Shown piece after piece: positions 1 to 59,175 of a stretch of 59,175 nt of DNA. The stretch covers positions 124,001 to 183,175 of the forward strand of contig NGBS01001173.1 in the NCBI GenBank assembly GCA_002245135.1, written 5' to 3'. Within the stretch, counting starts at the first letter, position 1. Each line of letters begins with the position of its first letter. Both the position numbers and the translations under genes were made by a program. Below the pieces are notes generated by a model, which saw only the letters and a list, made by a program, of their open reading frames with translations, searched no databases and was not told the DNA's origin. The DNA comes from Proteromonas lacertae (taxonomy: Eukaryota).

Positions 1-3000
1 TACAGAATCAACTGCTCAAGGTGATACAACTATCGATAATAATAATATTATGTCAACTAAGTTCATAATGGGTAGAGTAAATGATGATTATGGAATTGAC
101 ATTGTTGCTAAGTCACCATATCCATTACTAGTTAATCCATTCTCTGAATATGTATATTTTTATTTGATTATATATAGCTGACTAATTTTCAAGAGTATAA
201 AACTTGCAAATTTGAGGAGATGGTTGAATCAGATTCTGATGTTTATAATGAAGATGCTTATGTAGTTGATGATGATGTTCTAAGAGTTGAAATTATTATA
301 AACGAAGGACAAGAAGATTTAACACTGTTTCTAGTTTTATCCACAATTTTAATGAAACAGAATAATAATGGAGGATTTTTAGATAGAAAGATAGTTGCAG
401 AAAGATTATATTGTCCTAAAACAAACTCAACAGAAGACATAGAAACATTAGAAATAGAAATAGAGAATAGAACATCATCATTTCTTATTAGTAACTGCAA
501 AGAAGAATTGATACAACCTGTCTTTGAATATTTCGTAGGTAAGAATATCTTGTTCTTTGATATAACTGATAGTGATGCTACAAATTGTGTTAATAATATG
601 TATGTTTATATATATATATTTAATATATAGTCTTGTATTTGGTTCAACACCTCCTCAACGTACAATTCCTAATTTGTTCTATTTAAGAAAGACAAGAGAT
701 GATTTTTACTTCCTCATATTAGCACCTGAATCATATAAAACATCCAATGAAATACAATTAGTTACTTCAATGATAAATGAATTAACTGGAACTTATAGAA
801 CTTTTTATGTTTCAACAACTGATGAGATTATATCAACAATGCAAAATTCAAGAGTGTATTTTTCATCAGGTTTTATTGTATTGAATTATCTTACAGGTGA
901 TTTATTCCGTGATGTTTATCAATGTTTGAATGAAACTTACAGTGATTTAGATAAAGAGTATTTTGAACAGCATTATATAGTTGTTACACCGAATGGTGAT
1001 GAATTTAGAAAATTACCACCAGCATTATCACATCATAATCTTTTAATTACATCTTATTTTGTTGATCATATTGAAGGAAATATTATGTCTTCAGGATTAC
1101 ATAACTTACTTGGAAATGATCATTTTATTACAGAAAATGAATTGAAGGTATATGTTGCTGCAGATTATTTCTTAAATGCTTTACTTTCATGCTTATCTGA
1201 GAATGTGACAATATTAAGAGATAAAATAATAGAAACTCATTATACAACACCAATTGGAGATGTCAATATTCGTGAATCATTATATCCTGATTTACCTGTC
1301 ATTTTATTAACTTCAAATAATGGAAAAGTAGAATTGGAAGCTGTATTGTCTAAACAATGGCATTCTGAATTATTCAGAAGAAATGCATTTAATCCAACAT
1401 CATATTCAACTTGTAGTTATACATCCTCTCATTTTATTGAATATGAATATACAAAGATTATATTAGCTTTACCAATAAGTGGTGAATTGAAAGAATATGG
1501 TGCAGATACAGTAATTGGATTATATGCAGGAGTTGATAAAGTCAATTATGATGCTAGTTATGATGCAAGAACATTATTATCTCATGTTGTTGATATTGGC
1601 TCAGATACAGAAACATTAGTTGAGAAGTTAACAAATGCTACAGAGAAATATAATTCATCTGTTATATTTGGATTATATGGAAGTGATCAAAGAAAAGCAA
1701 TAATGCCATTACTACATGATGAAGATGATGAATTGATGTTATTCTATTTATTTGATAATGAAGGTGAAGAATGTGATTCTAATATAGTTTATATGGGACC
1801 TTCTGTTTATAGTAATACAATATTAATACCATGGATTCAATCCAATCTTGGCAATTCATTAATTATATTGTATCATACAACCACTGAACAACAAGCTATG
1901 TATAGATATTATAAAAGACATTTAGAATTAAGAGGAATGACATTAGTTGATGCTGTTCCAATTAATTTAGGAGTTACTGATATGTCTTATATTGTGAGTA
2001 GAATTGTGAGAAGAATGTCATCTGGTGGTGTTTTATTATCATTATTATTGAAAATAAGCAATGTTGCTTTATTTAAAGAAATGGCAAATCAAAAAGTAGA
2101 TGCTAATGTTTATCCAGTTGTTACATTGTATTTAGATAATTATGAGTTAACTCAGAGTTATTCAGATATATATAATAATCATTATTCCTTCTATTATGTT
2201 GATGTTAATGCAGCATTAAATAGATCAATATCTAGTTATTATATAAATAAGTATTATTTCTCACCATTGACAGTAGAAAATGCTTTAGGATATACAGCTG
2301 TTCATATGTTTAATGAAGCATTGAAAGTAATAGAAAAATCAAAAGGAAATATATCATATACTATACCTGAGTTAAGAAATGCATTGTTCAGTTTAGACTT
2401 TGAATCTCTCACTGGTAGAACTGTATTAGATGAAACAATGTATATTCAACATACTTACACAATATCAAAAATGATATGCAATAATGGATGTAAGTATCAA
2501 GTCTTATATTTAGGTAATGAAACACAGTCATATCCATTTTATGACAGTCCAATCGGTGATAGTGTTAAACAGTGCAATTACAAACCAAATGGAAAATGGT
2601 TTGGTGTTAGAGACTTTAAAGAAGTTTATAAAGTTGGCTTATTGTTTGATTTTAAAACAAACTATCGTTCTCAAGATCTGTATGCTTATGATTCAGTTAT
2701 ATCTGCAGTTAATAATATCAATAATAACAATGACGGAACATTTATTATGAATTATGTATTATATAATTATCAAGGAAATGGAGAGTTATTAAAGAAATAT
2801 GCTAATGAATTGGCAAAGAATAAATTGATATATGCAGTAATAGGTGGAAATACCGAAAATGAAAGAGATATAATAGCTACAATAATGGAACAATATGATA
2901 AATTATATTTCTATCCATCTACTACAGAAGGACAACAGTGTAAAGAAAATACACTTTATACAGGTGTTGTACCAAACCAATACATTGAACCACTAGTTAC

Positions 3001-6000
3001 ATATATCGTAAATGTAATGAATGTTAAAGATATTTACTTAATTGGTAATGATAATGAGTATAGTCATATTATTCATGAAATATTTGTTAATTCAGCATCT
3101 GGTTTATTGAATATAAAAGCTAACATTTTTATACAAGAAGAGATAGGACGATCATTACTTTATCTACAAAATACAACAAACACATTACCATCTGGAGGTG
3201 TAATTATTTGTACTTTGACAAGAGATTTGACATTAGAGTATATAATTGCTTTACAAAGAGGATTGAATGGTGTTATTCCTTATTATTTCTTCCCAATAAC
3301 AATTGGACAATCTGAATTAGAGACAATCAAAGTAAGAGATGCATTACAGATACATTTAGTTGGACATTATTTTGATGTAAGTGTTTCAACTTCTATATTT
3401 GCTGAAAGGATATATAATGATGCAGGAAGAAGACAAAATATTCCATATTCTGAAAGTACTTATGCTGCAATGAATATATTCATTCCATCATTGTATAAAT
3501 CAAATTTTAACAACAGTGCAAAAGTGTTAAAACCATTATTATATAATTTACAGTTTAGAAGTGGTGATGGATCACAAACATTCCAAAGTAATCATCATAG
3601 AACAGCAGCATTTTATATTGTGAAATATAATTCAGATAATATACTTACACCAATATATGCACAAGATGAATCAATTGAGCCAAAAGCATGGAGTTGGAAG
3701 ATTCCAGAAACAAGTGGACAAGTTTGTGACTTTTCAAATCCATCGATTGGTGAAAAAGGTGATTCTAATTTCATTACAATAATGATTTTAGTTTCTTTGA
3801 CTGGTGATAATAAAGATTATGATGATGGTTTGACTGATGCAATATCAATGGCAGTTTCAGAGATTAATTCAAATGGTGGATTACTTGGTGTTACTCTTGT
3901 TACAGAAACTGTTGATATGGCTAGTGATGATTTGAAATGTAGTTCTGCAATAATAAATGCATGTGAAAAAGAAAAGATAAAGATTATTGTTGGAACTCCT
4001 TCATCTGTTTGTATTGATATGATAAATGATGTATTAGAAATGAATGATGTTTTGTTAATACAATCATCCTACTTTGCTGGAGAATTTTGTACTAAAAATA
4101 TCTTCTTTGCTGGTAGAGAAATCAGTTCATTGGATAGAGTGTTGGATTTATTATTAGATCCAAATCAAGAAGATCATTTTAATTATGTATTATTTGGTAC
4201 AACTGATGAGTTTAGTTCAGAATATATTAAATATGCAGAAAAATATATTGAGTTTAAAGGTGCAAACATGTTGGTAAAGACTTTAGTAAGACCAGAAATT
4301 ACTGATATTGATGATATTGTAACTAATATAATAACAAAGGCTAAAGATGGATGTATTATTCTATTCTTTGGATCAGCGACAATTCATCAATTGTTAGATT
4401 CAACTTTACAGAAATTAACTAATAACAATGAAGATAATAAATTTACTATTGTTTCTTTGACAACAGCAGCAAATGCAGCAATGAAAGGAGTTTCAAGTTT
4501 TTCATCTGTTCAAAGTTATTTTGCTGATTTAGATACTGAAGAGAGTAAAACATTTATAGCTGGTATTGGTAAAAGAACAACTGCTGCTATATCAGAGAAT
4601 ATGGAATCTGTTTATTCAGCATTACACTTATGGGCTATGGCTGTAAAAGAAGCTGATTCTTTAGATGCAAGTTTAGTAAGAATGAAGTTATATGGTAAAA
4701 CATTTGATGCTCCAGAAGGTACAATTGGATTTTTAACTAATCATTTAATGACTCATAGATTATACTTGGCAACAATGGTTGATAATAAGGGTAAATTTGA
4801 AATACAGTATAGATCTAAAACTGCTTTAACTCCTCGTGTTTGGAAGAGATACATCAACGATGGTATTTATGTATGTAATTTGCAAAGTGGTACTGATCAT
4901 ATGAAACAAACTGTGAAATATATAGGTGTTTTAACTTCATTCAGTGGAGAGTATTCAACCAATGAAAGAATGGCATTTAATGCAATTTTGGTTGAAGTTA
5001 ATGAAATAAATGCTGCTGGTGGTATTTTAGGAAAACAAATTGCTTTTGAAGTTAGAGATTGCAAATCAGAAATTCCATTATATGAAAAATATGCTCAAGA
5101 GTTAGCTGCTATGGAAGAAATAACAGTTGTGTTTGGTGGAACTCATAACACAATATCTGTTGCATTATCTCCAATCTTCTCAAGATATAAAATACTATAT
5201 TTCTATTTAGGTCATGCAGCTGGTGAAACATGTAATGATTATACTTATTCAATTCATGTTATTATATCACAGTATGTAGAAGTAACTGCTAGATATGTAT
5301 TCCCTAAAGCTGAAAGTATTGTTTTGATTAAAGATGATTCTGTGGATAGTGTATTTTTGACTGAAGCTATTGGAGAAGCAGCTAAATCTTATGCTATACC
5401 AGTGCATGGTCCATATACTACACATGAAGTTACAGGGTTAGATCAGAATGTATTAAAATCTGCTTCAATTATCAATACAGGTAGTTCAGATTCTAGTTAT
5501 AAAGTATTAGATGAATTGTGTAAAAATGGAATTTCTGGTAATACAAATACAATATATTCTTATTCATTTTCAAAATTCCATACTGTTGAAGCTAGACAAG
5601 AATGTATAGATAATACTCATTATCTAACAACATTTATACAAGAATTAGGAGATCCAGATTCTGATTCATTAACATATCAACCAAATGCTGAAAAATTTGT
5701 TAGTTCATTATATGATAATTATGGAAAACAGACCAGTTTTGGTTGTTATCATGAAGCTGCTTATACAAGTGTTATGTTATGGTCAGAAACAGTGAAACAT
5801 GTAAATTCATTTGCTGTAGAAGATGTAAGAAAGATTATTTATGGATTTAAAATAGCTGGTCCAACAGGAACAACAGAAATGTCAGTTAATGGTTATGCTA
5901 ATCGTGTTATATATGAAATAACAGTCAGTGCTGGTCCAACAGTAAGAGTAACTCAATTTTCAGAAACTCCAATAGAAGCTGAAGCTTATAGTCAGTGGTT

Positions 6001-8371
6001 TACTTATAATAAAGGTTATAGATGTGATTGGAGTAGCACAGGTTTAGGTAAAAAGTATATTCCAGATAATATAAAGGTGTTTTTAATTCATGATTATAGT
6101 AGTGGTGCAAATAAGTTTGAGGAAAGAGAAGCTGCAATTCTGGAAAGTTATTTGATTAATAATATCAATAGAAATTTGATAAATGAAAAGTACATTATTT
6201 CTTATACTCAATTCTTTGATAATTTAGAGGAATTGGGAAATATTACTGCAAATATATCAAGTAACGAAGACATGCAACTATTATTTGGATGTAGAACAAC
6301 TGAATGCAAGAATGTGGTAGCAAAGTATGCTGAACAGAATCAGAAATTATATATTTATCCAGGTATAAGTGAAGGTAATACCTGTTCAAAGTATGTATTG
6401 AATGTAGGAAGTACATCTAGTCAGACATTGAGAAATACATTAGAATATTATTACACAACAGAAGGAATAACAGATTACATATATGTAGGAAGTAATTCAG
6501 AAGAATATCCTTTTTTATATATTATTATTATTAATTTATATTTTCTTTAATTCTAGTTTCTTACTGATGTAAATGAGTTAAGTAATGTAGAGAAATTCAT
6601 GAAGGTGTATTATGATATAAAATTGAAGGAAATATTTGTTATTACAAACGAAACAGATGATGATACATTGAGATCAGTCATAGGATCTATCAAGAATGAG
6701 AAAGGAGAAGGGAAATTAGTTAGTATTTATTCATTATTTTATTATTTTTTAGTTTTATTTTACTTAACTGGTGATCTTAGTAAGAGATTTTTAGATGCTT
6801 ATATAAATATAGGATTAAAGAGTAGAGAATATCCAGTAATATTCTTCAGATACTTCACATCTGATTATACAACAGAGTATTTGAAACAATTTGAAGGTGG
6901 AAGTATCATAACTGCATTTTCTGAAGAATTGAAATATTCTCAAGCTCAATCATATGTTAAAAACATCAAACTATCAATGCATTCAGGTTTTTCAGTAACT
7001 CAATATATGGACTTCATATCAACAGGATTTGAGTTATGGCAAAATGCAATGATTCAAGGTTATAGTGATAGTGGTGAACAATCTCCTCCATTTGATTATT
7101 TGAGATTGAATTTAGTTGGTTCAGAAGTGTCAGTTACGGCAGGTAGAGTGTCAGTTGAAAAATCAAATTATATTTCCAGAGGAATGTATTTAATGGAGAT
7201 TAGTAACACAGGTGAATTATTCCAAGTATATCCAACCAAAGGAACAATTAAGACATATGAAGCTGAACCATATATTGGATCATCATTACCATCTGAATGT
7301 AATTTTGGTAAAGCAACTGCACATTATGAGTTTTCTGTATCGATGTTGGCTGTATTTTATTGTTTATTTGGTGTTGGTTTATTGTGTGGTATATTATCAG
7401 TTGTATTTGTTGCTTTTCATTATAATCAACGTGTTATTACATCATTTGGAAAGATTCATAATTTCTTATATTCATTCTATTTGGTGTTATTATCTTTATC
7501 AAGTTTGCCATTAGCTGCTTATCCAAATGATGACTCTGTTTGTTGGAATAGAATATGGATGTTAGCATTTGCTGTGAAAGGAATTTTAGCGTTGTTATTA
7601 GCCAAAGGTACAAATCTGTGGAAACATTATAGAAACAAGCAATCTGTAAAAGTGTTGAAATCTAAAATTACAATTGTAAGAATAGTGTCATATTGGTTGC
7701 CTTTGAATATAATTGAAGCTGTGTTGATTATTATATTTGCAATTATTAATGATATGCAGTATATATTAATATATATATTATTCTATTTTATAGTAAAGAA
7801 GAAGTGTATAGTTTGAAAGTTTAGTGATTATTTCACAGATGTTTATATTCGACAATGTACAATGAATACTGTGTTTATGTATTTATATATATTTATTTAG
7901 TTTATTATTATTATTATTTGTATAGAGTGATTGAATTAGTTATTGATGGATTAATAGTATTATATTTAATAGTAATTACATGGCAATCTAGAGATACAGC
8001 CAATGAGTATCAAGATTCTCTACCAATGTGTGCTTCATCTATTGTAGTTGGTTTATTTGGTACAATTATGGTGGCTTTAGATTTCAGTGTTAATTCTGAT
8101 CCAGATTCTGCTTTGTTGATAAGAGGAATGGGAGTTCAACTTATTACTATATTATTAGCTGTTTTACATTATGGTTTGAAATTCGTTAAATACATATTTG
8201 AATGAAAATGCAGTTGGAATATCTGAATCAGGAAGTGCAGTTATTCATTCTGCTGTTGGAACAACCAGTTCAATGTCAACATCTACACCTTAAATATTCA
8301 ACATTGAGAGGAATTAATCAAAAGAAATGCATTAACTACTACATTTAAGGATCATAACACAAAATTAAAAT
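1..8371 (+). CDS. Giant class C GPCR-like receptor: tandem AmiC/UrtA-type periplasmic-binding (Venus flytrap) domains plus C-terminal 7TM_3. Spliced; 5' end lies outside the window
   Basis: ORFs 220-630, 572-6550, 6599-7816 and 7855-8205 are joined by short GT-AG introns. ~380-aa modules recur with UrtA-like motifs (LPISGE, EINSNGGLLG, FYPSTTEGQQCKENTLYTGVVPNQ, FDAPEG). Hydrophobic helices follow with the class C pattern C-W-x-R-x-W...LLAK. The 3' end near 8190-8371 needs small indel corrections. Confidence 0.8.
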
Positions 8372-8581
8372 AAAAACAACTAGTATTCTTATTATTATTC
8401 TCTTTATTTTATATTATTTTTGTTGTGTTCATTTAATTGACAGATTTAATGTATATAGTAAGGCAATCAGTATTTAACCACAATTCATATTAACTATTAT
8501 AAAGAATGCATTGTAGATATGATATACTAATCAATACAAGTGTATTTTATTGTATTGTATTATTTATTAAACTTGATAAAA

Positions 8582-9588
8582 ATGAGTGATGAAGAGATTT
8601 ATTATTGTTATCATTGTCAGTATAATTTTATTTTGTTATTTTCTAATATAGGCAACCAGTTTCAATTCATTATAGCGAATCAGGCGAATTAATCTGTGAC
8701 AATGTATTTTTGATTGTATATTCTTAATATTAGTGTAATGATTCATTTATTGAAATACAACGCCGAGTATTTTATTGTTAATTAATCGTAGCCACCCCCG
8801 CAAAGAGGTCCAATAATCATATCCGGTAGTGAATCTATTCCAGTATAGCTCAAACATGTTATTTATCCAATTAGCTAGCTTCACTATTTTCTGGTCATAG
8901 AAGGGAAAGAAATCCCATAATAATAAATAGTAGAAGTGGTGGTGATGATGGAGATGGATTAGGAGTATTAAAATATATTATTTTTATGGTTTAAATAGAG
9001 TTTATTAGCCTTTTTCAGTGGAGGAATGAGACCATCAAGAACAAGAACTCCATTTGCAGAGTATATACATAGTTTTCTAACTATTTATAGTATAATGCAA
9101 TTATTAATGGCTCACGATGAAGAAACTGAAAGTCCAGGTATATATTTATACAAATTTTAATATTTTTTTAAATAGTTGTTGTAAATGGACAAACTTTAAA
9201 TACATTTGAAGAAATAGTTAATTATTTAATGTCAATAGATCAAAATAATGTACATATTATACACTAGAAAATTCATTTTCTAATTAATTAGCATGGAACA
9301 CCTCCAGCATCTAAAGAAGTAGTAAAATCACTTCCTGTAATAAAATTAACAGCAAGTGATTTATCTGAAGAGCAGGATTGTGCTGTATGCAAAGATCCGT
9401 TTAAAGAAGGCGATGAAGCAATGAAAATACCTTGTAATCATATGTTCCACCCTGATTGTATTAAACCATGGTTAGATTTACATAACAGTTGTCCTGTGTG
9501 TAGATATGAATTAAAGACAGATGATGCTGATTATGAAAGGCAGAAACAGCAAGAACATCATGAACAGCCGTATGATCCTCCACAATAA
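8582..9588 (+). CDS. RING-H2 E3 ubiquitin ligase (RNF126/RNF115-like), multi-exon
   Basis: N-terminal Zn ribbon (YYCYHC...CDNCNDSFIE across introns). Last exon reads TPPASKEVVKSLP...CAVCKDPFKEGDEAMKIPCNHMFHPDCIKPWLDLHNSCPVCRYEL. Stop TAA at 9586-9588. Confidence 0.9.
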
Positions 9589-9696
9589 AGATGTTAAATG
9601 TTAATGATGTGATTTTTCCCTTTTTTTAATCAATTTTCATATCTTTGAATATTTTACTCATTTAAAAAGTAAAAACACATAAATATTAACTTAATT

Positions 9697-10209
9697 CTAC
9701 TGAGGAGGTCTTTGTTTCAATCCTTCTTGAATCTTTGCAAATATCGCTGCTCCTTTCTCTTTAACCATCTCAGAAGCAGTTGAATCATCATCATTGTGTT
9801 TTGAAGAGTCTTTTTCCATTTGTGTACGTAAATTTGAAGCATCTACCTTCATTTGAGCAACCTACTGTTGTTAATTGACTTATCACAGCTTTTATTTTCT
9901 TTATTTTCATCTGCAAGAATGTAGTATAGAAAATATACTTCATATATAGGTACTTTAGCCATAACCTCTACTATTTTGTCCATATCTTTTATTTCTAATA
10001 ATTTGACTTTTTCATTATGTAGTTTCTGTAGTAGTGACTAGATTTATTAAAATATAAGGAAATACAATTTGTTGGAAATGAAGCACTTTTAACGATTTTT
10101 CGAGTTGAGATATAGGATCACAAATGTGTGGTAAAAACTGCTCTGTAAACTGTGTATCAATGGCATTAGGTGACATTGGTGGTGGTGTTGATACTATATT
10201 TGAACTCAT
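9697..10209 (-). CDS. Small coiled-coil protein, possibly a BLOC-1 subunit (pallidin/snapin-like), spliced
   Basis: ORF 10015-10209 plus downstream exons (KDMDKIVEVMAKVPIY...KVDASNLRTQMEK...QRPPQ*). The heptad pattern resembles pallidin. Confidence 0.45.
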
Positions 10210-10362
10210 TTAGTAGAAAACACAAGATTTAAATTTGCTCAAGCCTAATGTTTGATTTACTTAACTCACTATATTTTTATTAATGTGAAAATCTCAACAA
10301 CAAACAAAAATTAAACTTAGAATATATTTTATTAAGGATAGAATGGTTTAAAGAGACTTAAT

Positions 10363-10973
10363 TTATAAATTATGCTCTGAGTAGAGCAAACTAAATTCCA
10401 GTTGAGTATTATTAAATCTGTGAATACGTGCTTCATGTGAAAAATCTGATCTATTAATGTACTTCTTGGCAAATTTGATATTGTTCAAAGATTTTTCATA
10501 TCCCCAATCCAAACTTTCATCATCAGTTTCATATTCCTCTTCATATTGATCTTCTTCATTTTCATCTTTGAGGAATATATTCCAATCAATCCTAAAATTA
10601 ATTGATTTAAAAGAAAATTATAGTACATTTTTGAATCAGCTGTAAGTATTGTGGATGATAATCTGATCTCCTTCCTAATAACACCAGGTCTATGGCTTAT
10701 TCTAGTTTGTTGAGGAGGTTCGATTCTTTTGTGACTGTAAGGGAGTATTTTCTGAAAATATAACATAAAAAGCCTACCTCTTTAGAACTACTCTTCTCAA
10801 TAGGTAGTACCGTCTTTTTTCTTCTACTTACAACTTTTTGGTGGTATTTTGTAAGGTAATCTAGACATTATGCTAATCTAAGGCGAAGTACGAGTTGTAT
10901 ATCTGTTTTTCTGTTTTTTGAGTATTTTATTTGCAGTTTCTTGTGAAAGTTGGCCACTTAGTGTTGAACCCAT
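10363..10973 (-). CDS. Hypothetical protein, multi-exon
   Basis: ATG at 10973 (MGSTLSGQLSQ...), ~30-nt introns, last exon ...EARIHRFNNTQLEFSLLYSEHNL*. TGTTTGTT on the minus strand at 10299-10306. Confidence 0.55.
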
Positions 10974-11109
10974 CGAGAAAAGCGCAATTAAATAGAAAAG
11001 TCGTGTTTGCAAAATAGATTTGCAATTTTAAATCTTCGTTTGAAAATAAAGGATCTACTTTTCACAACAAACAAAAAATAATTACATTTATTCATAATAT
11101 CATAATATT

Positions 11110-14100
11110 CTAAGGTTTAGACTTTTCTTGTTGAAGAGGAAATCTATTCTCAATTAATTCTCTCACATTATTAATATCTAAATTAGGCAATGATAAAGTA
11201 ACTGTATTTGATAGTGTTAAACCATTCAACTCCATCATTACCATTTCATCTTTTTCAGTCAGAATTATTGATCCTAATTGATGAGACACTCCAGTTATAT
11301 CTTCATAAAATGTATATCCATTAACAATAGGACATCTATATGAATTAAAAGACTTCCATAAAGTTTCAATGTACTGATACGCTGACTTATTCGTATTGAA
11401 AGGTAATTTCTTCTTCCAATCAGGAATAGGTTTAACATTTGGATGTGTAACAGGAGGCAAAACATAAGGAACAGTACCAATCATCACCATCTCATCTTTA
11501 AACGATTTTCTAGCAAAAATTGTTGATATTTTATTCTTATCTATAAAATTTCTTTTTATTAGACTTGAAAGAGTTTCATTGAATCTATTGATTGCTATAC
11601 TGCAAGTACCAAAGGGTGTATCTGGAGTGATTAGCATTGTCATATGAATCATCTGTGAGCAGTGTAACCATCGAATATCGTTGATCCAAAATAAATTGTC
11701 ATTTGGTTGGAGTAATAGTAAATCATATGAATTCTATTTTTAAAAATAATAATATATATAGAATAAATATATATAATTTTATACATTTGCAATTCTTGTC
11801 AGTTCATTTATCCATTGCATACTATAAGACATTCTCTATTAATTAAATTATATATATATATACTTTTCTATTCTCTAATAATGTAGATTGTCTTAAAATA
11901 CTACTAAATTTCTTCCATTTTGGTAAATCCTTTTCCATTTCAAAGAAATCTTTAATGTATACCAATTCACTCACATATTGTTTTAGTGAGATATATAATT
12001 CATCAGATGGAATTTTAGTTCTGGCTCTTAATATATCAATTATTGGATTATCTGCTTTTTCTACTTCTTTTTTTTCTCCTTGATCAGCTTCTGGTGTTGG
12101 TGAAACTTCAGTATTCTTTGATTTTAAATCTAATGGAGGTGGTGGTGTAATAGTTCTACCTTTTCTTTTACTATTTTCTTTATTATTGTTACTATTATGT
12201 AATAACATATTATCATCCAAAGAATTATTTTTCTTATGATGAATCACTGGTGGAGGTGTAACAGGAACAGTATTTTCTTCTATACTATTCTCATTCATAT
12301 TTCCTTCATTCTTTTCTTTTTCTTTTTCTTTATCTTTTTCTTCTTCTTCTTTTTCTGCAGCTGCTCTCATGGCTCTGGCTTTAGCTATTAAATCTTTTGG
12401 TAATTTGATTGGCATTGTGTTAAAATGGACTGGTTCACTTTCTTCATCATCATCATCTGCTATATAAATAGAAATATCATGTGGTTCAACTACAACTCCT
12501 TGATTCGAATAGGCAGGAAAGTTCTTATTATGAAGTGGTTGTAGTTTTGCTTTGATTGGTGATGTTTTTACTGATTTTGATTCATTCACTGTATTTCCAT
12601 CTGGAATGGAGAATGAATTATCATTTGAATCACTTTCTATTGGATTAAATATCTTTTGATCTGGTGTAGAATATTCACTTTCTGATACTACAACTGATTT
12701 TTCTTTATTTGTTGGTGATATGAATGTATCACTACCATTATGTTGATGATGATTGATTGCTCTTGCTGAATCTAATAATGCTACTGTTGAACTACTTTCT
12801 ACAGATTGTAATGGTGGTTGTATTGGAAGTGGTGTAGTTGAAAATGATTGGGATGAAAAAGATTCAGGAGTTTCTAATAATGAAACATTGGATAATTGTT
12901 GTTCTTGTTGTTGAGGATTATTTTCTATTTTTTCTTCTTTCTCAACTTGTTGTTGTGCAGAGTGAAGATATTTTGAATGTAATAAATCTGTTTCAGCTTC
13001 GATAGGTAAACTGTGTTTCTTTGATAAATACATTGAAGGTGTATTTGGTTCAGATTGAACATCATCATTATCATCTTCATTATTATTGTTTAATATTATC
13101 TGATGATCGATCATTTGTAATTGATAATCTTTCTTCGCCTGTAAGTTCTCCTTCTTTTTCTCCTTCTTCTTTTTCTTCTTCTTCTTCTTCCTCTTCTTCT
13201 TCTTCGCTCAATGGTTCTTCATGTGATTCTAAAGTATGTAAAGACAAGAAACTATTTGCAAATCCTTTAAACAATCTATTCAAATAATATAATAACTATA
13301 TAAAAAATACTTTAAATGCTCTTCAAAATCAAATATCACTTTATAAGGCAAATCATTCAATGGTCGATAAAATATCCTTTGTATTAACTCTTTAATAAAA
13401 TTCAAAGTCAATTGTTTATATAATTCATTAAATTCTTTTACAGATGTTTTTGGAAACATACATAATCTAAATAAATTCTTAAAATTCTTTAAAATCACCT
13501 TATTGTTTTTATTACTCATATATCTTGTAACTCTATTTGCATAGGTTTTTAAATTGTCTATTACAGTATAATCTATATTGTATGAGATTATATCTAATAA
13601 TGGCATTTTCTCTAAGATATGAGTAGACTCGTGGTAATATCTTAATTTGCTTAAATCTGGATTATTGCCTACTACACTATATATAACATGAGATGATAAT
13701 GCTGAAGTGAAAAGATATAATAAACGATTGAGTGATTGAGAATCTGACTCATCTCTTGATCTCTATTTAATAATACATAATATATATATATATATATATA
13801 TGGATAAATACTGCTGTAAATGTGGTATAAATTGCTACTTTGGAGTATTTATTTGATGCATCTCTTTCACATGGATTATCAAGTAATATATAATCAGATA
13901 TCCATATTCCTGGTAATACAAATTGCTTAGATGCATTATTCTTTATTGTTTTTGAAAATTTTAAGTCAGTCACAGCTAGACTGTATTGTACTGCAATATA
14001 TTAATCATCATAATACATTTTAATGATTTAGCATATAAAGAACTGATGATTGCGTTCCACAAAGGAAATTGATCTGTTTCACCACATAATGAGATAATGT

Positions 14101-14226
14101 ATGTTGGGTGATCACATTTATGTTGAACAATATAGTCACACACAGCATTATCAAACACAAAACTATTATCAGCATATTTTACCAACTAAAATTACACACA
14201 AATAAATATACCTGATGTATTTCCAT
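11110..14226 (-). CDS. Large spliced protein: degenerate guanylate-binding-protein (GBP/atlastin)-like N-terminus, acidic/Pro-rich middle, globular C-terminus
   Basis: MEIHQ|intron|LVKYADNSFVFD...IISLCG...PGIWI...LFTSALSSHVIY follows the GBP layout but lacks an intact P-loop. Combines ORFs 13976-14185, 13767-13973, 13280-13606, 11843-13283 and 11110-11652. TGTTTGTT (minus) at 11066-11073. Confidence 0.55.
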
Positions 14227-14313
14227 AAAAAACCTGTTGTTAGTCTAAAAAAATCGAAAAATAAAAACAAAGATAACAAGCTTTTTATCAAACCATTTTT
14301 TTTATTCAACATT

Positions 14314-15470
14314 ATGTTGCTAGAACAGAAAATTGGAGCAATTTATAACATTTTTGATGGTGAAGAATTATTAAAGACATCAATTAAATCTATTAAATGC
14401 ATTGTAGATTATGTAGTTGTTGTATTTCAGAAGAGTATTTAGTATGAATATTTAAATGTATAGGATCAAACTATGATGAAGAATGCCATCCGTTTTTAGA
14501 AGGTTATCTCAACCAACTAAAAGATGAAGGTTTAATTGACAAATTAATAGAGTATACAGGATATGTATTTTTTAATGTGTTTAAATTTATATTATTTAAA
14601 GGGTCCATTTAGAAAAGAGGAGAGAAATGATCTTTTATCACCATTTTCTGATACAACAGCTTATGGTGGAAATAGTAGTGATATAAACCCAGCCTTCTTT
14701 CATGAAGTGAAGAAACGTGAAATTGGTAGATTAGAATGTTTAGCCAATAATTGCACTTATTTCATGTGTTTAGATTGTGATGAGTATTATAATGAGAGTG
14801 AATTGAAGAAATGTGTAACTGATATAATAAAAGGTGACTATGAAATTGGTGTATGTAAAATGAATATGTATCATCGAAAACCAACTTGGGAATTAATGCC
14901 AAAGGATGAATTTTCATATGTTCCATTTATATATAAAGTATATTTCTAATTATTATTGCATTTAATAGATGAATAAAGAAATGAGATTTATTTTAGCTCA
15001 TCCATATCCAGTATCTATAGATCCAACTAGAGGTTTAGCAAAATTACGAAAAGTCAAAGTATATGAAAGAGAAGAGATAATAATGCATCATATGTCATTT
15101 ATACGTAATGACATTACTTCAAAAACTCATTCTGTCACTAACAAAGGGAATTATTGTATATATATTTCATATGTTTTATATTTATATAGTTATTGGTACA
15201 AATGAGAGAGATTTTGTTAGAAATTTCATTAGTTGGAATGGAGATCCTCCAATTCCACATCCACATAATATAAGAGGCAAAATGCATCAATTTGTGAAGA
15301 AATATAAAGAGAATATATTTAATATAGACATTGAAAATGAATGTTTCTATTGCCATAAAAGTAATGCTGGATATAAATGTAAAGTGTGTAATTATGCTGT
15401 TTATTGTGATGAAAGGTGTTTAGAAGCTCATAAGATTAATCATCAAAGATTATGTCAAATGTTGAAATAA
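14314..15470 (+). CDS. GT-A fold (GT2-like) glycosyltransferase fused to a C-terminal MYND zinc finger, spliced
   Basis: YNIFDGEELLKTSIKSI...KREIG...YFMCLDCDEYY (DxD motif), MHHMSFIR, then CFYC...CKVC...YCDERC...H...HQRLC. Confidence 0.7.
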
Positions 15471-15559
15471 GTGAATGAATATTTCTATTTTTTTTCTATA
15501 ATATCGTTTTTATTGGACAAAAAAAATAATAAAAAATATGAATATACTGAATTAATAGT

Positions 15560-17740
15560 TTAATCTGTTTTAGATTCAGTTTTTTCTTCAGATTTTTCTT
15601 CATTACTTTCACCATTACCAACATCTTTAGGTGTAGCTGTCATTTCTCCTTCTTTATTATTATTATTATTAACAACATATAAATCATTAGTAATATTCTC
15701 AATTGGATGTAAATTCTTATTAATCAATAATTCACATAATTCCTTATAGTAACTTTTATTCAATTCGCCTTTTATTTTATATACAATTCTTGCTAGTGCT
15801 TCTAAATATTCATCATATAATAATTCCATATATAACGTCATAGGATCAGTAACATCAGCATCATATCCTAAAATAGATAAAATGCAATCATCAAATGTGA
15901 AATTATCATTGAATAACTGTAATTCTTTTACTTCTCTCAATATTGAAATTACAAAGATTGAACAAGAATGAACATCTTCATATTTAAACTATAATTTAAT
16001 AATAATATATATATATATATATATACATGTGTTTGTTTTTCAATTAATAATAAGAATAAATCAGATAAATCAATATCTTCTTCAACTATATACGACTGTA
16101 TTTCAGGACCATTAAATAATTTGAAGAATTCACTTCTTTCACCACAAGCATAAGGGTAAAAAAAAAGTAAATTAAAGAAAAAATATATAATATATATATT
16201 ATTATATAAAATGATATTTCAATATTGTTATTGATAATATTATTCATTCTATCAGATAAGAAATGATCATCATATCTATATATCATAATAAAAAATAAAA
16301 ACAACAGAATATATATATATATACTTCTTTATTGCTATTCTAATCACCAACTCTAAGAATTCATGAAATAATATTGGTCTACTTGGATCATGAACTGGAC
16401 CATCACATTCTTCAAAATCACCTAATAATTCATTCTTCTCTTCATCAGTAAATGGATGTTCGTTTCTATTAATATAAGTTATAATTATATATATATATTA
16501 TATACATCATATTTTTCAATATTTCATAATAATGCAATCTTGCATCCTTCAATAATCTGTTTATATCAGTTAAACTCAAGTTCTTATCCATTATTTGACA
16601 ATCACTTAAAAACTGCCAGAATTTCGACATTGTCATACAGTATAAGTAATTAGGACAATTTGCATCACTTAATGATGAATAATACTTATATATTTCATCA
16701 AATTTACTATAAAAATATATATATGAAAATAAATATATAAATATATACTGGATTGTCCTTAATAAAATATTATCTAGTTCTTTCTTATCCCTATATAACT
16801 CGTTATCTACATCATCACTTGTAAATATATCATTTAAAAACATCTCAGGTCTCGCATCTGCTTCATATGGAGGAGGAACAACAAATCGATTTTCCATAAA
16901 ATATTCCACATAAATTCTACCATTATCATAAACATAGATTCCTGGTCCAGTTTTCTTATTATCTTTCCAATAACCAGTATACTTTGAACCATCTGCATAA
17001 TAGAATATTCCAAACCCATCTCTCAAGCCATCTTTGAAATTTCCTTCATATCGATTTCTCATTCTCATTCTGCCTGGAATTTGTGCTTCATCTCCGTACC
17101 ACATATGCACACCATGTCCATTAGGTAAATCATTACACCATTGGCCTTCATACTCCTCATTTCGATCATACCAAAACATTCTACCTTCTCCACACTTTTT
17201 GTTATCGCTCCATTCTCCTTCATATCTGTTTCCTGAATTATATACTACTACTCCATACCCTTCTCTTAGTCCCATATTCCAATCTCCCTCATAAAATGAA
17301 CTCTTGTCTTTGTCATAATATAATATACCTTTACCATGTCTTTTTCCTTCCTTCCATGTTCCTGAATATTCTGCTTCACTAGGAGCTGCTGCAATGAAAT
17401 TACCACTTCCTTCTCTTAAACCATCATGTACTTCTCCTTCATATGAACTACCATCTATCCACATATATTTCCCCTTACCTTCAACTACATTTTGTTTAAA
17501 TTCACCTTCATAATTGAAATTTTCATTCTTATAATTACCTTCGCCTGTCATTGCACAACAATTAAAATCACCTTCATATTCTGATCCTACTAAAAACTTC
17601 ATATTTCCTTTACCTTCAATTCTATATTGAAAATGTATAAAATAATCATACAAATCTCCAGATTTCTCTCCATTGTATGAATCGATAATAAAATTAGCTA
17701 AAAATGGGTTTATTATTGTTCCTTGAGTTACAGGGTCCAT
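15560..17740 (-). CDS. MORN-repeat protein, radial spoke head 10B (RSPH10B)-like, spliced
   Basis: About 10 YEGxW/FxxGxxxGxG MORN repeats, then 'YKYYS...MTMSKFWQFLSDCQI' and EF-hand-like 'ELLYDEYLEALARI' segments. Confidence 0.75.
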
Positions 17741-17811
17741 AAAAAAGCAAAAAAATTAAAAAACGGTATGGTGTAACAAAAAATATTTTTGAATAACCAA
17801 CTAAATGAATT

Positions 17812-17973
17812 ATGAGTGAAAAAGGGTTAAAAATATTAATAGAAAGATTGAAAAATTATAAACCATTAGATGAGATAAATCTATCAGGAAATGAATTAAT
17901 AGAAAGTGAATTACCATTAACAATAGAAACATTTTCATTTATTGGAATAATTAAACTAAATGAAAAGAAGTGA
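17812..17973 (+). pseudogene. Leucine-rich-repeat gene fragment
   Basis: MSEKGLKILIERLKNYKPLDEINLSGNEL (LxxLxLxxN). The same start sequence recurs at 48264. Confidence 0.45.
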
Positions 17974-18651
17974 ATACTTTTTTCGATTAATACTGTAATA
18001 TACATTAGATAATTGATATTTTTAAGAATTTGGGGTGCAAAAATTTTCGCTAACCAAATTATTTAAATGTTTTATTAAAACACATTATATATTTAAAAAA
18101 TTTAAATAATTATAATATACCCTTTATTTTAGCACAAGTAATTATTAATACTCAATTTCAGAAGAATATTATCAGATTAAGTCGACTTTTGGTTAGAGAT
18201 AAAATGGATTATTTGAAATGTGTTAGATATGGATTTATTGCAAACAGAACAACAATGGTTTAATTGTAATTGTAATATCACTACCTACAGAATAACCTTA
18301 ATAACTTCATATCAAGAAGGAATCTCACCCTAATACAAAAATAGAAGAAATGATAATCTGAAGAACAGTCAATATTTTCATTTAAGTGTAAAGTTCATAT
18401 TCCTGAATAGAAATTGAATAGAAGGTATAGAAATTGTATTGGTACATCAACACTATTATTTATATCGAATTTTAAATTTACTACATGTAATATTTGTCCA
18501 ATCGTAATGAATGAACAGAATAAGGATGAAAATAAAATGACTATAGAATATATTTGAGATTCAGTAAAGAAAAACACTTACAACAGTAGTTCAAAGAATA
18601 ATGAATTTTTTTTGTTCAAGCCAAAATTCAAATCTTATCTGTTGTACGATT

Positions 18652-21600
18652 ATGGCGTTTCAACAATGTGGAGTTGCATTTATTATTCTTATTCTGTTTT
18701 ATGTGAATTTCATATCGGCAGAAGATATTAAAGTGTTTCTTATATTTGACTCTACAGTGTCAGCAGATATTGATTACATCGTGTCCTATGTTTATAAAAT
18801 CGATAACATAAAACTCGAGAAGAAAAAAGTAACGATATCTGAAGAATATTTGTCAGATTTATTCAAAGAACAGCAAATGAAAAAGGATGACACTGTGTTT
18901 GCTTATTTACCAAATGCAGATTTTGATATGATTAATAGATTAGCAGTACAATATGGAATATATGTATGGAATGCCGTAGCCTATGCTAATGCCACATGTT
19001 ACTCCAATATTGTTTTTGGATATGATATATCAGAGTCTACATTGCTCAGTATCAATAAATTATTTATTTTATTCTATATAGCTATTGATAAAAGAATAAA
19101 TGAGCTGTCAAATCTTATAATTGCGTATGATTCAACAGAAAGTGTATTTTTAGGAAGCATGGTAAGTAATTTGAAGAAAGTATTAGATTTTTCAAGACTT
19201 GCTCCTATTATATCATATGACTTTCCATCTAGTAAATCAAATCAGCTATTCACTAAAATTGATGGATATTTAAAATCCCACCCAACTGTAGTTGAAGTAA
19301 CTATATTGAATTATTATTCAGATACTGAATTAATAACTAATTGGAAAAACTATTTGTCAACATCACCTACTCAGAAGATTAATCTAATCAATATGCCTAC
19401 TGTTCCAAGAGACTATTTATTACAATCAGCTGATGCAAAAGGATCAATGATACTAAGTGAAAATGGTGAATTACCTTCAGATTTAATCAAAGAAATAAGT
19501 GATGCACAAATTCCACCTCTTTCAGCTTCTTTGGCTAATAAAGACTTTAGTTTATCATCTATTCAATTATATGAAATGTGTAGATTATATTATATTATAG
19601 GAAAAGAAAAATTGGATGATTTTTCAAGTGGAAATGATATTTTATTCTATGCATATAGAAATAATCAATATTTTACAATTTACAATAATACAGCAGGTGA
19701 TCAAACAATAGAAATTAGTTTAAATGAAGGTAATAGACTAATTGGAACTATAGATTATGGTAGAATAGATGCAGGTGGAGTTGTTGTGGATAATAATAGA
19801 TATAAACCTGTAGTTGGTATTTCCTATGTTTACGTTGATGGTTTACCAAAAGAATATATTTGTAACTTTTTGAAATCTAATACATTTAAAAAACCAGATA
19901 CAATTAATATTTTGTTATTATCATATAGAAATTTCTTTTCTCAAGATGAAACTATAAGAGAATTAACAAAATCAAATAAGAAGATTGGATATGCATTTAG
20001 AGCAGCTAAAAAGAGTATCAATGATGAAGTATATTATTTATTTATTTATTTATTTTAAATAGGGACTAATTATGAATAAAAAAGTGGAAGTGATTTGTAT
20101 TGATTTATCTGTTGGGATGGAACAAGTGATGAAAGAATATATCACTTATAAAAATCATTTTACTTTAATTGGGATATTTAGTACTGCATCAGTAGAAGAT
20201 GGTGAATCAATGGTAAAAATGATGGAGAGTAATAATATAACGGATTATACATATATTCGATTAACGCCAGGCATTATTAATTACTGTAAAAAGAATGTTA
20301 TTCCTATATCTTTTTTTATAAATATATAATTATAAAATGTCATTATTATCTTTAATTCTATGTAAGGATTAAATATTATTACAATGTGGAGATTTGTTAT
20401 ACAAGAATTCTCTAAAGTGATTAAAACTAAAAGATTATTCATCATTTATAGTGACTCTACATTCTCAACTACTGCAATGGAAACTGTAATGACAATTTCA
20501 AAAGCATATGATTCATTTGATGAGATAATATATGAACAAATGAAAGCAGTAAATGAAGAACAAGCGTTAAACATATGTACAAAAGTGTTAAGTCAATGTT
20601 CTGAAAGAAATGGTTTACCTGAAGGATGTTTAGTTGTGAATTTAGTTGACACTATTTATCAAAAGATATTATACCAATATTACCATTCTATTGTTGATGA
20701 TATGGAGAAGTATCCAGTTATATCTGTTTTATTAGATGAAAATATTATTAATGATCAATGGGAAAATGTATAGTTATCATTATTATAGTTTTTTTTGTTA
20801 TTATTTAATAGTATGATGGATCATATGTGATTGGTTATTATTTCGATCAGTTGAACACACCAGAAAGTAATTCATTCAAGCAAGAACTAAGAGATATGAA
20901 ACTAAATGAAAATGAACATATAACCTCAACAATGGGATATAGTTATATAACTGTCAAACAGTTATTATACGCATTAAAATTAGCGAGAAGTTTAGATCAT
21001 GATAGAATCAATAATATGATAATATATACTGCCTCAATGTTAGGTCCAGGAGGATATGTAGAATGGAATTCACAAGGAACTTCATCAACTCAACTACATA
21101 TTGGAAAAGTAAATAGTACAAGTGAGAAAATTGATATTATATTATCATCATCATATGTAATGTATTCTAATGCTTATCTGGGTGTAGATAAGAAATGTGA
21201 ATGGTTAAAAGGTGCTAGTAAATCTTATCCATCTTATACACTGATGTTTATTGATTTAGTTGATTCATATCTTCCAAGATTATTTTATATTATTATGCAT
21301 TGTATAATAATGTAATTGTTGATTATATTAATCTAAAAGATGGAATCAATAATCGATTACTTAAAGTATCCACAAAAACTTTTAATACAATTGATGAAAT
21401 GAAAGTGTATGTTGAAAAGAATAGTGATAATAAAGACCTATTAGCATTTTTTGGAACAACAACTAATGAACAAAGAGATGCGCTTGAACCTATATTAAAG
21501 AAACATAAGAAGTTTTTATTTAGTATACATCCAAGTGAAGGAATGAGATGTTATGAGAATATAATCCAAGTTGGTAGAGTTCCTAATCATTATGCATTTG

Positions 21601-22490
21601 CTTCAATAGCAACTGTTTGGCAATATTCAAATAATAAGATATTAGTAATTGTAATGTGTAATAATAAGTTTTGTCATGATGTTGGAGAATCGCTTGCTAT
21701 AACAGCTTATACTATGAAAGATATAAATGTATTTAGATATTATATAAATGATACTTTAACATTTGATAAAGTTGCTGATTTATTAAAGCTGATTGAGACT
21801 GATAGAATGATCATATTTACTGTGTTAGGATTCGAAACAACTGATTTTATAAAGACATTACATGGAAAGAATATGGATGGTGGTAAATATACTGTTGTTA
21901 GTTTAGATGTATTAGTTGAATGGGTAGATCCAGAAATATGGGAAGAAGAAGCTTTCTTTGTTTCGTATACCAAAGAGAGTCAAACAAATATTGAAAATCA
22001 AAACTTTATTTTAGATTTTACTAAAAGATTTGGTGAGAATGACAAACTATTAAATGAGCATACTTTAAATATTTATACATCCATAATGATATTAAATAAA
22101 GCATTAGCAAAAGTAAAAGATAATACATTTGAAGAATTGAAAAGACAAATCAAAGGTTTGGTTTTAAAACTACCAGTTGGTGAAATAAAAGTAAGAGATG
22201 ATTTGGTTTGTTCCAATTCTTATGTGTTAGTTAGAATTGCTAATGGAAAATATAAGATTATGTTAAAGACAATAAATCCAATGGCAATATCTGCATTTCT
22301 AGCTTATGTATATATTGTTATTATTATAATTATTTATAGAGAAAGGATGGAGATACATCAAAATGTGAAACAGCAGAATCTTATAATGAATTATTGAATA
22401 TTAATTTAGTAATTAATAGCAATGAAGAATCAATTTTGATGTTGTTGAATTTATATTTGGTCAATTATAATGAAAGAGGTTATAATATTG

Positions 22491-22532
<42 letters not shown>

Positions 22533-25500
22533 TATTTAGGCATTAACTAAATATTATTGTGATGATTTTAATCCTGAAAATATAACATCAATAGTGATTA
22601 CTTCTTGCTCAGTTAGAAAACAACAAAAATTCTTAGTAGAAAACCCTGATTTATTGTTAATATCAATAATTGATAAAAGTGGAGGTAGTTGTGATAATAG
22701 GATGTATATATTTTAATATATATATATATATATATATATAATAGAATTGAGTTAGGTTCATTTCCAAATCAAAAAATTATTCCTTATATTGGGTATATAT
22801 TAACTCATTACAACACAAATATAATGTTAATTACTACAACAGAAACATCAGAAAATGAATTAAATATGATAAAAGACACAATTTCTAGTTTAGGTGGGAC
22901 TTTAAAGAAACATACTGTAGTAAATGAATCTGATACTGATTCATTAGAAGATACAATAACTGACTTCATTACTTCTTATAGATTATATATTCGTGAAGGA
23001 GGTGTATTTTTGAACTATTTACAGAATAAAAAGAGTTTTGAATTATTATTTCAAATATATCAAATGATATTTAAAAATTTCTTTCCTTCAGTAGAAGAAG
23101 CTGCAAAAGTTTTCCCAATATTTAGTTGGGATATAAATATATTAAATGATATTGGCCCACTTAGAAGTAAAAGGCAATATTCATTAGCATCTTGTTATAG
23201 TGATGAAAATACAGCTACAAAAATATACAATATGGGAATAAACATGTTTGGAGAAGGTTATTCAATACCTAAAGTTGAAACAAGAGCAATTATTGCTTAT
23301 GAGTTATTAGTTGATGAATATAGTGAAACTACAGATTTTAATAATAAAGGAATATATAATTACTTAAATAATCATATATTAGTAACTTCATTTGGTGTTA
23401 CGAATATGTCTAAAATAGATACAAGTATTCCATTTACATATGTTGTTCTTCAAAAGGATAAAGAAGGAATATCAACTGTTGTTTCTAATATGACAATAAG
23501 TTGGGAAGCTGAACCATACAGACATTATTTTAATAGAGAATTTTACAAGATATGTTCAAAATTAAGTGAAACAGGTGAAGAAGTTACATTTGATTCGATT
23601 AAATTCTACTTCTTAATATCTTTTAGTGGAGAGTTTTCATATTCTTCGTCAGGTTTGCTTCTTAGTTATTTATCTGCGGTTGATTTCGTTAATGATAATT
23701 ATAATGGAATTCATAATAAGATGATATTACCAATAGTTAAAAATATAGATTCTAATAATGAAAAAGCAAGGAAATATATACTAAAAGCTGTGAATGATAC
23801 AGGAAATAGGGTTATATTTGGATTAACAAATTCTGATATGAGAAAGTATGTATTAGATGATTTACATGATAATGAATTGTTATTATTTTACCCATATTCA
23901 TTTGAAGGATATGAATGTAGTGAGAATGTCATATATCTGAGAAGTCCATTCACAGATTATATCACTATTATATCATACTTTTATCTATCTAAACATTCAT
24001 TTAAAAATGTAGTTGTACTATATTCAGATACAAGTAGAGATTATGAAAATGCTAAAAATCTTCAATACTTTTTACAGATGAAAAGTATTAATGTAGAAGC
24101 TATGATTAGATTACCAACAGTGAATTATAAAATGAATTTTGTAGTTAATATTATTAAAAGTAAATTGAAAACTGGATTAATTGTTTCAATGTTAGAAGGA
24201 CAAGCTGAGAAAGATTTGTTTATTGAAATGAGAAAAGAAAATCTTGATCTTAAGGCATATACGGTTGTTTCATTTAATACAAAATTGACTGAAGTAGAAG
24301 ACAAGTTTTGGGAGTTATTTGATGGTCATTATTTTGTAGAAACGCTTAAACAGGAGAATTTTAAAAATCAAGAAGTTTATGATATAGCTCATAAGAAATA
24401 TACATTTATTGATAAAGAGTTAACATCTTCAGGTTTATTATCTGTGATTGTTGCAGCGAAAGCATTGAATTCAATTAGTTTTACTAACAATACTAATAGT
24501 GAAGAAAATGATGATGAAGTGTTTATTCCTTATTCATTTGAAGACTTATTAAATGCTGTTCATAATGTAAATTTAAGCGATATAATAGATAAAACAAGAA
24601 TAACAACAAATAACCAAATATCTTTACTAATATATTTAGTTAGAGTTCATTATTACTCTAATAATAATAGTTATTCATTAGAAACAATAACACACTTAGA
24701 AGAATATAATAGTATTAATCCTTATACAACAAAGTATAATTCTGATGGAAATTTATATTATTGTGAATGGAAAGTAGATAATAAAACAGTAAGAGGTAGT
24801 AAAATTCAAAGAAATAGTAAGAAAATAGCATTATTATACTCAATAACTGGTGATAATAGAAAATATCAACTACAATCATTGGATATAGTAATGGCTATGA
24901 TAAAGAGTTTGAATAAAAAGGATCCATTAAATGGTACATTTTTAGATTATAAAGTTTATGATACATCTAATATTGATAATCTAAAATCAATTGCTGAACA
25001 ATTAGTTAATGATGAAGATGTAATAATGGTATTAGGTTGTTCAAACACTGAATGTAAGAATATAATCAGTCATGAATTTATTAATAGGAAATCCAATAAG
25101 ATGTTGTGGTATCCATCCATATTTGAAGGACAGGAATGTGATAGATATGTTTATTTTACTGGATTAGTACCAAGTTTATTTACTAAACCATTATCAACAT
25201 TTATTAACCAAATTACATTTGAAAAGAAAATATATTTATTAGGAAACAATGATAAGACAAATGAAATAATTCATAAAGTATTGAAAAAATCTTTTGAAGT
25301 ATTGTATAAGATTGTTGGGGATGAAACTGTAGAATCAGATAAAGGATCAACTTACCCTTATGCAGATAAGATAGTTGAATCATATATTCAAAGTGGATGT
25401 ATTATTATTTTATTATTGGATGATGTTACTACAGTTGATTTTATCAATTATTTTGATGAATTAGTTACTAAAAAATATCATTTGTTGTTATTGAAAGATA

Positions 25501-28500
25501 TTAAACTTAAATTTCATATTATTACTATTCGAAGTGATAGAGATCTAATTGATTCATTGACACTATCTGGAAATATTAATATCTATTTATGTGGTTCATA
25601 TTTTGATGAAATTAATTCAAATTGTGAATTTAGAAAGAATATTAATCATTATTTTGGTGAAATAATAAATGGAAATGAATTAGCTCATAGTTCATATTTA
25701 GCATTAGAATATTGGGCAAATGCTGTTTCAAAACTTGGCGATGATTATACAAACAATGAGTTATTAAAGAATCAGTTGATTAAATCAAGTATAAACTCAT
25801 GTACTGGTATTACAATGATGTTCAAGAACAATCATCTCTCATTACCATTCTTTATTATGCAAATATTGAAAGATAAAAATAATGATAAGTATATTCTTAA
25901 AAAGGTTTATAGTCAAACAAGAATACTTGAACCATTAGCTTATAGTTGGGATATTCCAGAAACAAATGGTTTGGTATGTGATTTTACAGCATCTGTTGAT
26001 ACTGGTGTATTAGTTCCAACTATCACTATTGCTGTTGCTTTGTCTATTTCTGGTACATTTAGAGACACAGATAAATATGTAACAAATGTATTTGAGTTAA
26101 TATTAGATGCTTTAAACACAAATAATGGATTGTTAAATAAAAGAATTACTGTTCAATCATATGATATTCAATCCAGTGATAGTATTTGTTTTGAATTATT
26201 ATATAATTATTTGAAATTAGTAAATGAAGGTGTTATATTTACATCAGCATCTGATGGTTGTATTAGTTTATTAAGTCCATTATTAGAAGAGAAAGATATA
26301 CTTCTATTTCATGTAGGTTATACAGGTGGTGAAAAATGTTACCGAAATGTATTTTATATGTTAAAAGAACCAAGTTTCGTTGGAAGAATAATCGATTATT
26401 TAATAGAGCCAACAAAGATAGAAACATTGCATTATTGTATATTAACTGCCAATGGCGATGATGGATTGAAATATGGAAGTTATATTACTAATTATTTGAA
26501 ATTTGTTGGTGGAATTGTTGATTATTCATCCAGTAGTTTAGCTTTACCTGAAGAAGGAGCTACTGATGATATTTCACCTATTGTGGATGATATTGTGAAA
26601 GGATTAATTACAGCAACTCCAACTTATGGATGTTATATATTATTTGTTGCAGATTCAGTTTTACATTATCAAGTTGATAAACTATTGGATAAATATACAA
26701 AAGAAAGCAATAATAGAGATAAGTACACGTTTGTATCATTAAATACTGCTTCAAATGCTGCATTTAGAAATGTAAAATCATTCTATTCTGTCCAAACATA
26801 TTTTACTAATTTAGATAATCCAGAAAATGAAAAAATGAAAGAAGAAATACTATCAGTTACTACTTTTGTTACTGAAGCAATGTATACTGCTTATATATCA
26901 AGTGAAATATTTATAAATGCAGCAAAGAAAGTAAAGAGTATACAAGGAAAGGTATTGAGGAAAGAATTGTATAAATTGAGCTATAAATCTCCAAGTGGTG
27001 GAATATTGACAATGGGAAATGATAATTATATAAATCAGTACATGATGTATGGCAAAATGATAGAAAATGATGATAATTATGGCTTTGAATTAATCATGAA
27101 ATCTGCTACAGTATTAGAATCAGTTGTATATAAAGATTGGATAAATGACGCAAAATATGTTTGTAAACTAAACAGTGATATAATATACACTAAATATAGA
27201 GAAACATCAATAACAATTGGTATATTAACATCATTCAGAGGTAAATACAATACAACTGAAAGATCAGTAGCGAGAGGTATTATCCAAGCAATTGATGAAA
27301 TCAACAACAGTGGTGGAATAATTGGTAAAAAAATAGAAATGTTAATACGTGATGCAGAGTCAGATATTAATAGATATGTTTATTATGCTGAAGAATTCTG
27401 TAGATTGGATGAAGTGAGTGTAGTATTTGGTGGTGGAGGTTCTTCATTGATAAGTCATGAATTAGATGAAGTATTTGAAAGAAAGAAGAAATTATTCTTT
27501 TCAAATAGTTTAGCATTGACTGAATCATGTCCAAAGTTCATAATGACAACTCAAATAAATACAGAACAATTGATGAAAAGTGCTTGGAAATATTTATTAT
27601 CAAATACGAATCATTTATACATTATTCAAGATGATGAAATATTCAGTTCTCAATTCTCAAGAAGTATGTTATTATTAAGTGAAATGACTAAATTAAAATC
27701 GCATGTTTATAATTTGAGTAGTTTGAATGATACTTATATTCCAGATGATTTTGATGTTGATAGTTTAGGTAAAGATTCACTTATAATTTTAAGTGTAATT
27801 GAAGAAAACAATATAAAAGCATTTAGTTGGTTATGTAGACAGAGTATCAATATGACAAAAACAAATGTAGTAGCTATATCGTTGGATAGATATTTAATGG
27901 AATATATTCCTAGAGAATGTGTTGCTGGTTCTTATATGTTAACTGCATTTATTAAAGAAATGGGTTTAGAAACATCTGATGCAATGACATACAAATCAAC
28001 AAGCAAATCATTTATTGAAAAGATGAATAGTCGTTATGGTAAAAATTCAATAATTACTTCAGCAACAGAGAATGGATACTTATCTGTACAATTATGGTCA
28101 AATATCATTACATCTATAACAAAATCATTTGATAATGAAAAGATTAGGGAAAATTTATATGGTTATTCATCAATTGGTCCATCAGGAAAAATAGAAATGA
28201 GTACTGATGGTTTTGCAAATAGAGTTATATACTTAGTTAAAGTGTCTAAAGACCTTAGTTTGTCTATTGTTGATTATGCTTCTCAGCCAGAAATTGCTTA
28301 TGCTTGGAATGATATATATCCAGAAAATGAAGGATATAAATGTGATTGGACAATTGAAACATCATCTTCTTCTTCTTCAAGATTATTGAAGGAAAATAAT
28401 AAAAGATTAAAGCAGAAATCATTAAAGTTAATATTTTTTCATGATACATCTGTTACAAGAAGTGTAGAAATAAATTCAATGTTGATGGAATATACATTAA

Positions 28501-30575
28501 TTCAAGAAATCAATAGAAATGGTGGAATAAATGATATTTTTTTAATTCCAGAGTTTATATTTGGTAATAGTGTAGATGAATTTAGTAATTTGACAAGTAA
28601 ATATGTTGATGATGATGAAGTAGTTTCTTTCTTTGGTTGTAGTAGTGATAATTGTAAGATTAATGCTCAAAGTGTAGTTGATAAAACACAAAAGCTGTGG
28701 ATGTCTTATTCATTAACATATGGTAGTAGTTGTAGTGGAAATCATTTGGAAAGTGGTTCAACAATTTCACAAAAGTTTCAATCAGTACAGCGTTATTTAA
28801 ACTCAACCATACCTGATTTGAAATGTCTTATATTTATAGGAGATGATTCAAAATTAATGGAAAGCTATTATAAAGTAATATTTTATTATATTAAACAGAA
28901 CTATAAAAAATATCAGCATACAATTGTAAAGGTGATTATAAAATCTGATAAAATTGATTCATCAATAGATTCAGCTTTTAAAGTAATCCAGCAAAAGAAA
29001 GATGAATATAATCGAGTTGCTTTATTATACTTTCTAGAAGGTGAAATGAACAACAAATTCATATCGAAATACATCTCAGATAATCTAAATAGTCGCGAAA
29101 TACTGATCATTATAATGAATTATGTAAAAAGTGATTATAAAAATGAATTATTCAATGTATTATATGGATCTTATGTTGTTTCATCCTTCAGTAGTTCAAT
29201 ATCTACATCACTTGCCCAATCATTTATTACTACAACTCAAACAGAAATAGGTATAAAGAAAGATGTTAGTGAAAAAATAGAATCAATAAAAGATACTATA
29301 ATGTTATGGGAAGAAATATATAAGAAAGCTTCTAAAGATTCAAAGCAAGTAATACCACCTCTTAGATATATTCAATTATCAGCTGTTGGAACAGAAATAA
29401 AATCACCATCTGGTAGTGTGAAAGTGGAAGAATCATTATATGTTTCAAGAAATTCTTATATATTTGAGATTAATAAAGATGCAAGATTTATTCAAATTTT
29501 TCCATCAAGAGGATCAGAATATGTATTTAATGCTGAACCTTATCCAGAAGGATTGCCAGAAGAATGTAAATTTGGTAAAACACAATTATTCTATCAATAT
29601 AATTCCGTTATTCTTGGAATTGCATATTCATTATTTGGTATTTCATTAACATTGAGTATAAGTAGTGTTGTATTTGTAAAGATTCATGAAAAACAATTAG
29701 TAATAAAAACATTAGGAAGATCTCATAATTATGGTTTAGCTATTGCTTTAATAATACTTTCATTATCATCAATACCAATTTATCAATATCCTTCATTATC
29801 CAATGGTATTTGTGTTTTAAGAGTTGTTTTATTGAGTGTTGGTATAAAAAGTGTTATATCTGTGATGTTAGCTTCAGAAACCAAATTATTCAAAAGGAAT
29901 AAAACAAATAATACAATAAAAAAGACAAGAATTACTATAAAAAGAGTATTTATATTTTGGTTAGTTTTAATGGCTATTGAAGTTTTTGTATTATTGCTAT
30001 GGTTTTTTATTGATCCAAATGAATATATTTCTACTTATTATTCATCTTTAAGTGGATATTTCAGTGATATATATATAAGAGAATGTTCAATCTCAACTCC
30101 GTTTGTTATAGTTGAATTAATAACTGACTTTTTACCTGCTTTAGTGCTATTAGTAATATCCAATCGAAATAGAAATTTAAGTAATACATTCCATGATACT
30201 ATTTGTTTATTCATTTCATCAGTTGTTATTATTGTATTAGGTATTATTATTGTATTATTGGACTTTAATATTAATAAAGATCCAGATTCAGTGTTGTTGT
30301 TAAGATCAATGGGTATTAACTTGACTGTTATTATAATGATTTTATTATTGTATGGAACAAAAGTTATTAGTGTTTATATTGATGATGATGCTCAAAATGT
30401 AACATCAAGTGGATCTGCTGGAATTAAAGGATGTAGTTCGCTTGCACCAAGTGTTAAATCATCTTCGATATCTTCTCATGGAACGCTGAGTAGTATGATG
30501 TTTGCATCTAATAAGACAAACACTTTTACTACTCAGTCAAAACTAATTAGCAAAATGAAACAAACAAACAGATAA
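18652..30575 (+). CDS. Second giant class C GPCR-like receptor (~3,800 aa, roughly 9 Venus-flytrap modules plus 7TM_3), paralog of the gene at 1-8371
   Basis: Signal peptide MAFQQCGVAFIILILFYVNFISA. Exons include 18652-20030, 20062-20300, 20370-20770, 20812-21280, 21310-22310 and the 2583-aa ORF 22824-30575. Motifs include FYPYSFEGYECSENVIY and DEINNSGGIIGKKI. The 7TM ends in DPDSVLLLRSMG, shared with the paralog. TGTTTGTT at 30613-30620. Confidence 0.85.
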
Positions 30576-30778
30576 AAAAATAACTAAATCACTTCATATA
30601 TTATTATTGTTTTGTTTGTTGTTTAATTAGGCTTTAGTGACATATTCTTCTGTTTTGAATGAATATGTTAAATCAAACAAAACTTCACTACTCATTCATA
30701 GAAACAGTGTGTAAAAACACACTATTACCAACATGTAACTCACTAATCATTTCAATATTTCATTCTATATATAGTATA

Positions 30779-30981
30779 TAAATGGGACCCTGGGACATTG
30801 TCACAGAGTCCTAACGAGTTTTCTAGGGGTCCGTCCCTTTCTAGATTCAGAGTTGACCTTTACGGGAGCTTCATCGATGCAATCGATGAAGCTCCCGTAA
30901 AGGTCAACTCTGAATCTAGAAGGGGACGGACTCCTAGAACACTCGTTAGAACTCTGTGACAATGTCCCAGGGTCCCATTTA
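30779..30981. repeat. Left terminal hairpin: 100-bp stem, GCA loop at 30879-30881
   Basis: Arms 30779-30878 and 30882-30981 are reverse complements with 4 mismatches. Confidence 0.95.
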
Positions 30982-30990
30982 CGTAAGGTT

Positions 30991-31096
30991 CCTACGGGAT
31001 TCCTCCCTACGGGGTCTACTACCTACGGAGTCTACTTCCCTACGGGGACTGCTGTAAGCTATTTCTATACCTATCTATGAGACGATCTCCTACGGG
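30991..31096 (+). repeat. CCTACGG(G) direct-repeat array next to the hairpin
   Basis: Copies at 30991, 31006, 31022, 31039 and 31089; mirrored as CCGTAGG in the right TIR. Confidence 0.8.
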
Positions 31097-31233
31097 TACT
31101 CCTGGAAGCTATCTAGAAGTGTTGGTTACCTCGAGGTGATGATTCTAATCACGCTCTTGACTCTCCTTGCTACGCTGGTGACCTTGTAAAGGCTTTTAAT
31201 TGAATCGTGGAAACCAACTGGGGAACCGGGAGT

Positions 31234-31301
31234 TTACAATTGTTAACTTGTTACCAATTGTTAACTAGTTACCAATTGGTAACAAGTTAACAATTGGTAA
31301 C
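31234..31301. repeat. Array of 16-bp palindromes GTTA(A/C)CAATTG(G/T)TAAC at 18-bp period (4 units)
   Basis: ttacaattgttaac-tt-gttaccaattgttaac-ta-gttaccaattggtaac-aa-gttaacaattggtaac. Confidence 0.9.
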
Positions 31302-31347
31302 TTCGATAGCCTTGAATAGTTGAAATCGTTTACCTAGTCAAGTATAG

Positions 31348-32420
31348 ATGGATCCAACCCAAGCAACATCTCCATTGAATGATAAAGCAGTCATAGAACA
31401 AGACACCTCCAGGGACTTCAATTTAGTTTCTCAACAATCCCAGGTAAACAACTACACACCACTGGTAGAAACATCCTCCGAAGGTAAGGTCAAGAGATCG
31501 CATAAGGAACTTCATAAGGCAGCTGAGGATCATCCAGCTAAGAAGTCACGGGTCAACAAAGTTTATTTCATCGAAGCATTGCTGGAGGTGCCAAGGAAGT
31601 GATTGATCCTAGCAGTATTATAAACGTACGTATTGCTATGTTCAGCTTTGCTTACTCCGCAATCGCAGCTCTTCATCATCATCAACTCAGTAAGAACGCA
31701 GTCAATGAGAATCCCGAGATGTACTCCAAGTACTTGAGCAAGTACATCATTAACTACCAACACCCTATAGCAAATCCAATATCATCTTCCAGACTCATCG
31801 ACTCCTTTGAAGAGAACAATAACGTGGGTGTTCACATCTATCAATTAAAGGGATCGCATTTACGATTAGCCAGACGCAGTAGCCGTACTTTACCGATGAC
31901 TTCTCCTGATCGTTTTGTTTACTTACTTTACATAGAAGCCGAGGAGGATGATCAAGTTCAATATCATTATACCGTGATTGCTAATCCAATGGACGTGATC
32001 GATGTTGATAATCCCGTGATTACTTCTGCTAGAGTCACCGACAAGAACATTTCCTGTGGTCTCTGTCCTTACTGCCTTAAGAAGTACCTAGGTTCCATTA
32101 ATGATCACATCCAACTCACCTGCTTAACTAAGGAGTCCAAGAAAAGTTATTGCAACTCCATGGGAACATCATCGTCTCTTAAGAAGAAGAAGGAGTCGGT
32201 ATACATTCAAGGTCATCTTGTAAAGTGCCTGAAGCTGATGAAAGAACTCAAGTACCAGGATGATGAACAGAAGCAAAGTATCCGATCGTTGAATCAGAGC
32301 TACTTGAAGATCATCAACAAGTTGGTTGTTGTCTATACTCCTGATGATAAGCAGTTGGAGGAGCTCTTATGCAAGACGGGTGATGTTATCAATAAGCTTA
32401 CAGCTCTTGATGATCCTTAA
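31348..32420 (+). CDS. Stand-alone remnant of the Polinton pPolB N-terminal OTU-like domain plus C2HC Zn finger; frameshift near 31593
   Basis: Adding one A joins the ORFs as LLEVPKEVIDPSSIINVRIAMFSFAYSAIAALH...FEENNNVGVHIY...VYLLYI...HYTVI...CPYCL...H...C. This matches the Polinton pattern LPKE...IINV.N.D..CF.WS.LAALH...FE..N.I.INVY...LL...HY..I...C..C. Confidence 0.6.
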
Positions 32421-32604
32421 AGTAATTACTTATCACTTGTCTTTACGGTGTTGTTTTGCTAGGAGGGTTCTTATCAATCAACAATAAGAGCTTTACCGAG
32501 GTCTTCATCAGCTGATATCAAAGCCCATCAAGGTAAAAGGAAAAGGTTTATCATCCCAAGACAAGACAGCTATCGTAAGTACATGAACTAAGCTCATAAG
32601 GCAA

Positions 32605-33372
32605 CTACTTATGGTTCACCATCTTCTTGAAGGTGGATGCCATTCTCGGGAGGTTTAACAAGGTTAAAGCATCATCACAGACTCGGAAGAAGTTCTTGGT
32701 ATCATTGTAAGGAACGTAGAATGCATTGTCCCATACCTCCATGGATTCCTTTGACAGGTTAAAGTCAGGATCCAAATGAAGTCTTATCTGGTTGTGGTCT
32801 GGATCCATCTCCATAATCATCTGGCCATCTAGACTAACTAGTATCACTGTACCATTATAAGAAGCAAGATCCTTTACTTGGATAGCGTCGTGTCCTCCAG
32901 TCTCATTACAAGAAGTCTTGATAAGCTTAACTTCATCCTTGGACTTTAAGGGTACCTTACGATCATCTCCTGGATGAACTCTAACATCTCGTTTATTCCC
33001 GGCCTTACGAGTAGCTACTAATGTCCTCGGTACTTTAATTGGACTCAACTTCCTTGGTTGTTGTTTACTTCCTCGGGCTGTGCTCTTCCTTGTAAGTCTC
33101 TTAGGAGTAGATGGTGGTGTACTTAAAGGTTCATCGTTAATGTAGTCTGGAGCAATGGTTGCTAATAAGCTTAAGTTATCCACAATGGCTTCAATGAGTT
33201 CTTCCCGGAGTGTTGCTTTACCTTGCTCCGTAATCATCGGCGATGACTTCCTTATGGTTCTACTACTAGCTCCTTGTTTCTTTACTCGGAGCTTCTTACC
33301 CTCCTTGGATGACTTATCAATGCTAGAGTTGGTTGATGATGATGATCTGCGTGATGACTTCCTGGGACTCAT
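32605..33372 (-). CDS. Viral hypothetical protein with a Ser/Arg/Lys-rich N-terminus
   Basis: 255-aa ORF with element-type codon usage. Confidence 0.7.
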   Translation of the reverse strand: MSPRKSSRRSSSSTNSSIDKSSKEGKKLRVKKQGASSRTIRKSSPMITEQGKATLREELIEAIVDNLSLLATIAPDYINDEPLSTPPSTPKRLTRKSTARGSKQQPRKLSPIKVPRTLVATRKAGNKRDVRVHPGDDRKVPLKSKDEVKLIKTSCNETGGHDAIQVKDLASYNGTVILVSLDGQMIMEMDPDHNQIRLHLDPDFNLSKESMEVWDNAFYVPYNDTKNFFRVCDDALTLLNLPRMASTFKKMVNHK

Positions 33373-33526
33373 AGACTTTGTCGGGATCGTATGGAAATTT
33401 GCATCTAGATGAATTCTCGGTCTTAAGCAATCGTGTATAAATGATTTTACTCATGTAAAATTGATCCCAATAAGATAGAAGGTGATGATAAAGCAAGTGA
33501 ATTATCAAGGGACGTTGTTAAGCTAG

Positions 33527-33880
33527 TTAGAGTCTTCGTCTCTTACCACCCTTGGACTTTGAAACAACGCGTTCCTCCAAGGTACCTTCAGCATCCATCA
33601 GATCAGCTTTTAGATCTCTTGCTAACCACTTGGCTTCTGCGTATAGACGATGAAGATCATCTAGGAGGATGAAGCTATCGGGACCTGATTCAGAATAGTT
33701 AATGTTGTTAGCTACCCTTTAATGGTAGTAGTTCTGGAGGTCACTTGCAAAGCCTGCAATCTGGATCCATGGAAGATTCAAGTGAATTGCTTTCAAGGAG
33801 TCATCGTCAGGTTCATTGTTAAAGGGATCATCGACCTCGTAGATCTCTTCATCACTCTCCTGGGTAAGTTTCTTAGGCAT
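33527..33880 (-). pseudogene. Viral hypothetical ~117-aa protein with a premature in-frame TAA at 33719-33721
   Basis: MPKKLTQESDEEIYEVDDPF...QNYYH*RVANNINYS...KSKGGKRRRL*, all in one frame; C-terminal NLS-like KRRR. Confidence 0.6.
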
Positions 33881-33933
33881 TGTAAGCACTTGGGTTATTT
33901 CAATAGGAAAAGTTGAACTACTCCCTTCATTGA

Positions 33934-35151
33934 ATGAATTCCTGGAAGAGCATGATTCCCATCAATAGCTCATCGATAAAGATGACAGTCCCTACCATGC
34001 AATCCTCGGAGAAGACATTACCTGAGATCTCCAAGGACTTAGCTATCGACTATCAACATTACCCAGTCCTTACTCCTCCAATCCATCGATGCACTCCTTT
34101 CGTTTGTGGGTGTCGAGATTCAACAAAGCTTCGGAGGTACGACTACCCATCTATATTCGAGTACCGAGATCTACACAAAGGTTATGCTTTACAATTCTTA
34201 TGGGACCTCAAGATCGAAGTAGAAGTATTTAACTCAAAGAAGTTCAACGAGAGTGTAAGTGATGGAATCTGCCTGGATGTTCCAGCAGGTTGTGATCGTC
34301 AGCACCCGTTCTATCTCTTGATGAAGGATAGTAGAAGTCAACTAGGTTCATTGAAAGCAAAGTTCTTTACTGAGACTGGAGAGCTCAAGACTTCAACAAC
34401 GACTTCATCCTCTGATGATCAAGTAAAGGTAACATCGTGGTACTTTGGAGTATCAGTGAATCCTAAGTACACTGATCGCTATAAGCTATGGCTCAACAAT
34501 CAAGGAGACGTCTATCGATCGGTTTATAAGCAATCGCTTACCTCAGACTATTGGAAGGATGGAGACATGATGATCATCTATCCCGAGAAAGTCTGGGAAC
34601 TCATCGATGAAGTAAGTGAGAATAAACAAAGGAATAAACACGTCCACGTGAATGTGAAGAAGGTGGATGAAAAAACAAGGAGCAAGATTCAAATGAAGTT
34701 GGATCAAGATTTAAAGGAGATAGAGAAGTCCCGGAGGAGTATTGAGGCACTCAATGAATCCTCCGAGGACTTGTTTATCAGTGGTAAGCAAAAGTACAGT
34801 AAGGTAATTTATCAAGGAGTGGAATACAACTCTATGGATGGAAGTGACTCTGACAATGACCAAGACTCTCATAGGAAAGGCAAGTATTGCACTATCGATC
34901 TGGATGCTACGATAATGATCTTTAAGTTTAACAAGGATGGGAGCATGAGTGAAAGAACACTAAGTCCCGAGGAGATCTTTAACCGAGAAGCTCATCGTCT
35001 TACTTCTGATCAACGAGAAGAACTCAAGAGATGTCGTCAGCTCACATTCAGGGTCAAGAGAAAGTACGTAAAGCATCAGGCTGTAGATTCATCGGATCGA
35101 AGAAGTCATCATCATCTTCATCATCGACACACTCAGAGGAAGAGCTCATAG
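33934..35151 (+). CDS. Viral hypothetical protein (405 aa)
   Basis: Long ORF; no motif recognised. Confidence 0.75.
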   Translation: MNSWKSMIPINSSSIKMTVPTMQSSEKTLPEISKDLAIDYQHYPVLTPPIHRCTPFVCGCRDSTKLRRYDYPSIFEYRDLHKGYALQFLWDLKIEVEVFNSKKFNESVSDGICLDVPAGCDRQHPFYLLMKDSRSQLGSLKAKFFTETGELKTSTTTSSSDDQVKVTSWYFGVSVNPKYTDRYKLWLNNQGDVYRSVYKQSLTSDYWKDGDMMIIYPEKVWELIDEVSENKQRNKHVHVNVKKVDEKTRSKIQMKLDQDLKEIEKSRRSIEALNESSEDLFISGKQKYSKVIYQGVEYNSMDGSDSDNDQDSHRKGKYCTIDLDATIMIFKFNKDGSMSERTLSPEEIFNREAHRLTSDQREELKRCRQLTFRVKRKYVKHQAVDSSDRRSHHHLHHRHTQRKSS

Positions 35152-35191
35152 CCGATAAGCTATTATTAAATTTCTTGCCTACTCCAGAAAC

Positions 35192-36376
35192 ATGATCTCA
35201 ATTCATCAACCCGATAAGAGACTCTTACCAATCTACCCGAGAGTGTGTATTCATAAGGCCGATCGTGGAATCCAAGAAGGTAATGAATGGACTCTTCTAG
35301 TCAAGGAAGTTCAAGAGAAGTTATCGGAGTGTGAACAATTAGCTCTGGACACGCACTTTATCATGATCGACAATGCTAACAAAGGAATCACTGAGAGTGA
35401 CTTGGAAGTTCACAGCTCAGTAAGGATGTTACTCAAGGTAGTTCATCAGTCAGTGATCAAAGCTAAGGAAGTGTTAAGGACTTGCCTTCATCGTATCACC
35501 GACTGTGAGTTGAAGGATCATGAGATCGTAGAGAAGAGCATTTACCAGAGCCGGGCATGTCTATTCCTATACTCCATGGAAGGAATGATATCAGCAGAGT
35601 ACACGATGGGAAAGTGTAAGTCCGAGATCTACTATTCAGTCTATAAGAAAGCTGCTAACTTAAGACTTAAGTTCCATTGCTTGATGATTAATGCGGTCTC
35701 GTGGATGACAACCTACCTGGACCCTTACAATCTCTTTGGTAAGCACTGTGAGTACATCAATACTATCAAGAACGGAGCCTGCCAGATCAACACTTACTTT
35801 AATGCTGTGGAGGAGAACTACTTTGCTGATCGAGAGTTAACAAGAAGCCTCTTGAGAGATGTTAACATCTCCGACAATGAGGTCGATCACTTGCTAGAGC
35901 AGTTCTATACTATGAAGGAGAAGTGCGATAGACTAGATAGCAAAGTCATTGCTGAACTGTACTACTATGAGGATGATATCGTTAAGCTTCAAGAGAAGTT
36001 TAAGGAGATCGTCCAGATAATGGAGGAGTGTCTACTCCATACTTACAGCTGGTTGATGATGTTCAAGAAGGAGACACCACAAGAAGTTCCTCAAGTGAAG
36101 GACAAGGACAAGGACCAGGAAGAAGTTACTAAAGCAATCACTTACGCAAGTGTCTTAAGTAATAGTAAGAGTCGTCGTAAAGCAAAGAAACGAGATACTA
36201 TTGTTACCTCCGAGGCAACAGTAGTATCCTCAAAGAAGAGATGGTACTATCAAGAGTCAAGGATCGATTACATCTTACACCTTCAAGGAGCTCTTATTGA
36301 GACTAGGAAGTTCATCTCCCAGCTGATCATCGACTCCGAGGAGCACCTTCTCAACTGGTGGGAACAAGATCATTGA
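35192..36376 (+). CDS. Viral hypothetical alpha-helical protein (394 aa)
   Basis: Long ORF with helical/coiled-coil character and a basic patch SRRKAKKR. Confidence 0.75.
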   Translation: MISIHQPDKRLLPIYPRVCIHKADRGIQEGNEWTLLVKEVQEKLSECEQLALDTHFIMIDNANKGITESDLEVHSSVRMLLKVVHQSVIKAKEVLRTCLHRITDCELKDHEIVEKSIYQSRACLFLYSMEGMISAEYTMGKCKSEIYYSVYKKAANLRLKFHCLMINAVSWMTTYLDPYNLFGKHCEYINTIKNGACQINTYFNAVEENYFADRELTRSLLRDVNISDNEVDHLLEQFYTMKEKCDRLDSKVIAELYYYEDDIVKLQEKFKEIVQIMEECLLHTYSWLMMFKKETPQEVPQVKDKDKDQEEVTKAITYASVLSNSKSRRKAKKRDTIVTSEATVVSSKKRWYYQESRIDYILHLQGALIETRKFISQLIIDSEEHLLNWWEQDH

Positions 36377-36463
36377 AGCTTTACTTAAACAGTATTTTTG
36401 ATTATGAAACTAGTGCTTAGGGATTCCCAGAAACAACAACGAGAGTAAGCAAAGTAAAGGGAA

Positions 36464-37861
36464 TTAGAATAAGCTTAAGAAGGAGTTAGCAATCGTTTGA
36501 ATCTTAGCAATGGACTGCTTGAGATCATCAACTTGATCGTGGAACTTCTTAAGGCTCTTGAAAGAGTCCCAGTCTAATGGTACGTAGAGATTGTCCTGGA
36601 GTTGTAAGACTGGGTGCTTGAGAATGGATATCAGCTCATCATACATCTTGGAGTAGTCACGGCAAAGGGTTCTGAAGTTAGCTCTAGTCATCATACCTAT
36701 GTGATTGCTTATGACGTTCTCAAAGTCGGTGACATGCTGGATAATAAAGTCAGTAAGGGCTTCCACCTCCTTATCAAGATCGTTGAGTTTCCATAGCTGA
36801 GTGATTACCTTATCCTTGTAATGGTCAAAGTGTGGATGCTCTTGAAGTAAGCTCTCTCGGAACTGATGGTAGTAGCTGAGAAAGGAAGTAGCATCGCATC
36901 GTAGATCAAGGCTATACTGTTGGAAGTCTCGGAGATAACTCATAAAGACCGTGAACTGCTCAGGAGTATCGGATGTGGTCTTCGTGGCCTGAAGGAATTC
37001 AATCAAGGCATTAACTTTACTCTGGAGCTTTCGGACGATGTTCTTGTAGGCAGTCAGTTCATAGAGAGAATCAGTCTTGGCGTTATGCTTCATAAAGAGA
37101 ACATAGTCTAGCAGATTTACGGCATGTTGATAGATACTACTTTGTCTAGAACACCACTCAGTAAAGTATCTTGGATCCTTGGAGGACATCTTCCATTCAC
37201 TATTGATCAGGGAAAGTAATTTACTGTCATTGACCTGTCCAAGTAAGATTATAAAAGTATCCGTTTCATGAGATGGAGTATCACAGATCTCTTGGTAGCG
37301 AAGCATGGACTTGGTTAAGCAATCGTGGATGATCTGGTAAAGTCTCTTGACTTCCTGACAGTAGTTCATAGGAGTCCAGTACTTGGGTATCTCCTCAGAT
37401 CCCTCCTCGGAGGATTCCTCGGAGCTCTCTTCGGAGCTCTCTTCGGAAGAGGAGTATAACTCTTCAGAAGGCTCCTTTGAAGGCTCCTTTGTAGGTTCCT
37501 TTGTAGGTTCCTTTGAAAGTTCCTTTAAAGGTTCCTTTAAAGGTTCTTCAACCGGTTCAGTGACAGGATCTCTCTGATTCAGAAGCTCCTTTTGAAACTC
37601 AATATCATCATCAATCTCTGTCTCTACATCGGACAGATCCCTTGAAGTATCACAGCATGGTTCTGTACTGTCACTATCACTGTCATTACAGATAGCCTCG
37701 GTCTTTACCTATAAACAATAAAGCAATGAAGCAAGTACCTTCTTCTTATCAGGCTGACAGTCATCAGTCTTCAAGGAAGCTTCCATACACATGGTGATCT
37801 TATTAACAGCTCCTTGACCACAACTATTACAAAACTCACAGGTACGAGATCTTTTTGACAT
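36464..37861 (-). CDS. Viral ~455-aa protein with a 30-nt intron (37709-37738): Cys-rich N-terminus, KEP(S/T/L) and EESS repeats, helical C-terminus
   Basis: Exon 1 MSKRSRTCEFCNSCGQ...PDKKK; intron GTACTTGCTTCATTGCTTTATTGTTTATAG ends in an in-frame TAG; exon 2 VKTEAIC...KYWTP runs in frame into ORF 36464-37369. Confidence 0.75.
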
Positions 37862-38094
37862 GGTAAATTACGTAATTGACAAAGTATTAGAAGTGCAAGA
37901 AAATTGAAACTAAGAGAAGTGTCGATTCATAAGCATTAATTGTAAAATGCCAAATGCAATACATAGTACCAGTGTATTGGGTATTAGTCAAAATAGAATT
38001 GAATTTAGTCGTTACAAGATAGTCATAATAGAATTGCAAATTAGTGGTTTCAATATATGAAGGTATATATACATGATTGAAGGTTCAATTCATA

Positions 38095-38176
38095 GGGGGG
38101 CGTAGCCCGAATGGTCAGAGGAATGCCGTAGGAAGTTCTAGCCCAGCCGGGTAGCCCAGCCGGGTTCAAATCTTGC
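38095..38176 (+). ncRNA. tRNA-derived Pol III-like cassette (A box and B box, upstream TATA)
   Basis: GGGGGGCG-TAGCCCGAATGG (A box) ... GGGTTCAAATCTTGC (B box/T arm). TATATATA lies ~30 nt upstream at 38064. Internal 13-bp duplication TAGCCCAGCCGGG x2. No 3' acceptor strand. Confidence 0.55.
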
Positions 38177-38203
38177 AAAGGAAATAAAAGATAATAAAAG
38201 TAC

Positions 38204-38319
38204 CCTAGAAAACTCGTTAGAACTCTGTGACAATGTCCCATAGTCCCATTTACGTAAGGTTCCTACGGGATTCCTCCTAACGGGGTCTATTGACTACGGT
38301 GCCTATTTCCCTACGGGAC
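38204..38319 (+). repeat. Internal partial copy of the left TIR (distal half of the inner hairpin arm plus CCTACGG array)
   Basis: Aligns to 30933-31049 in the same orientation. Confidence 0.92.
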
Positions 38320-38377
38320 GATCACTTACAGGATGATCTTCAAGGGAAGTACTTGATAAATTCCTTAAGCAAAAGCC

Positions 38378-39196
38378 ATGGTCAAGAAAGTAAGAGCGTT
38401 CTCAAGAGCAACTAAAACCAAGATCATTCCCAAGGACATCCAACGATCCCTTGTAACTCAAGTAGCTGATGTACTCAACATTCCGGCAGCTCCAGTCGTA
38501 CTTCTCCGAGATGCTGAACTAGCAAGGAGATCAACTAAGACTCCCAGGTCAACATCTTCACGTCCAGACAAAGCAATCATCGATCTGGCTAATAAGTATA
38601 AGGAGGTGATGAGCTTACCAAAGGAAGCTTCCGAGGAGACCAGAAGTATTCTACGTCAACTATCACGGGATGTTGCTAACATCGCTGAGAAGGACAACCC
38701 ATCCTTTCAATTGATCCGAGAGCATGCTGCTAAAGCCGGTGTTGAGATTCCTGACTTCAAAAGGAGTTCCAAATCTGATGGTAAGTCAACTCCATCAATT
38801 CTTCATCGGGCAGTGGATTATATAAAGGGAAAGCTTCCAGCTGGAGAGACTGTCAAGGATATAATGAGGAGTCCACAAGTATGGGCCGCAGTAGTTAACT
38901 ATCTTGGACGAGGTAAAGGTGATTCCAAAGAGGAGGAAGAGGATGATGTTGGTTACTATGCTAGACTATATAATCAATACCGTAAGGTGACTTCCAAGAG
39001 CCGTGAACGCGAGTCCTCCTCCTCCGATGATGATGATGATGAGATTCCAATCCTTGAGGTTGATCCAGACTATGTGTCGGAGGACGATGCTGACGATGTT
39101 GAAGCTGATGATGAGTTCCCCTTTAATCATTCTCACGGTAAGATCAAGATGGTAAAGCCTTCTCCTTCTGAGTGGTACAAGTGCTTACAGTTGTAA
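38378..39196 (+). CDS. Viral hypothetical protein with basic N-terminus and acidic C-terminus
   Basis: 272-aa ORF. Confidence 0.7.
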   Translation: MVKKVRAFSRATKTKIIPKDIQRSLVTQVADVLNIPAAPVVLLRDAELARRSTKTPRSTSSRPDKAIIDLANKYKEVMSLPKEASEETRSILRQLSRDVANIAEKDNPSFQLIREHAAKAGVEIPDFKRSSKSDGKSTPSILHRAVDYIKGKLPAGETVKDIMRSPQVWAAVVNYLGRGKGDSKEEEEDDVGYYARLYNQYRKVTSKSRERESSSSDDDDDEIPILEVDPDYVSEDDADDVEADDEFPFNHSHGKIKMVKPSPSEWYKCLQL

Positions 39197-39231
39197 TCCT
39201 TAACTTCTTCGGTCTATCTATCTCTCCTAGT

Positions 39232-39759
39232 ATGTTTGGGACTTTTAAGCAACAGCACCTCCATCAACAAGAACTCTTTGAAGCCTTATCAGCGATCCGT
39301 GATCACTTCAAGAGAAGTCCTGGCAATCAGCATGTCATTGATAATCACTACCTCCGAGACTTTAAGAAGAGAAGATATCTCCGACACTCCATCACGAACT
39401 ACAACAGTGCTGATCAAGGAGATGTCTACGATTCCATGAATAACCTAGTTAATGAGATCAAGGAACTGCTCCAAGAGAATCCACCGTCAGTACGTGCAAT
39501 TGACATCCCCGAGTATGATGAACTGATGAAACGATCCTCCGATGATGACTTAACCTACTTGCTACGGGATCAACTGATAAGGCTCCTTGTCTTGTGTGGT
39601 GGATCTAACTCCTCAGGCATCTTCAAGATGAATAAGCTAAAGCAACGCCACCTAAGGAACATACAATGTTTAATTAAGATAATCAAGGTAAGGAAGTTCT
39701 ACGTGTCGAAGGAGTTACAGTCTCTTTATAAAGTAGTTCTTCGATCTCTAGCTTACTAA
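39232..39759 (+). CDS. Viral hypothetical helical protein (possibly exon 2 of the 38378 gene)
   Basis: ORF 39172-39759, first ATG at 39232. A candidate 38-nt GT-AG intron at 39193-39230 would join the two frames. Confidence 0.6.
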   Translation: MFGTFKQQHLHQQELFEALSAIRDHFKRSPGNQHVIDNHYLRDFKKRRYLRHSITNYNSADQGDVYDSMNNLVNEIKELLQENPPSVRAIDIPEYDELMKRSSDDDLTYLLRDQLIRLLVLCGGSNSSGIFKMNKLKQRHLRNIQCLIKIIKVRKFYVSKELQSLYKVVLRSLAY

Positions 39760-39813
39760 CATTCTACTAAGTATTGTTATCTTAAGTTCATCGTTGTTGA
39801 TGGGGTTAATCAT

Positions 39814-40752
39814 CTAGTCCACAAAGAGTTGCTTATCGAAGTTGATCCTATACTGAGCCTTGTGCATATCAATGTATAGGAAGCTATAAGGAGTATGCTC
39901 CGTGGCCGTATGATAGAACTCCTTGAAGAGTCTAAAGGGAGTTGCCAAGGCAAGGGACTTATGAAGTAATTGAAGGTGGCTGCATGATATGTTTTTGAAG
40001 GCTAAGCAATAGTCCAGCTGAAGTCTTTGACCAGGAGTAAGGTCTGTAATGTACTGACTACTGATAATCACCTTTGCCTTGTAATGCCTGTTCTGCTTAA
40101 GGAAGGTGATTAGCTGGGGATCTTTCAGGTCATTGCTAACATCATCGAATACAAAGATGTTCTCAGCGCAGGTGCTATTCTCTTTATCTGGAGGTGGTAG
40201 ATCGTGAAGTACTTCCTCCAGGTTGTTGGTCTTGTCTTCCTCGTTCACGATTGAGTCAAAGGTGTAGTAGTCGATCTTGTTGTACTCCAACATCTCCATG
40301 ATCTTATCGTAGAGCACATCCTTATGGATCGTACCAACAAATAAGTAGATCCTTTGATTCTTACCCTTGATTAGTATATGTTGAAGGACATTGTAGATGA
40401 CTGTTGTCTTACCAGAGTTCTTCTTTGCTAGGAGGAAGATGTTACAGAAGGGTTCATCGAAGTAGTCATAGCCGACAACATCCTTCCCGTGACTGGAGGT
40501 CTTGATTTTCAAAGGCTTTACTTCTGCCTGGTTGATCTTCTCATACTCTATCTTTAAATGGCCCTTGGATGATCTCGGTAACTTCTCTGGTAAGTAAGCA
40601 TCACCATGTACTTCATCATCATCTCCATCATCATCCTTAAAGCGATCATCTCCTGATCCTTTCAGTCTTTGCATCTTACTGAGATGAAGATCTCCAAAGG
40701 GTTGCTTTCTCTTGTTAACCATAAGCATCATAAGAACTAAGTATACGATCAA
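39814..40752 (-). CDS. A32/FtsK-HerA family genome-packaging ATPase
   Basis: Walker A variant AKKNSGKTT, Walker B IFVFDD, QNRHYK (Arg-finger RH), IISSQY, C-terminal PYSFLYID...YRINFD. Confidence 0.9.
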   Translation of the reverse strand: MIVYLVLMMLMVNKRKQPFGDLHLSKMQRLKGSGDDRFKDDDGDDDEVHGDAYLPEKLPRSSKGHLKIEYEKINQAEVKPLKIKTSSHGKDVVGYDYFDEPFCNIFLLAKKNSGKTTVIYNVLQHILIKGKNQRIYLFVGTIHKDVLYDKIMEMLEYNKIDYYTFDSIVNEEDKTNNLEEVLHDLPPPDKENSTCAENIFVFDDVSNDLKDPQLITFLKQNRHYKAKVIISSQYITDLTPGQRLQLDYCLAFKNISCSHLQLLHKSLALATPFRLFKEFYHTATEHTPYSFLYIDMHKAQYRINFDKQLFVD

Positions 40753-40776
40753 GAACTTATCGATAAGGAACTTTAC

Positions 40777-42129
40777 TTATGCTATACAACGAATGCCCGA
40801 GGTGGTAATCTCAGCTCTTCGTCCAGTGATCAAGTAGAATCGGTGATTCACAGACTTGTGATCTAGCTCTGAGTTGTAGATCTCAAAGGTGATCTTTAAA
40901 TCTCCGTCTAGTCTTCTCCCAGCAATGGTCTTAACATTACCAAGGTTGTCACTACCGAAGTTGAGTACCTCAAAGAACTTCTCGGTAAAGGGCTTCTTGT
41001 TGAGTTGATCATACCAGCTTCCTCCAATGTACTTCTTAAGCAACTCGTAGCTATCGTAAGTCTCCATGTTCTGATAGTTGGGATTGTAGTTGAAGTCGTT
41101 GATCATCCACTTGAATCTTGCTTTGGAGTCTAAGGGAAGGACACGGTTCTTCATTGTATATGCCTGATAGACGATGGCTTTAATATAAGGACCAATAGAG
41201 CTGTTGATTGTAAAGGAGTAGTTGAAGTAATCGCCGGTGCTGGTGATGGTGATGCTCTTGTCATGATAGTCACTAAAGGGAATGGGCTTCTCAATACAGG
41301 AGACGATAGATTTCTTGTTGCTGTTGAAGTCCTTGTTGTATAAGGCTCTGATGCAAATGTCCTTGATCTCACACTTTGCCTGAAGAGTAACATCCTCCTT
41401 GCTATATTCATACTTATCATCGTCGGTATCGAACTTCGCATCAGTAGCTGTACTCAATCTTCCGAAGTTGGTGATCTCTCCCCATCGGATGCTGAGAAGT
41501 AACTTCTCTCCGAAGAATAGATCAGTGGGATTTGCTAGGACAGTGTTATACATCTCATTGAAAGGAATCTTTACAAGGACTTCCAAGTAGCCGTCTTTCA
41601 CTTGAGTATCCCAGAAGGTGTTGTTTACCTTGGAGGTGCATCCATCATTTCCATTATCTACCGAGGTGAACTCCATACCAGGCTGGAGGATATCTCCGTT
41701 CTTCTTTTGCCAGATACCATCGAAATAAGTGTGTTGTCTATTGACGTGAGTTGTCTTCCTTTGAACTTGTTGCATAAGCCCTCTGTATTGTTCATAAGTG
41801 TCAGTTACATAAAGCAAGTTGATTCCAGCAGCATTGTGTACTCTCAAGGAGGAGATATTGAAGGTGTTGTATAGGAGGATCTTCTCAGCCTTCTTGTTAT
41901 TGTCAGAATCCTTATATCCGATGATTAGACGATACTCTAAGTAACTCTTGCTAAGGTTAATGCAATTGTCGGTAGCTATCTCGAACATGACCTCTGCGGT
42001 TGATCCAGAAGTACCAGCATTGACCGAGGTGTTGCTCTGGGTAGGGTTGACTTTCACGGGTACGTAAAGTGAATCATAACTCTCGGAGTAAGCTCCTTGT
42101 TGAACACTTGCTGGGATGAATGTTGTCAT
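40777..42129 (-). CDS. Putative double-jelly-roll major capsid protein
   Basis: 450 aa, beta-strand-rich. N-terminal 'EVMFEI...INLSKSYLEYRLII' and 'IPFNEMYNTVL...DLFFG..LLLSIRW' resemble Polinton-like-virus MCPs. Lies between the ATPase and the protease. Confidence 0.7.
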   Translation of the reverse strand: MTTFIPASVQQGAYSESYDSLYVPVKVNPTQSNTSVNAGTSGSTAEVMFEIATDNCINLSKSYLEYRLIIGYKDSDNNKKAEKILLYNTFNISSLRVHNAAGINLLYVTDTYEQYRGLMQQVQRKTTHVNRQHTYFDGIWQKKNGDILQPGMEFTSVDNGNDGCTSKVNNTFWDTQVKDGYLEVLVKIPFNEMYNTVLANPTDLFFGEKLLLSIRWGEITNFGRLSTATDAKFDTDDDKYEYSKEDVTLQAKCEIKDICIRALYNKDFNSNKKSIVSCIEKPIPFSDYHDKSITITSTGDYFNYSFTINSSIGPYIKAIVYQAYTMKNRVLPLDSKARFKWMINDFNYNPNYQNMETYDSYELLKKYIGGSWYDQLNKKPFTEKFFEVLNFGSDNLGNVKTIAGRRLDGDLKITFEIYNSELDHKSVNHRFYLITGRRAEITTSGIRCIA

Positions 42130-42216
42130 TGCCTTTGGGTAATCTCCTAAGTAAAATTGAACTAGGAAAAGACTTATTACTTAGATTAAGTTAAAGGTTC
42201 TCTTGAGCAGTGCCAT

Positions 42217-43020
42217 TTACTTCTCGCCCTGGATAGAGTTGAAGTTAGTTGCCTCCTTGAAGGACAGGTTCCTTCCGAGGATATTGAATAGGAAGTAGAT
42301 TGCAAAGTAACCACAAGTGTCGGTGTTGACCTTCTGGTTCTTGATTCGATTGATCTTGAGTTGGTACTTATCCTCGGGATTACCTTTATGGTGTTGTAGT
42401 TGCTGGATGAACCACGAGTAGTTCTTAGGGTTCTCTCCGAAGCTATCATAGTAGTAGATTTGCCTTCGATTATCATCCACGACTAAGGCAACCCAATGCC
42501 CGATCGCATTCTCAGCACTTGTAGTTGTAAGGGTATTGAGAATGCATCCCCATCTATTTGTTCCTAAGACTCGAAGGTCTTGCTTAAGTTGATCCCATAA
42601 GAAGACTCCAGCGAATTGTCCATTGAAGTCACTGTACTCTTCCTTGATCAGCCTCTCGATATCGAAGTTGCTTAAGGCATCATCATGGCTAGCAACTTTA
42701 CCTTCAGCAAAGTACTCATACTTATCCTCATGCTCCTTATCAACATCATCATCGATGATATCCGAGAGTGGCATCTCCAACATCGAGTTGATTTTCAGCT
42801 GTCTAAATAAAGGGTCTGTATCTGCATACACTACAGGTTGTCGTTCTTGCTCTTGTCTACTAGGTAATAGGATTGGACTTTGAACTGCTGGCTGGGCAAT
42901 TGGTATTGAAGGAACGTAGGAGTTCACCTGGTCCTCCATTATCGAATAGCTGCCTCCTTGAACTTTACCTAGACCTTTGAAGCCATTGAAGAGATTACCA
43001 GATGATTCCTCCCATACCAT
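42217..43020 (-). CDS. Adenain/Ulp1-like (clan CE) virion maturation cysteine protease
   Basis: Catalytic motifs GHWVAL, YYYDSFG, NQ...DTCGYF. Confidence 0.92.
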   Translation of the reverse strand: MVWEESSGNLFNGFKGLGKVQGGSYSIMEDQVNSYVPSIPIAQPAVQSPILLPSRQEQERQPVVYADTDPLFRQLKINSMLEMPLSDIIDDDVDKEHEDKYEYFAEGKVASHDDALSNFDIERLIKEEYSDFNGQFAGVFLWDQLKQDLRVLGTNRWGCILNTLTTTSAENAIGHWVALVVDDNRRQIYYYDSFGENPKNYSWFIQQLQHHKGNPEDKYQLKINRIKNQKVNTDTCGYFAIYFLFNILGRNLSFKEATNFNSIQGEK

Positions 43021-44072
43021 TACCTAGTCCTCCTCCTCACATTGAGTTGATTGATCGCGTTAACCATTGCATTGTTAAGTGTTGTATCGGGACCTTTGTA
43101 CTGAGTCTCTAGCCATCGGAAGAAGTCATCGTTAGGAGTGTTGTTGTAATTGTCATTGAGTTTATCAACAGCCTTATCAATCAACTGAACTACTGGGTGG
43201 TTCTCATCATAGCCAGCGGCCTTAGCAAAAGACTTAAACTGTTCCTTGTTGCCTTGAACGAACTTAAGAAACTCTCCAGCTAGTGTCTGATGATCTGTTT
43301 GAAACAACCTTCCTATACCCGGGATGGAACGTAGGAGACTTCCTACGATAGGGATCTGTCCTATTCTACTTCCGAAGGTTGAGATTAATCCAACCATTCC
43401 AAGGATGGCTCCGATGGCACCTCCTATCTTCATTCCACGGTCTGTTATTCCTGACTGATTCTGGGTAAGTGAGTTACTAGTATTCCCAAAGGTGTTGATC
43501 ATCCTGGAGACATCTTGTTGTTGCTTCAATAAGGAGTAAATATCATTATTACTAGTTGTGTTATCATATAAGGGAAGAGTTCCACGGCTAATTGTTGTCC
43601 TTGAGTTGTTGACATTGTAAGGGGTCATGATGGAGCTCTGATAGTCCACATACTTTTGGTAATCATCAGCAAAGTAAGTTGCTGAAGGATGCACATTGAG
43701 CTTCTTACGTTCCTCCTCGGCAAGCAGCTTTCTAAGGTCAGGGTTTTTCACGAGGAAATGATCGTTGTAGGTCTTGCTAGCAAGGTACTTCTCCTGGAGT
43801 TCACCGCTCTCCTCGATGTTGTTCTCCAAGGGATTGCTCTTAACGATTGATAAGGAATTACCTTCTCCGTCTTGAGTATCATCAGTGTTGTTGTTAGGAG
43901 CTATCTCTGATAGCAAGGTAGTTAAGTAGTGTAAGTCATCAGTGTTGTTTATCTTGACCTGGAACTCCTTCTTAAGCTTCTGCTGTAGTGCCTTCACAAC
44001 TCTTGAAGTAAGCTTCTTCTTCCTTGAGTTGATTCCTTTGTCTTTATCGTTTACCATCGATATCTTTACCAT
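43020..44072 (-). CDS. Viral hypothetical virion protein with a Gly-rich hydrophobic/amphipathic segment
   Basis: 350 aa; GMKIGGAIGAILGMVGLISTFGSRIGQIPIVGSLLRSIPGIGRLF. Its stop overlaps the protease start (TAATG). Confidence 0.7.
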   Translation of the reverse strand: MVKISMVNDKDKGINSRKKKLTSRVVKALQQKLKKEFQVKINNTDDLHYLTTLLSEIAPNNNTDDTQDGEGNSLSIVKSNPLENNIEESGELQEKYLASKTYNDHFLVKNPDLRKLLAEEERKKLNVHPSATYFADDYQKYVDYQSSIMTPYNVNNSRTTISRGTLPLYDNTTSNNDIYSLLKQQQDVSRMINTFGNTSNSLTQNQSGITDRGMKIGGAIGAILGMVGLISTFGSRIGQIPIVGSLLRSIPGIGRLFQTDHQTLAGEFLKFVQGNKEQFKSFAKAAGYDENHPVVQLIDKAVDKLNDNYNNTPNDDFFRWLETQYKGPDTTLNNAMVNAINQLNVRRRTR

Positions 44073-44393
44073 GGACGATTGACTATTGGAAAAGAACTTC
44101 TATTGCTTATCAGTCCTCCTCGGGATTGTCAGGATAGTTATACCAAGGCTTTACAACCACCGAGGACTTCAAAGCTTCTGATTGTTGATGAAGTTTATTT
44201 AGAGTCGATAGATTGAACCTCCGGGATCTATCTTGTACTGCTTAAGTTGATTGTCCATCTCCTGAGTCTTTATCTCCCGGTGTTTTCTCTTAGACTTCCT
44301 TCTAGGATAGTTGTCAGGAGGATCTTCAAGGCACTTGTTCTTTCGATCGTAAGTTGTTTCTTCAATCTCCATTGAATGGAACTTGGAATTGAC

Positions 44394-44828
44394 TCAATAC
44401 TGAAGGTTATTGTTCTTTAGGAACTGCTCTATCTTCTTTTGATTCTCAAGAGCCTTCTTCTTACTAATACGTTTCTTTCTTGCTTGTTGTGTATTGCTCT
44501 TCTCGGGAGTGTTCATCAACTTGGCCTTTAAGTTCTTCAACCCATCGGAGATAAGCTTCTTGATGTTACTGAGTACTAGTTCCATAGAGTAAGTTCTTGG
44601 AAGGGCATTGGAGATATCGTCCAGTTCATAGTCGTCAATAGCAACGATGTCAGGGATGGGAATGGGTATTGCTGGGCCTTTAGATGTTCTTCTTCTTCTT
44701 CTAGTCTTTATCAGCCTAGGTATATCAGTCTTGTTAAGTTGCCTTACAATGATCTTCTCTTTGCGTTTGTCTTTAAGCTTCTTGAGTATCTCAGGATGCT
44801 GCTTAAGCATTGCTTTGGTTCTAGCCAT
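44394..44828 (-). CDS. Basic putative core/DNA-binding protein starting MARTK
   Basis: 144 aa, very Lys/Arg-rich (KTRRRRRTSK, ARKKRISKKK). Confidence 0.7.
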   Translation of the reverse strand: MARTKAMLKQHPEILKKLKDKRKEKIIVRQLNKTDIPRLIKTRRRRRTSKGPAIPIPIPDIVAIDDYELDDISNALPRTYSMELVLSNIKKLISDGLKNLKAKLMNTPEKSNTQQARKKRISKKKALENQKKIEQFLKNNNLQY

Positions 44829-44896
44829 TGTAATTGCCTTTAAGAAAATGCCTTATATCATCTTCTAGTATTTACTTTCCCGAGTGATTCTTACGA

Positions 44897-45528
44897 TGGA
44901 ATATCTCTTGTCCGATAACATCAGTAGCCGATCCTTGTTGATCTCCAACCTCACTTGTCTAGTCGATAGTTACCAAGAGTGTACTGGAGCTTCATGGAAC
45001 TTTACTTCCTTTGACTTTGTCACCATCCTTTCATCCGTACTACAAAACATCACTGTGAAGACTGATGGAAGCAGCAACAATAGTATGATCGATATGATTA
45101 TCAACTATGGGATGACCGTCTTGTTAGCAATTGTCCTTACAGGTGTTGGCTATATCCTTAAGAAGCTAGGAGTGATCAATAACATGTCCGACATCACTGA
45201 GATCAAGAACATGGTATTAACTCAACGAAGGCAAAGTACTGTCTTTGAGAGTGACTTAGAGGATATCAAGAAGACTTTACTGGGTAATTCTGCAAGAAGT
45301 AGTGGTAACTCTCCTAGCAATGGAGCTCCGATGATGTTGCTAGGCTCTTCAACTTCAACCATTGACAGTACTACTTCTCCTATCATTCCAGAGACAATCC
45401 CTAAGGGATCTGATGTTGAGTCCCTTGAAGTAAGCATTAGTGATAATGAGTCCGGCAAAGTACTTCCCAAGAAGATTGATATCTCCGATGGAAACTTACT
45501 TGACCCCAGCAATAGCATTGAATTCTAA
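44897..45528 (+). CDS. Viral single-pass membrane protein with a Ser-rich tail
   Basis: ORF 44884-45528; TM segment IINYGMTVLLAIVLTGVGYILKK. Confidence 0.65.
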
Positions 45529-45544
45529 CTTAAGTCCTTTAACT

Positions 45545-46661
45545 TTATCGTATATTGTATCTCTTGATGAGCTTGCGGTTCCTTGTTATACCAGCATCTT
45601 CATTTACCTTGAGGAGTTCATTTGACTTATAGCACTTATCGGAGATGTCCTTGACCGGAATTCATGTTAGCATCTCCGAGGATGAAGGAGTAGGTGTTCT
45701 TTGCGATGATCCGATAGATGACGTCAGAGTAGAATAAGGCCTTCTCTATCTTGCTTACTCGACGTTCCTTAACTCTTACGAAGTCCCCAATATTGAACTG
45801 TTCCATGGCAGTGTTCCTTTGGTTACACATCTCGGCGTGATTGTAGAAGTACTGCTGGACATCTTCGTCGTAGAAGACTTCATTGGGAGTGAACCAGGAT
45901 AAGGATGCCTTCGGTTTATTGTTGTACTGATCAACGACTTCATCGATAAGTAGATTGAATTGTCTTACGTTCAGAGCTCCTCGAGAGTGGAAGTCAACAT
46001 CAGCTATTCTCTTGTAAAGCAATCTCTTGACCTCAGAGACTGAATGATCAAGGATGCTCATTACATGATGCTCATCTACGTCCTTAACGATGTACTGGAT
46101 CTGGTGTTGTATAAGCTCCTCTTGAAACAAGTTGCATAAGAAGGCTCCTTCCTTGTCTGTTAAGATCGTTGATACATTGCGGCTATGCTCATCCCTTAAA
46201 GGTTCCTTCTCATGTCCTTGATAGAAGAACCGTTGCCATGCCTCCATCACTGAGTTATAAGTCTTATCAGGCATCCAGTAACAGAATACCTTCCTGCTAG
46301 GTACGTGAACTAGATAAAGCCATCCGTACTTGTGACTATTCTTTGGTAAGAAGAAGACTATGTCCATTTGATAGCTGTCAGGAACTGGAATGATCTTTAA
46401 GGGCTTTATCCTGGTGTTGATGTAGACTACCTGATTGCCCGGTTGTCTGTAGTAGAACTCCTTTACGTATTCTACTGGGATTGATTTATCGTAGTGATGT
46501 ACTTGCCTTATGAACTGATTAAGAGATAGGAATGGTAAGGTGTTGTAAGTCCTTTGAAGTAGATCCTCAGGAGATGAGAAGGTCGGAGGTTGATAGAACG
46601 TAGACTTCACGTATGGCTTTATAGGGATCTCCTTACTTGTGTTATTGATGGTTGCTTCCAT
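45545..46661 (-). CDS. Retroviral-type (rve) integrase of the Polinton class; frameshift near 45661 in the C-terminal domain
   Basis: YQMDIVF (D), ILTDKEGAF (D), SILDHSVSEVK (third acidic residue), YNNKPKASLSWFTPNEV, FNIGDFVRV. The shifted frame continues IPVKDISDKCYKSNELLKV...NIR* to 45545. Confidence 0.9.
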
Positions 46662-46756
46662 GGGATCATTGACAATCAGGTTACCTTCTTCTTCTTCAGG
46701 CTGTTGTAGTTGTGGATCTTCAAGGGTTGATTCATCATTGGGAAAGACTTTACTAC

Positions 46757-47230
46757 TTAGAGACGATAGACAATGACTTTGTTGGTGCTTCTACGGGTAC
46801 TTGATTTACCACCTTTACTTCTCTCGGCCTTATGAAGTTTTACTTTACCTAGTCCATTGGTTTTGAGAACATCACTTATCATCGGTCCAGCTACAGGAAT
46901 GTACTTGCTTACCGTGGATAGCACCTTGCTTTTCTTAAAGAAGTTACCTATGTCCTGGAAGAATCCCTTGCCTTTGACTTTTGACTTCTTCGATTGTTGG
47001 TTCTCAAGGAAGCTGCTATAAAGGGTTGGAGTATAATAACAATAAGCAGGAGCCGGGTTGTACTTTCTCTTGGTTGCTTTATCGGAGCTAGCAAAGGGTA
47101 ATGGCTCCAATGGATCCTCGTAATAACATTGATCGGTAAGATCATCCACGGAGGTGAATCTGGATCTACTATCAAGACTATCCTCGTTGGAGTATTGATG
47201 AGTGTTGGGATTGTAGGTATGGATAGGCAT
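46757..47230 (-). CDS. Putative membrane-lytic virion protein (adenovirus pVI/cupiennin-like)
   Basis: Adenain-type site VKGK|G is followed by the amphipathic helix GFFQDIGNFFKKSKVLSTVSKYIPVAGPMISDVLK and a basic tail. Confidence 0.6.
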   Translation of the reverse strand: MPIHTYNPNTHQYSNEDSLDSRSRFTSVDDLTDQCYYEDPLEPLPFASSDKATKRKYNPAPAYCYYTPTLYSSFLENQQSKKSKVKGKGFFQDIGNFFKKSKVLSTVSKYIPVAGPMISDVLKTNGLGKVKLHKAERSKGGKSSTRRSTNKVIVYRL

Positions 47231-47472
47231 CTTACTTTGACCTTGGAATTAACAAACTGGAATGCCATTCTTGGGAGCTTCCTAAACGTAGAAACCCCGT
47301 AGTTTCTACGGTCTATCAGTCTCATTTTTCCCGGACAATTGTTGAGCATTGGAACACTTTACCTAGGTGAATTATAAGGTCATTGTAACTTACCTCTAGG
47401 AAGCTCCCGAGAATGCTTATCATTATCTTCAAGTGCCCTTGAGAAATCCACAACTAGCTAGAACCTCCCGGA

Positions 47473-47558
47473 GTTACCATTTGGTAACTTGTTAACAATT
47501 GTTAACTTGTTACCAATTGGTAACTAGTTAACAATTGGTAACAAGTTAACAATTGTAA
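47473..47558. repeat. Right array of 16-bp palindromes (5 units, 18-bp period)
   Basis: gttaccatttggtaac-tt-gttaacaattgttaac-tt-gttaccaattggtaac-ta-gttaacaattggtaac-aa-gttaacaattgtaa. Confidence 0.9.

Positions 47559-59175: not shown

Follow-up and report, generated by a model that had tools for sequence, protein, structure and literature searches.

The window analysed here, a stretch of 59,175 nucleotides from a Proteromonas lacertae contig, contains an endogenous Polinton-like virus (PLV) in which a double jelly-roll (DJR) capsid protein, an A32-type packaging ATPase, terminal inverted repeats (TIRs) and an integrase are all present. The features of the element are given below; no strand is stated for symmetric or strandless ones.

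30768..30773: left copy of the target-site duplication, TATATA, with the preferred boundary
30774..48030: the complete endogenous Polinton-like virus of 17,257 bp, GC about 42% against 22-31% in the host
30774..31302, plus: left TIR of about 530 bp, sharing 92.8% identity with the right TIR
30774..30778, plus: 5-nt tip outside the stem, unpaired in the fold
30779..30981, plus: left terminal hairpin, arms 30779-30878 and 30882-30981 of 100 nt each, loop GCA
30991..31095, plus: five CCTACGG repeats directly inside the hairpin, spacings 15, 16, 17 and 50 nt
31231..31302: AT-rich palindrome at the inner border of the left TIR, 9-nt units, z -9.1
31348..32420, plus: ORF with a break in frame near 31540-31600, its second part homologous to the N-terminal domain of a protein-primed PolB (pPolB)
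32605-33372 (minus), 33934-35151 (plus), 35192-36376 (plus) and 36464-37708 (minus): four long uncharacterised ORFs, no family match above cut-off
38204..38317, plus: internal TIR fragment with 90% identity to the TIRs, comprising the inner hairpin arm's distal 50 nt and the 64 nt that follow
38378..39759, plus: two uncharacterised ORFs, no family matches
39814..40731, minus: A32-type packaging ATPase, 64 matches, many with PF04665 (which we take to be the A32-type packaging ATPase family), the only Walker A in the element
40777..42129, minus: DJR major capsid protein, best 10 Foldseek rows all DJR capsids
42217..43020, minus: Ulp1/adenain-type maturation protease, PF02902, E 6e-6, above cut-off
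43020-44072 (minus), 44394-44828 (minus) and 44896-45528 (plus): three ORFs without family matches in Pfam
45636..46790, minus: rve-type integrase, Pfam E 3.5e-5, below cut-off, with two invariant Asp and Asp as third acidic residue
46757..47230, minus: small basic ORF, weak homologues in related PLV contigs
47470..47563: AT-rich palindrome at the inner border of the right TIR, longer than its left counterpart
47821..48025, plus: right terminal hairpin with an inner arm of 102 nt, an outer arm of 100 nt and TGC as plus-strand loop
48031..48036: right target-site duplication TATATA (preferred boundary)

The Foldseek matches of the capsid reached E values of 7e-7 at best (7e-7 to 1e-5 over the best 10 rows), with a model whose pLDDT was only 48. 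Four capsid relatives at 33-35% identity were found among 3311 candidates, and capsid queries against viral_contigs returned no relatives. The integrase had its closest relative at 36% identity and showed a frame break near its C-terminal end, at about 45640-45660. It shares this property with the first ORF (31348..32420), each having one frame break, which reflects either decay or read error. The rve gene, the TIRs and the 6-bp duplication support the integrase-mediated insertion that the first-pass annotation of this DNA had proposed.

The four long uncharacterised ORFs gave nothing above cut-off in Pfam, PHROGs and NCBIfam, and no paralogy could be detected between the ORFs at 35192-36376 and 36464-37369. 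For the ORF at 33934-35151 we obtained an Atlas lead of 0.79 only; an HVH motif in it was considered as HUH and dropped, having no match in the motif scan or in the PDB. A series of 12-nt tandem repeats at 37473-37560 encodes a KEPT/KEPS tract at the start of the ORF at 36464-37708. Searching the element with a profile of 15 putative penton ORFs, taken from relatives, gave no significant frame, although a divergent penton could escape such a profile.

Just upstream of the internal TIR fragment lie a 17-nt inverted piece of TIR (38118-38134) and a short GC-rich tandem repeat. These old TIR pieces divide the capsid-integrase module (38.2-48.0 kb) from the 6.7-kb block of uncharacterised ORFs, an arrangement that looks like the capture of an earlier left end or junction.

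The host flanks are AT-rich and carry intron-broken genes, among them receptor genes with periplasmic-binding and 7tm_3 domains, which marks the host as an AT-rich eukaryote. Two of these are giant (575-8205 and 18601-30575), with at least five periplasmic-binding domains, and the second ends in a 7tm_3 GPCR domain. On the right flank, the sequence at 48100-48255 could, judged by eye, encode the C-terminus of a protein kinase domain. Further out, 400-bp direct repeats of 99% identity (52035-52437 with 58775-59175, and 54245-54641 with 58380-58774) abut at 58774/58775; the ORFs that they enclose had no NCBIfam match, and the region may have been duplicated locally or may represent a further mobile element.

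Terminal hairpins and element boundaries

Fold-back hairpins of about 200 nt at both termini, a 100-bp left stem with four mismatches and a GCA loop, and a complementary TGC loop in the right hairpin had been described for this DNA, and all were recovered on alignment. The left arms were 96% complementary, the palindromes measured 203-205 nt with a GC content of 48%, and both form the outer 200 nt of the TIRs. The DNA folding energy was −117 kcal/mol for the left and −123 kcal/mol for the right hairpin, whereas 40 dinucleotide shuffles of each gave means of about −23 kcal/mol, which corresponds to z scores of −24.7 and −30.5. Other inverted repeats of at least 40 nt in 42 kb of host DNA were exclusively (TA)n-rich among the 25 longest of 231 pairs. 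We are almost certain that the hairpins are a real, inherited feature. A search with the hairpin centre as a pattern in viral_contigs and a search of Rfam both returned 0 matches.

The right TGC is the TIR mirror of the left GCA, so that both loops share one orientation relative to the interior. Read from the outside in, the loop was GCA at both ends, and all three inner junctions were of one type, too few for significance. Flip/flop isomers, which the first-pass annotation had raised, did not appear when the two ends were compared, both loops being alike. We take GCA to be a GNA triloop; loops of this kind form very stable DNA mini-hairpins. At 30879-30881 it lies on the 5'-end strand, and the priming strand would carry TGC.

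Across the 540 alignment columns of the two TIRs there were 24 substitutions and 6 gap events, and GC changed from 40-44% between the TIRs to 22-31% outside. A 6-bp TATATA duplication can be derived from two symmetric boundaries, 30774/48030 and 30781/48023, and several others give 4 bp. The inner alternative places the duplication at 30775-30780 and requires an empty site that was a 20-bp palindrome, whose 12-nt core had 0 copies in 41.9 kb of host DNA, a weak test. We consider the outer boundary, 30774/48030, very probably the correct one. The choice matters for the end of the DNA. With the outer boundary, the stem begins 5 nt from the end, as had been stated, and the folded 3' end carries a 5-nt flap whose terminal C is paired with a probability of 0.04-0.05 at 37 °C; with the inner one, that statement fails, and the stem extends to the very end of the DNA, whose paired 3' end is a ready primer. 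In the tip, which is identical at both ends, the mirror image of the base at the inner junction is joined by an additional TATA, a composition from which an origin by slippage may be read. The CCTACGG repeats are candidate protein-binding sites, and the palindromes at the inner TIR borders are possible origins, promoters or protein-binding arrays.

As relatives we compared 80 metagenome loci and 8 more, all distant, with ATPases 29-38% identical. A near-perfect hairpin-tipped TIR was found in none of the 80 loci and in none of seven of the eight later ones, although these loci are only distantly related and come from fragmentary assemblies; repeats of this kind are where short-read contigs commonly end. 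Fold-backs of at least 60 nt occurred in 11 of the 80 loci but in none of 80 block-shuffled controls. Their arms were 67-81% identical. Since these fold-backs are imperfect, internal and intergenic, we did not count them as support for the terminal hairpins. Long, imperfect hairpins were repeated between the genes of five related PLV contigs, several of them having GGTGGAAG-type arms:

L028: 3969-4302, 7095-7194 and 14398-14566, intergenic hairpins
L014: 5384-5789 and 10279-10678, intergenic hairpins
L061: 5978-6307, intergenic hairpin
L073: 8076-8305, intergenic hairpin
L095: 9850-9986, 12662-12754 and 15774-16064, intergenic hairpins

They are candidate terminators, origins or small mobile repeats, and two of the three fold-backs in L095 lie between convergent genes. 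With a terminal repeat of 127 nt the same contig maps as an 18.7-kb circle, and in L097 the sequence recurs with a period of 20.2 kb, so that part of this ATPase clade seems to be circular or concatemeric, not TIR-ended. Four further PLV-like contigs (L099-L102) lie within four bacterial MAG records and are probably mis-binned viral DNA.

Distribution of alleles among the hairpin arms

The four hairpin arms were aligned together with the internal fragment 38204-38317. At arm position 42, the left outer arm and the inner arm of the fragment had T, whereas the right outer arm and both inner arms had G. Position 50 showed the same allele pattern, but it is the last base of the fragment and hence weak. 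The fragment thus carries alleles of the left outer arm in an inner position. A T-run and a C-run near the loop were longer in both right arms, being shared by end and not by arm position; the motifs previously noted there, GCCTTC/GAAGGC and TTTT/AAAA, are literally present in both right arms. With three firm sites at which both alleles occur in both arm positions, either exchange between arms or repeated mutation is needed. The chance of two independent insertions falling in matching runs was 6e-4, or 7e-3 within 2 nt, both estimated post hoc.

The right outer arm has two bases fewer than its partner arm. Each of these two private deletions, and each of the two indels that the right arms have in common, affects a single base within or next to a homopolymer run, a pattern typical of long-read or polishing error. 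In a gap-free alignment of the outer arms the right end requires five private changes, against four and a copying event. Three variants of the left outer arm are missing from the left inner arm, to which they were not copied, and homogenisation between arms is incomplete. It had been proposed earlier that arms are copied from each other within one end: the three firm sites speak for copying, but it is neither restricted to one end nor complete. Alleles have thus moved between outer and inner arms, which may have happened while the palindrome was folded or was copied across itself.

Search for replication genes

Profile, tblastn and motif searches detected no polymerase, primase, helicase or HUH Rep in the element, for which 91 frames of at least 50 aa were listed. 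No replication gene was found in Pfam with the 15 ORFs of the element and 43 further frames, in PHROGs with 18 or in NCBIfam with 11. The ORFs of 22 related loci, among which are polymerase, primase and helicase genes, likewise found none when used as tblastn queries. A motif scan of 360 frames of at least 60 aa found Walker A in the packaging ATPase only and no PolB or HUH motif. Searches of Pfam, PHROGs and NCBIfam gave no match to a nickase, resolvase or protelomerase. Among relatives of the same ATPase clade, 5 of 10 sampled loci had pPolB, primase-helicase or PIF1 genes.

One trace of a polymerase may be left. The second part of the first ORF (31542-32420) matched the N-terminal domain of a 1300-aa viral ORF (L088/L094) with 28% identity over 145 aa (E 4e-8, pairwise), and it was the sole match of a two-sequence profile run against the 360 frames (E 8e-4). 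The viral ORF has family-B polymerase motifs, read by eye, from which we presume it to be a polymerase; this label found no confirmation in Pfam, PHROGs or the PDB, nor when the ORF was compared with the polymerase of L014, and the databases gave only an endonuclease VII insert. The related sequence from L081 alone had no significant pairwise match to ORF 31542-32420. A motif search had given 13 matches; 11 of them were discarded as short chance frames, and those in L081 and L088 were retained. The single phmmer match of ORF 31542-32420 to P0069, a bacterial Ig-repeat protein, was rejected as chance, and the fold search with its single-sequence model (pLDDT 34) gave nothing above Z 4.9. This region of pPolB has been described, in the accessible part of the source, as a vOTU protease with catalytic Cys and His (10.1101/2024.03.18.585575). 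ORF 31542-32420 has Ser at the Cys position, keeps the His and has no polymerase domain behind it. To judge from its sequence, it would be a dead relic of a lost pPolB that retains the N-terminal vOTU-type domain.

Possible roles of the hairpins and comparison with known systems

As the element has no recognisable DNA-copying enzyme, its hairpins likely serve host or helper enzymes as starting points for copying it. We hold this priming to be their function only tentatively and give it slightly less than an even chance. The exact position of the hairpins at both ends, the lack of a detected replication enzyme, the relic of the pPolB domain and the exchange between arms are in its favor, as are the replication enzymes of relatives in the same ATPase clade and the independent precedent of the palindromes in Halocafeteria elements, described below. 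Against it stand the lack of a detected nickase or resolvase and the tip, which with the preferred boundary is unpaired and not a copy of the inner junction, as strict hairpin transfer would make it. The uniform orientation of the loops and inner junctions, the indels in or beside homopolymers together with the two frame breaks, the undetected penton and the lack of hairpin-tipped TIRs among the distant relatives also count against it.

The palindrome might instead be an end signal: a cruciform cut by host resolvases for release, or a pair of symmetric sites for integrase or packaging, with a pPolB supplied in trans by an autonomous relative initiating replication by protein priming. An unpaired tip, identical at both ends, is what a protein-priming or integrase site would look like, the CCTACGG repeats and the second palindrome suggest protein-binding ends, and the pPolB-domain relic and the missing penton suit a non-autonomous derivative. 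Protein priming, however, needs no 100-bp stem. Moreover, the palindromes of Halocafeteria seosinensis elements, in the accessible part of their description (bioRxiv 10.64898/2026.07.28.741278), go preferentially with elements other than those carrying pPolB, and we regard the end-signal reading as rather unlikely. A little less probable still is a functionless, frozen accident, in which a free end folded back, was copied and spread by homogenisation of the TIRs. The arm mismatches, 4 and 3 per 100, are close to the neutral decay expected from TIRs that are about 6% apart, the second palindrome, of unequal length at the two ends, indicates DNA prone to fold-back errors, and accidental annealing is offered as an alternative in what could be consulted of the same preprint. 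Such a fold-back, however, would leave the old end hidden within the loop, whereas the integrase used the new tip precisely at both ends; the same arm and junction are already present in the internal fragment, which is older, and similar ends recur in unrelated elements, as far as the accessible text of bioRxiv 10.64898/2026.07.28.741278 goes.

That the hairpins or their symmetric variants are artefacts of assembly or polishing appears very improbable to us. The shared and private indels in or beside homopolymers and the two ORFs with frame breaks would fit such an origin, but the palindromes lie inside the contig at mirrored positions, bounded by the target duplication, five of the seven differences between arms are substitutions, as are 24 differences between the TIRs, and one arm allele recurs in the 90%-identical internal fragment. 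Read error could explain the covariation of the indels, not the palindromes.

If the hairpins do prime synthesis, the single-stranded 3' end would, after release, fold back on itself and be extended, either after trimming of the 5-nt flap or from a minor register with a TATA bulge, beyond which the last three bases are paired. The closed end thus formed would be opened by a host resolvase or by a factor supplied in trans, copying from TIR to TIR would keep both ends alike, and the integrase would insert the element via the tip. With no detectable penton, the element may be decayed or non-autonomous and have an intact parent with a polymerase. A more far-reaching scenario, which we consider doubtful, is that the lineage abandoned protein priming: the pPolB decayed to the dead vOTU relic, the 100-bp hairpins took over priming, host polymerases and junction resolvases copy and release the element, and the integrase reads a tip derived from TA slippage. 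This would amount to parvovirus-like replication without Rep in a Polinton-type virus. Confirmation of priming as such would link protein-primed Polintons to hairpin-ended replicons; if it is wrong, long terminal palindromes arise and persist in such elements for another reason.

Covalently closed hairpin telomeres are found in poxviruses and in N15. The 200-bp palindrome resembles their replicative concatemer junction and could resolve to a closed end, but its GC content of 48% is not AT-rich, no resolvase or protelomerase was detected, and the integrated form is open. The covalently closed ends that had been suggested are at odds with this integrated form, which holds both arms, the tip and the target duplication; a covalently closed intermediate is possible.

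The inverted terminal repeat (ITR) of the parvovirus AAV2 is likewise a terminal palindrome inside an inverted repeat with short motifs beside it. According to the accessible part of PMC11575299, it primes with a host polymerase and needs nicking by Rep; AAV2 relies on host or helper polymerase, and the same reliance is proposed for the present element. By this analogy the hairpin may work like an AAV ITR. The differences are considerable, as neither a Rep/HUH nickase nor an SF3 helicase was detected, the hairpin is a rod and not T-shaped, the tip is unpaired with the preferred boundary, no flip/flop was seen in the two ends, and the element has a DJR capsid and an integrase. Because Rep is absent, it is not a parvovirus-type replicon. 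The rolling-hairpin cycle put forward in the first-pass annotation does not hold in its strict parvovirus-like form, given the lack of a Rep nickase and a 3' tip that is unpaired in the likelier boundary.

With Polintons/Mavericks the element shares a size of 15-20 kb, TIRs of hundreds of bp, a 6-bp target-site duplication, an rve integrase, an ATPase, a protease and a DJR capsid; it differs from them in its long terminal hairpins, in having no detected penton and in a pPolB reduced to a broken N-terminal relic. Judged by the strict definition of Polintons/Mavericks, the rve integrase, the protease and the 6-bp duplication are there and the protein-primed PolB is not. For PLVs, TIRs of hundreds of bp, target-site duplications of 4-6 bp and an integrase are described in the accessible part of PMC12220804. 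In the accessible portions of that paper and of PMC10120064 the words hairpin and palindrome are not used, and a literature search, with subscription journals outside its coverage, found, among the titles listed, hairpin-ended Polintons or PLVs in the Halocafeteria preprint only.

The accessible part of that preprint, of July 2026, reports palindromes in TIRs adjoining target-site duplications in virophage subtypes 1, 2, 5 and 6, as well as in PLV subtype 4 of Halocafeteria seosinensis, with 52 nt in the drawn example, and proposes a hairpin-priming model (bioRxiv 10.64898/2026.07.28.741278). The hairpin-priming idea is not new, the model being the same; exchange between arms is not discussed in the portion accessible. 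Like those elements, the present one has a palindrome in the TIR beside the target duplication (recessed by 5 nt or flush, depending on the boundary), an rve integrase and no pPolB. As far as the available text describes them, the Halocafeteria elements preferentially carry non-pPolB replication genes, whereas none was detected here, their PLVs are without the protease that is present here, and their palindrome, in the one subtype with a stated size, has 52 nt, so that the one described here, of 203-205 nt, is four times longer. All in all, the present element, in which no replication gene was detected, is a longer and cleaner variant of these recently described terminal palindromes, and its long, near-perfect hairpin with marked arms makes it a strong test case for the hairpin-priming model.

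What the first reader, a model, noticed from the sequence alone, without database searches (positions are those of the whole stretch)
38064..38176. tRNA-derived Pol III-like cassette inside the virus (possible VA-RNA analogue)
Seen: a GC-rich island in an AT-rich intergenic gap with a tRNA-like 5' end, A box (TAGCCCGAATGG), B box (GGTTCAAATC), TATA at about -30, a 13-bp internal duplication and no acceptor-stem partner. The first T4 on this strand is at 39243-39246, just past the stop of ORF 38378-39196. Known: adenovirus VA RNAs and EBERs are Pol III RNAs with A/B boxes, and tRNA genes can act as chromatin insulators. Inference: a viral ncRNA, a Pol III promoter for a ~1.15-kb transcript covering the TIR remnant and ORF 38378, an insulator, or a captured tRNA/SINE piece from an earlier integration site.
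Basis: partly seen in the sequence, partly recalled or inferred. Interest (0 to 1): 0.72.

Follow-up and report, generated by a model that had tools for sequence, protein, structure and literature searches.

The report
tRNA-derived promoter remnant in protist virus
A small virus integrated in the genome of what is likely a single-celled eukaryote carries an 80-base stretch with the promoter signals of a tRNA gene but without the tRNA shape; it is likely a rearranged tRNA remnant fused to pieces of the virus's own end repeat, and whether it still drives a small viral RNA is untested.

Summary
The island is real. It lies in the divergent intergenic gap of a 17.3-kb polinton-like virus (capsid, A32-type ATPase, protease, rve integrase, palindromic TIRs). 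A tRNA-like head plus a B box at tRNA/Alu spacing arose in 25 of 3,077 local shuffles, and a TATA sits about 28 nt upstream of the likely start. It is not a tRNA: no ARAGORN or Rfam hit, no acceptor stem, no own T-run, and no folding beyond shuffles. The anticodon-arm position holds an inverted 16/17 copy of a TIR motif. The duplicated 13-mers are the better A boxes. A second perfect B box lies at 38082. The cassette abuts a truncated, 90%-identical internal TIR copy in a zone full of small duplications. Best reading (0.45): a tRNA-derived Pol III promoter left at a rearrangement junction, at most a TFIIIC site or leaky promoter. Main rival (0.22): a ~217-nt fold-back VA-like RNA ending at a weak TATTT. 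The 1.15-kb transcript idea has no support. One distant relative (L074) carries two terminator-bearing tRNA-like units. No close relative or RNA data could be reached, so conservation and expression are untested.

The parts
30774..48030 (.). Integrated polinton-like virus, 17.3 kb, GC about 42% in a host of about 27%; TATATA on both sides (6-bp target duplication if the ends are G...C; the TA context leaves the ends uncertain by 2 nt)
30774..31301 (+). Left TIR (about 540 bp) with a terminal palindrome of about 100-bp arms and five CCTACGG repeats
47491..48030 (-). Right TIR; segments 94-97% complementary to the left TIR
37863..38377 (.). Divergent intergenic gap (515 nt) between a leftward gene starting near 37862 and ORF 38378
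37985..38057 (+). 35-bp tandem duplication in the AT-rich part
38064..38071 (+). TATA element, 28 nt upstream of the inferred start at 38092; expected in about 5% of shuffles of this AT-rich flank
   Evidence: 1,072 of 20,000
38082..38091 (+).
38096..38120 (+). tRNA-like head (acceptor 5' strand, A box A1 at 38103-38114 with a mismatch at the invariant A, D-loop GG)
38118..38134 (-). Inverted 16/17 copy of a TIR motif, in place of the anticodon arm; its first three bases overlap the end of the tRNA-like head
   Evidence: 0 of 2,000 shuffles; 0 of 361 other windows
38139..38164 (+). 13-bp tandem duplication; each copy is a full match to the A-box consensus (A2, A3) but too close to B2
38163..38172 (+). 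B box (B2), best B-box score in the element; imperfect T-stem around it
38177..38200 (+). A-rich spacer (17 A of 24, two AATAAA) where the acceptor 3' strand and a terminator would be
38203..38317 (+). Truncated internal copy of the TIR, 90% identical over 114 nt, with 8 changes found in no terminal copy; a looser match continues to about 38345
38304..38308 (+). TATTT, first T-rich 5-mer after the cassette, a possible weak Pol III terminator; both TIRs have C at its third position
38378..39196 (+). ORF of 272 aa, no homologue found among proteins of 149-476 aa and no usable atlas hit
39814..40731 (-). Packaging ATPase (64 homologues, best 56%, many with PF04665; the name Pox A32 for it is recalled)
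40777..42129 (-). Double jelly-roll major capsid protein (low-confidence model, pLDDT 48; top folds Sputnik, iridovirus, mavirus)
42217..43020 (-). Maturation-type cysteine protease (C48/C5/C57 hits)
45636..46661 (-). rve integrase (E 2.8e-5, below the Pfam cut-off)

Best explanation
The island is likely the remnant of a tRNA or tRNA-like gene whose two Pol III promoter blocks and upstream TATA survive inside a polinton-like virus, while its tRNA body was likely broken up by copying errors next to an internal piece of the virus's end repeat. Shown: the boxes, their spacing, the missing acceptor stem and terminator, the inverted TIR motif in the anticodon position, the duplications and the truncated TIR copy. 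Inferred: a template switch at a shared 3-base overlap put TIR sequence behind the D arm; slippage doubled 13 bp and widened the A-B gap from 37 to 50 nt; the 3' end and terminator were lost at the junction with the TIR fragment. Host TFIIIC would still bind B2 and probably A1, and any Pol III transcript from about 38092 would run into the TIR copy. Such transcription would be leaky read-through, not a selected RNA. It cannot give a chargeable tRNA.
For: Head plus B box in 25 of 3,077 local shuffles, and with TATA 0 of 3,077. Best hit of the 59-kb window to a sequence-only tRNA profile, E about 0.03, though in the register of the duplicated 13-mer. A-B gap of 50 nt equals the Alu value, and 37 nt with one repeat unit not counted is close to the tRNA value of 35 (PMC4333407 passages). 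tRNA genes are known PLV cargo: 558 Rfam tRNA hits in 8,300 PLV/virophage genomes (PMC12220804), and relative L074 has two tRNA-like units. Signs of a rearrangement scar: 35-bp and 13-bp duplications, inverted TIR 17-mer, truncated TIR copy with 8 private changes. No fold beyond shuffles for any of 16 candidate transcripts (z 0.33 to -1.6). A1 breaks the invariant A. The first T4 is 1,071 nt past the B box.
Against: Exactly the promoter blocks survive while all stems are lost, which is also what selection on a promoter would leave; the counter is that only such remnants get noticed. A compact virus has kept about 250 nt here. A second B box within 100 nt on one strand arose in 0 of 1,000 shuffles and is not explained by decay. 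tRNA ancestry is itself only moderate: no hit by ARAGORN, Rfam at E up to 10, a structural tRNA model with filters off or nhmmer, and 0 of 13 and 0 of 9 exact matches elsewhere are tRNAs.
Confidence: 0.45

Rival explanations
1. A selected viral Pol III RNA of about 217 nt (38092-38308), VA-like in logic: the tRNA-derived promoter drives an RNA whose inverted TIR motif pairs with the internal TIR copy, ending at a weak TATTT. It would act as a double-stranded decoy, a source of TIR-directed small RNAs, or a sink for the protein that binds the TIR repeats.
For: TATA at -28, A box at +12 and B box at +72 resemble the Alu layout (A +13, B +77). The helix between 38119-38133 and 38261-38275 has pair probabilities of 0.92-0.99. 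TATTT exists only in the internal copy and gave 42% termination in human cells (PMC8466645 passage). L074 shows terminator-bearing non-canonical tRNA-like units in a relative. Multiple A boxes occur in gammaherpesvirus TMER promoters.
Against: Whole-RNA fold z is -1.03, with 36 of 200 shuffles as good. Pairing outside the 17-mer is no better than shuffles (468 of 2,000) and barely better than with the terminal TIRs. The 17-mer helix follows from any inverted copy. The terminator is non-canonical, measured in a distant organism, and one of only 8 private changes.
Confidence: 0.22
2. Chance boxes in a GC-rich patch made of TIR-derived and locally duplicated sequence; no tRNA ancestry and no Pol III role.
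For: The middle is TIR-derived. The ordered A+B score alone is reached in 6-10% of element shuffles. The A consensus occurs 23 times and the short B consensus 9 times in the element, with no strict pair. No tRNA finder hits it. The tests were designed after seeing the island.
Against: The head and the 3' part do not align to the TIR better than shuffles (61-165 of 300). Joint tests give 0.8% or less. Among 81 related loci only L074 passes the same joint filter.
Confidence: 0.13
3. A selected DNA element: two B boxes recruit TFIIIC without making an RNA and form a boundary or open-chromatin site between the left gene block and the capsid block.
For: The only two long B-box matches of the element lie 81 nt apart in the divergent gap. 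No terminator is needed for this role. TFIIIC sites act in insulation and occur without tRNA genes in yeast, fly and mammals (PMC4226948 passages).
Against: No chromatin data. B1 lies inside a short palindrome and could be a by-product of local copying. The TATA and A1 geometry is not needed for this role.
Confidence: 0.1
4. A Pol III promoter for a ~1.15-kb transcript through the TIR remnant and ORF 38378.
For: The first T4 is at 39243, just past the ORF stop.
Against: 6 of 25 T4-free stretches on this strand are at least 1,087 nt. That T4 lies inside ORF 39232. Weaker T-rich sites come first (38304, 38799, 39205, 39233). Pol III RNAs are uncapped and poorly translated (recalled).
Confidence: 0.05
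5. A host tRNA-derived SINE inserted into the virus (head with A/B boxes plus A-rich tail with AATAAA).
For: Head followed by an A-rich tract with two AATAAA, the layout of some mammalian SINEs.
Against: The only flanking direct repeat is a 7-mer, about what AT-rich flanks give by chance (my estimate). No second copy in the 59-kb window. The middle comes from the virus's own TIR.
Confidence: 0.05

Closest known systems
tRNA genes carried by PLVs, virophages and MELD viruses (PMC12220804 section 16; PMC8502044 Fig. 6 legend)
   Same: tRNA-type A/B boxes in an intergenic part of a TIR-bounded, integrase-bearing PLV
   Different: Those pass Rfam or ARAGORN. This one has no cloverleaf, no acceptor stem and no terminator, and contains TIR sequence, so such scans miss it.
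Adenovirus VA RNA, EBV EBERs, gammaherpesvirus 68 TMERs (type-2 Pol III viral RNAs; PMC8223928 passages)
   Same: Internal A and B boxes in a small DNA virus; an upstream TATA-like element as in EBERs; several A boxes as in TMERs
   Different: No T4 terminator nearby, no fold beyond shuffles, no Rfam match, no expression or conservation shown; the extra A boxes lie between A1 and B
tRNA-derived SINE heads and the Alu promoter (PMC4333407, PMC8466645 passages)
   Same: A-B gap of 50 nt, no own terminator, A-rich tract after the B box
   Different: Single copy in the window, no credible target duplication, no pure poly(A), middle derived from the viral TIR
Extra-TFIIIC sites and tDNA insulators (PMC4226948 passages)
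   Same: B boxes without an intact tRNA gene, between transcription units
   Different: No binding or barrier data; here inside a virus
Palindrome-ended virophages and PLVs of Halocafeteria (bioRxiv 10.64898/2026.07.28.741278 passages)
   Same: Terminal palindromes inside TIRs next to the target duplication, rve integrase, no pPolB recognised
   Different: Concerns the carrier element only; the word tRNA does not occur in that text

Membership tests
tRNA gene | Cloverleaf with acceptor stem, anticodon arm and discriminator | tested here: not met
   ARAGORN 0; no RF00005 at E up to 10; absent from the 10 matches of a structural model with filters off
tRNA gene | T-run terminator just downstream | tested here: not met
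   A-rich tract follows; first T4 at 39243
Type-2 Pol III promoter | B box GWTCRAnnC | tested here: met
   Full matches at 38164 and 38083 (consensus)
Type-2 Pol III promoter | A box TRGYnnAnnnG about 35-53 nt upstream of the B box | tested here: inconclusive
   A1 has the right spacing but one mismatch at the invariant A; A2 and A3 match fully but are too close
Type-2 Pol III promoter | TFIIIC binding and B-box-dependent transcription | not testable with these tools
   Needs extract or ChIP data
VA RNA / EBER-like viral RNA | Short unit closed by a T4 or longer run | tested here: not met
   Only a non-canonical TATTT at 38304 before the T4 at 39243
VA RNA / EBER-like viral RNA | Stable fold beyond composition | tested here: inconclusive
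   z 0.33 to -1.6 for 16 candidate transcripts; one well-supported helix from the inverted 17-mer
VA RNA / EBER-like viral RNA | Match to a curated family | tested here: not met
VA RNA / EBER-like viral RNA | Abundant expression and conservation among sister viruses | not testable with these tools
   No close relative with DNA was reached; no read data could be laid
tRNA-derived SINE | Many dispersed copies in the host | not testable with these tools
   No genome held; one copy in the window
tRNA-derived SINE | Target-site duplication around head and tail | tested here: not met
   Longest shared word 7 nt
Polinton-like virus (carrier) | Double jelly-roll capsid, packaging ATPase, protease, TIRs | tested here: met
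   (capsid from a low-confidence model); minor capsid protein not identified
Polinton in the strict sense (carrier) | Protein-primed DNA polymerase B | tested here: not met
   No Pfam hit in 16 element ORFs, no PHROG hit in 12; longest ORF 450 aa

The most novel reading that the evidence does not exclude
Polinton-like viruses make their own non-tRNA Pol III RNAs from recycled tRNA promoters. This element has built one by joining a tRNA head and B box to its own terminal-repeat sequence, giving a ~217-nt fold-back RNA that mimics or targets the TIR. The terminator-bearing tRNA-like units of L074 would be an independent case, and standard tRNA scans miss the degenerate ones.
Probability: 0.2. 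Interest if true: 0.75.

Novelty: new variant of a known kind. Interest (0 to 1): 0.42.

Why it matters
VA RNAs and EBERs show that DNA viruses turn tRNA-type promoters into counter-defence RNAs. A full-text search for 'VA RNA' with 'polinton' found 0 papers; 'virophage', 'tRNA-like' and 'polinton' gave 2 listings, neither on this topic by title and abstract start. PLV surveys count only hits that pass tRNA finders and read them as codon aids. If cassettes like this one are transcribed, protist PLVs, which are grouped with adenoviruses as MELD viruses, have an overlooked class of small RNA, and an RNA carrying TIR sequence would be a new way to regulate silencing or replication. If it is a remnant, it records how such promoters are recycled, and matters little otherwise.

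Tried and rejected
Close relatives: none reached. ORF 38378 and the capsid found nothing in viral contigs. Exact island patterns found nothing in viral and metagenome contigs. The ATPase alignment gave 1 viral locus and 161 metagenome loci, of which 80 were kept, all at 29-38% identity; no island or TIR similarity in them. The closest proteins (50-56%) have no DNA available. Sequencing runs: none was listed, and no RNA holder was listed, so no reads were laid. tRNA source: blastn found nothing in phages and 5 weak plasmid hits; 0 of 13 prokaryote matches to the head 18-mer and 0 of 9 viral matches to the repeat 16-mer are tRNAs. Idea that the whole island is an inverted TIR copy: extension beyond the 17-mer is not better than shuffles; rejected. 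Idea that the private changes of the internal TIR copy are compensatory with the head: 6 of 8 cluster at 38290-38306, but only two create pairs and the duplex gain is 1.3-2.8 kcal/mol and not significant; not accepted. A 25/30 match of the A-rich tract to host 9889-9918 is low-complexity, coding-like sequence; rejected. Isotype assignment: not possible, because the anticodon position is TIR-derived. Host identity: not established; the atlas gave only bacterial look-alikes for a host binding domain. Earlier findings by sequence and by place: nothing.

Full report
Context. The finding lies inside a 17.3-kb insert (about 30774-48030) of 42% GC in a host of about 27% GC. The insert has TIRs of about 540-555 bp with terminal palindromes, and TATATA on both sides. 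It encodes a packaging ATPase (64 homologues, best 56%), a double jelly-roll capsid protein (4 close homologues; model pLDDT 48 with Sputnik, iridovirus and mavirus capsids as top folds), a cysteine protease and a weak rve integrase hit. No DNA polymerase was recognised in 16 ORFs by Pfam or 12 by PHROGs. It is a polinton-like virus. Palindrome-ended elements without pPolB are described in a 2026 preprint (10.64898/2026.07.28.741278, passages). The host is likely a protist. A 30-nt intron candidate in the virus recalls Blastocystis (PMC12129017, passages), but the host was not identified and no genome is held.

Observation. The island is the most GC-rich 75-nt window of the element and sits in the 515-nt gap between divergent gene blocks. 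I built box weights from 33 tRNA rows: 30 loci of one bacterial genome plus one unit of L074. No eukaryotic set was available. The pair A1 (38103) and B2 (38163) scores 19.4 bits, best in the element (next 12.2) but below the training tRNAs (22.6-32.1). It is reached in 29 of 300 global and 19 of 300 local shuffles, and in 32 of 1,000 shuffles of intergenic DNA only. Best A plus best B in any order within 100 nt is reached in 8 and 10 of 400 shuffles. The 25-nt head matches a real tRNA 5' end at 18 of 25 positions without gaps; 2 of 11,492 sampled windows of the element score as well. Head plus B box at tRNA spacing arose in 25 of 3,077 local shuffles; a looser head plus B box in 195, and with a TATA in 0. 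A sequence-only model ranks the island first in the 59-kb window (E about 0.03), but through the duplicated 13-mer rather than the head. These tests were designed after seeing the island, so I put tRNA ancestry near 0.8, not at 0.99.

Results against. ARAGORN, Rfam at E up to 10 on a 201-nt stretch, nhmmer and a structural tRNA model with filters off all miss it. By the published consensus (TRGYnnAnnnG and GWTCRAnnC; PMC4333407, passages), A1 fails at the invariant A, and no strict A-B pair exists in the element. Exact matches to parts of the island elsewhere are not tRNAs: 0 of 13 and 0 of 9. The island folds like its shuffles (z 0.15).

(1) Bases 38118-38134, where an anticodon arm would be, are an inverted 16/17 copy of a motif in both TIRs and in the internal TIR copy; 0 of 2,000 shuffles and 0 of 361 other windows match the TIR as well. 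The match does not extend into the head, so the island is a chimera. (2) The two 13-mers are full A-box matches but lie 14 nt or less from B2. (3) A second perfect B box lies at 38082; two on one strand within 100 nt arose in 0 of 1,000 shuffles. (4) After a 24-nt A-rich spacer comes a truncated TIR copy, 90% identical over 114 nt with 8 private changes. One change creates TATTT at 38304, a sequence that gave 42% Pol III termination in human cells (PMC8466645, passages). (5) The T4-free run to 39243 is ordinary: 6 of 25 such runs on this strand are at least 1,087 nt.

Relatives. No close relative with DNA was found. The ATPase alignment gave 81 distant loci (1 viral, plus the best 80 of 161 metagenomic; 412,195 bases; 13 loci of 10 kb or more). 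Only L074 holds tRNA-like units (it was part of the training). Rfam finds them independently at 30.4 and 23.8 bits, with intact D and T arms, mismatched acceptor stems and T-run terminators. tRNA genes are known PLV cargo: 558 Rfam hits in 8,300 genomes, and none within 1 kb of cryptophyte insertion sites (PMC12220804, section 16 and passages). MELD virus maps also flag tRNAs (PMC8502044, section 10). A virus-borne origin is thus at least as likely as capture at an old insertion site, though the flank upstream is host-like in GC (29%). Five AI notes from other genomes describe Pol III-like units in Polintons, mostly near the ends; I did not test them and count them as leads only.

Mechanism. 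Shown: a TATA, a tRNA-like head, a B box, no acceptor stem, no terminator, TIR sequence in the middle and downstream, and two tandem duplications. Inferred: a tRNA or L074-type unit near an element end was cut up by template switching and slippage, which left the promoter blocks. By analogy with Alu (start 12 nt before the A box), Pol III would start near 38092, 28 nt after the TATA. A TATA is optional in plant tRNA genes (22-32%; PMC11700998, passages). Any transcript would fold the 17-mer onto 38260-38276 (pair probabilities 0.92-0.99 over most of the helix) and end partly at 38308 or run on. No candidate transcript folds better than its shuffles (z 0.33 to -1.6 for 16 end pairs; -1.03 for the 217-mer). 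The opposite strand of 38096-38312 reaches z -2.9, but I found no promoter for it. I therefore favour a remnant with at most leaky activity (0.45) over a selected 217-nt RNA (0.22), chance (0.13), a TFIIIC boundary (0.10; PMC4226948, passages), the 1.15-kb transcript (0.05) and a SINE (0.05).

Comparison and novelty. It works, if at all, like a type-2 Pol III promoter of the Alu or VA kind (PMC8223928, passages). It fails membership as a tRNA gene and lacks the terminator and fold that define VA RNAs and EBERs. Searches for a printed precedent: 'VA RNA' with 'polinton' 0 papers; 'virophage', 'tRNA-like' and 'polinton' 2 listings, off topic by title and abstract start; none of the 20 listed of 45 papers contains 'polinton'; one search gave 5 listings, of which I read one. 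Most subscription journals are not searched, and I did not open the supplementary ncRNA tables of PMC12220804. One further preprint (10.1101/2024.03.23.586382, passages) had no bearing. Verdict: a real but degenerate tRNA-derived cassette, a new variant of a known kind, interest 0.42; function is open until sister copies or RNA data are examined.

Noticed in passing
L074 14532-14603, 14343-14415 and about 14113-14136 (all minus strand): A distant integrase-bearing PLV carries two tRNA-like units (Rfam tRNA 30.4 and 23.8 bits) with intact D and T arms, mismatched acceptor and anticodon stems and T-run terminators, plus a third lone D-arm-like piece, all within 760 nt of the contig end. A cleaner candidate for a PLV Pol III RNA than the present finding.
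   Followed up: partly
window 30779-30981 and 47821-48025: Both ends carry imperfect palindromes with arms of about 100 bp, and no pPolB is recognised; this fits hairpin-primed replication as proposed for Halocafeteria elements.
   Followed up: partly
window 38203-48030: The stretch from the internal TIR copy to the right TIR is 9.8 kb and holds all recognised virion and integrase genes; the longest contigs of several close homologues are 9-10 kb. The internal copy may be the old left end of a smaller element that gained a 7.4-kb block of unknown genes; both blocks have 42% GC.
   Followed up: partly
window 37709-37738 (minus): Candidate in-frame 30-nt GT-AG intron covering the only stop between an ATG near 37862 and ORF 36464-37369. 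Introns of exactly 30 nt are typical of human Blastocystis subtypes. It would imply nuclear, spliced expression.
   Followed up: partly
window 33373-33933 (minus): Coding-looking frame of about 115 codons interrupted by one in-frame stop: a broken gene or an unrecognised intron.
   Followed up: no
window 33457, 37900, 42153: The same octamer occurs three times in the element, each 24-85 nt upstream of a minus-strand gene; a possible promoter motif. Its identity with a giant-virus early promoter on the other strand is recalled, not tested.
   Followed up: no
window 47296-47311 and both TIRs: The TIR repeat core also occurs as an inverted pair upstream of ORF 46757-47230, so it may be a protein-binding or promoter motif.
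   Followed up: no
window 31232-31305 and 47469-47562: An array of 8-18-nt palindromic AT-rich units at the inner edge of both TIRs; it causes the spurious miRNA hits in Rfam.
   Followed up: no
window 575-7816 and 21399-30575: Very large host receptor-like ORFs; the two adjoining shorter ORFs that were scanned hit periplasmic-binding-protein domains, one also 7tm_3.
   Followed up: no

What the first reader, a model, noticed from the sequence alone, without database searches (positions are those of the whole stretch)
38204..38319. Internal TIR remnant splits the element into accessory and core modules
Seen: a ~115-bp copy of left-TIR sequence 30933-31049 lies between the orphan-gene block (31348-37861) and the block holding all virion and integrase genes (38378-47230). 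It combines variants from both left hairpin arms (CTAGAAAACTCG like the outer arm, GTTAGAACTC like the inner arm). Inference: a ~9.8-kb minimal element (38204-48030) gained a ~7.4-kb cargo arm by TIR recombination or template switching, or terminal sequence is reused as an internal promoter/origin that could yield sub-genomic replicons.
Basis: partly seen in the sequence, partly recalled or inferred. Interest (0 to 1): 0.7.

Follow-up and report, generated by a model that had tools for sequence, protein, structure and literature searches.

The report
Viral end sequence reused internally
A 17-kb virus-like element lodged in a single-celled eukaryote's genome carries in its middle a 130-base copy of part of its own end repeat, which likely serves as a reused gene switch for the genes on either side rather than marking the end of a smaller virus.

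Summary
The repeat is real. 38204-38317 matches both terminal inverted repeats (TIRs) of a 17.3-kb capsid- and integrase-encoding element at 103 of 114 bases, and continues after a 35/44-nt gap to 38332. It is the middle of the TIR (last 49 nt of the hairpin arm plus a CTACGG repeat array); it lacks the element's end, the hairpin apex and the inner TIR, so it cannot act as a terminus by itself. It lies in the element's largest intergenic gap, between two divergent genes, faces a reversed 17-nt copy of the same motif, and its own substitutions miss the CTACGG cores (0 of 6, P=0.046, post hoc). The two halves show no seam in codon use or k-mer signature, so recent foreign cargo is not supported. 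Best reading: an old duplication of the TIR's binding-site array, kept as an internal control element (0.5). A functionless scar of a same-lineage module join (0.27) or a live recombination site giving a 9,988-bp mini-element (0.12) are not excluded. Internal repeats in such viruses are already described.

The parts
30773..48031 (.). Integrated Polinton-like (polisuvirus-type) element, 17,259 bp, about 42% GC in 22-31% GC host DNA; ends read 5'-AG...CT-3'
   Evidence: GC step; TIRs; ends and 5 of 6 (or 4 of 4) target duplication
30773..31301 (+). Left TIR
   Evidence: 541 alignment columns to the right TIR, 39 differ: 27 substitutions and 12 gap columns in 4 events
30779..30981 (.). Left terminal palindrome, 100-nt arms, 3-nt loop, 4 mismatches
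   Evidence: folds at -127.8 kcal/mol, z=-23
30933..31096 (+). TIR segment that is the source of the internal copy: end of inner hairpin arm plus five CTACGG motifs
31638..32420 (+). 260-aa ORF; lead-level resemblance to the N-terminal region of Polinton protein-primed polymerases, no polymerase domain
   Evidence: Atlas nearest named clusters 0.78-0.83 with DNA_pol_B_2/Endonuclease_7; no Pfam hit; model pLDDT 38, fold search empty
36464..37861 (-). ORF transcribed leftwards from the central gap; one in-frame TAG inside a 30-nt GT..AG candidate intron (37738-37709)
37862..38094 (.). Most AT-rich stretch of the element (28% GC)
38118..38134 (-). Reversed 17-nt copy of the TIR motif (16 of 17), inside a 62% GC patch 38095-38175
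   Evidence: 3 of 3000 random 91-mers scored as well
38139..38164 (.). 13-nt tandem repeat, two copies, not found in the TIRs
38204..38317 (+). Internal TIR copy, main block: 49 nt of hairpin arm, the palindrome junction at 38252/38253, three CTACGG and one CTAACGG
   Evidence: 103 of 114 to each TIR
38317..38332 (+). Extension of the copy after an internal deletion; matches TIR 31081-31096 and 47712-47697
38378..39196 (+). 272-aa orphan ORF starting 62 nt behind the last CTACGG
   Evidence: no homologue among 1956 candidates
39814..40731 (-). Likely packaging ATPase (Walker A and B read by eye; family label recalled)
   Evidence: sequence; no Pfam or PDB sequence hit
40777..42129 (-). [quoted passage not shown]
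   Evidence: low-confidence model (pLDDT 48) matches Sputnik, iridovirus, mavirus, PBCV-1 capsids, best E=7e-7; 4 relatives at 33-35%
42217..43020 (-). Ulp1/adenain-type maturation protease
   Evidence: PF02902 E=5.8e-6
45636..46661 (-). rve integrase; reading frame shifts near 45660 relative to relative P0012
   Evidence: PF00665 E=2.8e-5, below the curated cut-off
47297..47311 (.). Inverted pair of CTACGG outside the TIR, 67 nt upstream of ORF 47230 (-)
47491..48031 (-). Right TIR with terminal palindrome 47821-48025

Best explanation
The 130-base stretch is a copy of the middle of the element's own terminal repeat that likely arose long before this insertion and is likely kept as an internal protein-binding control element, probably a promoter or enhancer, for the two genes that diverge from it. 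Shown: it derives from the TIR, has lost 35-44 nt internally, lacks the end, the hairpin apex and the inner TIR, and sits 62 nt before one start codon, with a reversed motif copy 265 nt before the opposite start. Inferred: the CTACGG array recruits a viral or host factor, as it would at the two ends where genes also run inwards; occasional gene conversion between the three copies would explain the mixed alleles. How the copy was first made (template switch in one genome, or a join of two sibling genomes) is not resolved.
For: Largest non-coding gap of the element, 516 nt, between divergent ORFs. 0 of 6 private substitutions in the 65 sub-terminal sites fall in the 25 core sites, P=0.046; whole copy 0 of 9, P=0.098. 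CTACGG: 16 in the element, 8 in TIRs, 3 in the copy, 3 in 1,881 nt of other non-coding DNA against 2 in 14,156 nt of coding DNA (P=0.003 at the coding rate). Reversed 17-mer matched by 3 of 3000 controls. Motif-to-ATG distances fall in two pairs, 62/67 and 253/265 nt. Age: the copy's branch is about 8.5 of 114 changes against 2.5 for each TIR; neutral decay of that size would have put about 49 stops in 13,197 coding nt, whereas three broken frames were seen. No compositional seam. Precedent for terminal binding sites reused at an internal promoter: AAV2 p5 (PMC2944168, passage).
Against: No expression, binding or copy-number data. The motif was chosen after seeing the sequence, the P values are modest, and two of the three 'other non-coding' motifs are one inverted pair. 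Most viral ORFs have no CTACGG upstream, so it is not the general promoter. The copy also keeps 49 nt of hairpin arm, which a promoter need not. The copy points into two orphan ORFs; capsid, ATPase, protease and integrase genes run the other way. Mixed alleles could also come from assembly polishing between repeats. The stop-codon argument is biased because ORFs were defined as stop-free.
Confidence: 0.5

Rival explanations
1. Functionless scar of an old module join: two sibling elements integrated in tandem (or a circle recombined in through the 114-nt segment) and a deletion left part of the second element's left TIR between the blocks.
For: Direct orientation to the left TIR and position at the border between a block without recognised virion genes and one with them. 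Left and right TIRs differ in 39 of 541 columns, more than post-insertion decay allows (about 16 stops expected), which fits ends from two variants. Tandem integration plus deletion is proposed for these viruses (10.64898/2026.10.13.758929, section 13).
Against: The copy is not closer to the right TIR, as the second element's end should be (11 vs 11 differences). It is the middle of the TIR with both flanks gone; the 44 nt behind it do not resemble the right-end unique DNA (1156 of 3000 controls scored as well). Changes avoid the cores. No seam, which excludes only a distant donor.
Confidence: 0.27
2. Live recombination or template-switch site: crossover with the left TIR would delete a 7,271-bp circle and leave a 9,988-bp element with both hairpin ends; pairing with the right TIR would form a panhandle that could rebuild a left end or invert 9,666 bp.
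For: Lengths. Predicted duplex of copy and right TIR -115 kcal/mol, -65.5 with the terminal hairpin closed. The copy spans the palindrome junction. Shared alleles hint at exchange. Truncated virophages with regenerated TIRs are known (PMC8547959, passage). End repair through a panhandle in adenovirus is recalled, not read.
Against: Longest perfect run only 35 nt; 10% divergence shows the copy is not being kept identical. The copy region does not fold (z=-1.6). No product seen anywhere, though no data set could show one.
Confidence: 0.12
3. Assembly artefact or local duplication made after insertion.
For: Palindromic multi-copy repeats are error-prone in assembly (own knowledge); the integrase frameshift may be such an error; no reads could be checked.
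Against: Nine positions differ from both TIRs, two of them parallel C-to-T changes in neighbouring repeat units, plus an internal deletion; flanks are unique, element-like DNA; divergence exceeds what the near-intact ORFs allow after insertion.
Confidence: 0.06
4. Recent capture of a 7.4-kb foreign cargo arm by a 9.8-kb minimal element.
For: Left-block ORFs have no Pfam, PHROG or NCBIfam match at threshold.
Against: Codon G test p=0.24 over 3003 splits of 15 genes; dinucleotide distance 28 between halves against 133-159 to the host, with no peak at 38,000; both halves avoid AAAA five-fold; the first left ORF is a lead to a Polinton-type domain.
Confidence: 0.05

Closest known systems
Internal repeats bracketing modules in Polisuviricotina (Barth, Ha, Aylward, bioRxiv 10.64898/2026.10.13.758929; abstract, passages and section 13 read; figures and supplements not seen)
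   Same: A repeat inside the genome lies at the border of the morphogenesis block; tandem integration with deletion is offered as a route to module reassociation.
   Different: There the repeats are described as separate from the TIRs and bracket a second replicase; here the repeat is a piece of the TIR and no replicase is recognised in either block.
Endogenous virophages and PLVs with terminal palindromes in Halocafeteria seosinensis (bioRxiv 10.64898/2026.07.28.741278; passages and section 7 read)
   Same: Palindromes at TIR ends next to the target site, in elements with rve integrase and no pPolB; hairpin priming proposed.
   Different: 52-nt palindromes in their figured subtype against about 203 nt here; no internal TIR copy in the passages read.
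AAV2 p5 promoter with cryptic Rep-binding and nicking site (PMC2944168; passages read)
   Same: A hairpin-ended virus repeats its terminal binding motif at an internal promoter.
   Different: Unrelated ssDNA virus with an HUH Rep protein; no Rep was found here; analogy only.
Polintons/Mavericks and MELD viruses, including the Blastocystis MELD virus (PMC8097293 passages; PMC8502044 passages and section 10)
   Same: About 17 kb, TIRs, rve integrase, cysteine protease, double jelly-roll capsid, gene modules.
   Different: No full pPolB; long terminal hairpins; capsid protein with only 4 unnamed relatives at 33-35%.
Truncated EMALE virophages of Cafeteria burkhardae (PMC8547959; passages read)
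   Same: Shorter TIR-flanked derivatives of integrated viruses exist, as the recombination rival predicts.
   Different: No internal TIR copy is given as their cause in the passages read.

Membership tests
Polinton/Maverick (element) | [quoted passage not shown] | tested here: not met
   No pPolB hit in 16 ORFs; only a lead for an N-terminal domain in 31638-32420, not confirmed by fold
Polinton/Maverick (element) | rve integrase | tested here: met
   PF00665 E=2.8e-5, under the curated cut-off; relative P0012 carries PF00665; frame shifts near the 3' end
Polinton/Maverick (element) | TIRs | tested here: met
Polinton/Maverick (element) | 6-bp target site duplication | tested here: inconclusive
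   5 of 6 match, or an exact 4-bp one, in TA-rich flanks; no empty allele
Polinton-like virus / Polisuviricotina (element) | [quoted passage not shown] | tested here: met
   Fold search best E=7e-7, top ten all DJR capsids, from a pLDDT-48 model
Polinton-like virus / Polisuviricotina (element) | Packaging ATPase | tested here: inconclusive
   Walker motifs by eye in 39814-40731; no Pfam or PDB hit
Polinton-like virus / Polisuviricotina (element) | [quoted passage not shown] | tested here: inconclusive
   None identified by profile scans; candidates not folded
Polinton-like virus / Polisuviricotina (element) | Placement of the capsid protein in a named PLV or virophage group | not tested
   Only 4 unnamed relatives; no tree built
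Functional terminus of this element (internal copy) | Terminal AG..CT end and full palindrome able to fold | tested here: not met
   End sequence absent at 38204; 49 of 100 arm nt only; z=-1.6 against -23 for the true end
Repeat-bracketed replication module (Barth et al.) | Repeats separate from the TIRs | tested here: not met
   The copy is 90% identical to both TIRs
Repeat-bracketed replication module (Barth et al.) | Bracketed block encodes a replicase | tested here: inconclusive
   No replicase recognised; most left ORFs are unassigned
Internal promoter/origin reusing terminal binding sites (AAV p5 type) | Terminal motif repeated upstream of an internal gene | tested here: met
Internal promoter/origin reusing terminal binding sites (AAV p5 type) | Protein binding and promoter or origin activity | not testable with these tools
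   No run listed; needs bench work

The most novel reading that the evidence does not exclude
The internal copy is a built-in switch: recombination or panhandle repair at the shared segment splits the 17.3-kb virus into a 9,988-bp hairpin-ended mini-virus with all capsid and integration genes and a 7,271-bp circle with the other genes, a programmed two-part life cycle not found in my searches for Polinton-like viruses.
Probability: 0.1. Interest if true: 0.75.

Novelty: new variant of a known kind. Interest (0 to 1): 0.36.

Why it matters
Promoters and origins of Polinton-like viruses are mostly unknown. A natural partial copy of the TIR shows which 130 of about 530 bases were kept, and names one short motif (CTACGG) and the hairpin junction as concrete candidates for binding and reporter tests. 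It also predicts two exact junction products that one PCR or long-read set can confirm or dismiss. If it is only a scar, it is one more example of module shuffling already described for these viruses.

Tried and rejected
No whole genome is held. No sequencing run, and no RNA holder, was listed for 33400-43300; this is no evidence either way, and no reads were laid. Capsid-based locus searches: none in viral contigs with the single protein; with a 5-sequence alignment 0 of 299 viral and 0 of 396 metagenome candidates confirmed. TIR patterns: 0 viral hits for a 22-mer; 5 metagenome hits for an 18-mer and 2 viral hits for another 18-mer, all 7 without further DNA or protein similarity, dropped as chance. 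ORF 38378: 0 of 1956 candidates. ORF 31542-32420 against 1.84 billion representatives: 1 hit, a repeat protein matched by summed weak stretches, rejected; its single-sequence model was too poor to use. ORF 33934: nothing above 0.79 in the Atlas. No Rfam match in 37800-38450. An apparent further extension of the copy towards right-end unique DNA was not significant. Clustering of substitutions away from the junction, P=0.065, not significant. One search used 26 substitutions and 5 indel events for the TIR pair; the list gives 27 and 4, which does not change the conclusion. Literature searches (listings only except for the nine papers named) found no description of an internal partial TIR copy in a Polinton-like virus; the library lacks most subscription journals, and figure 6 and the supplements of the Barth preprint, which I could not see, may show such a case.

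Full report
Context. The finding lies inside a 17,259-bp element (30773-48031) of about 42% GC in host DNA of 22-31% GC. It has TIRs of about 530-540 bp that differ in 39 of 541 columns and begin with a palindrome of about 203 nt that folds strongly (z=-23). It encodes a double jelly-roll capsid protein (low-confidence model, top ten fold matches all such capsids), an Ulp1/adenain-type protease and an rve integrase, and a likely packaging ATPase (motifs read by eye; two searches gave no hit). No full polymerase or helicase was recognised. It works like a Polinton-like virus; it fails the Polinton test for lack of pPolB. The host looks like an AT-rich single-celled eukaryote (inference); a TGTTTGTT motif 38 nt behind the upstream host gene and a 30-nt candidate intron recall Blastocystis-type signals (PMC12129017, passages), but neither was tested against chance and the lineage is left open.

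Observation. Confirmed. 38204-38317 equals left TIR 30933-31046 and the reverse of right TIR 47756-47869 at 103 of 114 bases each. After a 35- or 44-nt gap a further 16 nt match (38317-38332; 0 of 1000 controls). Thirteen columns vary among the copies: nine differ from both inner TIR segments (one of them, 38211, is shared with the left outer arm), two follow the left TIR (38221, 38254) and two adjacent ones follow the right (38278-38279). So the copy is a mosaic of left and right states as well as of the two left arms, on the evidence of few bases.

What it lacks. It has 49 of the 100 arm bases, no apex, no terminal AG end and none of the last 200 nt of the TIR. The region does not fold better than shuffles (z=-1.6). 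It therefore cannot be an integration end or a hairpin primer by itself.

Where it sits. In the 516-nt gap, the largest of 17 non-coding gaps between the TIRs, between ORF 37861 (-) and ORF 38378 (+). From left to right the gap holds the element's most AT-rich stretch (28% GC), a 62% GC patch with a reversed 17-nt copy of the TIR motif (16 of 17; 3 of 3000 controls) and a 13-nt tandem repeat, an A-rich spacer, and the copy. The hexamer CTACGG occurs 16 times in the element: 8 in TIRs, 3 in the copy, 3 in other non-coding DNA, 2 in coding DNA. Two of the three are an inverted pair 67 nt before ORF 47230, close to the 62 nt between the copy's last motif and ORF 38378; the other two distances are 253 and 265 nt. 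None of 6 private substitutions in the sub-terminal part hits a core (P=0.046; whole copy 0 of 9, P=0.098). These tests are post hoc and modest. Most ORFs have no such motif upstream.

Age. On the 114 shared bases the copy's branch carries about 8.5 changes and each TIR about 2.5. Had this arisen by neutral decay after insertion, about 49 premature stops (16 for the TIR difference alone) would be expected in 13,197 coding nt (that call used 26 substitutions where the list gives 27). Three interrupted frames were seen: the integrase 3' end, ORF 33880, and ORF 37861, whose stop lies in a candidate intron. ORFs were defined as stop-free, which biases this, but the capsid protein covers 99-100% against relatives. 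The copy likely diverged while the virus was active.

Cargo or not. Five left and ten right genes (the 84-aa ORF and the interrupted ORF 33880 left out) do not differ in synonymous codon use (p=0.24, 3003 splits); dinucleotide distance is 28 between halves against 133-159 to the host, and 14 sliding split points give 17-54 with no peak at the copy. Tetranucleotide profiles correlate at 0.80 between halves and 0.18-0.41 with the host, and both halves avoid AAAA about five-fold. The first long left ORF is nearest to Polinton polymerase-linked clusters in the Atlas, at lead level only; such polymerases carry an N-terminal vOTU domain (PMC11071308, passages), and folding did not confirm it here. 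A distant or recent donor for the left block is thus unlikely; a sibling donor is not excluded.

Mechanism. Best reading (0.5): an old duplication of the TIR's junction and binding-site array, retained as an internal control element for the divergent gene pair. TIR origin, loss of end functions and position are shown; binding, transcription and gene conversion are inferred. Rivals: scar of a same-lineage module join (0.27); live recombination site giving a 9,988-bp element plus 7,271-bp circle, or a 9,666-bp inversion (0.12; lengths, pairing energies, but only 35 nt of perfect identity); artefact or late duplication (0.06); recent foreign cargo (0.05). The first two are not exclusive: a scar can be kept because it is useful.

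What could not be tested. No genome, no run listed, no relative with DNA in viral or metagenome contigs. The only relatives are proteins without context.

Comparison. Terminal palindromes in pPolB-less elements are described in Halocafeteria. Shortened virophages with regenerated TIRs are known. AAV2 p5 is a functional analogy. PMC10120064 (passages) added only general context. Nine literature searches found no internal partial TIR copy, with the limits given under Tried and rejected. Verdict: real, a new variant of a known kind, interest 0.36.

Noticed in passing
window 31348-47230: Both halves strongly avoid A/T runs (AAAA observed/expected 0.21 and 0.18, host 0.85; lysine mostly AAG), the opposite of the AT-rich host.
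   Followed up: partly
window 45560-45670: Integrase reading frame shifts near 45660; the part matching the relative's residues 332-350 lies in another frame. Decay or assembly error.
   Followed up: partly
window 37709-37738 (-): 30-nt in-frame GT..AG candidate intron holding the only stop of ORF 37861-36464: a possible spliceosomal intron in a viral gene.
   Followed up: partly
window 33450-33880 (-): Short ORF with an in-frame TAA after 53 codons, reading on for about 60 more.
   Followed up: no
window 31231-31302 and 47469-47563: Palindromic arrays of an 18-nt GTTAAC/GGTAAC unit at the inner ends of both TIRs, one unit longer on the right; not part of the internal copy.
   Followed up: no
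window 30779-30981 and 47821-48025: Terminal palindromes of about 203 nt with mismatched arms, six bases inside the element's ends; longer than the 52-nt ones figured for Halocafeteria.
   Followed up: partly
window 30758-30778 and 48026-48045: The host flanks on the two sides are nearly reverse complements, so the target site was a TA-rich near-palindrome.
   Followed up: no
window 37461-37560: 12-bp coding tandem repeat (EPxK-like units) in ORF 37861-36464.
   Followed up: no
window 46757-47230 (-): 157-aa ORF with a basic, glycine-flanked amphipathic-looking C-terminal part, recalling virion core proteins of Polintons (recalled label, no hit).
   Followed up: no
window 22824-30575 and 566-7816: Very long host ORFs (2583 aa; 1994 aa plus 419 aa stop to stop); the first ends in several hydrophobic segments and looks like a receptor.
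   Followed up: no
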